In this document: in pieces, positions 1 to 16,585 of the stretch | Layout: each line of letters opens with the position of its first letter | How positions within the stretch are numbered: the first letter of the stretch is position 1 | UHGV virus genome: UHGV-0131805 | Reading direction: 5' to 3' (one strand) | Source of the DNA: a virus | Length of the DNA: 16,585 bases | Translations under genes and position numbers: made by a program | The notes under the pieces: generated by a model | Seen by the model: only the letters and a program-made list of their open reading frames with translations | The model's database searches: none | Told to the model about the DNA's origin: nothing

Positions 1-49
1 CTGCCTCCGGGTGGATCATGTATGCGGGTTCGACCCCCGCCACTGACCG

Positions 50-1381
50 TTAATCAATTTGTCCTTCCAGCACCTCAAGCATTCCGCCCCGGATATCCGA
101 TTTCAGCTTATCCATATTGATAACCCGGTAAGCATTCACAATCACATCCAGTTTGTCGGGCTGACGTTTCAGACTGTACGGTGCATTAACGGCAATCTGC
201 ACACTGCCATCCTGATTTTCCACGATATACATCAGATTGTTGTGCCGTTTGTCCCACAGTACCGCTTTTGGCCTTGCCAGCATTGCCGGTAAGCGCCCGA
301 AGTCCTCTGGCATCAGGGCGATGCCGTCATTCTGATGTTTCACACTGTCCGCATGGAGCACATTTTTACCGCTCATCGCCAGCAGGCGGGCCGGTGGTGT
401 TCCCGTCCGGCTTTCCACCGCCTGCGCAATACTTTCGGTCATAAAGCCCAGCGTGCGGATATCGTTACCACCGCGCCGGGTTTTCATGATGTTTTTTGCC
501 CAGATGCGGAACGCCAGCTGCCGCTCCGGGCTGTTGTTCATCTCCTGAACAACCATTTCCCGTAACTCCGGGCTTTTCACCTCGATCAGTTTGCGGATCA
601 GCGCCTGGTCTGTGCCGAACGCTGCTGAGCCGGGGTTATATGACCAGCCCACATCCGGTGTCATGGTTCTGGTGCCATCTGAATATGTGGTCACCGGCAT
701 TTCTCTGACTTCTCCGGTCTGCTTATCCACGCCAGCCTCAACATTGCGGGTGGAGAGATGATCCTGACCGGATGAAACGGATAACCCCATAGCATCCAGA
801 CGGGCCTGAGACAATGGCCGGACACGGCAGCGGCAGTTCCAGCCATTGGGCGGGTAGTGTGTTTTCCAGAACGGATCGTCATAGCGGAATACCAGCCCGT
901 TAAGGGCGGAATGCGACGGACGGGTACGGCTGTCCATGACTGCCACATACTGCCAGAACGGATGCGTGTCCGTGTTGTTCATCATCTGCGTGTAACGCCC
1001 GGCATTGTAAGCCACACGGGTGTTCACGTTGTAAATCAGCGCCAGACGGCGGGGACTGCCCAGTTGCACTTCTTCCGCGTTCCCTGCACTGTCCACCACA
1101 ATCTGCTTTCCCCACCATCCCAGCTTTTGCAGGCGGGGTGTCAGCGTGCGGATAAATTCTTTCTGTGAAATCCCTTCATCAATGGCCCGCTGCACTTCGG
1201 CCTGTAGTGTGGTCACCACATCCAGCCGTGCCGTTTTTGCTGCCGTGAATGAGCGGGCGTGCACATCCGCAGCTGTTTCGAACCAGTTCCAGCTGATATG
1301 CGCCCCTTTGACGCGGAAGTATGCCACCGCCTCTTTTGAGGGAAGCGTGGCGGCATAACCTAAATCAATCCCCTGTGCCAT
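50..1381 (-). CDS. Mu F-like virion/head morphogenesis protein (gp30 family)
   Basis: 443-aa ORF immediately downstream of the portal gene, overlapping it by 17 nt. Size and position match Mu F; assignment is from synteny and recollection of the family, not a computed alignment. Confidence 0.7.
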   Translation of the reverse strand: MAQGIDLGYAATLPSKEAVAYFRVKGAHISWNWFETAADVHARSFTAAKTARLDVVTTLQAEVQRAIDEGISQKEFIRTLTPRLQKLGWWGKQIVVDSAGNAEEVQLGSPRRLALIYNVNTRVAYNAGRYTQMMNNTDTHPFWQYVAVMDSRTRPSHSALNGLVFRYDDPFWKTHYPPNGWNCRCRVRPLSQARLDAMGLSVSSGQDHLSTRNVEAGVDKQTGEVREMPVTTYSDGTRTMTPDVGWSYNPGSAAFGTDQALIRKLIEVKSPELREMVVQEMNNSPERQLAFRIWAKNIMKTRRGGNDIRTLGFMTESIAQAVESRTGTPPARLLAMSGKNVLHADSVKHQNDGIALMPEDFGRLPAMLARPKAVLWDKRHNNLMYIVENQDGSVQIAVNAPYSLKRQPDKLDVIVNAYRVINMDKLKSDIRGGMLEVLEGQID

Positions 1382-2963
1382 CCAGCATCCCCTTCATTTC
1401 CGCAGCAAACATGGCATCACTGAGCAGCGTCATCAGGCGGGAATCATCCATTTCACGGTAAAGGGCAGGCAGGTCTGCCAGCGCATCCGCCAGCCCCCGC
1501 GTTCTGATGGCATCAATGACCGGCTCCAGTACCGGGTCGATGGCCTCCTGTAACCGGCGGGCAGGCACCGCGTCCCCCATGTCGTCCAGTTCATCACGCG
1601 GCGTGCTTTTCGCTTCCGGCAGTCGGGCTGACAGCGCCGTCTGTTCTGTCTTTTCCTGTTTTTCCGGTGACATCTCTTTGTCTGTCTGAGCAGGTTCATT
1701 GCCACTCTGACGGACACGGAAGATGGCTTCACTAGGGGCAGGCTGCGGAATACCGGTCTGCTCCCGTACCCAGGGATCAGGAATATCCATCCCCGTACTG
1801 AGCTGCATCACCGCACTGGTGATTTTGGTGATATCACCCGGCTCTTTTGTCTGGAAACAGATACGCGGCAGGCGACGGATATCAATGGCGTGGGCGGTGT
1901 TCAGGGCATACAGCGGATACACCAGATCGCGGTTCAGGGTTGCAGCCAGCTGACGTAAATCAGAATCCCTTATTTCCCGGCGCACCTCGTTATGCACTTC
2001 ACCCAGCGAGCGCGCGCCCTTGTCTCCTGCTTCCGTGGTCAGCGTGCCGCCGAGTATTGCTTTGGAGATGGAACGCTCTCCCCACGAAATCATGGTTTCA
2101 AACGGATCGGCCTGACCGTTCGCTGCCGCCTGAAACTCCAGCGACATCCCGGCCGGGATGATCCCGCCTGTACGTCGCCCGATATCCATTACCGCCCGCA
2201 TCAGGGCGCTTTTCTGCTCCGGTGTTGCCCCGGACGGGTATTTCCCGACCTTCATCGGCAGGCCGTACACCTCCAGAAATTCCGCCAGATCGCGCACGGA
2301 ATAATTTTTGAAGATGAACGGCCAGATAAGCGTTCTGACAAGCCCCGTCGCGCCACTGTAACCGGTGCGTGATCGTGACTGATGCACTATCCAGCCAAAG
2401 GGCTGAAACGCCACCCCGGCATGGCTGCCGTCACGCAGCCGCAGTTCGCTCAAATCATCCGGGTTAAGGCAGAAATGCCCGCTGTCACGCCAGCGGATGG
2501 CGCGGATGATGTGCATTTTACCGAGCATCCCGTGCTCAATCTCCATGCAGGAATAGCCCTTCAGGATGGCATCGGTGGCATCAAACAGCATGGCATCAAA
2601 CCAGTCGGCGGAATGAAGGTATTCGTCGAGCATTTCCGCGTCCTTTTTCTCATTCGCGCTGGCATTCGGTGGCGGTTCAATACTCCATGGCACGCCCTGA
2701 ATGGCAAGACGTCGCTTGCCCAGCTCCGCAAAAAGGTGGGTGTCCTTTTCTTCAATGTCAGCTGCCAGATCGGACTGGGCAATCAGATCGCCACGCTCCG
2801 CCCCGCGAAGGCACTGCGCCGCCCGGTTCGGGGTGATACCCGAGGCCGGATGTTCAATATAACGGCTGGCAATCTGCGGAATATCCAGCACGGCACTCTG
2901 CATCTCCGGGTCAAAGGAGAAAGGTTTTCCGTCAAGATCAATAATGCGTCCCACTACCAGCAC
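1365..2963 (-). CDS. Portal protein (Mu gp29/H-like, DUF935 family)
   Basis: 532-aa ORF directly downstream of the large terminase gene with a 10-nt overlap; size and position typical of Mu-like portal. Family assignment from memory. Confidence 0.75.
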   Translation of the reverse strand: MLVVGRIIDLDGKPFSFDPEMQSAVLDIPQIASRYIEHPASGITPNRAAQCLRGAERGDLIAQSDLAADIEEKDTHLFAELGKRRLAIQGVPWSIEPPPNASANEKKDAEMLDEYLHSADWFDAMLFDATDAILKGYSCMEIEHGMLGKMHIIRAIRWRDSGHFCLNPDDLSELRLRDGSHAGVAFQPFGWIVHQSRSRTGYSGATGLVRTLIWPFIFKNYSVRDLAEFLEVYGLPMKVGKYPSGATPEQKSALMRAVMDIGRRTGGIIPAGMSLEFQAAANGQADPFETMISWGERSISKAILGGTLTTEAGDKGARSLGEVHNEVRREIRDSDLRQLAATLNRDLVYPLYALNTAHAIDIRRLPRICFQTKEPGDITKITSAVMQLSTGMDIPDPWVREQTGIPQPAPSEAIFRVRQSGNEPAQTDKEMSPEKQEKTEQTALSARLPEAKSTPRDELDDMGDAVPARRLQEAIDPVLEPVIDAIRTRGLADALADLPALYREMDDSRLMTLLSDAMFAAEMKGMLDGTGD

Positions 2964-4633
2964 CCCCGATCAAATTCATGATATGCCTCATCGTCATCAC
3001 GATAACCGCCCTCCATTGCCCGCGACCGCTCCGGCAGCGCCTGACAGGCTGATTCCTCCAGGATGAAGCCCTCCATGTATGAGGCCCGGTTTGCCATACA
3101 GAGCGCCACGGCAAAATCGCCATGACGGCGGGCGTTCACAGCCGTTGCGTTCTGGTCCTTCGTGCGCCCCTTGTCGATTTGCGGGACACCGTTCACCACT
3201 TTCACATGACGCAAATCATCAAGCGTGGTCTGATGGCGGGCGACGAGGATATTCTGATCCTCAAATTCGGCTTTCAGTTTTGGCATCCACTCGCCGTACC
3301 ACTTCGGCGACAGCATCACGCAGTCGATGATGTCCGGGCCAAAGGCCAGCAGCGCGGCTTCGGCCAGATACCCGCCATTACCGGTGGCGTCGAACGCCGC
3401 CCCGACCAGCGCCGGAACGCGGGTCAGGATGTACATCATCACCTGCTCCTGCTGGGCATACGGCAGGTTACGCAGCTCCACGCGAAACACCTCGCGTTTT
3501 GCCAGGGATTCGGTGATTTCCAGCAGCACAAAGCAGGACAGGTCACCGGTGCGGGCAAAGTCTTCCCCGAAGCTGAAGCGGGAACGGGGATTTAACGCCT
3601 CTGAAAGCGGTTTTAAATGTTCTTCACACCAGGTTAAAACTTCCGATTCACGCAGCCATGCGGCACGGCTGATGAAGTCGTCCGGGGCTTCAAACGTCAG
3701 AATCGGGATGTCGCGGATCATCGCCATTTCAATGAGCGCGTGGGGAATATAGGCACCGCCGGATTTTTTCGGGATACAGCCGTATTCCTCGTCGGCATCC
3801 TCACGGGTCGGGGCGTTTTTGTAGAGATCATCACGCCATTTCTGCTCGCTTTCCGGCGACCATTCGCACCCGGTGACATAACAGATACGACGGTATAATC
3901 CGTCCGCAATGGCATCATCCAGGGTAATGCGGTGGACGCTGTAATCCTTGCGCCCCTCGCGGGCTTCCTGAATGTACTGATTAAACAGATTATCGACGCC
4001 ATTATGCGTGGAAATAATGCGCACGCGCGCGCCCCACATGGTGAGCGCCATTGCCGCCTTGAGAAGTTCATCCAGCGACTCGTGGAACGCGGCTTCATCA
4101 ATCACCACATCCCCCTGAAGGCCGCGCAGGTTTGACGGACGGGAAGACAGTGCCTGAATTTTGAATCCGCTGTTCGGGAAGCGGATCATGTAGGTCAGAA
4201 TTTCTTCTTTTTTATTCCGATCCCAGAAGGTCTGCTCATACACATCAGCATCTGCCAGCTGGTTAAAGGCCCGGGAGAACAGTGCGCAGGCAGAAATATA
4301 TTCCAGCGCCATCTCCTGCTTTGACCCCACATAAAACACATTACGGCCACCACGACGCTTCGGTTTTGCGGCGGTAATGACGTTACGCCCGGCTTCCGCC
4401 CAGGTAAGCCCGGTGCGTCGGGATTTCTCCGCGATGCAGACCTGACTTTCATCCGCAAACCAGCGGGCCTGATAATCCAGAAACACCGGCATATCACCGG
4501 GCAAATCAAGGCTGTCCGGCACATCCACGCCCAGCAGGGCTTTTTCACCGGACAGATCAATTTTGCGGGGAGGTGAAAGTTTTATCAGCCCCGTATCTGG
4601 TTTAACTTTTTCTTCGCCGGTTCTTTTACTCAT
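2954..4633 (-). CDS. Terminase large subunit (Mu gp28-like)
   Basis: 559-aa ORF following the small-subunit gene; size and synteny of Mu-like TerL. No canonical Walker A was picked out by eye, so the call rests on synteny. Confidence 0.75.
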   Translation of the reverse strand: MSKRTGEEKVKPDTGLIKLSPPRKIDLSGEKALLGVDVPDSLDLPGDMPVFLDYQARWFADESQVCIAEKSRRTGLTWAEAGRNVITAAKPKRRGGRNVFYVGSKQEMALEYISACALFSRAFNQLADADVYEQTFWDRNKKEEILTYMIRFPNSGFKIQALSSRPSNLRGLQGDVVIDEAAFHESLDELLKAAMALTMWGARVRIISTHNGVDNLFNQYIQEAREGRKDYSVHRITLDDAIADGLYRRICYVTGCEWSPESEQKWRDDLYKNAPTREDADEEYGCIPKKSGGAYIPHALIEMAMIRDIPILTFEAPDDFISRAAWLRESEVLTWCEEHLKPLSEALNPRSRFSFGEDFARTGDLSCFVLLEITESLAKREVFRVELRNLPYAQQEQVMMYILTRVPALVGAAFDATGNGGYLAEAALLAFGPDIIDCVMLSPKWYGEWMPKLKAEFEDQNILVARHQTTLDDLRHVKVVNGVPQIDKGRTKDQNATAVNARRHGDFAVALCMANRASYMEGFILEESACQALPERSRAMEGGYRDDDEAYHEFDRGCW

Positions 4634-4665
4634 AACTAAACCTGTCTGTTGCCATGATTCACCTC

Positions 4666-5250
4666 CTACGCCTTACCCAGCAGCATCTGCCTGATACGGA
4701 ATTCGATCTGCTCGCTCATCCCGTCCACGCCGCGCAGCTCGTCGGTGACCGCGTTTGCCATCTCTTCAGCAAATGCGGCCCGGATTTCTTTTTCACGCTT
4801 AATGCTGCGCTCGGCGGCACTTTCCGCACGCTGCGCCGACAGGAGAATGTCCTTGATGAGGCGCATATCCACTTTGCTGTCGTCGTTCAGGGATTCGGTC
4901 GCGGCACGCAGGCGGCGGTACATCAGGGCGCGGGACATTTCCAGAATCAGCGCCGTGGTTTCACCTGTCGGCTTGTCCCCCAGTTCGGCCATCATGGCTT
5001 TTGTCTGCTCGCGCAAATCACGCAGATTGCGGGCAATCAGCTCGTTACGGGAGGCTTCCCGGCTGATGGCTGCCGGTGAAAGCTGCTGCTCATCCGGCAG
5101 GCCCGCCTCACGGATCAGGCGGTTGATTTCCTCGCGGATCTGGACCTGCGTCAGACGTTTTTCACGCAGCATTTCCAGCAGCGGCTTACGGATACTGTCC
5201 GGGAGCAAATCCACCTTGCGCACGCGGCCACGTGTCGGCTTGTCCATCAT
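4666..5250 (-). CDS. Terminase small subunit (Mu gp27-like, DUF3486-type)
   Basis: 194-aa basic, predicted helical protein immediately upstream of TerL; start overlaps the stop of the upstream gene. Synteny-based. Confidence 0.6.
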   Translation of the reverse strand: MMDKPTRGRVRKVDLLPDSIRKPLLEMLREKRLTQVQIREEINRLIREAGLPDEQQLSPAAISREASRNELIARNLRDLREQTKAMMAELGDKPTGETTALILEMSRALMYRRLRAATESLNDDSKVDMRLIKDILLSAQRAESAAERSIKREKEIRAAFAEEMANAVTDELRGVDGMSEQIEFRIRQMLLGKA

Positions 5251-5540
5251 TACCCCCTTGCGCGTGGCTTCTTCACACCCGGAACGGTGGCACGGCCTTC
5301 CGCCACATCCTGGCCCCGACCGGTCAGCTCGGCGATGAAATAACCGTTAATGAGCGTGCGCTTGCGCACCAGTCCCTGTTCGGCAAGCCAGGCTATGTGG
5401 GTATGCACGATGTCGCGGGATACGCGGTGTCCGTAATCATCCAGGCAGTCCTGGAGCACGGACTCGCCCAGTTCGCCGTTGTAATCCGCCAGCGACCGCA
5501 GAATGACAAGACGCTGATCTTCAGTAATGAAATCACTCAT
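5250..5540 (-). CDS. Hypothetical small protein (position equivalent to Mu gp26); possible winged-helix fold
   Basis: 96-aa ORF, ATGA start/stop overlap with the upstream gene and 1-nt overlap with the TerS start. No motif recognised. Confidence 0.5.
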   Translation of the reverse strand: MSDFITEDQRLVILRSLADYNGELGESVLQDCLDDYGHRVSRDIVHTHIAWLAEQGLVRKRTLINGYFIAELTGRGQDVAEGRATVPGVKKPRARG

Positions 5541-5845
5541 TGTGTTTTTTTCCTTACAGCCTGCTCCAGCAGCAGTTCGTTCTGGTGGGAGACGGATTTC
5601 AGGGTGGCATTGGTGGCCTTAAGCTCACCGCGCAGGGTGGTGATTTCGATATTGAGTCTGTTCACCTCCTGCTGCGTGGGCAGGCCGGAAATCCGGCTCT
5701 CCACCCGCTCAACCCGGTCGGAGAGTTTTTCAAAGGCCTCGCGGGGGACAAAGGTTTTGCGCATCAGCGCCATGAAGATCCCCCCGGCTGTGGCCGTTGC
5801 CGACAGGATCGGCACGACATAATCTTTAACGATGCTGACCCACAT
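5537..5845 (-). CDS. gp25-like small membrane/coiled-coil protein (DUF2730-like); candidate SAR-endolysin releasin by analogy to Mu gp25
   Basis: 102 aa with an N-terminal hydrophobic segment (VPILSATATAGGIFMALM) followed by a charged helical region. Sits between the lysis cassette and the terminase genes as in Mu. Confidence 0.5.
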   Translation of the reverse strand: MWVSIVKDYVVPILSATATAGGIFMALMRKTFVPREAFEKLSDRVERVESRISGLPTQQEVNRLNIEITTLRGELKATNATLKSVSHQNELLLEQAVRKKTQ

Positions 5846-6053
5846 GACCGGCCTCCATGATGTTCTGGCAGTTCACACAACGGATGGCATCCGGCACGGC
5901 AACCAGACGGGCAGCCGGAATATCCCCCCCGCAGTCCACGCATACACGCCTGCCCGGTGTCTCCGCCACCCGGCGCTTACGTGTCAGCCGGTCACAAAGG
6001 GCACGTTCTGTTGCCCGCTCCATGACTGCCTGAGCACAATCTGAATCATCCAT
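5826..6053 (-). CDS. TraR/DksA-family C4 zinc-finger protein
   Basis: Translation contains CVDC-(17 aa)-CVNC, i.e. C-x2-C-x17-C-x2-C, the DksA/TraR zinc-finger spacing. Start moved from the ORF-track position (6119) to the ATG at 6053 (MDDSDCAQ...), preceded by AAGGA. Confidence 0.65.
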   Translation of the reverse strand: MDDSDCAQAVMERATERALCDRLTRKRRVAETPGRRVCVDCGGDIPAARLVAVPDAIRCVNCQNIMEAGHVGQHR

Positions 6054-6063
6054 ACCTTTTTCC

Positions 6064-6435
6064 TTACTTCGTCTTTCCTGCCGGAACAGCAGACGTTCCG
6101 GCCATATCAGTAAATTCATGCTGTCGCTGTGCCTCCAGACGGCGGATGCTGGCCTTGTCCACGTTGCAGTTCTTAATCACTGCCAGCAGTTGCAGGTTGT
6201 AAGTGACCGATGCACCAAACGTGAACGGCTCCGGCACAGGGGGGACCAGGCAGTCAGCCAGCCATTCAGCGGAGATCGGCACCGGCTTCACCGGCACGTA
6301 TTTCACAGACGGCCCGCCGCACCCGGTCAGCCACATCATCAGGCACAGGCACAGCGGCCGCAGGCACCGTTGCCAGCGACCGGCGGACAATGCTCTGCTG
6401 TTCCTCGCTGTGCTGCATGTTCTGCTGTTTTTCAT
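6064..6435 (-). CDS. o-spanin (Rz1-like outer-membrane lipoprotein), overlapping the i-spanin in another frame; start uncertain
   Basis: Lipobox L-T-G-C preceded by hydrophobic CLRPLCLCLMMW and followed by a proline-rich mature region (CGGPSVKYVPVKPVPIS...PPVPEP). Overlaps the 3' part of the i-spanin and extends past it. Start could be ATG at 6435 or an in-frame TTG nearer the lipobox. Confidence 0.55.
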   Translation of the reverse strand: MKNSRTCSTARNSRALSAGRWQRCLRPLCLCLMMWLTGCGGPSVKYVPVKPVPISAEWLADCLVPPVPEPFTFGASVTYNLQLLAVIKNCNVDKASIRRLEAQRQHEFTDMAGTSAVPAGKTK

Positions 6436-6616
6436 TCGTGGCCGCCTTACTGATTTGTGAAATGAGTTGCAGGGTGCGTTGCTGATTTGCCAGCACCAGA
6501 CGGGCTTCATCCCGTTCACGCACAAGCACTTGGTTATTGTCTTCAAGGCGCTGTGCCTTCTGGTGCATTCCCCATACCACGGCAGCCAGCACGGCCATCA
6601 CCCCCAGCGCCGCCAT
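6266..6616 (-). CDS. i-spanin (Rz-like inner-membrane spanin); start uncertain
   Basis: N-terminal TM segment (MAALGVMAVLAAVVWG) followed by a long charged, Q/E/R-rich helical region. GGAGG lies 4 nt upstream of the ATG at 6616; an in-frame GTG at about 6655 is an alternative start. The ORF-track N-terminal extension overlaps the endolysin gene and is rejected. Confidence 0.55.
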   Translation of the reverse strand: MAALGVMAVLAAVVWGMHQKAQRLEDNNQVLVRERDEARLVLANQQRTLQLISQISKAATNEKQQNMQHSEEQQSIVRRSLATVPAAAVPVPDDVADRVRRAVCEIRAGEAGADLR

Positions 6617-6728
6617 ACAGCCTCCGGCAATCAGGGCCGGTAAGGGATTATTCACCGCAGCCACAGCACACCCCGCAGCACCACAACGAAACACAACAGC
6701 GCAATCATGAGCGGTCGCCAGTAACGGT

Positions 6729-7229
6729 TCAGACTTTCGGCAAATCGTAACGACATAACCATTCATCCGCCGAACGGCGGGCCTCAAGACCGGGGAGTTT
6801 CACCCCCTTCGAATAAATCCAGCGGATATACTGCTTACAGGACGCGGGCATCTGCCCGGCATTGATAAGGCGCAGGAGCGTGGAGTTGCGAAAGTTAGTT
6901 TCACCGGCCCAGAAAATCCAGGAGGCCAGCGCCACCGTCTGACCACGGGTAAGCGGCACCTGAACATGACGATCGATAGCCGCAAAGGCCCATTTCATGT
7001 CCTTTTCCAGCAGCTCAAGACATTCTTCATCGGTTTTTGTCATACCCGGTTTCACATCCGGCCCGGTATGGCCGTAACAGATGGTGAGGGTGCCGGTGGG
7101 ATCAGTGTACGTGGTGTTTTCTTTCCCTTCCCAGTAGCCGGTGTAGTGCGTGGCAATGGTGAACGTCCCGGCTCCGGCCAGAACAAGGGCAATCAGCTTT
7201 TTACGCAGTGGCGCGGGGAGTTTTGGCAT
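6729..7229 (-). CDS. SAR endolysin (phage lysozyme, T4-lysozyme-like catalytic triad)
   Basis: N-terminal basic stretch plus weakly hydrophobic Gly/Ala-rich segment (RKKLIALVLAGAGTFTIA) typical of signal-anchor-release domains. Then EGKENTTYTDPTGTLTICYGHTG, giving the E-x8-D-x5-T triad of lysozyme-family endolysins. Confidence 0.8.
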   Translation of the reverse strand: MPKLPAPLRKKLIALVLAGAGTFTIATHYTGYWEGKENTTYTDPTGTLTICYGHTGPDVKPGMTKTDEECLELLEKDMKWAFAAIDRHVQVPLTRGQTVALASWIFWAGETNFRNSTLLRLINAGQMPASCKQYIRWIYSKGVKLPGLEARRSADEWLCRYDLPKV

Positions 7230-7230
7230 T

Positions 7231-7268
7231 GTTACGCTGTCTCATGGTGTTCTCTGAGTCAGCGTAAC
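7231..7268 (-). promoter_or_regulatory. 14-bp inverted repeat (one central mismatch) with 10-nt spacer, ending 2 nt upstream of the endolysin start codon
   Basis: Plus strand GTTACGCTGTCTCA (7231-7244) and TGAGTCAGCGTAAC (7255-7268) are reverse complements except one position. In the minus-strand mRNA the 3' arm covers the region where the lys Shine-Dalgarno would sit. Confidence 0.4.
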
Positions 7269-7300
7269 CGTGGGGAAAAGAGGGCAGGATTTGCGGAATA

Positions 7301-7723
7301 TCAGAAAAGCCGGGGCTGCGTGCGCTCCTGATGCAGGCGACGCTGGTTGCGGATAACGGAGTAAATCTGCGTCTCTGACATCTGGTAGTGGCGGCGCAGG
7401 GTTTCAATTTTTTCGCCCTGGCTCCAGCGGGAAAAAATTTCATTATTGCGCAGCTCGGTGAAAAGGGACTCACCGACCGGGAGATAATAACCACGCCCGC
7501 CCATGTACCCGGCCTGAGCGGCCGCAACCTTACGGGCAAGCATACCCGCCTGAGCAGGTTCAATCCCCTGACGGTGCAGTTCAGCACTGATTACATCAAC
7601 CAGGTCACGCAGCGTGCCGGGCCAGTTCTTTTTCAGCTCATCATCAGGAATGTCATCCAGACGGTCAATCAGCGCGTGCAGCTGTTCGCTGTCACCAAAC
7701 ATGCTCATCTGTGTTTCAGCCAT
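7301..7723 (-). CDS. Mor/C-family phage transcriptional activator
   Basis: 140-aa protein immediately downstream of the GemA-like gene and upstream of lys, with a basic C-terminal region as in Mu Mor/C. Only one Mor/C-type gene is present, so Mor versus C cannot be distinguished. Confidence 0.6.
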   Translation of the reverse strand: MAETQMSMFGDSEQLHALIDRLDDIPDDELKKNWPGTLRDLVDVISAELHRQGIEPAQAGMLARKVAAAQAGYMGGRGYYLPVGESLFTELRNNEIFSRWSQGEKIETLRRHYQMSETQIYSVIRNQRRLHQERTQPRLF

Positions 7724-7754
7724 ACCCGCCTCCGGTCATCATTACACTGGGCAA

Positions 7755-7789
7755 GTTTAAAATAAAAATCCCGCGCTGTGGCGGGATTT
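7755..7789 (-). terminator. Rho-independent terminator-like hairpin on the minus strand between the GemA-like and Mor/C-like genes
   Basis: 9-bp stem AAATCCCGC / GCGGGATTT (7766-7774 and 7781-7789), 6-nt loop, followed on the minus strand by TTATTTTAAA. Confidence 0.5.
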
Positions 7790-7793
7790 GGGG

Positions 7794-8306
7794 TTAACGG
7801 GGGAATGATTTTTCATACAGCCTGCAAACACGCTCATAACTCATCACTGCACGCTCCGACATATCCAGGGCGGCCAGCATTTTGCGGCGGTGCCAGCGTT
7901 TGAGACGCTCCAGCACATCAGAGGCCAGCGCGGGGTGTTGCTCCAGCCACTGCCAGTTAGCCACACCTTCGCCGCCGTTCTGCGCGGCCGTCTGCGATTT
8001 CACCCAGCGGTTAAGGGCCGTTTCCCCGCCATCAGCGATAAATCCCTGCCGGTGCATCACTTTCCAGATGGCGCGAATTTTGGCGGTCACCGTACCCGGT
8101 TTTAAGGCCCGGTTAACCGGTTTCTGACGCACTTTAAAACCGCGTTTTTTGAAAACATCCAGCACGCGGGATAACTCATCCGGTGACATATCCCGGCAAC
8201 TGGTTTTGCCGGTGGCCGCCAGCAGCGCGGATGTATAGGTTTCATGGTCAAGCTGTAGATCGCGTTTTGCGACATGTATTAAGGTAATCAGGGAAGCGCG
8301 ATTCAT
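7794..8306 (-). CDS. GemA-like (Mu gp16 family) early regulatory protein
   Basis: 170 aa; N-terminal LITLIHVAKRDLQLDHETYTSALLAATGKTSCRDMSPDELSRVLDVFKKRGF resembles the GemA/DUF1018 pattern as I remember it. Lies directly upstream of the Mor/C-like gene as in Mu. GGAG 9-10 nt upstream of the ATG. Confidence 0.55.
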   Translation of the reverse strand: MNRASLITLIHVAKRDLQLDHETYTSALLAATGKTSCRDMSPDELSRVLDVFKKRGFKVRQKPVNRALKPGTVTAKIRAIWKVMHRQGFIADGGETALNRWVKSQTAAQNGGEGVANWQWLEQHPALASDVLERLKRWHRRKMLAALDMSERAVMSYERVCRLYEKSFPR

Positions 8307-8319
8307 TATCGTGGCTCCA

Positions 8320-8348
8320 TAAAAAATGGGCGGTGTTACCGCACCGCC
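8320..8348 (-). terminator. Hairpin plus U-run on the minus strand at the 3' side of the AT-rich island, immediately upstream of the GemA-like RBS; possible terminator or attenuator
   Basis: 7-bp GC-rich stem GGCGGTG / CACCGCC (8329-8335 and 8342-8348), 6-nt loop, then on the minus strand CATTTTTTAT. Confidence 0.4.
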
Positions 8349-8378
8349 ATATTAACACTTCAAACGAAAAGGAATGTT

Positions 8379-8639
8379 ATGAATAAAGAGAAACAACCCT
8401 ATGATGTTGCAGCCTATGTTATTGCTTCAAAACTACTGAGCCTTCTGGTTGATAAAGGCATTGTAACCCCGTCTGAAGGAACGAATATCTGCACTTGCGC
8501 AAAAGAGCTATTACCCAGCGCATCTGCCATGCGGGCAACTTCCTCGCATGGAATGCAACTGGAGAAACTCCTTCAGGATGTTATTGATTCCTTTCCGGCA
8601 CAGGATCAAGAAGGAGATTCCGAACGTCAAACGCCTTAA
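8379..8639 (+). CDS. Hypothetical 86-aa protein; the only plausible plus-strand gene in the window
   Basis: AAAGGAA lies 5 nt before the ATG. No competing minus-strand ORF covers 8307-8510. Its 3' end overlaps the minus-strand gene 8581..8898 by 59 nt. Product not recognised. Confidence 0.4.
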   Translation: MNKEKQPYDVAAYVIASKLLSLLVDKGIVTPSEGTNICTCAKELLPSASAMRATSSHGMQLEKLLQDVIDSFPAQDQEGDSERQTP

Positions 8640-8898
8640 TCTCATGATCCCGTGTGATAATATCTGACTCATCAAGGCCAAGCCTGCGTCGAATAAATTC
8701 GTTGCGGGCTTTTTTGTTAAACAACACAATTTCATCCTCAATCATTGCGATTTCATTATTAATAACGAATTGCGTCTCCGTGACAGTTAAACCCTGTTCA
8801 ATTGCCATTTCCACTATCACCCGCATTCTCTCCAGCATTCCCGCTTTTTCCAGTTCTTCGTTAATATCTTTACACTCAAATTTGATTTCTTGTTCCAT
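8581..8898 (-). CDS. Hypothetical acidic 105-aa protein, last gene of the AT-rich island
   Basis: Start set at ATG 8898 (MEQEIKFECKD...), one nt after the TAA stop of the upstream zinc-ribbon ORF; the ORF-track start at 8913 is a GTG. E/D-rich composition. No motif recognised. Confidence 0.5.
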   Translation of the reverse strand: MEQEIKFECKDINEELEKAGMLERMRVIVEMAIEQGLTVTETQFVINNEIAMIEDEIVLFNKKARNEFIRRRLGLDESDIITRDHEIKAFDVRNLLLDPVPERNQ

Positions 8899-8899
8899 A

Positions 8900-9043
8900 T
8901 TATTCATTCTCACAATTCATACATGCAGTGTCGTCGCCCATATCGCAGAGATTACACTTGCTCTCACCACAATATGGGCACTCTTTCAGATACTCCGGAG
9001 CCTCATTTCCACAGGTGGGACATTCAACAATTTGCTCATCCAT
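8900..9043 (-). CDS. Small zinc-ribbon protein with four CxxC motifs (47 aa); absent from the ORF track because it is under 60 aa
   Basis: Hand translation of the minus strand gives MDEQIVECPTCGNEAPEYLKECPYCGESKCNLCDMGDDTACMNCENE. Motifs CPTC, CPYC, CNLC and CMNC. AAGGAG lies 7 nt upstream of the ATG; stop TAA is 1 nt before the next gene's ATG. Confidence 0.5.
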   Translation of the reverse strand: MDEQIVECPTCGNEAPEYLKECPYCGESKCNLCDMGDDTACMNCENE

Positions 9044-9058
9044 TATCTTTCTCCTTAT

Positions 9059-9229
9059 TCAGTCTTCTGCGACATTCGGCACAGTCATCAGGGCTTTCAA
9101 ATGTATCCGGCTCGCGATTATGAGCCAGATATAACCACCGCCTACATATACTGATATTATCGCCTGTTTTAAAAAATGATGCTTCTTGGCCATCAGAGGA
9201 CGCGCCCATCCAGCGGGTAGACTATTCAT
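9059..9229 (-). CDS. Small 56-aa ORF with a central hydrophobic segment; absent from the ORF track
   Basis: Hand translation gives MNSLPAGWARPLMAKKHHFLKQAIISVYVGGGYIWLIIASRIHLKALMTVPNVAED. ATG overlaps the end of the upstream gene (ATGAATAG) and is preceded by GGAGG at 9-nt spacing. Coding status uncertain. Confidence 0.35.
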   Translation of the reverse strand: MNSLPAGWARPLMAKKHHFLKQAIISVYVGGGYIWLIIASRIHLKALMTVPNVAED

Positions 9230-9554
9230 TTGCTTTATCCTCCATACTGGACAGAATCATATGTATTAATGTCGGGCGTGGAGATATACGCATTTCATTA
9301 AGCGTCTGAAGGGCAGCAACAGCTGCCTGTTTATCGGTGCCTTTGGCAATTTCCGCAAGAGAATGCACAATCCATAACGGACTTAACGCCACGACTGAAT
9401 CCAGAATCATGTCATCCATAATAATTTCTGACACATCCCGCTTGTCACATTCCTTATCCATAAAAGAAACGATTTTTTCCACATCTTCCGGTTTCATGCC
9501 TCCGGCGATAAGAATTTTGCGATACTCATAAGACGATCTTAATTCAATACTCAT
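9222..9554 (-). CDS. Hypothetical acidic protein (about 110 aa) in the AT-rich island
   Basis: ORF-track start 9596 overlaps the stop of the upstream membrane gene (ATGA), but the in-frame ATG at 9554 (MSIELRS...) has AGGAG at 6-nt spacing and is preferred. D/E-rich. No motif recognised. Confidence 0.5.
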   Translation of the reverse strand: MSIELRSSYEYRKILIAGGMKPEDVEKIVSFMDKECDKRDVSEIIMDDMILDSVVALSPLWIVHSLAEIAKGTDKQAAVAALQTLNEMRISPRPTLIHMILSSMEDKANE

Positions 9555-9592
9555 ATTCATCTCCTGTAACTCTGACAAGGACGTGATTTTTC

Positions 9593-9778
9593 TCATTTAT
9601 GTTTTCCAGTAATACGTATATATATGTCGATAAGAAGATTCATAATAAACAGGAAGAGCGACATCCTGATAAAGAACCAAATATCTGGCATCATGGACAG
9701 GTTTCCTGTAATCGCAAATATAAAACCAACCCCCAACACCGGAACGATAATTGCGAAAAATACAAGTCTCTTTATCAT
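9593..9778 (-). CDS. Small membrane protein (61 aa, two predicted TM helices), first gene of the AT-rich island
   Basis: Two hydrophobic stretches (LVFFAIIVPVLGVGFIFAI and FFIRMSLFLFIMNLLIDIYI). ATGA start/stop overlap with the upstream 183-aa gene; GGGAG 9 nt upstream. Strongly AT-rich codons compared with flanking genes. Confidence 0.5.
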   Translation of the reverse strand: MIKRLVFFAIIVPVLGVGFIFAITGNLSMMPDIWFFIRMSLFLFIMNLLIDIYIRITGKHK

Positions 9779-10326
9779 GGCGTTAACTCCCGTAATACAG
9801 CGTCCTCGGCAGTCCGGCGACGGTAATAAACAGCGTGAGCAGAATGTTCAGATATGCCAAACTTTTCGCCAATTTCCCGGAATGACAGACGGCGAGGGTA
9901 ATCGGAATCCCGTAGTGCACGTATAAGACGAACATCCTCATCAGATATACGTGTGCCGGGGCGTAACTCACCGCACTTTGTTAATCCGGCACCAATCATT
10001 CCTGCGCGGCACCTGACAGAGTCTTTATTACGTCCGAGATAATCCCCCATTTGCTGGCAGGTCATTGTCCGGGCATTTTTTCGGATAAATTTATCTTCAT
10101 CAGGTGTAAATCGCGGTCGTTTATATTTCAGCAACTCCGGGTATGTACTGCGCAATACGCCAGTCCGGTTATATACGGCCCAGACACTTCTTTTTATTCT
10201 GGCGGCAATATCCTTGACCGGGGTGGAGGAATAAAGCGCAATCAGCAGCGCGTCTTCTTCAGGTGTCCACGGGCGGACATGAGCGGGTGCACAGCCTTTT
10301 CCCCCCATGGGTTGTAATTTCATCAT
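9775..10326 (-). CDS. Hypothetical DNA-binding protein (183 aa) with two tandem W/F-TP-[ED]ED helix-turn-helix-like repeats and a C-terminal HTH-like segment
   Basis: Internal repeat visible in the translation: WTPEEDALLIALY...VWAVYNR and FTPDEDKFIRKNA...VRCR (Myb/SANT-like spacing). C-terminal LSFREIGEKFGISEHSAHAVYYRR resembles an HTH. Family not confirmed. Confidence 0.45.
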   Translation of the reverse strand: MMKLQPMGGKGCAPAHVRPWTPEEDALLIALYSSTPVKDIAARIKRSVWAVYNRTGVLRSTYPELLKYKRPRFTPDEDKFIRKNARTMTCQQMGDYLGRNKDSVRCRAGMIGAGLTKCGELRPGTRISDEDVRLIRALRDSDYPRRLSFREIGEKFGISEHSAHAVYYRRRTAEDAVLRELTP

Positions 10327-10329
10327 GCA

Positions 10330-10845
10330 TCACCCCCTGACTCGCTTTTCAGCAGCATAAAACTCGTCTGACAGTATTTCGGTCATTTTCTGTTTTGCGG
10401 GTTTTACGCCGCACTGAAGGTAAATCACATCATCAACACAGAACCATTTCACGGGGCCATACAGGATTGCCGAGAAATCAATGCCCAGCCAGAACAACAG
10501 GGCATCGGTTCTGGCATACGTGACGGGCGAATATTCACGCCACAGACTGTTCAGTTCGTCAGAGGCAGTGCGCAGGGCTTTGGGAATGCGCGATGTGCGC
10601 GGCGTGCAGCTCCAGCCATTCGCCGCTGTCGGTTTTCGCCATAAATCACGATGAAAAGGATATTTGTCATCCGTAAAACGCAGCCCCTTAAAACAAAAGC
10701 CACTGATACCGGATACAAATACCGGGCGGCACTCAACATTCAGCACGGCCTCAAGGCGTTTTGCCTCATCCTTAACTTTCTGGCAGTCCTGCTGATATTT
10801 TTGCCACGCAGCCAGCGCGGAAGGGTTTGATGTTTTAAAGAACAT
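10330..10845 (-). CDS. Hypothetical early-region protein (171 aa)
   Basis: Start ATG overlaps the upstream stop (TAATG); GGAGG 8 nt upstream. No motif recognised. Confidence 0.5.
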   Translation of the reverse strand: MFFKTSNPSALAAWQKYQQDCQKVKDEAKRLEAVLNVECRPVFVSGISGFCFKGLRFTDDKYPFHRDLWRKPTAANGWSCTPRTSRIPKALRTASDELNSLWREYSPVTYARTDALLFWLGIDFSAILYGPVKWFCVDDVIYLQCGVKPAKQKMTEILSDEFYAAEKRVRG

Positions 10846-11378
10846 TACGCCACCTCCGCAGATATCCCGGCAGGCGCTGCTGTCCGGTCAACAATCAGGT
10901 AGCGCAGAACATGTTCAGTGATATTCCAGCCGCTTAAACCGCAGATAATGACACCCAGGCGAATGTCGATATACGCCATCACAAACTGGGGCACACCTTC
11001 TTTCATGGCCTGCTCATCAACTTCAGCCACCACATAAACGGTTTCACAGGTCAGTACGCCCTGAGCAAATTCCCACGCCATCGACGGAATATCATGCCCC
11101 TCAATCCACGGCAGGGACTTTCTGAAGCTGCACCACTGAACATCATCAGCCGCACATTCCTGGCTGCATTTGCGACGAACCGGCTGCACCGGGCGGGGAC
11201 GCGGAATATCATAAAAACCGTTACATTCCGTCAGCACGCCTGCATCAACCGCATCACGCAGAAAATAAACCATGGAGGATGGCGGCATATTCATTTTTTC
11301 AGCCAGTACACCGCAGGTCAGGCGGCCATAAATACGCAGCCAGTTTTTAACCCCTTCAAGCACTTTTGCATCAATCAT
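10845..11378 (-). CDS. Hypothetical early-region protein (177 aa), possible N-terminal winged-helix
   Basis: ORF with GGGGA 9 nt upstream of the ATG, downstream of a 145-nt AT-rich gap after gam. N-terminal region (LTCGVLAEKMNMPPSSMVYFLRDAVDAGVL) is HTH-like. Family not recognised. Confidence 0.45.
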   Translation of the reverse strand: MIDAKVLEGVKNWLRIYGRLTCGVLAEKMNMPPSSMVYFLRDAVDAGVLTECNGFYDIPRPRPVQPVRRKCSQECAADDVQWCSFRKSLPWIEGHDIPSMAWEFAQGVLTCETVYVVAEVDEQAMKEGVPQFVMAYIDIRLGVIICGLSGWNITEHVLRYLIVDRTAAPAGISAEVA

Positions 11379-11523
11379 GAATTATTTCCCCACCACATTA
11401 TTAATGACGATGTAAACGTATTTCATATTTCTTACCCCTTATTTTCTGTTTTCAGGCGCAAGCAGTCCCCTGACGCGAGCGCCATAATTAAAATGAAGTG
11501 ATATTTAATTGATTAATTCGGTG

Positions 11524-12054
11524 TTATTTATTCAGTCCGGCGTCCTGTTCAAAAGGCTCGACATAAAAACTTTCAGCGCCTTTATTCACCTTAATACCGG
11601 CAATGCCTTTCACCGCATCCGGCTCCGCCAGGACCGCTTCCTTATTCACTTCCTCTTTCGTGCGGATGAAACGCTCAAGGCCCATACGGCGCAGCATTTC
11701 AATCACACCTTCCACATCACGGCTGACGCTGCATGATGGATTTCCCAGTCGCCATGACACCGTTCCGGTGGTCAGATTAGCTGTTTTGGTTTTTCCGCCG
11801 TTCGTCAGCTCATCGCGGTTGGTTTTGCACCAGTCCTGAATCCCTTTAAAAAGCACTTTGATTTGCTTTTTAAGATTTTCAATCTGCGGCGTATAACGGG
11901 CGGTGATTTCTGCCACTTCATCATTCATTGCCGTTTCCAGGCGCAGCGCCTCTCGCTGAATATCTCCCAGGGTGCGGATATCACGGCTGACTTCTTCCCG
12001 GGTCTGCGGTGCCGCCTCGGCTGCGGCCTTTAATTTTGTAATGCGTTTAGCCAT
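11524..12054 (-). CDS. gam: Gam, host-nuclease inhibitor protein (Mu Gam / Ku-like DNA-end-binding family)
   Basis: 176 aa. Segments such as LETAMNDEVAEITARY, TNRDELTNGGKTKTANLTTGTVSWR and LERFIRTKEEVNKEA closely track Mu Gam as I recall it. AAGGA RBS. Confidence 0.8.
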   Translation of the reverse strand: MAKRITKLKAAAEAAPQTREEVSRDIRTLGDIQREALRLETAMNDEVAEITARYTPQIENLKKQIKVLFKGIQDWCKTNRDELTNGGKTKTANLTTGTVSWRLGNPSCSVSRDVEGVIEMLRRMGLERFIRTKEEVNKEAVLAEPDAVKGIAGIKVNKGAESFYVEPFEQDAGLNK

Positions 12055-12065
12055 TTTGTTTTTCC

Positions 12066-12359
12066 TTATTGCAATGTGTCAGGTGCTTTCTGCAAAGAGC
12101 GGTGCTCAATGCTGCCATTCACCCCCAGAGCCTGCATGGAACCCTGAAGTTCATCTGTCAGAAACTGAATAATTGTGGGGCTGTGATATTTAAGAATTTG
12201 CGCATAAACATCACATGGGCCTGTCGGTCTGTTCTCCGTATCACGTTCGATTTTTACAGTGGCAGTAACACCCTCCGTGATTTCCTCACTATCATTACCG
12301 GCTGGCTTTACTTCATGCATTACGTGGTCAAATTCAAAAATAACGCGAACTTTGCTCAT
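12066..12359 (-). CDS. Hypothetical small protein (97 aa), paralog 1 of a tandem pair
   Basis: Starts MSKVRVIFEF...; ends ...QALGVNGS.... Start moved from the ORF-track position to ATG 12359, 4 nt after the stop of paralog 2, with AGGGG upstream. Confidence 0.5.
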   Translation of the reverse strand: MSKVRVIFEFDHVMHEVKPAGNDSEEITEGVTATVKIERDTENRPTGPCDVYAQILKYHSPTIIQFLTDELQGSMQALGVNGSIEHRSLQKAPDTLQ

Positions 12360-12363
12360 GGAA

Positions 12364-12636
12364 TTACCCCTGTTGATTAAATTCATTACCGTTAATAACC
12401 CCGGAAGCCATGCTCCTGTCTTTCATGAATGCACCGGCTTTCATTGCCACAAGTTCAGCAAAGTCTCTGCTTTCCGCGAGCATAACCATCCCAAAAATCG
12501 TGGCTGGCCCAGCATCCTTCTTCTTTATTCCGGTTGACCGTATATCCAGACTTATCCCCATGTGCGCGCTGCCATCAGCGTTTTTACGGATAACGTCCTC
12601 CTTGTATTCGAAAATAATGCGAACAACTTTACTCAT
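12364..12636 (-). CDS. Hypothetical small protein (90 aa), paralog 2 of a tandem pair
   Basis: Starts MSKVVRIIFEY...; ends ...MASGVINGN.... Start set at ATG 12636 with GAGGA 7-8 nt upstream; the ORF-track 5' extension to 12735 is rejected. Confidence 0.5.
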   Translation of the reverse strand: MSKVVRIIFEYKEDVIRKNADGSAHMGISLDIRSTGIKKKDAGPATIFGMVMLAESRDFAELVAMKAGAFMKDRSMASGVINGNEFNQQG

Positions 12637-12710
12637 CCTCTGGTCCTCGTTTTGTTCGGATAACTGACCCGGCGTCTGACCTGATGACAGAGCCGAACCA
12701 TGAAGCAACT

Positions 12711-12941
12711 TCATACTTCCCAGTAAACCGTGCATCCGCTTATGCGGGTGGCCTTCACACGGCGGCGCAGGCCGTTGGACTTAACGGTGATTTCAATTTC
12801 CTCACCACTCCCCTGAACCTCGCCTACCGGCGGCGTGGTTTTCAGTGCAAAACGTTGCGGATAGCGCTTACTGCGTTCCAGTACCGCACCGGCAAGCTCG
12901 GTCAGGCGACGGGCGTTATTCAGTGAATCAAACAAATTCAT
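12711..12941 (-). CDS. Hypothetical small early protein (76 aa)
   Basis: GGAG 9 nt upstream of the ATG; start overlaps the upstream gene's 3' end by 14 nt. Similar in size and position to Mu kil, but no sequence evidence for that. Confidence 0.4.
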   Translation of the reverse strand: MNLFDSLNNARRLTELAGAVLERSKRYPQRFALKTTPPVGEVQGSGEEIEITVKSNGLRRRVKATRISGCTVYWEV

Positions 12942-13347
12942 AGGTGAACTCCGGTTGTATCAGTAATGGATTCATGCGCGATGCAGCCAGTTCCAGCAGG
13001 AGGCCCCGATCAACCTCACCCATCCCCGGTATTTTTCGGGTTTCGCCACGCATGATTGCCCGAAGAATGGAGTAACCATGTCGCCACTCCCGGCGATAAT
13101 CACCCGGGATCAGAAAACCAAAACGCAGGCCTTCCCATACGTCCACATCAAAGCACTCATAATCAAAACGCTGCCGGACAGATTCACACTGCTGGTCTGC
13201 ATACCATTGATACAGGTCGATAAACAGAAAACACACACCGTCACCGTTCATCAATTCATAGATATAATCACGAACCTCACAGTCATTGTTGTTAAACGCA
13301 CGAAAGCTGTGGAGAACATTGATTTCCTGCTGTATCTGCGTATTCAT
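12928..13347 (-). CDS. Hypothetical acidic early protein (139 aa), rich in aromatic and Cys residues
   Basis: ORF co-directional with the early operon. D/E-rich with several C, W, Y and F. No motif recognised. Confidence 0.5.
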   Translation of the reverse strand: MNTQIQQEINVLHSFRAFNNNDCEVRDYIYELMNGDGVCFLFIDLYQWYADQQCESVRQRFDYECFDVDVWEGLRFGFLIPGDYRREWRHGYSILRAIMRGETRKIPGMGEVDRGLLLELAASRMNPLLIQPEFTYEFV

Positions 13348-13359
13348 ATAACACCTCGT

Positions 13360-13587
13360 TTAGCTGATTCGTTTTGCACCGATAAAACGACAAATATTGC
13401 TGTAAGCTTCTTTCGCACCTTCACGATCAAGTCCTGCCGATATTGCCATTCTGGTGCGATCATTAAATTCAAAAAGTAAATCGCCACATCCTTCACTGTC
13501 AGACACGGAGACTGCTTTGACGTTATCGAAATTCACCAGGTGAAAGCGTCCGTAAATATCAGGAATATTAAATGCAATCATAATCAC
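13360..13587 (-). CDS. Hypothetical small early protein (75 aa) immediately downstream of B
   Basis: ATGA start/stop overlap with the MuB-like gene. No motif recognised. Confidence 0.45.
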   Translation of the reverse strand: MIMIAFNIPDIYGRFHLVNFDNVKAVSVSDSEGCGDLLFEFNDRTRMAISAGLDREGAKEAYSNICRFIGAKRIS

Positions 13588-14516
13588 ACCTGTGAGAGTA
13601 ATTCAGGGTTGGCATAAACCTCTTTAAAGGCCGCATTAATATGTTTTTCTGTCAGCGCCGCGCCTTCACCACTGGCGGTGATCCACGCCTGGTTAAGTGT
13701 ATGTGTCAGAACACGTAACGCTCCCGGCTTTTCAGCGATCGCCTGCATGACGGCCAACTCTGCCTCACCACTGATACCCCATGCACGGGCAATAGCCAGC
13801 ACATCGGCCTTTTTGGCCTTGCGAAGTTGTTTTGTACGGGCAAGACGGCTGAACAGGCGCGATAAATCATCAAAGGCGCGGCGTCCGCCTTTAAACAGCC
13901 CCTTTGGGTTACCGATAAGCACCATCCCGATCCCCGTGGCGTCCTGAATTGCCCGGAGTTGCTCCAGACCGTCAATACCAAGATGATCCGCCTCATCCAC
14001 AATCACCAGTCCGCGCGTTCCCATCAGGCGACGGCGGATGGCGCGGGACAGTGCCCCTTTGTTCGCGCGGGTGTAATCAATCCCCAGCGCATCGGCCAGC
14101 TCCAGCAGACACTCCGTGACGCTGGAGTGCGCGGGTGACAGGGTGATCATCCAGGTGTTTGGTTGCTCCTGGCAGTAATTACGGGCGGTGGCCGTTTTAC
14201 CTACCCCCGGCACGCCCACTATGACGTTAATACAGCCCATCAGGCGAACCGCCTGAAACAGCGCGCGCAGTTCCTGGACTGTCTGCGTTTCCACAAACTG
14301 CGGCGGTTCCGGCAGTGCGCTTTGGTTATTCCAGTTCTCATACCAGGAATGCAGGGAAGCCGCCACAGCAGCGTTATCGCCTTTATATTTTCCCTTGCGG
14401 AAAGCCGATAATGTGCCGTCAGAAATACCCGCCTCTCTGGCGATGGCATACTGCGTCAGTACGCCGCCATCAATAAGTTCATCTATGGTCTTGATTACAT
14501 CGTTAATATCAGTCAT
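13584..14516 (-). CDS. B: MuB-like DNA transposition protein B (AAA+ ATPase, target DNA activator)
   Basis: Walker A GVPGVGKT and Walker B LVIVDEADHL in the translation. Segments LPEPPQFVETQTV, LSRAIRRRL, KKADVLAIARAW and EKPGALRVL track Mu B as I recall it. Directly downstream of the transposase gene. Confidence 0.85.
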   Translation of the reverse strand: MTDINDVIKTIDELIDGGVLTQYAIAREAGISDGTLSAFRKGKYKGDNAAVAASLHSWYENWNNQSALPEPPQFVETQTVQELRALFQAVRLMGCINVIVGVPGVGKTATARNYCQEQPNTWMITLSPAHSSVTECLLELADALGIDYTRANKGALSRAIRRRLMGTRGLVIVDEADHLGIDGLEQLRAIQDATGIGMVLIGNPKGLFKGGRRAFDDLSRLFSRLARTKQLRKAKKADVLAIARAWGISGEAELAVMQAIAEKPGALRVLTHTLNQAWITASGEGAALTEKHINAAFKEVYANPELLSQV

Positions 14517-14597
14517 ATTATTTACCTCGCTTGAGACAGCATTCTCCGAGACTGAAACCCAAATAACCTGAGTTACCCCTCGGGTTATTTTTTTATT

Positions 14598-16585
14598 TCA
14601 GGCCAGCGGGTCATTTTCTTTTAATTTCGCTTCAAGCAGCTGTAATCCCCGCTGGAAATTACGCTCGTATTCTTCGTCAGGTTCATCATCAATCGCTGGC
14701 TGCTGAACGGTCACCGTATTACCCACAGGGCGGTATATGTTTTCCAGCCATGGCTCCTGCGGCTTGTGCTCCAGCACGTTGACCACCTCATCCTCGGCAT
14801 CACGAATTTTTTCCTCTGCGCGTTTACGCATGCCTTTAAGACGCTGCTGCTGTTTGTAGTATTCCGCGCTGACCGGGAAGGCTTCGCGTTTATTGCCGTC
14901 CCATACCGCCTCGCAAATCACGCTGCCATCCAGGCGACGCACGGTAATTCGTTCGGCATCATGAATGTCATAGCTGATAAGCACCTTACGGCCATGCTCA
15001 TCACGCAGCTCGGGCGCGTAGTAAATATTATTCAGCCAGCGTATTTCGCAGCGTCTTACAGGGCGTTCCACCATCGGCCGGAACATATCCCGCAGCTCAA
15101 CATCGGACAGCCATTCAATTTCCGTGTCCTCTTCTGCCAGGCGTTTTTTTCTGAACTCCGCCGGGCTGTAATGCTTACCGTTCGGCTTCATCGGTAATTC
15201 ATCGTGCGGCCGGTTGTTGTACCACTCAACACCGTCACGAATGGCATCAATCAGTTCAGACCAGGACGGTAAATCACGCATCGCTGACTGCTGCCGGGCG
15301 TTCAGCCGCTTACCCTGTTGCAGGGCAGTGAATGCCGAGCGTAAATCGCGGTTGGTTTTGCGTAACGTCTCGCGATCTGCACCTTTTCCGAAATAGGTGC
15401 GGTATTTACGGGCTATGCGCATCGGTAATGTGCGGTTAAGCCGTTCGATAATGCCTCGCCCCTGCGGATTCCCGGCAATTCCGGTCGGGTGATTAATCCC
15501 CAGGCGCGGCAGGATCCCCACAACCTCCTTATCCAGGATGTCGGCGGTTTCCCCCGAGCCGTTATCCGAGTAATACAGGAACGGTTTGCCGTGATGGCGA
15601 ATACCGTGCTGTATGGCCCCGGCTACGGCGAAAACATTTTCAGCCAGGTCAAGGCTCCAGCCCACCACAAAGCGCGTACCACCGTCGATAACAAAGGTCA
15701 CTTCCGGTGCAAATGGCCGCCCGTGAACCGGGTGCGCACATTTCAGCTTCATGCCGTGACCGTCACCAATCCAGACATAATTCACCGGCATTTTTGACCA
15801 GTCGCGGCGCGTGAATCCCTCAAGCGGGGGGTATTCACTGCCGGTCACCCGGCCTTTTTGTTTCACCACTTCCGGCAGTTTCTTCATTGCGCGGCGAATG
15901 GTGTCATAAGAGGGCATGATATCGAGCATATAAGGCTCATCAGCGTGCCGGTGTTGCCATTCAGCAACAAAATCCTCGTAAGCCTCGGTCATGGGGCGGC
16001 CGTTTGACTGGCGATACTGCACCAGAAAATCGGGTAGCCAGTTAATATCTTCGGCCTTTATTTCCTTGCGTTTGCCTGGCGCCAGTAAAAGCAGGCGTTC
16101 AGTAGCGTTCTGCGCCTTGTTAAAGGCCGCAATCCAGCGTTTCAGCGTGATTTCACTCAACACGCGGCTGTTTCCCTTTTTGGCGTTTGCCGTCTCAACC
16201 ATTGCCACAATGCGCTCGTCCAGCTGCGAACGTGCCAGGTTGTCAACGATAAACCGGATAGCCTTCGCGCAGCTGAAACCGGGTTGTTGTGCGACTTTCA
16301 TCACTTCGCTGACGATCGCGATTCGTGCATCAGCCACCTGACGCTGATTTTCGGTCAGGGCATTGAGGCGTTCGACCATCAGTTGTGGTGATCCGCGATA
16401 TGCCTCCACCGCATCAACCACGGCTGATGAGCGTCTGGCCTTTGTCACCACCGGAGCCGGTGATTCGTCGGCTTTTTGCGTCATCAGTTGCAGGGCGTAG
16501 CGTTCGCGTACTGCCTGCTGAACAGTTAAAGGCAAAGCTCCTATTTCACACTCTAAAACTTTCCCTTTTACCCCTGGTTTTAGCC
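14598..16585 (-). CDS. A: MuA-like DDE transposase, 5'-partial (N-terminus lies beyond the right window edge)
   Basis: DDE triad context VWIGDGHG, LYYSDNGSGE and GRGIIERLNRT. The reading frame is open from 16535 to the window end, and that in-frame extension (GVKGKVLECEIGALP) resembles the Mu A segment GVKGGKAIEYNANSLP that I recall lying roughly 35-50 residues into MuA. Confidence 0.85.
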   Translation of the reverse strand, partial: LKPGVKGKVLECEIGALPLTVQQAVRERYALQLMTQKADESPAPVVTKARRSSAVVDAVEAYRGSPQLMVERLNALTENQRQVADARIAIVSEVMKVAQQPGFSCAKAIRFIVDNLARSQLDERIVAMVETANAKKGNSRVLSEITLKRWIAAFNKAQNATERLLLLAPGKRKEIKAEDINWLPDFLVQYRQSNGRPMTEAYEDFVAEWQHRHADEPYMLDIMPSYDTIRRAMKKLPEVVKQKGRVTGSEYPPLEGFTRRDWSKMPVNYVWIGDGHGMKLKCAHPVHGRPFAPEVTFVIDGGTRFVVGWSLDLAENVFAVAGAIQHGIRHHGKPFLYYSDNGSGETADILDKEVVGILPRLGINHPTGIAGNPQGRGIIERLNRTLPMRIARKYRTYFGKGADRETLRKTNRDLRSAFTALQQGKRLNARQQSAMRDLPSWSELIDAIRDGVEWYNNRPHDELPMKPNGKHYSPAEFRKKRLAEEDTEIEWLSDVELRDMFRPMVERPVRRCEIRWLNNIYYAPELRDEHGRKVLISYDIHDAERITVRRLDGSVICEAVWDGNKREAFPVSAEYYKQQQRLKGMRKRAEEKIRDAEDEVVNVLEHKPQEPWLENIYRPVGNTVTVQQPAIDDEPDEEYERNFQRGLQLLEAKLKENDPLA

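Follow-up and report, generated by a model that had tools for sequence, protein, structure and literature searches.

To our knowledge, most of the 'semi-essential' early region of the model phage Mu has no assigned function. A single gene of this region, gp15, faces the other way. In the RefSeq genome of Mu it is annotated as Mup15/gp15 (NP_050619.1, NC_000929 complement 7896..8162), between gp14 (E15) and gemA, and the record of phage SfMu carries its counterpart, SfMu_16, in the same place and on the same strand. An analogous 79-aa plus-strand ORF (WP_032204020.1, phrog_32893) is annotated by PGAP in E. coli prophages. The two public records for Mu disagree about this gene. RefSeq NC_000929 has the leftward gp15, whereas the updated GenBank record, AF083977, drops it and annotates Mu_54 (55 aa, 7960..8127, on the early strand and with a ribosome-binding site, RBS) over the same DNA. 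Our literature search found no paper on the function or phenotype of gp15, or on leftward transcription of the early region.

The DNA analysed here, the 16,585-nt stretch of UHGV virus genome UHGV-0131805 that we refer to as the window, is a Mu-like prophage with early and late genes all on the minus strand. These include genes for transposase A (14598-16535), B (13584-14516), a Gp12-family protein (10330-10845), GemA (Mu gp16; 7794..8306, Pfam PF06252, E 8e-29), Mor (7301-7723, Pfam PF08765) and lysozyme (6729-7229), with the portal and terminase genes farther down the window. The region 6729-7723 holds one Mor/C-family activator gene (7301-7723) with the lysozyme gene directly after it, where Mu has mor, gp18-20, C and lys. 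Minus-strand ORFs tile the window, and the sole gap of more than 150 nt in minus-strand coding, at 8307-8580, is filled by an ATG-started plus-strand ORF of 86 aa at 8379-8639, the divergent neighbour of gemA. A smaller second gap (145 nt, 11379-11523), which is AT-rich, separates the Gp11-like gene from the next gene upstream.

The plus-strand ORF encodes a homolog of Mu gp15. It matches phrog_8747 over its full length (E 2.7e-18; residues 1-84 against positions 1-83 of the 88 in the profile). A tblastn search with the window protein matched Mu (E 7e-14, 99% query coverage), and among phage genomes the matches were to Mu, SfMu and three Yersinia Mu-like phages, with 43.5% identity over 99% of the query and on the strand opposite the early genes. 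By alignment, the window and Mu proteins are about 44% identical. The likeness to Mu extends to the surroundings. The two proteins are similar in length (86 aa in the window, 88 in Mu) and are encoded on the same strand relative to the early operon; both genes diverge from gemA across a spacer of about 70 nt with the same hairpin, and both face a convergent, overlapping gp14 with the same terminator inside it. The window copy differs in being a distinct allele, with one small cluster, 97% identical, as its nearest relative in the databases. The GC content of the gp15 stretch is 0.44-0.46, compared with 0.54-0.60 in the gemA/mor flank.

The layout of gemA, hairpin and gp15 facing gp14 is common to the window, Mu, SfMu, D108, and E. 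coli and Salmonella prophages. Six types of allele, very divergent from one another, share it: Mu/SfMu, D108, Salmonella, two E. coli types and the window type. All six have an intact frame, the N-terminal two-helix motif and a plus-strand terminator hairpin within gp14, and we interpret this to indicate that gp15 codes for protein and forms a unit with its own terminator on the repressor strand. The ORF has also been called by independent gene callers in a near-identical prophage and in Salmonella prophages. Weak cross-hits join phrog_8747 with phrog_32893 (E. coli type) and phrog_38610 (D108 type). Members of the latter two resemble window gp15 in position, strand and N-terminal motif, but are only 19-36% identical to it and have unrelated C-terminal halves, and the D108 form carries a 30-residue acidic N-terminal extension. 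The D108 locus (GQ357916, L032) has 376 nt between gene 14 and gemA that the record leaves empty. On the minus strand of this locus, at 1139-1498, lies an unannotated leftward ORF of 119 aa with a match to phrog_38610 (E 8e-83) and the gp15 N-terminal core motif. It shares its RBS, the hairpin before it and the terminator behind it with the other alleles.

A word-indexed homolog search with the single window protein matched only one cluster, at 97% identity, and an exhaustive HMMER search of 1.8 billion proteins returned six representatives at 50% identity. The gp15 family is thus small and enterobacterial. At 90% identity its members form 22 clusters, every one of them from Escherichia, Salmonella or unlabelled reads, and a scan of genome contigs with one genome per species gave no gp15 match. 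As regards identity and coding alone, these comparisons make it highly probable that the ORF at 8379-8639 is a real gp15-family gene. We conclude that window gp15 is a new, divergent member of an already known, uncharacterised Mu-like gene family, rather than a new kind of immunity or antitoxin gene.

The first-pass annotation, made from the letters of the window alone, had placed this gene at the edge of an island of accessory cargo. The comparison with Mu contradicts this. There gp13, gp14 and gp15 hold the same position next to gemA, and an ortholog of Mu gp15 in its standard gemA-adjoining position is not an island boundary gene. The variable cargo proper of the window prophage lies farther left than gp15, at 9222-10326. 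At 9036-9229 the minus strand has two ORFs, of 57 and 56 aa, that overlap; the related Mu-like element L002 has a single ORF of 65 aa in their place. The T-run at 9171-9176 is T6 in the window and T7 in L002, a 1-nt homopolymer frameshift that could reflect a pseudogene, a sequencing error or slippage.

Coding evidence for the plus-strand frame

To compare gp15 across relatives, 29 loci were collected. The plus-strand frame is open, ATG-started and 79-88 aa long in 29 of the 29, whereas lack of conservation in related elements had been named beforehand as a finding that would tell against the gene. Upstream of the window ORF we read the RBS AAAGGAA on the plus strand (8367..8373, with AAGGA at 8369-8373), 5 nt before the ATG, and all allelic types have AAGGA or GAGGA at 4-8 nt before the start codon. 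The longest rival minus-strand ORFs within 8379-8639 are 38-39 aa. The first-pass description of an ORF with a convincing RBS and no competing minus-strand ORF therefore stands.

Between alleles at 51-64% nucleotide identity, the plus-strand frame has no stops and shows the highest amino-acid identity of the six frames. Its BLOSUM score is likewise the highest of the six (2.0-2.7, against at most 2.15). NG86 omega for this frame is 0.2-0.3 within the L001 clade, an E. coli type, and 0.5 for L016/L019, a pair for which one of the antisense frames gives a lower value; the underlying counts are small, so that these values are supportive rather than decisive and purifying selection is only moderate. 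In four L001-type database variants of the 79-aa allele (P0016, P0019, P0021 and P0023), the N-terminal 45 residues are intact, but a frameshift has made the C-terminal half unrelated. Either the N-terminal hairpin alone is under constraint, it seems, or these copies are in decay.

Flanking hairpins and the overlap with gp14

The spacer between gemA and gp15 is 72 nt long and contains a hairpin on the minus strand (8319..8348). A terminator scan identified it as GGCGGTG-N6-CACCGCC (8348-8329) followed by the tail CATTTTTTAT (8328-8319) with U6, and this is the same minus-strand hairpin and U-run that had been noticed upstream of the ORF at first pass. Taken alone, the fold is unexceptional (z -0.7). 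However, the stems of the dyad are invariant and the loops variable across the window, L001, Salmonella, Mu, SfMu, L016 and D108, even where the spacer has diverged. The U-run that follows the dyad on the early strand has six residues in the window and L001, five in Salmonella and three to four in Mu, D108 and L016; the window form, with U6, is terminator-like, in contrast to the UUU of Mu. In the Mu GenBank record, a 'semi-early promoter' of gemA is placed in the equivalent spacer. The hairpin at 8319-8348 may be an early-strand terminator or attenuator before gemA-mor, or the dyad may be a DNA site for protein binding; it shows no covariation, so that RNA and DNA roles are inseparable. We also considered a site for a Mor/C-type activator at the invariant dyad and discarded it because the geometry does not fit: with the dyad centred about 40 nt ahead of the ATG, a position of -43 would put the transcription start inside the ORF.

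Upstream of gp15, a tool scan for sigma-70 promoters gave 0 sites, and a PWM scan gave no candidate conserved in position across alleles. The best PWM candidate in the window and Mu was discarded because its -10 element falls on the gp15 start codon, which is incompatible with translation of the ORF.

At the other end, RNA folding and comparison of the alleles point to an intrinsic-terminator-like hairpin and U-run for a gp15 transcript (8680..8718, plus strand). The hairpin (8680-8711) has 13-15 bp and begins 40 nt past the stop codon, the U-run spans 8710-8718, with the tail UUUUUUGUU, and the fold has an energy of -17.7 kcal/mol (z -2.8). Equivalents with a U-rich tail occur in the L001, Mu, L016, Salmonella and D108 types. 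Across eight distinct sequences, pairing is kept in 95% of cells, compared with 43-50% in controls with slid partners, and two of ten pairs show compensatory changes. This conservation is partly protein-driven, as the terminator falls within the stretch of gp14 that encodes the conserved motif ARxE(F/Y)(I/V)RRRLG. The U-run is present on the gp15 strand only. The Mu counterpart coincides with a TransTermHP terminator, 7839..7873, in AF083977. An Rfam search gave nothing near gathering scores.

The convergent partner of gp15 is a homolog of Mu gp14 (E15) on the minus strand (8581..8898, 105 aa; phrog_6075, E 1.1e-29), 43.8% identical to Mu gp14 by tblastn. The gene probably starts with the ATG at 8898, the start also called in two other assemblies, rather than with the GTG at 8913. 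Gp14 is hydrophilic; its AlphaFold2 (AF2) model is all-helical (pLDDT 70), and a fold search with it returned generic helical bundles only, with no informative match. Reading from the sequence, the two coding regions share 59 nt (8581-8639), and the plus-strand terminator lies 72-130 nt into gp14. The overlap is thus exactly as long as the first-pass annotation had it. In Mu it is 62 nt, and every allele retains a convergent overlap, of 20-62 nt. Also borne out is the early claim that read-through of the early operon would be fully antisense to gp15, in that early transcripts reaching gemA cross the whole of the gene.

Allele exchange, deletion and the encoded protein

Comparison of the window with the L001 type of E. 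coli reveals an abrupt change in similarity at gp15. Identity is 92% for GemA and 73% for residues 1-30 of gp14, but falls to 27% for gp15 and 37% for the remainder of gp14. DNA homology stops at 8370 and is back at 8820. We take gp15 and the C-terminal two-thirds of gp14 to constitute an apparent exchangeable cassette, with at least six very divergent alleles swapped between similar backbones. Its limits are the invariant hairpin at the gp15 end and, at the opposite end, the conserved gp14 N-terminus and gp13.

Natural losses of gp15 also exist. In Yersinia phage vB_YpM_3 (MT374852; L033, 1150-1260), a plaque-forming isolate, gp14 is followed by gemA 51 nt on. Aligned to Mu, this phage has a clean deletion between ATCA repeats, which took out about 68 codons of gp15 together with its start and RBS and left gp14, the spacer hairpin and gemA intact. 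In vB_YpM_23, examined by tblastn only, there is a match to gp14 and none to gp15. The clean deletion in vB_YpM_3, with gp14 kept, indicates that gp15 is accessory and dispensable for plaque-forming growth. The module is also missing from other Mu-like elements. In the element of Stx2c phage LC727881 (L002, 3600-3896), the block of hairpin, gp15, gp14 and gp13 is replaced by an unrelated 98-aa gene (phrog_17269) on the early strand, the stop codon of which overlaps the gemA start. This replacement marks the gemA-adjoining region as a swap site for cargo.

The window gp15 protein is predicted to be small, acidic and soluble, with three helices in a generic bundle. The AF2 model, from a 17-sequence alignment, has helices at residues 7-25, 31-47 and 61-71 and a mean pLDDT of 72, with 84-90 for the first two helices. 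The conserved part of the protein is the N-terminal hairpin, which has the shape of a helix-turn-helix and the motif DVA(A/G)(Y/F)x(I/M)A(S/G)xLxxxLxxKGxI(T/S)xxE(G/A)xxI. The C-terminal halves are wholly different between alleles. A membrane protein was considered and rejected: the maximum 19-residue hydropathy, 1.45, is below the typical transmembrane threshold, and there are charged residues in the helix. Searches of Pfam, NCBIfam and PADLOC gave no match for gp15 or gp14, even at E 10; the gp15 profile found chance-level matches only among PDB sequences, and fold searches with gp15 returned only generic helical bundles, with no functional clue. The SHOCT-like family PF22746 did not match window gp15. 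It was hit by the L016 allele only (E 0.003), at 17.5 bits and thus below the cut-off of 27.

Expression, rival explanations and known systems

We consider it on balance probable that the window gene is the ortholog of Mu gene 15 and that it has an accessory role and is expressed in opposition to the early operon. Transcription of gp15 would run against the early operon, in the same direction as the repressor gene c. Early transcripts that reach gemA are antisense to gp15 and would collide with its transcription, which suggests expression chiefly when the early promoter Pe is repressed. The protein would then be made mainly while Pe is quiet, in the prophage or very early in infection, and the firing of Pe would shut gp15 off by convergent transcription and fully antisense early RNA. 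Gp15 would probably act through protein-protein contacts in an accessory, moron-like capacity (host modulation, exclusion or counter-defence) rather than as a core regulator. Its transcription, together with the hairpin and U-run at 8319-8348, may also damp read-through of the early operon into gemA-mor. The part of this model that concerns timing and accessory function, with expression from the prophage, we put forward tentatively when it is taken by itself. A bolder version would treat gp15 and the C-terminal part of gp14 as a hypervariable, horizontally swapped specificity cassette of Mu-like phages and gp15 as the sole early-region product, besides the repressor, that is expressed from the prophage. 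Gp15 would then serve the lysogen by excluding other phages, or by protecting it against them or against a host defence, with allele-specific targets, and would be switched off on induction by convergent early transcription. We regard this version as speculative and unlikely.

Alternatively, the plus-strand ORF could be the antisense shadow of a real gene on the early (minus) strand, the 55-aa Mu_54. Mu_54 uses the antisense frame in which third codon positions coincide with those of gp15, and which stays partly open (38-61 aa) in several alleles, and AF083977 both gives it an RBS and omits gp15. Counter to this, the Mu_54 frame is cut to 38 aa in the window, with another start, and to 46 aa in the L001 type, so that neither length nor start is conserved. 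Mu_54 has no PHROG match, amino-acid conservation in its frame is below that of the plus-strand frame in all diverged comparisons, and the conserved ATG, RBS and terminator belong to the plus-strand frame. An early-strand gene here is hardly credible. With the plus-strand frame open and best conserved, and the Mu_54 frame shortened elsewhere, shifting in its start and without a PHROG, we take gp15 to be the gene, and not Mu_54. The GenBank annotation of Mu is probably wrong at this point, and these comparisons argue for restoring gp15 in place of Mu_54. A plus-strand unit could still matter mainly as RNA. Leftward transcription or RNA across 8379-8718, by interference or by a duplex of at least 59 nt with the 3' end of the gp14/early mRNA, would then set early transcription into gemA-mor, with the ORF secondary or incidental. 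In favour of such a role, early transcripts have to pass through some 270 nt that code for nothing on the early strand and lie wholly antisense to gp15, a terminator-like hairpin stands at the gemA-proximal end, every allele has a convergent overlap (20-62 nt), and the plus-strand terminator is conserved. But a pure RNA function fails to explain why the frame and the N-terminal amino-acid motif are kept at only 41-64% DNA identity, and the RBS is conserved as well. Furthermore, vB_YpM_3 and the L002 type, which are without gp15, still have gemA-mor and are viable or intact. We therefore think it unlikely that RNA is the main product, and a dual role of gp15 protein and RNA is possible.

It had also been suggested at first pass that the gene is of an immunity or antitoxin kind, which would make gp15 the partner of gp14 in a toxin-antitoxin-like or exclusion pair. 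In its favour, the C-terminal part of gp14 co-varies with gp15 as one cassette, the 3' ends of the two genes overlap in every allele, and convergent pairs with overlapping 3' ends exist among type I toxin-antitoxin systems. Physical linkage alone accounts for the co-variation, however, and plaque-forming vB_YpM_3 has an intact gp14 without gp15. Neither protein matches a toxin-antitoxin or defence model in PADLOC, Pfam or NCBIfam, and the genes are convergent rather than co-operonic. With its 105 aa and its hydrophilic, helical character, gp14 is no short membrane toxin, and gp15 lacks an antitoxin-type DNA-binding fold. The suggestion is not sustained by these findings, and we consider such a pair very improbable. 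Returning to the reading of gp15 as an accessory Mu gene 15 ortholog, the gene is real, conserved in position, separately terminated, exchanged as divergent alleles and dispensable in the lytic cycle. This makes it a defined candidate for an accessory function expressed from the prophage. The comparison also yields an unannotated D108 homolog, an embedded terminator and natural gp15 deletion mutants.

Among known systems, type I toxin-antitoxin loci with convergent 3' overlap include txpA/RatA, bsrG/SR4 and par of pAD1. Gp15 and gp14 are likewise convergent, with coding regions that overlap at their 3' ends, and an RNA duplex of their putative transcripts is predicted. They differ in that both partners are conserved hydrophilic proteins (86 and 105 aa) with no short hydrophobic toxin, and gp14 persists without gp15 in a viable phage. 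The difference from type II toxin-antitoxin systems lies in the convergent arrangement, in place of a co-directional operon, and in the maintenance of gp14 without gp15 in vB_YpM_3; there is also no recognisable toxin and no match to a helix-turn-helix (HTH), RHH or AbrB-type fold. Prophage morons are exemplified by bor and lom of lambda and by HK97 gp15, the last of which is unrelated to the gene studied here and shares only its number. For gp15 we found no moron-like promoter, either in the sigma-70 scan (0 sites) or as a candidate conserved across alleles, and the protein has no kinship in sequence or fold to any characterised moron product. In other respects gp15 resembles the morons. It is a small accessory gene with its own conserved terminator (8680-8718) and a GC content below that of its flanks, its orientation would allow expression independent of the lytic operon, and it is variable between related phages and dispensable for lytic growth.

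What the first reader, a model, noticed from the sequence alone, without database searches (positions are those of the whole stretch)
8350..9780. AT-rich island of small coupled genes inserted in the GC-rich early operon of a Mu-like prophage
From about 8350 to 9780 the base composition drops visibly (judged by eye, not computed) relative to the flanking phage genes. Five small co-directional genes sit here: a 61-aa two-TM membrane protein, an acidic protein of about 110 aa, a 56-aa hydrophobic mini-protein, a 47-aa 4xCxxC zinc ribbon and an acidic 105-aa protein. Start and stop codons overlap or nearly abut (ATGA, ATGAATAG, TAA-N-ATG), and a hairpin plus U-run closes the cluster. None resembles a known Mu gene as far as I can tell. 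Compositional contrast plus small acidic and membrane proteins in an early operon is the usual signature of horizontally acquired phage accessory cargo, such as anti-restriction or anti-defence proteins, superinfection exclusion or abortive-infection modules. This is my best candidate for an undescribed system.
Basis: partly seen in the sequence, partly recalled or inferred. Interest (0 to 1): 0.75.

Follow-up and report, generated by a model that had tools for sequence, protein, structure and literature searches.

The report
Variable early-region genes of Mu-like prophage
The AT-rich stretch is real, but it is the already-known, poorly conserved "semi-essential early" region of an E. coli Mu-like prophage: a patchwork of swappable small genes, half of them counterparts of phage Mu genes 13, 14 and 15, with no sign of a new defence or anti-defence system.

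Summary
The compositional break is real. 8307-9778 has 41.7% GC against 57% in the late genes and 50% in the rest of the early operon, and the lowest-GC 1430-bp stretch of the window starts at 8349.

The interpretation needs correcting. Three genes here are homologues of phage Mu genes, in Mu's own order just before gemA:
- The zinc ribbon is gp13.
- The 105-aa acidic protein is gp14.

The "56-aa hydrophobic mini-protein" is the out-of-frame tail of a frameshifted phrog_2358 gene (T6 here, T7 in relatives). The closing hairpin is a conserved element about 20 nt upstream of gemA in Mu, SfMu, D108 and Salmonella relatives.

Compared with related prophages, the stretch breaks into at least three cassettes that are exchanged independently, so it is not one inserted unit. 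All families are confined to enterobacterial Mu-like phages.

Pfam, NCBIfam, PADLOC, PDB sequence search, AlphaFold2 models and fold searches gave no functional assignment.

Verdict: an ordinary mosaic accessory region of a transposable phage, function still unknown. The most notable feature is the hypervariable convergent gp14/gp15 pair next to a strongly constrained gp13 zinc ribbon.

The parts
9593..9778 (-). 61-aa basic protein with two hydrophobic segments ('TM61'). Its start overlaps the stop of the SANT/Myb gene (ATGA).
   Evidence: ORF. GRAVY 1.32, pI 10.4. Weak phrog_19804 match. 85% identical in FORC_069-type prophages. Replaced by 116-aa and 109-aa genes (phrog_6158, phrog_6925) in L021/L025. 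No counterpart in Mu.
9222..9554 (-). 110-aa acidic protein (phrog_1988). The longer 124-aa reading would start at 9596.
   Evidence: phrog_1988 E 1.8e-44, aligned from residue 15. GGAG lies 6 nt before the ATG at 9554. Called as 110 aa in public assemblies. 34% identical to SfMu ORF14. pI 4.9. Found only in Mu-like phages.
9036..9229 (-). Frameshifted phrog_2358 gene. The 56-aa ORF (9059-9229) keeps only about 21 conserved N-terminal residues. The conserved frame continues in ORF 9036-9209. The T6 run lies at 9171-9176.
   Evidence: Alignment with FORC_069 shows T6 against T7. All six window-type loci have T6. The T7-encoded 65-aa protein matches phrog_2358 positions 4-67, E 4.7e-34. The window's 56-aa ORF matches positions 4-31 only.
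8900..9043 (-). 47-aa acidic zinc ribbon with 4xCxxC; homologue of Mu gp13 (E14).
   Evidence: phrog_5584 E 1.6e-25. 85% identical to Mu, D108 and SfMu gp13 over 41 residues. pN 0.145 against pS 0.82 versus Mu. Pfam zinc-ribbon matches are below their cut-offs.
8581..8898 (-). 105-aa acidic helical protein; homologue of Mu gp14 (E15).
   Evidence: phrog_6075 E 1.2e-29. 43% identical to Mu gp14. 33 clusters found, all E. coli, Salmonella or Shigella. AlphaFold2 pLDDT 85, helical hairpin with a long helix at 39-73. No informative fold match.
8379..8639 (+). 86-aa acidic protein on the opposite strand; homologue of Mu gp15 (Mup15). Convergent with the gp14-like gene, with a 59-nt 3' overlap. Divergent from gemA.
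   Evidence: phrog_8747 E 2.7e-18. 44% identical to Mu 7911-8162 minus strand, annotated as Mup15 in NC_000929. AAGGAA ribosome-binding site. It is the only stop-free frame and has the lowest pN/pS in 6 lineage pairs. Same position in 8 cassette types. AlphaFold2 pLDDT 71, three helices.
8319..8348 (-). Conserved hairpin GGCGGTG-N6-CACCGCC followed by T6, 22 nt upstream of the gemA ATG. It lies in the 72-nt gp15/gemA divergent intergenic region.
   Evidence: Terminator-like by pattern scan. -13.2 kcal/mol, z -3.1. Identical stem with different loops in Mu, SfMu, D108-like, L015-17, L018 and L027-30. A different 8-bp stem sits at the same place in L031/L032. Absent from FORC_069-type prophages, which also lack gp13-gp15.
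7794..8306 (-). GemA (gp16); conserved flank on the promoter-distal side.
   Evidence: PF06252 E 8.3e-29.
9775..10326 (-). 183-aa SANT/Myb-like DNA-binding protein. It is the first gene of the block that is extra relative to Mu (between gp12 and gp13). GC 0.50, so it lies outside the AT-rich stretch.
   Evidence: phrog_323 E 1e-51. Absent from Mu, SfMu and D108 between gp12 and gp13.
10330..10845 (-). Mu gp12 homologue; conserved flank on the promoter-proximal side.
   Evidence: 54% identical to Mu gp12. PF26885 Phage_Mu_Gp12 in the identical loci.

Best explanation
The AT-rich stretch is the promoter-distal part of the semi-essential early (SEE) region of an Escherichia coli Mu-like (Muvirus) prophage. 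This is the long run of small, poorly conserved, dispensable genes between the transposition genes and gemA-mor.

Shown here:
- Relative to Mu the gene order is gp12, then [SANT/Myb, TM61, phrog_1988 protein, frameshifted phrog_2358 gene], then gp13 (zinc ribbon), gp14, gp15 (opposite strand), the hairpin, gemA and mor.
- The stretch is a mosaic of at least three cassettes that recombination exchanges among related prophages.
- gp13 is under strong purifying selection.
- The C-terminal part of gp14 together with gp15 is a hypervariable convergent pair.
- The hairpin is conserved as a structure.

Inferred:
- The minus-strand genes are read as part of the early Pe transcript, and translation of neighbouring genes is coupled through the overlapping stop and start codons.
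- Their small acidic or membrane products act on host components early in lytic growth, as the neighbouring SEE products Gam, Kil and GemA do. The gp13 zinc ribbon would bind a conserved host target.
- gp15 is transcribed on its own against the early transcript, so it would be made mainly when Pe is silent (in the lysogen) and shut off by convergent transcription after induction.
- The hairpin partly stops early transcription before the gem promoter region.
- The low GC is a family-wide property of this accessory region, not a mark of one recent foreign insertion.
For: Synteny and homology to Mu gp11-gp17:
- Shown: Mosaic structure:
- Against FORC_069, 8280-9038 is replaced by a 98-aa phrog_17269 gene, while the flanks are 94-95% identical.
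- Against E. coli 2015C-3121, 8371-8819 and 9056-9768 are replaced.
- Against L021/L025, TM61 is replaced.

Selection:
- gp13 pN 0.145 / pS 0.82 against Mu.
- Between the window and L018, gp13 dS is 0.07 and gemA dS 0.22, but gp14 between them has dS 1.37.

gp15:
- Coding frame shown.
- Conserved position in 8 cassette types.

Hairpin:
- Conserved, with an alternative stem in one lineage.

Composition:
- Mu's own gp13-gp15 stretch is 0.465 GC against 0.53-0.55 in its flanks.

Literature:
- SE genes are 'largely unknown' in function, with low-level expression in lysogens and constitutive gem expression (PMC3820752).
- Mu's record annotates a promoter over the hairpin region upstream of gemA.
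Against: - No function is shown for any gene. There was no match in Pfam, NCBIfam, PADLOC or PDB, and the fold searches gave only generic helical bundles.
- No sigma-70 promoter for gp15 was found by the consensus scan, so its independent, lysogen-phase expression is pure inference.
- In Mu the hairpin lacks a U-tract (CCCTTTCC), so it cannot be a strong terminator everywhere.
- FORC_069-type prophages do without gp13, gp14, gp15 and the hairpin. Whatever these do, it is dispensable or replaceable.
- One gene is frameshifted, so part of the stretch may be decaying.
Confidence: 0.7

Rival explanations
1. One reading: one horizontally acquired cassette that forms an undescribed anti-restriction, anti-defence, superinfection-exclusion or abortive-infection system.
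For: - Low GC.
- Small acidic and membrane proteins.
- Position in the early operon next to Gam, a known nuclease inhibitor.
- Presence or absence varies among relatives.
- The zinc ribbon gives faint, sub-threshold matches to Lar and YacG.
Against: - The cassettes are exchanged independently, so it is not one unit.
- Three genes are Mu's own gp13-gp15 in Mu's order.
- PADLOC gave 0 hits.
- The Lar and YacG scores of 15-16 bits are far below the cut-offs of 40-83 bits.
- The families are not found in leading regions of conjugative plasmids. Only a few non-mobilizable replicons of about 52 kb carry them.
- One of the five 'components' is a frameshift artefact.
Confidence: 0.1
2. gp14 and gp15 form a matched two-protein specificity pair. 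gp15 would be made in the lysogen and would neutralise or sense the cognate early protein gp14. That would work as an immunity-like, exclusion or addiction module, which would explain why the pair diversifies together.
For: - The two genes are always adjacent, convergent and overlapping at their 3' ends in 8 cassette types.
- The cassette is swapped between otherwise close prophages.
- A hybrid gp14 (P0007) has an L018-like N-terminal half and a window-like C-terminal half.
- Both proteins are small and helical.
- There is a precedent for small reverse-strand genes with exclusion activity in a Pseudomonas transposable phage (PMC9936078).
Against: - Co-variation is expected simply from physical overlap and linkage.
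- Both proteins are acidic (pI 4.65 and 4.75), which does not favour a simple charge-matched complex.
- No toxin or antitoxin family matched.
- Neither an interaction nor lysogen expression was tested.
- Many prophages lack the pair.
Confidence: 0.12
3. The functional content is mainly regulatory RNA and transcription architecture. Convergent transcription of gp15 plus the hairpin would insulate gemA-mor from leaky early transcription and set the timing of the middle regulator Mor. The protein sequences would matter little.
For: - The hairpin is conserved as a structure, with two different stems, about 20 nt before gemA.
- It has a U-tract in the window, L018 and L027.
- Mu's record annotates a promoter over this region.
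- A second terminator-like hairpin lies between gemA and mor in this prophage.
Against: - gp15 shows protein-level purifying selection and a conserved N-terminal motif across lineages whose DNA no longer aligns.
- The U-tract is absent in Mu and in L032.
- FORC_069-type prophages couple a different gene directly to gemA with no hairpin.
Confidence: 0.1
4. The stretch is decaying, non-functional prophage DNA. AT-richness would then reflect relaxed selection and mutation bias.
For: - One gene is frameshifted.
- The genes are dispensable in relatives.
Against: - ORFs are intact, with ribosome-binding sites and coupled junctions.
- gp13 and gp15 are under purifying selection.
- The identical gp15-like protein is listed in 70 assembly blocks, and the six loci read (L020-L025) are 89-99% identical to the window in DNA.
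- The rest of the prophage looks complete.
Confidence: 0.05

Closest known systems
Phage Mu semi-essential early (SEE) region, genes 13-14-15 (E14, E15, Mup15) upstream of gemA (gp16) and mor (gp17)
   Same: - Same order and orientation: gp12 ... gp13, gp14, reverse-strand gp15, hairpin, gemA, mor.
- gp13 is 85% identical, gp14 43% and gp15 44%.
- The hairpin stem is identical.
- Local GC is lower than the flanks in Mu too.
- Function is unknown in Mu as well.
   Different: - Four extra genes lie between gp12 and gp13 (SANT/Myb, TM61, phrog_1988, frameshifted phrog_2358).
- gp13 lacks Mu's 19 N-terminal residues.
- The hairpin is followed by a T6 tract, which Mu lacks.
- gemA and mor are separated by a 70-nt spacer with a second hairpin instead of overlapping.
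Shigella phage SfMu and the Yersinia Mu-like phages vB_YpM_5/6
   Same: They carry gp13, a phrog_1988 homologue (SfMu ORF14, 34-36% identical), gp14, an annotated reverse-strand 88-aa gene, and gemA.
   Different: In SfMu the phrog_1988 gene lies between gp13 and gp14; here it lies upstream of gp13. SfMu has no TM61 or SANT/Myb gene.
Mu-like prophages of E. coli, including O157:H7 strains (FORC_069 type; about 230 complete genomes)
   Same: 94-95% DNA identity over 4699-8279 and 9039-11386. They share SANT/Myb, TM61, phrog_1988 and phrog_2358.
   Different: - They have an intact T7 phrog_2358 gene.
- A 98-aa hydrophobic phrog_17269 gene, coupled directly to gemA, takes the place of gp13-gp14-gp15 and the hairpin.
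Small reverse-strand exclusion genes of Pseudomonas transposable phage Fc02 (olg1 and gene 10)
   Same: Small genes lie on the strand opposite to the early operon of a transposable phage, overlap an early gene, and are expressed in the lysogen (PMC9936078).
   Different: They lie next to the repressor rather than next to gemA. No sequence relation was tested or expected. Exclusion activity is shown there and untested here.

Membership tests
Mu semi-essential early (SEE) region | Lies between the transposition genes A/B and gemA-mor, on the early-operon strand. | tested here: met
   A is at 14598-16535, B at 13584-14516, gam, gp11 and gp12 upstream, and GemA and Mor downstream, all on the minus strand.
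Mu semi-essential early (SEE) region | A run of small, poorly conserved genes of unknown function. | tested here: met
   ORFs of 47-124 aa with PHROG families all labelled 'unknown function'. Mosaic replacement among relatives. Description of the region in PMC8705779.
Mu semi-essential early (SEE) region | Dispensable for plaque formation. | not testable with these tools
   Indirect only: otherwise intact related prophages lack gp13-gp15 or TM61.
Mu gp13 (E14) zinc-ribbon family, phrog_5584 | Significant profile match and the conserved 4xCxxC core, located directly upstream of gp14. | tested here: met
   E 1.6e-25. 85% identity over 41 residues. TAA-N-ATG junction to the gp14 homologue.
Mu gp14 (E15) family, phrog_6075 | Significant profile match over the full length, located between gp13 and gemA. 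| tested here: met
   E 1.2e-29, residues 6-99. 43% identical to Mu gp14.
Mu gp15 (Mup15) family, phrog_8747 | Reverse-strand ORF of about 80-120 aa between gp14 and gemA, with the N-terminal motif DVAgY-IAS-L--LLV-KGIIT--EG. | tested here: met
   E 2.7e-18. 44% identical to Mu. Same position. Coding frame supported.
Known anti-phage defence systems (PADLOC-DB 2.0) | Any component matching a defence-system profile. | tested here: not met
   0 families for all nine proteins at E <= 0.1.
Lar restriction-alleviation and YacG gyrase-inhibitor zinc fingers | Score above the curated family cut-off. | tested here: not met
   TIGR03655: 15.6 bits against 39.6. NF001638: 15.8 against 83. PF03884: 14.6 against 25.5. 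phrog_6422: E 0.062.
Intrinsic (Rho-independent) terminator | G+C-rich stem-loop immediately followed by a U-tract on the transcribed strand. | tested here: met
   7-bp stem (6 G-C pairs), 6-nt loop, CATTTTTTAT tail, -13.2 kcal/mol, z -3.1. The U-tract is not conserved in Mu or L032.
Intrinsic (Rho-independent) terminator | Transcripts end at the site. | not testable with these tools
   Needs 3'-end mapping.
Programmed -1 ribosomal frameshift site | X_XXY_YYZ slippery heptamer in the zero frame, with the -1 frame encoding the conserved product. | tested here: met
   CAT TTT TTA gives U_UUU_UUA at 9170-9176. The -1 frame equals the phrog_2358 frame.
Programmed -1 ribosomal frameshift site | Stimulatory structure 5-9 nt downstream. 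| tested here: not met
   The only stable hairpin starts about 38 nt downstream. Region z-score -1.4.
Type II toxin-antitoxin pair (considered for gp14/gp15) | Co-transcribed adjacent pair with a recognisable toxin or antitoxin fold or family. | tested here: not met
   The genes are convergent, not co-transcribed. No Pfam, NCBIfam or PADLOC hit. Fold matches are generic.

The most novel reading that the evidence does not exclude
The convergent, overlapping gp14/gp15 pair, together with the hairpin before gemA, would be a self-contained, rapidly diversifying two-protein module of Mu-like phages. gp15 would be made from the silent prophage and gp14 from the early lytic transcript. Their cognate interaction would decide the outcome of superinfection or induction, as an exclusion, immunity or addiction-like switch. 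This module would be distinct from the repressor system and has not been described for Mu.
Probability: 0.1. Interest if true: 0.6.

Novelty: new member of a known kind. Interest (0 to 1): 0.25.

Why it matters
As it stands, this is a correct call of a compositional anomaly that turns out to be the known variable early region of Mu-like phages, so its value is mainly in annotation.
- It shows that the 56-aa ORF is a frameshift artefact.
- It shows that a reverse-strand gene, the Mu gp15 homologue, is real and conserved. This argues against the newer Mu GenBank annotation, which replaced gp15 with a sense-strand ORF (Mu_54).

If followed up, three features offer entry points into a region of a model phage that the papers read here still describe as of largely unknown function:
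- the strongly constrained gp13 zinc ribbon;
- the hypervariable gp14/gp15 pair;
- the structurally conserved hairpin before the gem operon.

Tried and rejected
- Family scans: Pfam, NCBIfam and PADLOC on all island proteins gave nothing above cut-off.
- PDB sequence searches for gp14-like, gp15-like (profile) and the 110-aa protein gave only chance-level hits.
- Word-indexed homologue search for gp15-like found 1 cluster. Full HMMER against 1.84 billion representatives found only 5 true relatives. The family is tiny.
- A scan of GTDB species-representative genomes with the gp15 alignment confirmed no locus.
- Rfam gave no family above threshold.
- The idea that the zinc ribbon is the C-terminal domain of a ~110-aa protein came from a 90% cluster that grouped it with 103-110-aa proteins. 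I rejected it because those proteins are unrelated in sequence, so the cluster is an artefact.
- The idea that T6 is a sequencing error was rejected: all six window-type loci from independent samples have T6.
- Programmed frameshifting at T6: the heptamer is present but there is no properly spaced stimulatory structure. Left as unlikely.
- A plasmid leading-region association was not found.
- Literature searches for PMID 9454718 (cited for Mu's 'semi-early promoter') and for the arm function found nothing usable.
- The promoter scan found no sigma-70 site for gp15. By eye, an extended -10-like TGtTAATAT lies just 5' of the hairpin on the gemA strand (8349-8357). Its use is unverified.


Full report
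**Observation.** In 300-nt windows GC falls from 0.55-0.62 left of 8100 to 0.37-0.47 between 8100 and 9900. The stretch 8307-9778 has GC 0.417, against 0.572 for 1-7300, 0.556 for mor+gemA and 0.501 for the rest of the early operon. The lowest-GC 1430-bp window of the whole 16.6 kb starts at 8349. The right-hand flank is not GC-rich (0.47-0.53), and the early operon has further AT dips near 11250-11550, 12150-12450, 13200-13650 and 14400-14700.

All genes of the prophage run on the minus strand. The hairpin GGCGGTG-cggtaa-CACCGCC followed by CATTTTTTAT lies at 8348-8319. It folds at -13.2 kcal/mol, z -3.1.

- The 230 nt between the last minus-strand gene (stop at 8581) and the hairpin are not empty. 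They hold a + strand ORF, 8379-8639, 86 aa, with an AAGGAA ribosome-binding site. It is convergent with the 105-aa gene and overlaps it by 59 nt.
- The 56-aa 'hydrophobic mini-protein' is a frameshift product.
  - The window has a T6 run (9171-9176) where FORC_069-type prophages have T7.
  - The T7-encoded 65-aa protein matches phrog_2358 over 64 residues (E 4.7e-34). The window's 56-aa ORF matches only through its first 27 residues.
  - T6 is not a read error, because all six window-type loci from independent samples carry it.
  - The site happens to be a U_UUU_UUA heptamer whose -1 frame restores the conserved protein. The only stable downstream hairpin is about 38 nt away, so I regard programmed frameshifting as unlikely.
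- 'None resembles a known Mu gene' is wrong (next section).

**Identity of the genes**
- The flanks are Mu gp11 and gp12 homologues (69% and 54% identical) on one side and GemA and Mor on the other.
- The 47-aa zinc ribbon is a gp13 (E14) homologue: phrog_5584, E 1.6e-25, 85% identical over 41 residues to Mu, D108 and SfMu.
- The 105-aa acidic protein is a gp14 (E15) homologue: phrog_6075, E 1.2e-29, 43% identical. Its homologues confirm the 105-aa start at 8898.
- The + strand ORF is a gp15 homologue. It is 44% identical to the translation of Mu 7911-8162, minus strand. RefSeq NC_000929 annotates that ORF as Mup15/gp15 and SfMu annotates it as an 88-aa gene. The newer AF083977 annotation drops it and lists a 55-aa sense-strand ORF, Mu_54, instead.
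- The 110-aa acidic protein (phrog_1988; likely start at 9554 behind GGAG-N6) is 34-36% identical to SfMu ORF14. It occurs only in Mu-like phages.
- TM61 has no Mu counterpart. Mu has only four proteins with transmembrane domains, all near the lysis genes (PMC9239132).

So relative to Mu the order is gp12, then [SANT/Myb 183 aa, TM61, phrog_1988, frameshifted phrog_2358], then gp13, gp14, gp15, the hairpin, gemA and mor. Members of the protein clusters are named Escherichia coli, Escherichia sp. or Shigella. The gp15-like protein is listed with exactly this sequence in 70 assembly blocks. The six loci read are 89-99% identical to the window in DNA over their aligned segments.

**Is gp15 a real gene?**
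- In five lineages whose DNA no longer aligns, the ORF stays open at 79-119 codons. Every other frame carries stops.
- In six pairwise comparisons over the 66 codons that do not overlap gp14, the gp15 frame alone is stop-free. It also has the lowest, or in one pair the joint-lowest, pN/pS (0.35-0.55). The Mu_54 frame comes second, as expected for an antisense frame, but it contains stops.
- A shared N-terminal motif (DVAgY-IAS-L--LLV-KGIIT--EG) links three PHROG families: 8747, 32893 and 38610.
- The family is tiny. It has 5 representatives among 1.84 billion cluster representatives.

**Mosaic structure.** The stretch is not one unit.
- Against FORC_069-type prophages (about 230 complete E. 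coli genomes), the flanks 4699-8279 and 9039-11386 are 94-95% identical. The stretch 8280-9038 (gp13, gp14, gp15 and the hairpin) is replaced by a 98-aa hydrophobic phrog_17269 gene coupled directly to gemA.
- Against E. coli 2015C-3121, gp13, the hairpin and gemA are 88-92% identical. The stretch 8371-8819 (C-terminal part of gp14 plus gp15) and the stretch 9056-9768 are replaced.
- In L021 and L025, TM61 alone is replaced by two other genes.
- Between the window and 2015C-3121, dS is 0.07 for gp13 and 0.22 for gemA, but 1.37 for gp14 between them. This indicates recombinational swapping of a gp14/gp15 cassette.
- A hybrid gp14 (P0007) joins an L018-like N-terminal half to a window-like C-terminal half.
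- The triad of gp14, convergent gp15 and gemA recurs in every cassette type examined: Mu, SfMu, D108-like, L015-17, L018, Salmonella L027, L029 and L032.

**The hairpin.** The stem GGCGGTG/CACCGCC is identical in all but one of these lineages, with four different loops. It always lies about 20 nt before the gemA start codon. L031 and L032 have a different 8-bp stem (GGCTGCGC/GCGCGGCC) at the same place, so the structure rather than the sequence is kept. The 3' tail is U-rich in the window, L018 and L027, but not in Mu (CCCTTTCC) or L032. It therefore cannot be an equally strong terminator everywhere. In Mu's record, an annotated 'semi-early promoter' covers the same interval; I could not obtain the cited paper. 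The hairpin is present only where gp15 is present.

**Selection.** Against Mu, gp13 has pN 0.145 at saturated pS (0.82). This is the lowest pN of the seven early proteins compared, while gp12, gp14, gp15 and GemA have pN 0.34-0.40. The gp13 zinc ribbon is therefore strongly constrained. A 57% identical copy sits in a non-Mu Klebsiella phage, next to an exonuclease, a Gp2.5-like single-strand-binding protein and a DNA polymerase. This is a weak hint of a link to DNA metabolism.

**Function**
- Nothing assigns a function. Pfam gives only sub-threshold zinc-ribbon hits. NCBIfam gives Lar and YacG at 15-16 bits, against cut-offs of 40-83. PADLOC gives nothing, and PDB sequence searches give nothing.
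- The gp14-like model (pLDDT 85) is a helical hairpin with a 35-residue helix. The gp15-like model (pLDDT 71) is a three-helix bundle.
- The families are not enriched on plasmids.

[quoted passage not shown] Its genes are 'largely unknown' in function, are weakly expressed even in lysogens, and lie next to the constitutively expressed gem operon (PMC3820752).

**Most likely mechanism (inferred).**
- The minus-strand genes are read from the early promoter as part of the SEE operon, with translational coupling.
- Their products are dispensable modulators of host processes early in lytic growth, like the neighbouring Gam, Kil and GemA.
- gp13 probably binds a conserved host target.
- gp15, on the opposite strand, would be made when the early promoter is silent and would be suppressed by convergent transcription after induction.
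- The hairpin would attenuate early transcription ahead of the gem promoter region.
- The low GC is a property of this accessory region across the family. Mu itself dips to 0.465 over gp13-gp15, against 0.53-0.55 in its flanks.

I give 0.7 to the identity and architecture part. The specific functional inferences are much weaker.

**Rivals**
- A cognate gp14/gp15 two-protein switch (0.12) fits the invariant pairing and hypervariability. A Pseudomonas transposable phage has small reverse-strand exclusion genes, which offers a precedent (PMC9936078). However, linkage alone explains the co-variation, and both proteins are acidic.
- A purely regulatory role of convergent transcription plus hairpin (0.1) is weakened by the protein-level constraint on gp15.
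- Decay (0.05) is contradicted by purifying selection.

**Verdict.** This is a new combination of known but uncharacterised Mu-family accessory genes, not a new kind of system. Interest is low to moderate (0.25).

Noticed in passing
window 8379-8639 (+); Mu AF083977 7911-8162 (-): The current GenBank annotation of phage Mu (AF083977) lists a 55-aa sense-strand ORF, Mu_54, where RefSeq NC_000929 lists the reverse-strand gp15. Six-frame pN/pS and stop-codon counts across six lineage pairs support the gp15 frame, not Mu_54.
   Followed up: yes
window 9170-9176 (-), within 9036-9229: The T6 run that breaks the phrog_2358 gene forms a U_UUU_UUA slippery heptamer whose -1 frame restores the conserved 65-aa protein. 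All six window-type loci have T6; FORC_069-type prophages have T7. There is no canonically spaced downstream structure.
   Followed up: partly
window 7766-7789 (-), in the 70-nt gemA-mor spacer 7724-7793: A second terminator-like hairpin lies between gemA and mor: a 9-bp stem AAATCCCGC/GCGGGATTT followed by TTATTTTAAA. In Mu these two genes overlap with no spacer. This suggests separate control of mor read-through in this prophage lineage.
   Followed up: no
L031/L032 about 3040-3065, compared with window 8329-8348: One gp14/gp15 cassette lineage carries a different hairpin (GGCTGCGC-TAAT-GCGCGGCC) at the same position before gemA. This is whole-stem replacement that preserves the structure.
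   Followed up: partly
L026 (Klebsiella phage Kpn BU9) 3501-3653: A 57% identical copy of the gp13 zinc ribbon lies in a non-Mu 60-kb phage between a 264-aa hypothetical gene and an exonuclease, followed by a Gp2.5-like single-strand-binding protein and a DNA polymerase. Copies at 77% identity also occur on ~52-kb non-mobilizable Klebsiella replicons.
   Followed up: partly
window 11386-11413, compared with L001 6241-6766 and L024 9004-9582: The window lacks a gene of about 180-190 aa that related prophages carry between gam and the gp11 homologue (called PF17457 DUF5420 in L024). This is another presence/absence site in the early region.
   Followed up: no
window 11250-11550, 12150-12450, 13200-13650, 14400-14700: There are further AT-rich dips (GC 0.40-0.45) along the early operon. 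Low GC is therefore patchy across the whole semi-essential region, not unique to the flagged stretch.
   Followed up: no
window 8349-8357 (-): TGtTAATAT, an extended -10-like motif, lies immediately 5' of the hairpin on the gemA strand. If used, transcription would start inside the 5' arm of the hairpin. It was noted by eye only and was not reported by the promoter scan.
   Followed up: no
protein cluster of window 8903-9043: The 90% cluster holding the 47-aa zinc ribbon is represented by unrelated 103-110-aa E. coli proteins (MITTLFVESDEP...). This is a clustering artefact that could mislead automated annotation.
   Followed up: yes

Follow-up and report, generated by a model that had tools for sequence, protein, structure and literature searches.

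An orthologue of phage Mu gp13 in a Mu-like prophage exemplifies a compact family of eight-cysteine proteins with two predicted metal sites

Even in bacteriophage Mu, a classic model, no role has been assigned to the majority of the 14 open reading frames (ORFs) in the semi-essential (SE) early region (PMC3325207, PMC3820752). The region, whose ORFs are mostly uncharacterised, is deletable, specifies host-lethal functions and shares a long early transcript, initiated at Pe, with the genes A and B (PMC3325207, PMC3820752). Among them is gp13 (Mup13, formerly E14; UniProt GP13_BPMU), a 60-aa product whose GenBank entry carries the remark 'previously E14' and which has been recorded as an ORF since M64097, the original record of the Mu left end. 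A literature search on Mu gp13, its motif and the SE region found nothing about the gp13 protein itself.

Here we analyse the counterpart of this gene in a 16,585-nucleotide stretch of viral DNA (UHGV virus genome UHGV-0131805; hereafter, the window), which is a Mu-like transposable prophage of the E. coli type, encoded on the minus strand. The order of the early genes in Mu is retained (gp11-gp12-...-gp13-gp14-gp15(opposite strand)-GemA-Mor), and the features that matter for the present analysis are listed below, with identities given relative to the Mu protein.

11524-12054, minus strand: Gam (57% identity)
10845-11378, minus strand: protein with the Mu Gp11 C-terminal domain, gp11 (69%)
10330-10845, minus strand: gp12 homologue (54%)
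9775-10326: D5-like regulator, inserted between gp12 and gp13
9593-9778: 61-aa hydrophobic protein, inserted between gp12 and gp13
9222-9596: phrog_1988 protein, inserted between gp12 and gp13
9036-9229, minus strand: phrog_2358 gene remnant, frameshifted and truncated, directly upstream of gp13, its stop overlapping the gp13 start
9051-9056, minus strand: Shine-Dalgarno sequence AAGGAG, read from the sequence, with a 7-nt spacer (9050-9044) before the ATG
8900-9043, minus strand: coding sequence of the Mu gp13/E14 orthologue, 47 aa, stop codon included, from the ORF list and the sequence (85%)
8581-8898, minus strand: gp14 (E15) homologue, 105 aa, downstream of gp13 (phrog_6075, E=1.1e-29; 44%)
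8379-8639, plus strand: gp15 homologue (phrog_8747, E=2.7e-18; 44%)
7794-8306, minus strand: GemA (46%)
7301-7723, minus strand: Mor (28%)
6729-7229, minus strand: lysozyme

Translation of the minus-strand ORF from its ATG (9043-9041) to its TAA (8902-8900) yields MDEQIVECPTCGNEAPEYLKECPYCGESKCNLCDMGDDTACMNCENE, exactly the product given in the first-pass annotation of this DNA, a protein of 5.2 kDa with cysteines at positions 8, 11, 22, 25, 30, 33, 41 and 44. The translation signals described in that annotation are likewise in place: AAGGAG occupies 9056-9051, 7 nt before the start codon, and the single base 8899 separates the stop codon from the ATG of the next gene (8898-8896). The downstream gene, gp14, is translationally coupled to gp13. 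The upstream remnant ends in a TGA (9038-9036) that overlaps the gp13 start, ATGGATGA, a feature that the first-pass annotation does not mention. Across all six frames, the window contains 211 stop-to-stop segments with a length of 40 codons or more; four CxxC motifs occur in this ORF only, the remaining segments having two such motifs at most.

Judged by sequence and position, the ORF is the orthologue of Mu gp13. The two proteins are 85% identical over aa 7-47 (tblastn against 2.3 Gb of phage DNA, E about 2e-15), and the gp13 counterparts in D108, SfMu and Mu-like phages of Yersinia are equally close to the window protein in the same kind of search; the window protein also matches phrog_5584 with E=1.6e-25. 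Furthermore, Mu gp13 and the window protein share the eight cysteines, a DMGDD motif, the location in the early semi-essential region, here between gp12 and gp14/gemA, and the 1-nt gap to gp14 (7653/7655 in Mu). In both genomes, gp15 converges on gp14, with a 59-nt overlap in the window; gp13, gp14 and gp15 form a cassette. The two loci differ in the 13 additional N-terminal residues of Mu gp13, which are missing from the window protein, and in the gene immediately upstream, which is gp12 in Mu and the phrog_2358 remnant in the window. An insertion of other genes, about 1.3 kb in all, separates the window gp13 from gp12, and the mosaic junction falls exactly at the gp13 ribosome-binding site, at about 9039-9060. 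The location in an early phage region, as proposed in the first-pass annotation, is confirmed and can be specified as the Mu-type SE region, where the gene is tightly coupled to its neighbours; the implied novelty of the gene is not confirmed, given that the Mu orthologue has long been in GenBank. The window form is a short-N-terminus variant, situated at a mosaic junction, of the already known Mu gp13 family; what is new here is the signature of the gp13 domain, the breadth of its distribution, the finding that it lacks a curated model or structure, and its behaviour as a free-standing mobile module.

The short length of the ORF, its location at a mosaic junction and the fact that the NCBI annotation pipeline PGAP leaves it uncalled in several genomes could suggest a chance ORF or a non-functional remnant. 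The pattern of substitutions is incompatible with this reading. In the 39-codon core compared between the window and Mu, 18.7 of the 21.2 synonymous sites have changed (pS 0.88, saturated) at a pN of 0.066, and further Mu-type pairs behave likewise, with saturated synonymous sites and pN of 0.03-0.08; dN/dS is low in every informative pair. The cysteines and the motif are invariant across hundreds of clusters, and the refuting outcome named in the first-pass annotation, loss of the frame or the cysteines in orthologues, is decisively contradicted: the frame and all eight cysteines persist from E. coli to Betaproteobacteria. Together with the strong Shine-Dalgarno sequence and the uniqueness of the four CxxC motifs in the window, these observations reduce the probability of a chance ORF to practically nil, and we rejected this reading: on the evidence of conservation, gp13 is certainly a real, strongly conserved protein-coding gene. 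Moreover, it is the most conserved of the early proteins compared with Mu, from Gam to Mor.

A profile search of 5.8 billion proteins retrieved 137 relatives of gp13, and when 1.84 billion representatives of clusters at 50% identity were searched exhaustively with an HMM, 251 proteins matched at E<=1e-3, which include a minority of long multi-zinc-ribbon proteins that align with the first half only. Of 120 sequences retrieved, 117 show the pattern CxxC-x(9-40)-CxxC-x4-CxxC-x7-CxxC; variation in length is confined to the first spacer, and the x4 and x7 spacings of the second half are fixed in all 117. Thirteen positions are invariant in an alignment of 118 sequences (C8, C11, G12, C22, C25, K29, C30, C33, D34, G36, D37, C41 and C44), and three more, P23, M35 and D38, are shared by 90% of them or more; column conservation over 208 sequences gives the consensus KC-x2-CDMGDD-x2-C-x2-C for the second half. 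The window protein conforms to this signature in the spacing of its eight cysteines, in K29 and in the D34-M-G-D-D38 core. Its sequence accordingly divides into two segments:

8969-9022, minus strand: N-terminal half of the rubredoxin-type zinc-ribbon kind, CPTCG (C8, C11) and CPYCG (C22, C25), with a loop of variable length between them
8912-8959, minus strand: C-terminal core K29-C30-x2-C33-D34-M-G36-D37-D38-x2-C41-x2-C44, a predicted second Cys4 site with an acidic DMGDD loop

An AlphaFold2 model computed with the family alignment (pLDDT 84.5) contains, in keeping with the two CxxC knuckles of a zinc ribbon (C8xxC11 and C22xxC25), a beta-hairpin (19-21/28-30) with C22 and C25 in its turn, and also a short helix (42-46) that starts at C41/C44. 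We infer that gp13 presumably contains two sequential Cys4 metal sites, with zinc as the presumed metal and the pairing of the cysteines deduced from spacing and model; the second site is predicted to combine a knuckle with a helix in the manner of a treble clef and to expose the DMGDD loop. The ligation may instead be cross-braced or nested, and the metal may be iron in place of zinc.

No model in Pfam or NCBIfam matches gp13 above its cut-off, and the only PHROG families that match, phrog_5584 and phrog_6418, are both of unknown function. The zinc ribbon or double knuckle suggested in the first-pass annotation is borne out for the N-terminal half, which fits a ribbon. In classical zinc ribbons (PF13240, the C-terminal ribbon of RPA12, L37ae/eL43), the CPxCG...CPxCG arrangement with its hairpin aligns with the first half of gp13 at sub-threshold scores. 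The window protein reaches 20.8 bits against Zn_Ribbon_1 (PF13240), below the gathering cut-off of 25, and 30 of the 118 family members match this model sub-threshold (best E 1.7e-05; the top score among the matches listed is 24.9 bits, below 25). All such Pfam zinc-ribbon matches (Zn_Ribbon_1, LapB rubredoxin-type, DZR) cover only the first four cysteines, within residues 7-27. The same holds for the sequence-profile matches in the PDB, which are generic zinc ribbons (RPA12, L37ae and others; best E 0.0013). For the second half, KCxxCDMGDDxxCxxC, no counterpart was found in Pfam or among PDB sequences, and no significant structural neighbours of gp13 were found. The gp13 protein defines a compact domain family with two predicted metal sites that lacks a Pfam or NCBIfam model and a solved structure.

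The resemblance of the CxxCG/CPxCG knuckles to those of rubredoxin, along with sub-threshold matches to the LapB rubredoxin-type family (23 of 118 members), RUBY_RBDX (3 of 118) and the DnaJ CXXCXGXG domain, raises the question of whether gp13 could be a rubredoxin-like iron protein or a thiol-redox module involved in electron transfer or redox sensing. However, such knuckles are generic to zinc ribbons, none of these matches reaches the gathering score, rubredoxin proper (PF00301) is absent from the Pfam matches listed for the 118 members, and no redox partner is apparent in the genomic context, making a redox role highly improbable.

The small DNA gyrase inhibitor YacG of E. coli was considered as a possible relative. 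Like gp13, it is small, binds zinc (presumed for gp13) and has an acidic C-terminus, but the shared motif, CPTCG ... C-x-L-x-D-x-G, is a superficial likeness. YacG has one Cys4 site, with a spacing unlike that of gp13. The matches are weak (PF03884, E=0.027, 14.6 bits against a cut-off of 25.5; NCBIfam NF001638, E=0.0089, 15.8 against 83), the hhalign probability is 6.5%, and YacG does not rank among the 25 Pfam families that the 118 members match most frequently; hence, a YacG-like gyrase inhibitor was rejected.

The gp13 proteins are strongly acidic. The window protein has 12 D/E against 2 K/R residues, a net charge of -10 and a pI of about 4.05; in the family, the median net charge is -8 and the median pI 4.2, and the C-terminal tails contain 375 D/E compared to 22 K/R. 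This composition makes a DNA-binding regulator unlikely, and gp13 probably does not bind nucleic acids. The regulator proposed in the first-pass annotation might nevertheless act on RNA polymerase, as a helper of the early-to-middle switch or as a secondary-channel binder akin to TraR/DksA. DksA and TraR carry an acidic tip, of which the invariant acidic loop of gp13, held on a scaffold stabilised by zinc, could be reminiscent, and in Mu-like phages gp13 lies just upstream of gemA and mor. However, zf-dskA_traR and Ogr/Delta are absent both from the nine Pfam matches of gp13 at E<=0.1 and from the top 25 families of the 118 members, and no helix-turn-helix family is matched either. Furthermore, basic residues are few, the model contains a single short helix and lacks a coiled coil, and many of the contexts outside Mu are far from regulators. 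A transcription factor of this kind is therefore very unlikely.

The same acidity, with a charge of -10 in only 47 aa and acidic tails throughout the family, would befit a nucleic-acid mimic, that is, an anti-restriction-type decoy directed against nucleases of the RecBCD or SbcCD type or against restriction enzymes. The early expression of the gene, its recurrence near Gam, exonucleases, SbcCD-like genes and SSB, and the occurrence of the family in contexts of integrative and conjugative elements (ICEs) or conjugation are all compatible with such a role, which is a specific sub-case of the inhibition of a host factor. However, gp13 is far smaller than the known DNA mimics, of which Ocr and ArdA form dimers and exceed 100 aa. 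Moreover, its invariance is focused on one short loop rather than on a distributed pattern of charge, and there is no similarity to known anti-restriction families (Lar is matched sub-threshold by 5 of 118 members, best E 0.059). On balance, we consider mimicry unlikely. A search of PADLOC-DB gave no defence-system match for gp13 or its neighbours in the SE region.

The genomic contexts of the family are strikingly varied. Members lie near GemA, Mor or Gam in Mu-like elements of Betaproteobacteria; between or beside the Mu-type terminase, portal and F genes (five loci); next to an Rv2179c-like 3'-5' exonuclease in the lambdoid early-left operons of several prophages; in L018, downstream of an SbcD-like phosphoesterase and flanked by SSB and an SbcC-like ATPase; and, in the lytic Klebsiella phage Kpn BU9, within the replication module, where exonuclease, SSB and DNA polymerase lie alongside. 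Further members follow topoisomerase II subunits in a 209-kb contig or accompany RdgC, DUF1173 and H-NS in an ICE-like region, and TraC/TraG, Rep3, Dam and Mom are found among the other neighbours. In a census of flanking proteins (125 in total, from about 33 distinct loci), the commonest Pfam family occurred only 3 times, and neither all-against-all clustering of neighbours nor mapping of markers over 102 loci revealed an obligate partner gene; the recurrence of GemA and Mor is observed only because many of the loci are Mu-like. In related Mu-type prophages, gp13 persists while gp12, gp14 and gp15 are exchanged or missing: gp14 and gp15 are absent and gp13 abuts gemA in two of them (L034 and L074), others (L055 among them) have acquired a phrog_1988 gene behind gp13, and the genes upstream of gp13 are different in yet another (L035). 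Accordingly, gp13 is independent of any fixed neighbour and is a stand-alone mobile module.

In addition to the free-standing form, the gp13 domain occurs in larger proteins, where it is C-terminal without exception and is joined to mutually unrelated N-terminal partners. The N-terminal regions of four of these proteins (P0124, P0139, P0144 and P0232) are alike as judged by eye, and the sole Pfam match of any partner is that of the P0124 N-terminus to Phage_ProQ_C_like, at 26.6 bits compared to the cut-off of 27. The PHROG families matched by the partners are of unknown function, and being both diverse and uncharacterised, the partners were rejected as a functional clue. In the 231-aa phage proteins of phrog_6418, the C-terminal 41 residues are the gp13 domain (E=1.8e-19); these proteins differ from gp13 in that a 170-aa N-terminal domain, fused in frame, takes the place of gp12. 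A Mu-type prophage (L049, ORF 3368-4126) encodes such a gp12-position fusion of 231/252 aa (P0263 and P0270 in phrog_6418). The 231-aa form is not a fusion to gp12 itself, a possibility that was rejected because BLASTP detected no similarity to Mu gp12.

Such fusions bear on the possibility that gp13 is a subunit or adaptor of a phage-encoded complex, with the product of an adjacent gene (the gp12-position protein, gp14, the exonuclease or Mu F) as its partner. Under this scheme, gp13 would work in cis, for example, through a metal-stabilised interaction or as a regulatory tail, with no host target involved. The scheme is consistent with start and stop codons that overlap or abut those of the neighbours, here and in Mu, with the natural in-frame fusion to the gp12-position protein, with the invariably C-terminal placement of the domain in multi-domain proteins and with the direct coupling to the Rv2179c-like exonuclease in several lambdoid prophages. 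Nevertheless, no neighbour family is conserved across the gp13 family, and gp13 persists in the prophages in which gp12, gp14 or gp15 is replaced or absent (L034, L035 and L074). The identity of 85% to Mu gp13, compared to 44-54% for the neighbours, is also hard to square with fast-diverging phage partners. We thus view a phage-encoded complex as rather unlikely, and the complex with neighbouring island proteins that the first-pass annotation had envisaged is not favoured, inasmuch as none of those neighbours is conserved across the family.

The reading that we prefer is that gp13 is an early module with two metal sites that acts on a conserved target in the host or in DNA metabolism. Its greater conservation compared to neighbouring phage proteins, combined with its spread over unrelated elements of Gammaproteobacteria and Betaproteobacteria, points to an invariant, probably host-encoded target, and the recurrence of nuclease, recombination and replication genes beside it points to DNA metabolism or DNA-directed defence. 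The gene belongs to the long early operon of the Pe type, and its translation is coupled to that of the adjacent genes. According to this reading, the first site would be a rubredoxin-type zinc ribbon (C8/C11 with C22/C25) with a connecting loop free in length, and the second an invariant knuckle-plus-helix (C30/C33 with C41/C44) presenting the D34-M-G-D-D38 loop together with the acidic tail. The protein would act alone as a stoichiometric protein-binding module, either an inhibitor or an adaptor, and the target docked by its invariant DMGDD face would be one that varies little across Proteobacteria, being highly conserved; the most plausible candidates are host factors of DNA metabolism or of anti-phage defence encountered early in infection. 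In the fusions, the module would tether other domains to the same target. We are highly confident in the identity of the protein and in the metal scaffold, consider the host-target mechanism a tentative proposal, as is the regulator or inhibitor of host proteins suggested in the first-pass annotation, and regard the explanation as a whole as evenly poised between right and wrong.

A bolder and more doubtful extension is that modules of the gp13 type constitute a widespread, previously unrecognised family of effectors of counter-defence or host takeover. Under this model, a scaffold of ~45 residues with two zinc ions would plug its invariant DMGDD loop into one highly conserved proteobacterial enzyme or immune sensor, and Mu-like, lambdoid, lytic and jumbo phages as well as ICEs would deploy the module either alone or as a targeting tail. 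If so, an invariant host target would explain why gp13 is the most conserved of the Mu early proteins compared, those encoded from gam to mor. The profile of gp13, namely, wide spread, no fixed partner and use as a C-terminal module, makes it a cheap and well-defined candidate for a screen for host factors or defence inhibitors. Unless a function is found, gp13 leaves current concepts unchanged, and specialists will hardly be surprised that the Mu SE region contains a small ORF of the zinc-ribbon kind, but the family is a reasonable object for functional studies.

The distribution of gp13 among E. coli genomes shows that the gp13-gp14-gp15 cassette is optional within the lineage of the window prophage. 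Of 5426 complete E. coli genomes, 229 carry prophages about 94% identical to the window; compared to these 229 genomes with the prophage backbone, the window-type gp13 is found in about 22 genomes and the Mu type in 27. In E. coli CI5, a 98-aa protein takes the place of the cassette. The description of the gene as unannotated in the first-pass annotation is accurate for the 46/47-aa form, which PGAP left uncalled in the four E. coli genomes that we inspected, and does not apply to the 60-aa Mu-type form, which PGAP does call and which bears the name gp13 in both the Mu record and RefSeq. In practical terms, the shorter form escapes gene callers in E. coli genomes. The 90% cluster that contains the window protein has as its head the unrelated product of a neighbouring gene, 110 aa in length, which is a clustering artefact.

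The start of gp13 falls at a boundary between prophage subtypes, and the DNA just upstream holds what is left of another gene:

Window about 9039-9060: mosaic junction that coincides with the start codon and ribosome-binding site of gp13; here, identity switches between prophage subtypes.
Window 9036-9229, (-) strand: phrog_2358 remnant, two overlapping ORFs that both match this protein family.

To the right of the junction (9039-9250), the DNA is 98% identical to CI5-type prophages, and to the left (8820-9060), it shares 88% identity with another prophage subtype (2012EL-2448); both sides contiguous over 8800-9250 were found in no complete E. coli genome. The stretch at 9036-9229 is a gene remnant, frameshifted and C-terminally truncated. 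Its ORFs, of 56 aa (9059-9229) and 57 aa (9036-9209), cover positions 4-31 and 18-66 of the 146-position phrog_2358 profile, and a T6A4 run (9175-9166) lies inside the overlap of the two frames. About 200 complete E. coli genomes carry copies of this stretch at 90-99% identity; the copy in E. coli CI5, which is 98% identical, is labelled a frameshifted pseudogene by PGAP.

The gp13 domain also occurs in fused and hybrid proteins. In some Mu-type E. coli prophages, it forms an in-frame fusion with a 170-aa protein that stands in place of gp12 (for example, L049 3368-4126, on IMG/VR UViG_2534681761_000009, and the retrieved proteins P0263, P0270 and P0276). The 231-aa fusion form corresponds to phrog_6418, and its N-terminal part has no Pfam match and no similarity to Mu gp12. 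A 55-aa protein of Salmonella enterica (P0061) joins the N-terminus of a D5-like regulator, of the type encoded at window 9775-10326, to the C-terminal half of gp13, of which it keeps only the third and fourth CxxC; apparently, it is a deletion derivative. Just three retrieved sequences, this one included, lack the full cysteine pattern.

Mu-like phages of Betaproteobacteria carry the gp13-type gene among their head genes, with the Mu portal gene on one side and Mu F on the other:

L011 5977-6162 (also L006, L090 and L102): gp13-type gene between portal and Mu F.

This position is moron-like and places the gene in the late structural module instead of the early region.

The exact 47-aa window protein is present on 35 public contigs. 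Clustering at 90% identity groups it under an unrelated 110-aa representative; because that protein neighbours it on the upstream side in another prophage subtype, the membership is a clustering artefact, of a kind that can mislead look-ups for very short proteins.

Two features mark the other side of gp13:

Window 8329-8348, (-) strand: strong hairpin resembling a terminator, GGCGGTG-CGGTAA-CACCGCC and then a T-run.
Window 8581-8639, convergent: 59-nt overlap of the 3' ends of gp14 (-) and gp15 (+).

On the coding strand, the hairpin is placed between gemA and the gp13-gp14 unit, and it sits just beyond the start of gp15, which runs on the opposite strand. It could divide the early transcript or act as an insulator for gemA/mor. 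Phage Mu keeps the same convergent overlap (7896-7957), a hint of either antisense interplay or constraint on the cassette. In the related prophage of E. coli 2012EL-2448, an IS1A copy (L001 1822-2519) is inserted between gemA and gp15, suggesting that this intergenic region tolerates insertions.

What the first reader, a model, noticed from the sequence alone, without database searches (positions are those of the whole stretch)
9775..11378. Three mid-sized early genes after gam, including a protein with tandem Myb/SANT-like repeats
The 183-aa protein carries an internal duplication (WTPEEDALLIALY... and FTPDEDKFIRKNA...) plus a C-terminal HTH-like segment. Such repeats are unusual for a phage early protein and suggest DNA binding, perhaps regulation of the downstream AT-rich island, to which it is translationally coupled by an ATGA overlap. 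The two upstream proteins (177 and 171 aa) are also unrecognised.
Basis: partly seen in the sequence, partly recalled or inferred. Interest (0 to 1): 0.45.

Follow-up and report, generated by a model that had tools for sequence, protein, structure and literature searches.

The report
Mu-like prophage Myb-repeat early protein
These are three ordinary early genes of a Mu-like E. coli prophage: the Mu gp11 and gp12 homologs, then a small basic protein of three Myb-like DNA-binding units that databases already label as SANT/Myb-like and whose biological role is still untested.

Summary
Three tightly packed minus-strand ORFs follow gam: 177 aa (10845-11378), 171 aa (10330-10845) and 183 aa (9775-10326). 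The last overlaps the next ORF by ATGA.

The two "unrecognised" proteins are the Mu gp11 (69% identity, Pfam Gp11_C) and Mu gp12 (54%) homologs. Both families are conserved and of unknown function.

The 183-aa protein has three Myb/SANT-like three-helix units, not two plus an HTH:
- Profile comparison gives R1 vs R2 E 4.5e-17 and R2 vs R3 E 5e-7.
- The AlphaFold model has pLDDT 89.
- The family profile hits c-Myb at E 6.6e-8.

It is not unusual. RefSeq already calls it "SANT/Myb-like DNA-binding domain-containing protein", it falls in PHROG 323, about 9,700 clusters of related proteins exist, and Mu gp9 is a two-repeat homolog.

Each of the 48 Mu-like early regions examined carries exactly one family member. 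Homologs also sit in P2-like early operons.

The gene occurs as deeply diverged allele cassettes that differ mostly in helix 3.

Regulation of the downstream AT-rich stretch is not supported. That stretch contains the Mu gp13-15 homologs and varies independently of the allele.

Most likely the protein is an accessory sequence-reading DNA binder of the early operon. Low interest.

The parts
11524..12054 (-). gam (context): host-nuclease inhibitor, Mu Gam family
   Evidence: Pfam Phage_Mu_Gam E 1.4e-41; 57% identity to Mu Gam
10845..11378 (-). 177-aa homolog of Mu gp11, function unknown
   Evidence: 69% identity to Mu gp11 over the full length; Pfam PF25754 Gp11_C E 5.8e-41; phrog_1949 E 3e-106; no PDB relative by sequence or profile
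10330..10845 (-). 171-aa homolog of Mu gp12, function unknown
9775..10326 (-). 183-aa basic protein made of three tandem Myb/SANT-like three-helix units plus a C-terminal helix
   Evidence: pI 9.9; under purifying selection, dN/dS 0.27 between alleles
10141..10275 (-). Repeat 1 (residues 18-62; helices 22-31, 37-44, 48-61), begins with the invariant W20
   Evidence: AF2; hhalign R1 vs R2 E 4.5e-17; aligns to c-Myb repeats
9994..10116 (-). Repeat 2 (residues 71-111; helices 75-84, 90-97, 101-110)
   Evidence: AF2; hhalign; aligns to the first repeat of Mu gp9
9817..9954 (-).
   Evidence: AF2; hhalign R2 vs R3 E 5e-7; weak Pfam HTH_AsnC-type, HTH_10 and sigma-70 region 4 matches; aligns to the second repeat of Mu gp9
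9775..9778 (-). ATGA stop/start overlap with the next ORF; also the sharp 3' boundary of the allele cassette
   Evidence: sequence; against type II prophages DNA identity is 0.69-0.73 across 9801-10100, then 0.99 in 9701-9800
9593..9778 (-). 61-aa hydrophobic ORF, first gene of the AT-rich stretch (context)
   Evidence: phrog_19804 E 1.2e-5; annotated as a CDS in RefSeq
9222..9596 (-). 124-aa ORF of unknown function (context), overlaps the 61-aa ORF by 4 nt
   Evidence: phrog_1988 E 1.8e-44

Best explanation
The window is the early ('semi-essential early') operon of a Mu-like transposable prophage of E. coli.

After gam come the Mu gp11 and gp12 homologs, both of unknown function. Then comes a 21-kDa basic protein that is a string of three Myb/SANT-like three-helix domains.

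Proposed mechanism, inferred from fold and family: the protein is made early after induction from the single early transcript. It binds double-stranded DNA as a monomer, placing the third helix of each unit into successive major-groove positions, as c-Myb R2R3 and the GcrA DNA-binding domain do. It thereby reads an extended site and acts as an accessory, non-essential regulator of phage or host DNA transactions.

It is the three-repeat counterpart of the two-repeat Mu gp9. Each Mu-like early region examined carries one or the other, never both and never neither.

The gene exists as old, recombining allele cassettes whose differences concentrate in the three putative recognition helices. This suggests that different alleles read different sequences.

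Shown here: gene identities, repeat architecture, fold, family relationships, distribution and allele structure. Inferred: DNA binding itself, the monomeric reading mode, and any regulatory role. The target is unknown.
For: Gene identities.

Three repeats: hhalign and the AF2 model at pLDDT 89.2.

Sequence homology to the Myb DNA-binding domain: family profile vs 1h88_C E 6.6e-8, B-Myb 1.5e-7.

Basic protein, pI 9.9.

In other proteins the same repeat is found next to a helicase domain (P0022). In mycobacteriophages, matches to it lie under genes annotated as HNH endonuclease or DNA methylase. Both are consistent with a DNA-targeting module.

Mu gp9 is a homolog of repeats 2+3: probability 98.3%, E 1.6e-14.

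There is exactly one family member per locus in 45 Mu-like loci of the 183-aa type and 3 of the gp9 type.

Early-operon position is kept in P2-like phages, between cox and gene A.

It is a real, constrained gene: dN/dS 0.27 at dS 0.5-0.8.

Variability is concentrated in helix 3 of each repeat: entropy 0.90 vs 0.39, permutation p < 5e-5. dN/dS is 0.5 in helix 3 vs 0.18-0.20 elsewhere.

The cassette has a sharp boundary at the stop codon.
Against: There is no experimental datum for any member of this family, Mu gp9 included. The literature searches found nothing.

No candidate binding site was found. There are no operator-like repeats, and no DNA outside the gene co-varies with the allele in the part of the prophage covered.

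In DNA-binding Myb orthologs with a common target, helix 3 is usually the most conserved part. Here it is the most variable.

Only the first of the three regularly spaced tryptophans of canonical Myb repeats is kept.

This protein's own Pfam Myb score is just below the gathering threshold.
Confidence: 0.6

Rival explanations
1. One reading: the 183-aa protein is a dedicated regulator of the AT-rich genes immediately downstream, for example counter-silencing or activating an internal promoter.
For: It is adjacent to the AT-rich stretch and coupled to it by the ATGA overlap. The downstream stretch has GC 0.42. The protein has a DNA-binding fold.
Against: The genes share one strand and are tightly packed, and promoter-like sites are no more frequent than in shuffles (7 found vs 7.9 +/- 2.9 expected).

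The stretch includes the Mu gp13/14/15 homologs, which are present in Mu without this gene.

Downstream gene content changes among prophages independently of the allele of the 183-aa gene.

Homologs occur in P2-like phages with unrelated neighbours.

No DNA in the island co-varies with the allele.
Confidence: 0.08
2. The repeats act as SANT-like protein-interaction modules rather than DNA readers. The protein would bind a host protein (RNA polymerase or sigma factor, a nucleoid protein, or a defence protein), and helix 3 would vary because it tracks a variable protein partner.
Against: The protein has a strongly basic pI of 9.9. The family profile aligns best to the DNA-binding c-Myb and B-Myb repeats. 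The same unit is found next to a helicase domain, and matches to it lie under genes annotated as nuclease or methylase. The GcrA sigma-interaction domain is absent, with no Pfam GcrA match at E <= 1. There are no matches to defence-system models.
Confidence: 0.15
3. The protein is the DNA-targeting subunit of a complex with the neighbouring conserved proteins gp11 and/or gp12, directing an activity of theirs to particular DNA.
For: The order gam-gp11-gp12-183aa is invariant in 45 Mu-like loci and the genes are tightly coupled. In other proteins the repeat is found next to a helicase domain, and matches to it lie under genes annotated as nuclease or methylase.
Against: Mu and its relatives keep gp11-gp12 without this gene, and place the related gp9 before gam instead. 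Two gp9-type prophages have no annotated gp12-sized gene at all. P2-like phages carry the homolog without gp11 or gp12. gp11 and gp12 show no enzymatic fold.
Confidence: 0.07

Closest known systems
Phage Mu gp9 (E8, Mup09), PHROG 323 'transcriptional regulator, D5-like'
   Same: Same repeat family. Mu gp9 aligns to repeats 2 and 3 (hhalign 98.3%, E 1.6e-14, 28% identity). The 183-aa protein matches phrog_323 at E 1e-51. Both are encoded in the Mu-type early operon, one per phage.
   Different: Mu gp9 has two repeats (99 aa) and lies just upstream of gam. This protein has three repeats plus a C-terminal helix and lies after gp12. Pairwise BLAST similarity is insignificant. Neither has a tested function; the PHROG label is an annotation only.
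Eukaryotic Myb DNA-binding domain (c-Myb R1R2R3; Pfam PF00249/PF13921) and SANT domains
   Different: Only the first aromatic residue of the tryptophan triad is conserved. This protein's Pfam score is 0.9 bit below threshold. The third unit is closer to bacterial HTH_AsnC-type and sigma-70 region 4 motifs. It is a bacterial virus protein with no other domains.
GcrA DNA-binding domain (Caulobacter crescentus, PDB 5yiu)
   Different: GcrA has a single DNA-binding domain plus a C-terminal sigma-70-interacting domain, which is absent here. There is no Pfam GcrA match at E <= 1.
AsnC/Lrp family regulators (the name many database entries give to this protein)
   Same: A weak match of repeat 3 to the AsnC-type HTH (PF13404, E 7.7e-4, 19.7 bits against a cut-off of 27).
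   Different: There is no RAM/ligand-binding domain and no winged helix. The label 'AsnC family protein' is a misnomer.
Tandem homeodomain-like DNA binders such as the archaeal CRISPR-repeat-binding protein Cbp2 (PDB 2lvs) and the bipartite Tc3/mariner transposase DNA-binding domains
   Different: Different families and biological contexts. The resemblance concerns architecture and probable mode of binding only.

Membership tests
Myb/SANT-like DNA-binding domain (PF00249, PF13921) | Unit of about 50 residues folding as a three-helix bundle | tested here: met
Myb/SANT-like DNA-binding domain (PF00249, PF13921) | Significant match to the family profile | tested here: inconclusive
   This protein scores 23.5 bits against a gathering score of 24.4 (E 6e-5). 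Homologs reach the threshold: P0024 at 24.4 and the L046 homolog at 24.6 bits. The family profile hits c-Myb at E 6.6e-8.
Myb/SANT-like DNA-binding domain (PF00249, PF13921) | Three regularly spaced tryptophans forming the hydrophobic core of each repeat | tested here: not met
   Only the first position is aromatic (W20 invariant, F73 in repeat 2). The second and third positions are not tryptophan in alignments A1 and A2.
Myb/SANT-like DNA-binding domain (PF00249, PF13921) | Sequence-specific DNA binding through helix 3 | not testable with these tools
   This needs EMSA, DAP-seq or ChIP. The only indirect support is pI 9.9 and variability concentrated in helix 3.
Mu gp9 / PHROG 323 family | Significant profile match and homology to Mu gp9 | tested here: met
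   phrog_323 E 1e-51. hhalign to Mu gp9 gives 98.3%, E 1.6e-14.
AsnC/Lrp family | N-terminal winged HTH plus a C-terminal RAM (AsnC_trans_reg) domain | tested here: not met
   Only a sub-threshold HTH_AsnC-type match (19.7 vs 27 bits) and no RAM domain. The model is all-helical with no beta-alpha-beta-beta-alpha-beta domain.
GcrA family (PF07750) | GcrA-type DNA-binding domain followed by a sigma-70-interacting domain | tested here: not met
Mu gp11 family (PF25754 Gp11_C) | Profile match above threshold and full-length similarity to Mu gp11, in the position after gam | tested here: met
   139.2 bits against a cut-off of 27. 69% identity over 177 aa. Synteny shown.
Mu gp12 family (PF26885, phrog_2314) | Full-length similarity to Mu gp12, in the position after gp11 | tested here: met
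   54% identity over 169 aa, E 7e-68. phrog_2314 E 1.4e-84. All homologs carry precomputed PF26885; the local Pfam copy lacks that model.
Anti-phage defence systems (PADLOC) | Match to any defence-protein model | tested here: not met
   No match at E <= 0.01 for the three proteins or seven neighbouring ORFs.

The most novel reading that the evidence does not exclude
Each of the 48 Mu-like early operons examined carries exactly one member of this Myb-like repeat family: two-repeat gp9 before gam, or the three-repeat protein after gp12. The three-repeat gene circulates as ancient allele cassettes that differ mainly in the three putative recognition helices.

The least ordinary reading not excluded is that this is a conserved but overlooked function of transposable phages with exchangeable DNA specificity. 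For example, it could be a factor that directs host-gene shut-off, or transposition or replication target choice, to allele-specific sites. That would be analogous to immunity-specificity swapping in lambdoid phages.
Probability: 0.1. Interest if true: 0.5.

Novelty: already known. Interest (0 to 1): 0.2.

Why it matters
It matters little as it stands. The genes are recognisable members of described, though functionally uncharacterised, phage families, and the Myb-like nature of the 183-aa protein is already in RefSeq annotation.

Three small points may be useful:
1. Many records call this protein 'AsnC family protein'. That name is wrong.
2. Mu gp9, an unstudied gene of a model phage, belongs to the same repeat family. 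It appears to be interchangeable in occupancy with the three-repeat form, which gives a simple genetic entry point: delete gp9 in Mu and complement with this gene.
3. The alleles differ mainly in helix 3. They offer a natural specificity-swap series if the protein does turn out to bind specific DNA.

Tried and rejected
- Literature searches for Mu gp9, gp11 and gp12 and for phage Myb-like proteins found nothing on function. The one useful passage defines the Mu semi-essential early region (PMC4553209).
- NCBIfam gave no useful match.
- PADLOC gave no defence-model match.
- Single-sequence PDB searches gave nothing significant for any of the three proteins. A gp11 profile search returned only chance-level MIF matches, E > 0.2.
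- The search for operator-like direct, inverted or tandem repeats in 7200-12200 and across the window found only chance-like two-copy matches.
- The search for prophage DNA co-varying with the two alleles of the 183-aa gene found that 65 of 67 discriminating positions lie inside the gene itself. No phage-borne target can be nominated.
- Scans of species-representative genomes were uninformative: none for Mu gp9 and one distant Verrucomicrobial locus for the family.
- An alignment-based scan of viral contigs with the diverse alignment failed for lack of conserved stretches. It worked with the closer alignment.
- Rejected: a transposase-type HTH role specific to Mu ends, because P2-like phages carry the gene too.
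- Rejected: an AsnC/Lrp regulator, because there is no RAM domain.
- Rejected: a GcrA orthologue, because there is no sigma-interaction domain.

Full report
**What the window is.** All long ORFs lie on the minus strand. Pfam and PHROG matches identify the following:
- the Mu B-like ATPase gene at 13584-14516 and a transposase gene at 14598-16535;
- gam at 11524-12054 (Phage_Mu_Gam E 1.4e-41);
- gemA at 7794-8306;
- mor at 7301-7723.

The same DNA at 80-96% identity is present in 232 of 5,426 complete E. coli genomes. RefSeq annotates it there as a Mu-type prophage. The finding therefore lies in the 'semi-essential early' region of a Mu-like prophage. [quoted passage not shown]

**Check of the observation.**
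- The three ORFs have the stated coordinates and lengths.
- gp11/gp12 overlap by one base (TAATG).
- The gp12 stop is 3 nt before the ATG of the 183-aa gene, and its last codons form the Shine-Dalgarno sequence for that gene.
- The 183-aa gene overlaps the next ORF by ATGA.
- The two quoted motifs are at residues 20-32 and 73-85.
- On the single sequence the duplication is only marginal: z 3.3, with 25 of 2000 shuffles as good.
- With profiles from 32 homologs it is unambiguous: R1 vs R2 probability 98.8%, E 4.5e-17.
- The C-terminal segment is a third, more diverged copy (R2 vs R3 E 5e-7).

**The two upstream genes.**
- The 177-aa protein is 69% identical to Mu gp11 over its whole length. It matches Pfam Gp11_C at 139 bits.
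- The 171-aa protein is 54% identical to Mu gp12. It matches phrog_2314 at E 1.4e-84, and its homologs carry PF26885.
- Both families were found only in Mu-like prophages of E. coli and Salmonella in these searches, and are annotated as hypothetical.
- Neither has a solved relative.
- They are recognised families, but their function is unknown.

**The 183-aa protein.**
- The AlphaFold2 model has mean pLDDT 89.2. It shows three three-helix bundles (helices 22-31/37-44/48-61, 75-84/90-97/101-110 and 129-140/149-156/160-169) and a final helix at 173-181.
- Next come Cdc5, WER, c-Myb, SNAPc4 and the Tc3 transposase DNA-binding domain.
- By sequence, the family profile hits c-Myb (E 6.6e-8), B-Myb (1.5e-7) and v-Myb chains.
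- This protein's own Pfam Myb score is 23.5 bits against a threshold of 24.4. Two homologs just reach the threshold.
- Of the canonical tryptophan triad, only the first aromatic position is kept.
- The protein is basic, pI 9.9.
- The label 'Myb/SANT-like' is justified. 'AsnC family protein', used in many records, is not, because there is no RAM domain.

**How common it is.**
- RefSeq already names the near-identical protein 'SANT/Myb-like DNA-binding domain-containing protein'.
- It matches PHROG 323, 'transcriptional regulator, D5-like', at E 1e-51.
- A profile search of 1.84 billion representative proteins gave 9,711 hits at E <= 0.001. Many are long proteins with 4-9 tandem copies of the same unit, and one has an N-terminal helicase domain.
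- In mycobacteriophages, matches to the unit lie under genes annotated as HNH endonuclease or DNA methylase.
- Foldseek against viral models finds many phage proteins with the same units, all uncharacterised.
- The repeats are therefore not unusual for a phage early protein.

**Relation to Mu.**
- Mu has no gene at this position. Relative to Mu, the 183-aa gene and the small ORFs up to the gp13 homolog (including the 61-aa and 124-aa ORFs) lie between gp12 and gp13. The window keeps homologs of Mu gp13 (8900-9043), gp14 (8581-8913) and, on the plus strand, gp15 (8379-8639).
- Mu gp9 (E8, 99 aa), encoded just before gam, is a two-repeat homolog of repeats 2 and 3: hhalign 98.3%, E 1.6e-14. Pairwise BLAST does not see this.
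- A family HMM run on six-frame translations found exactly one member in every locus held. There were 45 Mu-like loci with the three-repeat gene after gp12. Three loci (Mu and two E. coli prophages) had the gp9 type before gam. Twenty-one loci outside Mu-like phages also each had a single copy.
- gp9-type DNA occurs in 90 complete E. coli genomes.
- Homologs at 35-47% identity lie in P2-like phages, in the early operon between cox and replication gene A.
- The common denominator is a position in the early lytic operon of temperate phages of Enterobacteriaceae.

**Allele structure.**
- Among otherwise 92-99% identical prophages the gene has two forms, at 93-99% and about 72% protein identity to the window copy.
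- Against type II prophages, DNA identity is 0.79 in 10101-10200 and 0.69-0.73 across 9801-10100. It returns to 0.99 in 9701-9800, just past the stop codon.
- 65 of the 67 positions that discriminate the two forms lie inside the gene.
- The divergence is old (dS 0.5-0.8) and the gene is under purifying selection (dN/dS 0.27).
- Amino-acid variability among 27 distinct Mu-type sequences is concentrated in helix 3 of each repeat: mean entropy 0.90 vs 0.39, permutation p < 5e-5, Mann-Whitney p 8e-6.
- dN/dS is 0.5 in helix 3 against 0.18-0.20 elsewhere.
- This is what one would expect if alleles read different targets. It is also compatible with a weakly constrained or protein-contacting surface.

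**The island hypothesis.** The stretch 8307-9774 is AT-rich, GC 0.42. Four points count against the idea that this protein regulates it:
- It belongs to the same packed operon, and promoter-like sites in the region are no more frequent than in shuffled sequence.
- Part of it is conserved Mu genes.
- Its content varies among prophages independently of the allele of the 183-aa gene.
- Homologs in P2-like phages have different neighbours.

No repeat arrays or co-varying sites suggest an operator. The hypothesis is not excluded, but nothing favours it.

**Most likely mechanism.** The protein is an accessory early protein that binds DNA through three consecutive Myb-like units, each presenting helix 3 to the major groove. 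It would read an extended site whose sequence may differ between alleles. It fills the same niche as Mu gp9.
- Shown here: architecture, fold, homology, distribution, selection.
- Inferred: DNA binding, mode of binding, regulatory role.
- Unknown: the target and the phenotype.

**Verdict.** The finding is real and correctly described, but ordinary. The genes belong to described families and the Myb-like label is already in public annotation. The modest additions made here are:
- the three-repeat architecture;
- the homology to Mu gp9, with one-per-phage occupancy;
- the misnomer 'AsnC family';
- the helix-3-focused allele cassettes.

Interest is 0.2.

Noticed in passing
window 9801-10200 (inside the 183-aa gene), boundary at 9775-9800: The gene is a mosaic allele cassette. 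Against otherwise 92-99% identical prophages (e.g. L030, L035), DNA identity is 0.79 in 10101-10200 and 0.69-0.73 across 9801-10100, then returns to 0.99 in 9701-9800, just past the stop codon. The first ~40 codons are shared. Differences concentrate in helix 3 of each repeat.
   Followed up: yes
window 8379-9043: The 'AT-rich island' contains homologs of Mu genes. These are a 47-aa Cys-rich ORF at 8900-9043 (85% identity to Mu gp13), the 110-aa ORF at 8581-8913 (44% to gp14), and a plus-strand 86-aa ORF at 8379-8639 (42% to Mu gp15, which is also on the opposite strand in Mu).
   Followed up: partly
window 11379-11523 (gam-gp11 intergenic): There is a 145-nt non-coding gap in an otherwise packed operon. 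It is the least conserved flank (identity 0.78-0.83 in 11401-11500). In many related prophages the gam-to-gp11 start spacing is about 1174-1197 nt instead of 676 nt, so an extra insert sits here.
   Followed up: no
window 8329-8348 and 7766-7789, minus strand: Two strong terminator-like hairpins with T-runs lie on the coding strand. One is just upstream of gemA (GGCGGTGCGGTAACACCGCC + TTTTTT) and one is between gemA and mor. This may mark a transcription boundary after the AT-rich stretch.
   Followed up: no
proteins P0022, P0025, P0027, P0030, P0031: These are metagenomic and bacterial proteins of 490-810 aa made of many near-identical tandem copies (5-9 matched stretches each) of the same ~50-aa Myb-like unit. 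One (P0022) has an N-terminal helicase (ResIII/Helicase_C) domain. Such long arrays of Myb-like units in bacteria or phages seem little described.
   Followed up: partly
L067 6912-8011 and L068 6943-7892: Two gp9-type Mu-like prophages of E. coli go from the gp11 homolog to gemA through only one or two small genes. They have no annotated gp12-sized gene, so gp12 is dispensable in some Mu-like phages.
   Followed up: no
window 9036-9209, minus strand: A 57-aa ORF between the 124-aa ORF and the gp13 homolog has a CxxxxC...CxxC pattern. It is possibly a second small zinc-ribbon protein and was not checked against annotation.
   Followed up: no
L046 4683-7184: In a P2-like phage the homolog of the 183-aa gene lies directly after a Dam-type (D12) DNA methyltransferase and a DUF4406 gene, and before an Ash-family gene. 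Given the GcrA-like fold (GcrA reads methylated DNA), the methylase neighbourhood may be worth a look.
   Followed up: no

What the first reader, a model, noticed from the sequence alone, without database searches (positions are those of the whole stretch)
12066..12636. Tandem, diverged paralogous small genes between B and gam
Two adjacent minus-strand genes encode proteins of 97 and 90 aa that both begin MSKV(V)R(V/I)IFE(F/Y), share scattered identities, and end with related ...GVNG... motifs. Otherwise they are strongly diverged. The second stop lies 4 nt from the first start. Tandem duplication followed by rapid divergence in a phage early region often marks genes in an arms race, such as inhibitors of host defence or nuclease proteins with different specificities.
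Basis: seen in the sequence. Interest (0 to 1): 0.6.

Follow-up and report, generated by a model that had tools for sequence, protein, structure and literature searches.

The report
Tandem Mu gp7 (Gnarl2)-like early genes
Two small neighbouring early genes of an E. coli Mu-like prophage are real, diverged duplicates. They belong to the family of phage Mu gp7/E6 ("Gnarl2"), a small protein recently shown to alter the bacterial O-antigen coat, so this is a new duplicated member of a known but poorly understood accessory-gene family.

Summary
Window 12364-12636 (-) encodes a 90-aa protein (W_90) and 12066-12359 (-) a 97-aa protein (W_97). They are 4 nt apart, each has its own Shine-Dalgarno, and they lie between a Kil-like gene and gam in the early operon of an E. 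coli Mu-like prophage.

The similarity is more than chance. BLASTP alone is weak. Profile-profile comparison aligns about 79 collinear columns (z about 9 against column shuffles, and z 5.9 with the shared N-terminus removed). Both AlphaFold2 models show a beta-hairpin followed by helices, but the W_90 model has low confidence.

Bridging sequences from a true Mu-type prophage and from Serratia link W_97 to phage Mu gp7/E6/Mup07. Silas et al. (Nat Commun 2025) named that protein Gnarl2. Expressing it in wild E. coli shifts the O-antigen ladder and raises T5 infection 10^5-10^6-fold. Its target is unknown.

Relatives in Mu, Serratia, Salmonella and Citrobacter carry one copy. One E. coli prophage lacks W_90 exactly, with the W_90 leader fused to the W_97 start codon.

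dN/dS is raised (0.28 and 0.35, against 0.08-0.25 for six neighbouring genes) but stays below 1. W_97 has two old allele classes that recombine.

Verdict: a new duplicated member of a known accessory family. An O-antigen function is inferred, not shown.

The parts
12364..12636 (-). W_90: 90-aa basic protein (pI 9.1), phrog_4107. Probable diverged paralogue in the Mu gp7/Gnarl2 superfamily. Found here only in E. coli Mu-like prophages.
   Evidence: ORF and sequence. PHROG match 2.9e-53. All 40 homologues found come from E. coli or unnamed metagenome records. hhalign against the superfamily gives Prob 84.9%, z 9.2. HMM hit E 2.8e-5. AF2 pLDDT 54, hairpin plus helix. pI.
12066..12359 (-). W_97: 97-aa acidic protein (pI 5.0), phrog_2230. 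Member of the Mu gp7/E6/Gnarl2 superfamily. This copy is the rarer 'type I' allele class.
   Evidence: ORF. PHROG match 5.9e-36. Bridging profile (P0092, Serratia) against the W_97+Salmonella profile gives Prob 98.5%, E 2e-15; Mu gp7 family against the bridging profile gives Prob 94.5%, E 7.5e-8. Bridging HMM hits the W_97 ORF at E 1.5e-8. AF2 pLDDT 82.3, with strands 4-21 and 24-39 and helices 48-58 and 60-77. Allele classes.
12604..12636 (-). First 11 codons of W_90 (MSKVVRIIFEY). This is the shared 5' repeat with W_97 codons 1-10, and it is strongly constrained (dN/dS 0.06).
   Evidence: Sequence. Segment dN/dS. The junction in the single-copy variant L047 lies at or next to this repeat.
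12330..12359 (-). First 10 codons of W_97 (MSKVRVIFEF). This is the second copy of the 5' repeat, about 25/30 nt identical to the W_90 copy after a one-codon gap.
   Evidence: Sequence. dN/dS 0.10 between allele classes. Alignment.
12644..12648 (-). Shine-Dalgarno (GAGGA) of W_90, 7 nt upstream of the ATG. The same leader drives W_97 in the single-copy variant L047.
12367..12371 (-). Shine-Dalgarno (AGGGG) of W_97, inside the last codons of W_90 and 7 nt upstream of the ATG. With the 4-nt spacer this suggests coupled translation.
12711..12941 (-). Upstream neighbour: a 76-aa Kil-like protein (phrog_2679; weak BLASTP match to Mu Kil). Context only.
11524..12054 (-). Downstream neighbour: a Mu Gam-like DNA-end-binding protein (PF07352, 57% identical to Mu Gam). 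Context only.
13584..14516 (-). MuB-like AAA+ transposition protein. It marks the early operon in which the pair lies. Context only.

Best explanation
The two genes are a lineage-specific tandem duplication within the phage Mu gp7 (E6/Mup07, 'Gnarl2') superfamily of about 90-aa early accessory proteins.

Shown here. Both are conserved, translated-looking genes in the early operon, in the order A, B, p75, p139 (gp8-like), Kil-like, W_90, W_97, gam. W_97 is homologous to Mu gp7 through bridging sequences. W_90 is a much more diverged copy with the same length, collinear motifs and the same predicted beta-hairpin-plus-helix layout. Mu, Serratia, Salmonella and Citrobacter relatives have one copy. 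One E. coli prophage lacks W_90 exactly, with the W_90 leader joined to the W_97 start, which places the duplication or deletion junction in the shared 5' codons.

Inferred. Like Mu gp7/Gnarl2, these non-enzymatic proteins are made early after induction or infection. They would bind a host factor and so alter O-antigen/LPS. The likely benefit is less re-adsorption of progeny phage or less superinfection. The acidic W_97 and basic W_90, together with the two recombining W_97 allele classes, would then widen or shift the range of host variants that can be targeted.

My estimates: W_97 is a superfamily member, about 0.9. W_90 is a true paralogue, about 0.75-0.8. The pair acts on O-antigen/envelope as Gnarl2 does, about 0.35-0.4.
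For: Anatomy.

Homology chain by hhalign with shuffle controls:
- Bridging set (P0092, P0095-98) against W_97+Salmonella types: Prob 98.5%, E 2e-15, z 33.
- Mu gp7 family against the bridging set: Prob 94.5%, E 7.5e-8, z 18.
- W_90 family against the superfamily without W_90: Prob 84.9%, E 6.5e-6, z 9.2.
- The same comparison with the N-terminus trimmed: z 5.9.

Other sequence evidence:
- HMMER in a database of about 1550 ORFs gives reciprocal weak hits only among these families until about E 0.9.
- Mu gp7 hits phrog_2230, the W_97 family, over its full length at E 0.009.
- P0092 occupies exactly the gp7 slot of a true Mu-type prophage, in the order kil, gp6, P0092, gp8, gp9, gam.
- The Serratia homologue lies between a Kil-like gene and Gam.

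Structure: the W_97 model has pLDDT 82 with a ββαα layout. The W_90 model has the same order of elements at low confidence.

Copy number: single copy in the Citrobacter locus and the two IMG/VR loci of the Salmonella-type protein group, L052-L054. L047 is a single-copy E. coli variant with the W_90 leader fused to the W_97 ATG.

Selection: both genes are under purifying selection, so they are real genes, but it is weaker than on their neighbours.

Function of the named relative: orf63 = NP_050611.1 = Mup07 = gnarl2. It causes an O-antigen downshift in ECOR1 and ECOR22 and a 10^5-10^6-fold gain in T5 infection (PMC12373910).
Against: - W_97 is only about 19% identical to Mu gp7. Direct profile comparisons of gp7 with the W_97+Salmonella core, and of gp7 with W_90, are not significant. 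The link is therefore transitive, and transferring function at this distance among fast-evolving accessory proteins is risky.
- The W_90 model has low confidence (pLDDT 54), and hhalign probability for W_90 is 85%, not above 95%. In the trimmed test one shuffle reached 22.0 against the real 23.3.
- Foldseek against BFVD found no viral structure match, so fold identity with gp7 could not be shown.
- The direct target of Gnarl2 is unknown, and AP-MS gave no clear pattern. The proposed mechanism is therefore vague.
- No segment has dN/dS above 1.
- W_90 alleles and W_97 classes reassort freely. This gives no support for a co-adapted pair.
Confidence: 0.6

Rival explanations
1. The genes are not paralogues. 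W_90 is an unrelated lineage-specific ORFan whose first ~11 codons were copied from, or converged on, the neighbouring W_97 (partial gene conversion or a shared translation-initiation constraint). The rest of the similarity is noise.
For: BLASTP is weak (E 0.004, 23% identity) and aligns only the N-terminal 52-56 residues, with the identities concentrated in the first 10. The W_90 HMM finds W_97 family members only at E 8e-4 to 0.75. The W_90 AF2 model has low confidence. The first 30 nt are about 83% identical while the remainder cannot be aligned as DNA. The highest trimmed shuffle (22.0) came close to the real score of 23.3.
Against: With the N-terminus removed, the remainder still scores z 5.9, with 0/150 shuffles reaching it. 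The alignment is collinear across the second strand, the conserved GP and the helix. The superfamily HMM picks out W_90 alone among 211 window ORFs. The two proteins have the same length class, the same predicted order of secondary-structure elements and the same genomic slot.
Confidence: 0.2
2. They are inhibitors of intracellular host defence or nucleases. On this view they are small anti-restriction or anti-nuclease proteins with different specificities that work alongside Gam.
For: The pair lies immediately upstream of gam (Gam protects DNA ends). W_97 is small and acidic, as many anti-defence proteins are. The region is mosaic and the alleles are dimorphic. In the 2023 preprint gnarl2 is also listed among the accessory genes that were lethal in some wild hosts but not others.
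Against: No sequence or fold match to any known anti-restriction, Acr or nuclease-inhibitor family. Adjacency to gam is not conserved: in Mu, gp8 and gp9 lie between, and Salmonella/Citrobacter relatives have DUF3164 in place of Gam. The only tested relative gave a broad, O-antigen-linked phenotype that did not correlate with any specific defence system.
Confidence: 0.15
3. The basic W_90 and acidic W_97 form an obligate heterodimer. The two diverged paralogues would then be subunits of one effector rather than two effectors with separate specificities.
For: Their net charges are opposite (+1.6 and -6.1 at pH 7). The 4-nt spacing, with the W_97 RBS inside W_90, suggests coupled and roughly equal expression. 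The two genes occur together in 42 of 43 distinct contigs and in 227 of 230 E. coli records. A long beta-hairpin fold is typical of proteins that pair their sheets when they dimerise (inference).
Against: W_90 alleles and W_97 classes reassort freely. Natural variants exist with W_97 alone (L047) or with a truncated W_90 (L040/L046). All other lineages work with one copy. No multimer prediction could be run.
Confidence: 0.15
4. They serve Mu's own DNA transactions, such as transposition or replication enhancement or regulation, as suggested by old genetically defined but unmapped functions of the semi-essential early region. On this view they do not modify the host surface.
For: The pair lies in the early operon just after A and B. 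W_90 is basic. From my own knowledge, functions such as arm map loosely to this region of Mu; I did not check this here.
Against: No DNA-binding or transposition-related domain was detected. Copy number and alleles vary among otherwise near-identical prophages, which is atypical for core replication functions. The Gnarl2 phenotype was obtained without any other Mu gene present.
Confidence: 0.07

Closest known systems
Phage Mu gp7 (E6, Mup07, NP_050611.1) = Gnarl2 of Silas et al., Nat Commun 2025 (PMC12373910)
   Same: Both are 87-97 aa single-domain proteins in the early operon between B/kil and gam of a transposable phage. They share collinear motifs: an N-terminal M-[AS]-K-V-x-[VI]-I-[FI]-E strand, a second strand, a G-[PT] turn, a hydrophobic helix and a C-terminal Gly. 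They are linked by bridging sequences (gp7 family to bridging set Prob 94.5%; bridging set to W_97 family Prob 98.5%).
   Different: W_97 is about 19% identical to gp7, and direct comparison is not significant. They fall in different PHROGs (10252 for gp7; 2230 and 4107 for the window genes). Mu has one copy, separated from gam by gp8 and gp9, whereas the window has two tandem copies directly upstream of gam. The O-antigen and T5 phenotype has been shown only for Mu gp7.
Single-copy gp7-like genes of Salmonella/Citrobacter Mu-like prophages (P0056-P0069; L052-L054) and of Serratia prophages (P0096-98; L057/58)
   Same: They are clear homologues of W_97 (25-36% identity; HMM E 1e-12 to 1e-7). 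All are 87-99 aa, lie after a Kil-like gene in the early operon, and begin with a similar N-terminal strand (MSNKAQVIFTFE or MAKVIFEF).
   Different: They are single-copy. In Salmonella/Citrobacter types the gene is followed by DUF3164 instead of Gam. No W_90-like partner is present.
Gnarl1 and Gnarl3 (small phage proteins that alter O-antigen; Gnarl3 binds GalU)
   Same: They share a functional label in the same screen: small, non-enzymatic phage accessory proteins whose expression shifts the O-antigen ladder and sensitises wild E. coli to T5.
   Different: The paper gives them one name because of their shared phenotype, and they come from unrelated lytic phages. I did not compare their sequences with the window genes. 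The GalU mechanism is shown for Gnarl3 only.
Classical anti-restriction or anti-defence small acidic proteins (Ocr, ArdA, Acr families)
   Same: They are small, in W_97's case acidic, expressed early, and encoded in variable accessory regions.
   Different: There is no sequence or fold similarity. W_90 is basic.

Membership tests
Mu gp7/E6 (Gnarl2) superfamily - W_97 | Detectable sequence homology to Mu gp7 (NP_050611.1) | tested here: met
   The link is transitive. The gp7 family against the bridging set gives Prob 94.5%, E 7.5e-8, z 18. The bridging set against the W_97+Salmonella core gives Prob 98.5%, E 2e-15, z 33. The bridging HMM hits gp7 members at E 2e-4 to 2.5e-3 and W_97 types at 1e-12 to 2e-7. 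gp7 hits phrog_2230 at E 0.009 over its full length. Direct comparison of gp7 with the core is not significant.
Mu gp7/E6 (Gnarl2) superfamily - W_90 | Detectable sequence homology to the superfamily | tested here: inconclusive
   hhalign against the superfamily gives Prob 84.9%, E 6.5e-6, z 9.2 over 79 collinear columns. With the N-terminus trimmed, z is 5.9. The superfamily HMM gives E 2.8e-5 against the window ORFs. There is no signal against the gp7 family alone. I judge membership probable (0.75-0.8) but not proven.
Mu gp7/E6 (Gnarl2) superfamily | An ~87-99 aa single-domain protein encoded in the early operon between B/kil and gam (or DUF3164) of a Mu-like transposable phage | tested here: met
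Mu gp7/E6 (Gnarl2) superfamily | Common fold | not testable with these tools
Mu gp7/E6 (Gnarl2) superfamily | Expression in O-antigen-positive E. coli downshifts the O-antigen ladder and sensitises cells to T5 | not testable with these tools
   This is an experimental phenotype, reported only for Mu gp7 itself (PMC12373910).
Known anti-restriction / anti-defence or nuclease-inhibitor families | Sequence or fold match to a described family (Pfam, NCBIfam, PDB) | tested here: not met

The most novel reading that the evidence does not exclude
The pair would be an enzyme-free 'surface-remodelling cassette' whose specificity can be swapped. After duplication, the acidic W_97 and basic W_90 would have taken on different host targets in O-antigen/envelope biogenesis, or would act as a heterodimer with a new target. 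The two ancient W_97 allele classes would be kept by balancing selection because each fits a different set of host O-antigen or envelope variants. Recombination at the shared 5' codons would let prophages gain, lose or swap these modules.
Probability: 0.15. Interest if true: 0.7.

Novelty: new member of a known kind. Interest (0 to 1): 0.42.

Why it matters
Gnarl2 (Mu gp7) is a recently described small phage protein that changes the O-antigen without any phage enzyme, and its target is unknown.

This work shows three things:
- The family extends well beyond Mu. It joins three separate PHROGs (10252, 2230 and probably 4107) and has no Pfam entry.
- It is carried by about 4% of complete E. coli genomes, many of them STEC such as O157:H7, O111 and O121.
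- In that lineage it has duplicated into an acidic and a basic copy, with two deeply diverged, recombining allele classes and natural one-copy variants.

These natural variants form a ready-made panel for mapping specificity determinants and finding the host target. If they do alter the O-antigen, Mu-like prophages could affect serotype presentation and phage susceptibility in pathogenic E. coli.

Tried and rejected
- Direct BLASTP of the window proteins against Mu gp6-gp9 found nothing for W_90 or W_97.
- tblastn of both proteins against 50,697 phage records found only two Stx-phage records that carry an inserted Mu-like phage.
- Pfam, NCBIfam and PADLOC gave no hits. The PDB sequence search gave one hit at noise level (E 0.18) for the W_97 profile and none for W_90.
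- Foldseek against BFVD and PDB gave no match at E of 0.001 or below. afdb50 was not available.
- The exhaustive HMMER search with the W_97 profile found only four distant full-length relatives. The long eukaryotic repeat proteins it also listed are spurious sums of many short stretches.
- The genome-contig scan returned a single Citrobacter locus.
- The '44% identical' W_90 homologue in L042 is an artefact of a frameshifted contig.
- hhalign of shallow family profiles against a single Mu gp7 sequence was uninformative until bridging sequences were found.
- The search for dN/dS above 1, gene-wide and in four segments, within and between allele classes, found none.
- The idea that 'GVNG' is a shared C-terminal motif was rejected because it is not conserved within the W_97 family.
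- Literature searches on the Mu semi-essential region and on Mu-like anti-defence genes gave nothing specific until the locus tag Mup07 was searched.

Full report
**What is there.** The window is the early (left) end of an E. coli-type Mu-like prophage read on the minus strand. The gene order is:
- MuA (14598-16535)
- MuB (13584-14516; PF09077 and AAA_22)
- a 75-aa protein (13360-13587)
- a 139-aa Mu gp8-like protein (12928-13347)
- a 76-aa Kil-like protein (12711-12941)
- W_90 (12364-12636)
- W_97 (12066-12359)
- Gam (11524-12054; PF07352, 57% identical to Mu Gam)
- homologues of Mu gp11 and gp12.

The whole window is about 94% identical to Mu-like prophages in some 230 complete E. coli genomes. 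They encode 90 and 97 aa, beginning MSKVVRIIFEY and MSKVRVIFEF. Four nucleotides separate the W_90 stop from the W_97 start. Each gene has a Shine-Dalgarno 7 nt upstream of its ATG, and the W_97 one lies inside the last codons of W_90. RefSeq annotates the same CDSs as hypothetical proteins.

**Is the similarity real?** BLASTP alone is marginal (E 0.004, 13/57 identities, N-terminal only). The two proteins fall into different PHROGs, 4107 and 2230, and neither has a Pfam, NCBIfam or PADLOC match. Profile methods are clearer.
- hhalign of the W_90 family against the W_97 family scores 31.1, against 11.2±2.2 for 200 column-shuffled controls.
- Against a deeper superfamily profile that contains no W_90 sequence, it gives Prob 84.9%, E 6.5e-6 over 79 collinear columns, z 9.2.
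- After removing the N-terminal 11-12 residues from both sides, the rest still scores 23.3 against 10.5±2.2. None of 150 shuffles reached that score, although the highest was 22.0.
- A superfamily HMM finds W_97 (E 6e-37) and W_90 (E 2.8e-5) and nothing else among 211 six-frame ORFs of the window.
- AlphaFold2 gives W_97 a confident model (pLDDT 82.3) with a long beta-hairpin (4-21, 24-39) followed by two helices (48-58, 60-77) and a disordered tail. The W_90 model has the same order of elements but low confidence (pLDDT 54).

I conclude that the two genes are probably diverged paralogues (about 0.75-0.8). Only one glycine is conserved there.

**What family is it?** The exhaustive HMMER search with the W_97 profile found only four distant full-length relatives, all beginning MSNKAQVIFTFE. 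These come from Salmonella/Citrobacter Mu-like prophages. There a single copy lies after a Kil-like gene and before a DUF3164 gene that takes the place of Gam.

A profile search that also contained Mu gp7 returned bridging proteins.
- P0092 (89 aa, MAKVIFEF...) occupies exactly the gp7 slot of a true Mu-type E. coli prophage, in the order kil, gp6, P0092, gp8, gp9, gam.
- P0096-98 lie between a Kil-like gene and Gam in Serratia prophages.

The chain is strong. The bridging set against W_97+Salmonella types gives Prob 98.5%, E 2e-15, z 33. The Mu gp7 family against the bridging set gives Prob 94.5%, E 7.5e-8, z 18. HMMER hits in a database of about 1550 ORFs from these regions are consistent with this. 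Independently, Mu gp7 hits phrog_2230 over its full length at E 0.009. Direct comparisons of gp7 with W_97 or W_90 are not significant, so the link to gp7 is transitive.

**What is known about that family?** Searching the locus tag Mup07 led to Silas et al. (bioRxiv 2023; Nat Commun 2025, PMC12373910). Their orf63 is NP_050611.1, Mu 4784-5047, E6/Mup07, which they named gnarl2. Expressed alone in wild E. coli, it downshifts the O-antigen ladder in ECOR1 and ECOR22 and raises T5 infection 10^5-10^6-fold. Transposon disruption of O-antigen synthesis gives the same phenotype. The authors propose enzyme-free seroconversion that benefits an established phage through superinfection exclusion or reduced re-adsorption. 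AP-MS gave no clear target for Gnarl2.

**Evolution of the pair.** W_90 homologues were found only in E. coli or in unnamed metagenome records. In 42 of 43 distinct contigs examined, and in 227 of 230 E. coli records, W_90 and W_97 occur together.

One prophage of the same lineage, L047, has the order MuB, p75, Kil-like, W_97, Gam, with W_90 precisely absent. The leader and RBS that precede W_90 in the window are joined directly to the W_97 start codon. This is the structure expected either for the state before duplication or for a deletion by unequal exchange between the shared 5' codons, which are about 25/30 nt identical. Either way, the repeat at the 5' ends marks the duplication boundary.

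Other variants carry a premature stop in W_90 (L040/L046) or a frameshift in W_97 (L031), so neither gene is indispensable.

Across 16-32 distinct alleles per gene, dN/dS is 0.28 for W_90 and 0.35 for W_97, against 0.08-0.25 for six neighbouring genes. W_97 has the highest amino-acid diversity. No segment exceeds 1, and the first 12-13 codons are the most constrained (0.06-0.10).

W_97 exists in two discrete classes, about 60% identical in protein and with pS about 0.5. That exceeds the highest pS in the flanking gam, 0.24. Recombinants such as P0044 exist. In complete E. coli genomes about 206 records carry class II and about 26 carry class I, the window's class, with nothing in between. Both classes occur in O157:H7 strains. 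W_90 alleles and W_97 classes reassort. W_97 is acidic (pI 5.0) and W_90 basic (pI 9.1).

**Interpretation.** The best-supported reading is a lineage-specific tandem duplication inside the Mu gp7/Gnarl2 family of small early accessory proteins. By analogy with the one tested member, they would bind a host factor and remodel the O-antigen/LPS. That last step is inferred from distant homology (about 0.35-0.4).

The rivals are:
- W_90 is unrelated apart from a converted 5' end (0.2).
No homology supports this, and adjacency to gam is not conserved.
- The proteins form an acidic/basic heterodimer (0.15). This fits the charges and the coupled expression but not the free reassortment or the single-copy variants.
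- The proteins have a role in Mu's own DNA transactions (0.07).

**Novelty and interest.** The family and its phenotype were published in 2023-2025, and the genes themselves are annotated hypothetical proteins in hundreds of genomes. Three things are new here:
- three PHROGs are joined into one gp7/Gnarl2 superfamily;
- the duplicated, charge-diverged pair and its junction are recognised;
- the W_97 allele dimorphism in STEC-rich E. coli is described.

I therefore class it as a new member of a known kind, of moderate interest (0.42). Its main value is as a natural variant panel for finding the still-unknown target of Gnarl2.

Noticed in passing
L047 2860-3070 (compare window 12637-12700 and 12330-12359): A natural single-copy variant of the same prophage lineage lacks W_90 exactly. 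The W_90 leader and RBS are fused to the W_97 start codon. This points to unequal exchange at the shared 5' codons, or to the arrangement that existed before the duplication.
   Followed up: yes
window 12066-12359; E. coli complete genomes: W_97 is dimorphic. About 206 E. coli records carry a class II allele and about 26 carry class I, the window's class. The classes differ by about 27% in DNA, nothing falls in the 80-90% identity band, and recombinant alleles such as P0044 exist. Synonymous divergence between the classes (pS about 0.5) exceeds that of the flanking gam (maximum 0.24).
   Followed up: partly
window 11379-11523: The 145-nt gap between gam and the gp11 homologue is an accessory-gene slot. 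It is empty in the window and in L006. Related prophages hold a 180-aa gene (L004, L005, L007, L047) or a 196-aa gene (L001, L008) there. The 196-aa protein looks related to the DUF5420-matching gene at the same position in Citrobacter L052, but I judged that by eye from the sequences and did not test it.
   Followed up: no
window 12637-12735: The W_90 reading frame stays open for 33 codons upstream (MHGLLGSMKLLHGSALSSGQTPGQLSEQNEDQR), overlapping the 3' end of the Kil-like gene. Some gene callers report 116-aa or 123-aa versions. The same in-frame leader precedes W_97 in L047. It is absent where a different gene lies upstream (L004, L007), so the 90-aa start is the conserved one. A longer isoform was not excluded.
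   Followed up: partly
window 12711-13587; Mu L003 4315-5781: Gene order between B and gam is shuffled relative to Mu. Mu has kil, gp6, gp7, gp8, gp9. The window has p75, a gp8-like p139, a Kil-like p76, W_90 and W_97, with no gp9 (D5-like regulator) homologue. By eye, p75 resembles the 70-aa protein in the gp6 slot of L055. The p139 gene is present in some related prophages and absent in others (L004, L006, L007).
   Followed up: partly
L052 3797-4435; L053 3802-4440; L054 3802-4446: The Citrobacter braakii prophage (L052) and two IMG/VR contigs whose gp7-like proteins match Salmonella sequences (L053, L054) carry a 212-214 aa gene instead of Gam directly after the gp7-like gene. The L052 copy matches DUF3164 (PF11363); the other two were not scanned. 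This suggests the two are positional alternatives.
   Followed up: no
L040/L046 (W_90) and L031 (W_97): W_90 has a premature stop at about codon 79 in one contig, and W_97 has a frameshift in another. These are either pseudogenisation of one paralogue or assembly errors.
   Followed up: no
L002 3568-3849; L004 2849-3004; L052 3226-3498: Some prophages carry an extra ~90-aa gene (MKSTITAY... in Citrobacter, 93 aa in E. coli JKHS016), or a 51-aa remnant of it, between the Kil-like gene and W_90/W_97. The window has only a 74-nt spacer there. This is another variable accessory slot.
   Followed up: no

Follow-up and report, generated by a model that had tools for sequence, protein, structure and literature searches.

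Three small early genes downstream of B in a Mu-like Escherichia coli prophage, including predicted homologs of Mu Kil and gp8

Gene layout of the early region

The window, i.e., the whole stretch of DNA analyzed here (virus genome UHGV-0131805, 16,585 nt), corresponds to the early region of a Mu-like Escherichia (E.) coli prophage. The upstream gene of the operon, located on the minus strand at 13584-14516, encodes the transposition ATPase B, which matches the Pfam families Phage-MuB_C (E 4.5e-25) and AAA_22 and is 48% identical to MuB. It is followed on the same strand by three small genes, referred to below as ORF1, ORF2 and ORF3, and then by homologs of Gam, gp11 and gp12. The original prediction, which was made from the letters of the DNA alone, had placed the three-gene interval in the semi-essential region of Mu, and the homologs of B, Gam, gp11 and gp12 found around the interval support this placement. 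In Mu itself, the ORFs of the semi-essential region are mostly uncharacterized (PMC3820752, PMC3325207).

The first gene, ORF1 (13360-13581, minus strand), belongs to the protein family PHROG 3375 and was initially described as a 75-aa gene, a length obtained with a GTG start at 13587 that overlaps the stop codon of B (GTGA). An ATG is found two codons inside this call, at 13581, preceded 5 nt upstream by AGGTG, and this ATG is the start in all 73-aa homologs, in RefSeq and in the PHROG 3375 profile. The gene itself was correctly called, but its product is most likely 73 aa long, as judged from these start sites, without overlap with B; with the ATG the gene starts 2 nt past the B stop, while the GTG would yield a 4-nt overlap. 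The second gene, ORF2 (12928-13347, minus strand), encodes an acidic alpha/beta protein of 139 aa and is separated from ORF1 by a gap of 12 nt, which contains GAGGTG. The third gene, ORF3 (12711-12941, minus strand), encodes a basic protein of 76 aa and overlaps ORF2 by 14 nt, which is the sole true overlap among the three genes. Consequently, the earlier picture of genes that overlap one after another is retained for ORF2/ORF3, but not for ORF1/ORF2 or, with the ATG start, for B/ORF1.

The interval had been drawn with 12636 as its lower bound. The stretch at 12637-12710 (74 nt, minus strand) looks like plain spacer, but comparison by alignment to two prophages of E. coli, L002 and L003, showed that it is the 3' remnant of a deleted gene, which is intact in these two prophages and encodes a 93-aa product that matches PHROG 1518 (“host nuclease inhibitor”, E 8.5e-43). 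The same stretch also holds the ribosome-binding site of the next gene (90 aa).

Within the three-gene interval, no promoter-like or terminator-like sites were found on the minus strand, and the three genes are therefore assigned to the early A-B operon. A scan of positions 11400-14700 against Rfam yielded zero RNA families. As judged from selection and homology (see below), all three minus-strand ORFs are real protein-coding genes.

Relationship to early proteins of Mu

Over its full length, ORF3 matches PHROG 2679 (“Kil”, E 7e-39), and it cross-matches to PHROG 2743 (E 4e-4). The latter is the family of Mu gp5 (E 1.3e-42), which in turn cross-matches to PHROG 2679 (E 9e-5). Upon direct comparison of ORF3 and gp5 using hhalign, a probability of 89.7% (E 1.9e-6) was obtained for an alignment that spans the C-terminal 43 residues only, and the two proteins display 32.5% identity over 40 aa in BLASTP. 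Furthermore, the Pfam family PF26843 (Kil_protein) is assigned to the 76-aa gene at the same position in contigs whose ORF2 is identical as well as to all close homologs of ORF3; these assignments are precomputed Pfam hits, because the model is newer than the Pfam-A copy that was searched. On the basis of these matches, ORF3 is classified as a member of the Mu Kil family. The likeness to Mu Kil includes the shared Pfam family and the reciprocal PHROG cross-matches, the small size and basic character of the proteins (76 aa for ORF3 and 74 aa for gp5, pI about 10 for both), the location of both genes in the early operon, 3' of B, and a C-terminal motif, R-[IV]-S-G-C-T-V-Y-W-E against R-L-N-G-C-Q-I-I-W-R. 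The differences are that ORF3 belongs to the sister family PHROG 2679, with an identity of about 33-35% in the C-terminal part only, and that two genes are found between B and ORF3, whereas Mu kil is located directly 3' of B.

The ORF2 product aligns with Mu gp8 (also named E7 or Mup08) over residues 1-104 with an hhalign probability of 98.6% (E 1.1e-15), and BLASTP yields 31.6% identity over 76 aa. Mu gp8 itself defines a strong match to PHROG 3690 (E 2.7e-95), to which ORF2 displays a weak match (E 0.0039). These profile data identify ORF2 as a diverged homolog of Mu gp8. Both proteins are composed of 139 aa, both genes are located between B and gam, and the motif F-[DN]-V-D-x-W-E is common to the two. 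In contrast, the identity is approximately 30% and is found in residues 1-104 only, the C-terminal third being unlike; ORF2 is more acidic (pI 4.7 compared to 6.7 for gp8) and its gene is found upstream of kil, while that of gp8 is the third gene downstream of kil, with two genes between them. The description of the 139-aa protein as acidic and rich in aromatic residues was borne out (F, W and Y together make up 15.1%), but that of an unusually Cys-rich protein was not, as there are only 4 Cys residues (2.9%). One of these is conserved throughout the close homologs and none throughout the wider family, and for this reason ORF2 is considered to be devoid of a Cys motif; a Cys-based metal site was ruled out because the Cys residues are unconserved. 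The best fold matches of ORF2, all weak, are to small acidic type III secretion chaperones, and the structural match to a CesT/SycH-like fold of the class I type III secretion chaperones was not significant.

For ORF1, the match to PHROG 3375 (E 1.4e-39) aligns profile positions 1-73 with residues 3-75 of the longer call. Homologs of 73-81 aa are found in E. coli, Salmonella and Klebsiella, and no counterpart in Mu was identified by BLAST. The protein is predicted to fold into five beta-strands and a C-terminal helix, a small fold that may be PH-like (PH-like and LytTR folds were the candidate structures weighed for the predicted model), and it harbors an invariant N-terminal motif, IPDIYGR.xL.NFDNV. 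A search of BFVD with the ORF1 fold gave matches that were all either without names or weak.

Hence, two of the three products, which had all been described as unrecognizable, can be recognized (the Kil-family ORF3 and the gp8/E7-like ORF2), and two of the three genes of this semi-essential region now carry homology-based names. One of these assignments, that of the Kil homolog, links the interval to a characterized Mu early protein with a non-defense role, a relationship that the original prediction had itself named as speaking against its suggestion.

Conservation and loss among Mu-like prophages

The gene order B, ORF1, gp8-like gene, Kil is seen again in diverged Mu-like prophages from Klebsiella, Sodalis and metagenomes. 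In the Klebsiella (K.) oxytoca prophage L026, the identity to the window is 62% for B, 53% for ORF1, 73% for Kil and 86% for Gam, and the ORF2-like gene is related at the profile level only (21% identity, hhalign probability 98.4%). In the lineage represented by L009, L022 and L023, B is followed by a 70-aa gene, an ORF2-like gene and Kil. The 70-aa gene is collinear with ORF1 and displays 27% identity (hhalign E 0.005), which is only suggestive of homology. In L010 the order is B, ORF2-like gene, Kil. In every case the stop codon of the ORF2-like gene overlaps the start of kil (by 14, 17, 20 and 4 nt). A profile scan of genome contigs revealed a single locus, which is located in a metagenome-assembled genome of Sodalis. 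The adjacency of ORF2 and Kil is not universal, because Mu gp8 resides three genes downstream of kil; i.e., it is Mu itself that departs from the gene order of the enterobacterial Mu-like prophages.

Among 5426 complete E. coli genomes, ORF1 is found at 274 places in 232 genomes and is core to the lineage (274 of 274 copies). The ORF2 gene is present in 13 of the 5426 genomes, which is 13 of the 232 that harbor both of its neighbors, and about 95% of the copies are deleted. The deletion left a scar in which the first four codons of ORF2 are joined in frame to kil. Salmonella prophages harbor B, ORF1 and Kil, without ORF2. At the protein level ORF2 is rare, too: a profile search of 1.84 billion representative proteins gave 13 matches at E<=0.001. 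Two of these 13 matches (P0064 and P0068) are repetitive proteins and probably spurious.

Pairwise nucleotide differences average 0.10-0.13 over ORF1 and over the N-terminal half of ORF2, compared to 0.04-0.06 in B, kil and gam. This diversity above that of the flanks, together with the presence or absence of genes among copies, agrees with the earlier designation of the interval as a variable region. Within the module, ORF2 evolves fastest and is lost most often, and from this pattern of loss it appears to be dispensable for the phage. It is as a rapidly diverging, dispensable gene that ORF2 stands out, and ORF1 as a core gene.

Putative role of the three-gene module

Filamentation is the effect of the kil genes of phage lambda and the Rac prophage, which encode inhibitors of FtsZ or septation. 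The wording “septation inhibition” used in PHROG probably goes back to a different kil gene, from which it was transferred by name, and it implies no mechanism. Mu kil is unrelated in sequence to the lambda and Rac kil genes (PMC3961180), and the phenotype for which that article cites Waggoner et al. 1989 is the formation of spherical cells; our search of the literature on Mu kil returned nothing past this 1989 phenotype. A conversion of rods to spheres suggests that cell elongation, and not septation, is blocked. Cells infected with replication-defective Mu regain viability when the semi-essential region is deleted (PMC3325207).

As a host-takeover region the interval is ordinary, albeit still little understood, and beyond this the results constitute a refinement of its annotation. 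We consider it probable that the three co-transcribed early genes 3' of A and B form an old syntenic host-takeover module, composed of a PH-like, a gp8-like and a Kil protein. Once the prophage is induced or a cell is infected, the early transcript with A and B would extend across the closely packed ORFs, each of which would be translated from its own Shine-Dalgarno motif, and since the start of kil is located inside the end of ORF2, translation of kil is probably coupled to that of ORF2. The ORF3 product probably acts as Mu Kil does, i.e., it would kill the host in the absence of phage replication and convert rods to spheres. The resemblance to Mu Kil itself spans no more than the C-terminal 43 residues, and both the killing and the rounding phenotype are therefore only presumed to have been kept. 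The ORF1 and ORF2 products are presumably small soluble proteins without a catalytic signature, which most likely bind other proteins, and ORF2 could either modulate Kil or some other host target or act as a host-range or counter-defense factor.

A more specific proposal, which we regard as unlikely to hold as it stands, is that ORF2 is part either of an ancient two-gene unit with Kil or of a host-specific counter-defense, and that ORF1 is an unrecognized core early factor. As a binding partner of Kil, ORF2 might time or restrain Kil toxicity; as a counter-defense factor, its presence might follow the defense or envelope type of the host. In the most common enterobacterial lineage of Mu-like phages, ORF1, with its putative PH-like fold, could serve as such a core factor, one that is absent from Mu. 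Both proteins are short and soluble, and the natural ORF2-plus and ORF2-minus prophages, the latter exemplified by the FORC_069 type, offer ready controls.

Small early host-binding proteins encoded near the transposition genes are found in transposable phages of Pseudomonas, e.g., Tip of D3112 and Aqs1 of DMS3. For the three ORFs discussed here these proteins provide an analogy only, and a sequence relationship is not expected. In the anti-defense reading of the original prediction, ORF1 and/or ORF2 would neutralize immune or barrier defenses of the host, such that their diversity and patchiness reflect an arms race, a reading that we consider unlikely. The small genes are 2-4 times as diverse as B, kil and gam, ORF2 falls to 21% identity between the window and Klebsiella while its neighbors retain 53-86%, and some prophages harbor ORF2 whereas otherwise similar ones lack it. 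In addition, equivalent genes of the Mu region, gp7 and gp8, were drawn into a 200-gene accessory screen (Silas et al., bioRxiv 10.1101/2023.04.06.535777), where gp7 (also named E6 or “gnarl2”) displayed a counter-barrier phenotype, i.e., it sensitized wild E. coli to T5 and shifted the O-antigen bands. This small early gene illustrates that factors able to remodel the barrier defenses of the host can be encoded here. However, ORF1, ORF2 and ORF3 are all unlike gp7 (BLASTP not significant; the match to ORF3 is a chance match of 13 residues, E 4.2), and for gp8 (orf119), the homolog of ORF2, no phenotype was reported in that screen, as it is absent from the main text and the phenotype gene list of the same study (bioRxiv 10.1101/2023.04.06.535777). 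Moreover, the presence of ORF1 in all copies marks it as a core rather than an accessory gene, pN/pS values of 0.3-0.4 show no sign of positive selection, and the proteins do not resemble known anti-defense proteins, PADLOC models or solved structures: no PADLOC family was found at E<=0.1 for five small proteins, and single-sequence and profile searches against solved structures gave nothing significant. Direct searches with the three proteins against Pfam-A and NCBIfam were negative. The neighboring 90-aa/97-aa pair was also considered as gnarl2 homologs, which is not supported (hhalign probability 1%; weak cross-match to PHROG 2230 at E 0.009).

A dedicated Kil partner, i.e., a chaperone, antidote or timing regulator, would be made just before Kil from the overlapping frames, and acidic ORF2 would bind basic Kil. 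Such a role is consistent with the location of ORF2-like genes directly 5' of kil, such that their stop codons overlap its start, in at least four diverged lineages, with the complementary charges (pI 4.7 for ORF2 and 10.0 for Kil) and with the chaperone-like, albeit weak, fold matches of ORF2. An ORF2-Kil fusion is also seen in one metagenomic gene call (P0008), but this fusion may be a sequencing frameshift. We nevertheless regard a dedicated partnership as quite unlikely: Kil is found without ORF2 in about 95% of the E. coli copies and in Salmonella prophages, two genes separate kil from gp8 in Mu, and the Kil sequences are alike in ORF2-plus and ORF2-minus prophages.

The position of ORF1, which begins 2 nt past the stop of B (or overlaps it by 4 nt) and is found in every copy of the lineage, directly 3' of B in E. 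coli, Salmonella and Klebsiella, would also fit an accessory factor that works with B in transposition or replication. This role is very unlikely, given that Mu transposes efficiently without any homolog of ORF1 and that in L010 the ORF2-like gene directly follows B.

Returning to the preferred reading, i.e., a module of three genes on the minus strand, the pN/pS values of 0.30 (ORF1), 0.42 (ORF2) and 0.19 (ORF3) reflect purifying selection, which in ORF3 is strongest at the two ends (0.04 in codons 1-38 and 0.00 in codons 58-76, compared to 0.55 in the central linker). There is next to no probability that these are chance reading frames or that the true genes are the long antisense ORFs on the plus strand at 13078-13479 (133 aa), a frame that is open in relatives too, and 12684-12926 (80 aa), because the minus-strand frames combine these low pN/pS values with PHROG matches at E around 1e-39 and confident fold predictions, while the pN/pS values of the antisense ORFs, 0.91 and 1.74, rule these out as genes. 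The second antisense ORF, of 80 aa, is furthermore interrupted by internal stops in three of nine relatives.

Gene map and coding status of the early operon

The window comes from a Mu-like transposable prophage, of which it covers the early and middle part, and its genes lie on the minus strand in the order A, B, five small genes and Gam, followed by homologs of Mu gp11 and gp12. The transposase A (14598-16585) reaches the window end and is listed as a 645-aa protein with a TTG start; its homologs in relatives are composed of 694-696 aa, a length that would extend beyond the window end, and it is likely that the annotated TTG is artefactual, owing either to the edge of the window or to an in-frame stop close to 16536-16585. 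The B protein (13584-14516) matches Pfam Phage-MuB_C (E 4.5e-25) and is 48% identical to MuB, while Gam (11524-12054) is 57% identical to Mu Gam. The small genes between them are ORF1 (13360-13587, with an ATG at 13581), ORF2 (12928-13347), ORF3 (12711-12941), a 90-aa gene (12364-12636; PHROG 4107) and a 97-aa gene (12066-12359; PHROG 2230), for which a 106-aa call uses an upstream ATG.

The original prediction placed the first three of these genes, with lengths of 75, 139 and 76 aa and overlapping start and stop codons, in a variable region at the position of the Mu semi-essential region, the functions of which are mostly uncharacterised (PMC3820752). The placement is correct and the region is variable, but the junctions differ in part from those proposed. 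The 3' end of B reads CAG GTG TGA, i.e., the GTG start of the 75-aa reading overlaps the B stop. The ATG at 13581, two codons downstream of this GTG and 5 nt after AGGTG, is the start in all ORF1 homologs, in RefSeq and in the PHROG 3375 profile, and ORF1 is therefore most likely a 73-aa protein. Between ORF1 and ORF2 there is a 12-nt gap that includes GAGGTG; ORF2 and ORF3 do overlap, by 14 nt, and 74 nt separate the end of ORF3 from the next gene. No promoter-like or terminator-like sites were found on the minus strand inside the three-ORF interval, and an Rfam search of the interval gave no family match.

ORF1, ORF2 and ORF3 are three real genes of the A-B early operon, with pN/pS values of 0.30, 0.42 and 0.19, respectively (8-10 distinct relatives). 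Two long antisense ORFs have values of 0.91 and 1.74, respectively, and stops interrupt the second of them in 3 of 9 relatives; the difference in pN/pS and the internal stops refute the alternative that the ORFs are spurious and the antisense frames are the real genes. The mean pairwise nucleotide difference among ORF2-bearing prophages is 0.039 for B, 0.105 for ORF1, 0.134 and 0.083 for the N- and C-terminal halves of ORF2, 0.056 for both kil (ORF3) and gam, 0.106 for the 90-aa gene and 0.163 for the 97-aa gene, which is the highest value in the region.

Relation of the three proteins to Mu early proteins

The original prediction recognised none of the products and suggested a profile comparison with the Mu kil region, which relates two of the three to Mu early proteins. 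ORF3 (76 aa, pI 10) is a protein of the Kil family: it matches PHROG 2679 ("Kil protein", E 7e-39) and PHROG 2743 (E 4e-4), and Mu Kil (gp5) matches PHROG 2743 (E 1.3e-42) with a cross-match to PHROG 2679 (E 9e-5). Compared with a profile built from ORF3 homologs, Mu gp5 is similar along the C-terminal 43 residues only (89.7% probability, E 1.9e-6), where both have the motif A-R-x-x-G-C-x-[VI]-x-W. The Pfam family PF26843 ("Kil_protein") is assigned to all close ORF3 homologs and to the identically placed 76-aa gene on contigs with an identical ORF2; these are precomputed matches of a public collection, the model being missing from the Pfam copy searched here. Within ORF3, the two ends are strongly constrained (pN/pS 0.04 and 0.00), whereas constraint on the central linker is relaxed (0.55).

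ORF3 would be the host-killing, morphology-altering effector of the prophage. According to PMC3961180 (citing Waggoner et al. 1989), E. coli cells turn spherical upon expression of Mu kil, which is read as inhibition of elongation, and Mu kil has no sequence relationship to lambda and Rac kil. Viability of cells infected by replication-defective Mu is restored when the semi-essential region is deleted (PMC3325207). The PHROG wording "septation inhibition" has probably been carried over by name from another kil gene and does not give the mechanism of the ORF3 family.

As predicted, ORF2 is an acidic protein (pI 4.7) with many aromatic residues (15.1%), but it is not rich in Cys, of which it has four, none conserved across the family. 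Its similarity to Mu gp8 (also named E7 or Mup08), a protein of equal length (139 aa), identifies it as a homolog within the gp8 family (BLASTP, 31.6% identity over 76 residues; hhalign, 98.6% probability, E 1.1e-15, residues 1-104). This is a very small family, with 13 matches at E<=0.001 in a profile search of 1.84 billion representative proteins and, in a scan for ORF2-like loci that covered one genome from each of 185,579 species, one locus only, which lies in a metagenome-assembled genome of Sodalis. In one 209-aa ENA metagenomic protein (P0008), the gene call joins ORF2 and Kil (...LLIQPEFPMNLFDSL...), which is either a natural fusion or a sequencing frameshift.

ORF1 belongs to PHROG 3375 (E 1.4e-39; function unassigned). 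Its homologs in E. coli, Salmonella and Klebsiella have an invariant N-terminal motif, IPDIYGR.xL.NFDNV, and no counterpart was found in Mu. Searches of the small proteins against PADLOC, NCBIfam and sequences of solved structures gave no matches. ORF1 and ORF2 are probably small soluble binding proteins; candidate roles for ORF2 are that of a Kil partner and that of an accessory or counter-defence factor specific to the host.

Conservation of the module, loss of ORF2 and possible roles

The three genes form an old syntenic module. In the K. oxytoca prophage (L026), B, ORF1, Kil and Gam are 62, 53, 73 and 86% identical to those of the window, and a 135-aa ORF2-like gene precedes Kil, related to the ORF2 profile by hhalign only (98.4%, E 5e-15, 21% identity). 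In a lineage of metagenomic and Sodalis loci (L009, L022, L023), B is followed by a 70-aa gene with weak likeness to ORF1 (hhalign E 0.005), an ORF2-like gene (about 30% identity) and Kil (42-44%); a metagenomic locus (L010) has B, an ORF2-like gene (187 aa) and Kil, and a Salmonella locus (L024) has B, ORF1, Kil and a 93-aa gene, without ORF2. Wherever an ORF2-like gene is present (the window, L026, L009/L022/L023 and L010), its end overlaps the kil start. The order in Mu is different, i.e., B, kil, gp6, gp7, gp8, gp9, gam. One IMG/VR contig of the diverged lineage has a frameshift in its ORF2-like gene (L022 2998-3417), and the whole module is decaying in the Sodalis metagenome-assembled genome (L023 2289-3071), with a disrupted ORF1-like gene, a truncated Kil and a jump to tail genes.

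ORF1 and ORF3 are found at 274 places each, in 232 of 5426 complete E. coli genomes, ORF2 in only 13 of the 5426; it is dispensable and fast-diverging. In the common prophage type (261 of the 274 E. coli copies; e.g., FORC_069, L003 3617-3871), ORF2 is deleted except for its ribosome-binding site, its ATG and the first four codons, which together with 15 nt are left as a scar fused in frame with the kil ATG. This scar accounts for the 84-85-aa Kil annotations with the N-terminus MNMQSCGNK, and the stronger ORF2 start may drive Kil translation in phages that carry it. The 93-aa gene (PHROG 1518, "host nuclease inhibitor"; RefSeq "host nuclease inhibitor protein") has been lost from the window, where the spacer-like segment 12637-12710 is its 3' remnant; it is kept downstream of kil, before the next gene, in E. 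coli (L002, L003), Salmonella (L024) and Klebsiella (L026).

A rare, fast-evolving gp8-like gene, always placed on the kil start, and an invariant 73-aa core protein missing from Mu make the region worth attention. That ORF1 and/or ORF2 counteract host defences, as originally proposed, is possible but rather unlikely. Mu-region genes were included in a 200-gene accessory-gene screen (Silas et al., bioRxiv 10.1101/2023.04.06.535777), where Mu gp7 (E6, also named gnarl2) made wild E. coli T5-sensitive with shifted O-antigen bands, and the rapid divergence and patchy presence of ORF2 are consistent with such a role; but Mu gp8, orf119 in that screen (supplementary file 3), is absent from the main text and the phenotype genes, ORF1 is core rather than accessory, and pN/pS is below 1. 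A dedicated partnership of ORF2 with Kil, suggested by the opposite charges of the two proteins, the conserved overlap of their genes and a weak chaperone-like fold of ORF2, is less probable still, since some 95% of the copies in E. coli, and those in Salmonella, have Kil but no ORF2, and kil and gp8 are apart in Mu. Very doubtful is a function of ORF1 as a helper of B, to which it is tightly coupled and which its core status would fit, as the gene is missing altogether from Mu.

Neighbouring genes and insertion sites

The 90-aa and 97-aa proteins, the paralog pair of the original prediction, have in common the N-terminus MSKV(V)RIIFE only (17-18% identity), and their kinship with Mu gp7, a counter-defence protein described in the literature, is only hinted at (PHROG cross-match E 0.009, hhalign probability 1%). 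A 145-nt gap (11379-11523) separates gam from the gp11-like gene; at this place the relatives L001, L003 and L024 have an extra 180-192-aa gene (DUF5420), i.e., another presence/absence difference. In the Salmonella locus, a DUF3164 protein (212 aa; L024 4049-4687) is found at the place of Gam. A 183-aa protein with Myb/HTH-like matches (9775-10326) belongs to PHROG 323, the family of Mu gp9 (E8); gp9 resides between gp8 and gam in Mu, whereas the window has this relative downstream of its gp12 homolog, which indicates a reshuffled order of early genes compared with Mu.

The identical ORF2 protein is found on many public contigs. In four of these (L005-L008), the prophage adjoins igaA/hslO, a type VI secretion cluster or a gene of the formate/nitrite transporter family (PF01226); such varied sites are expected of a transposing phage and fit either recent transposition or independent lysogenisation. 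Among complete E. coli genomes, the nearest show 92-94% identity along this stretch.
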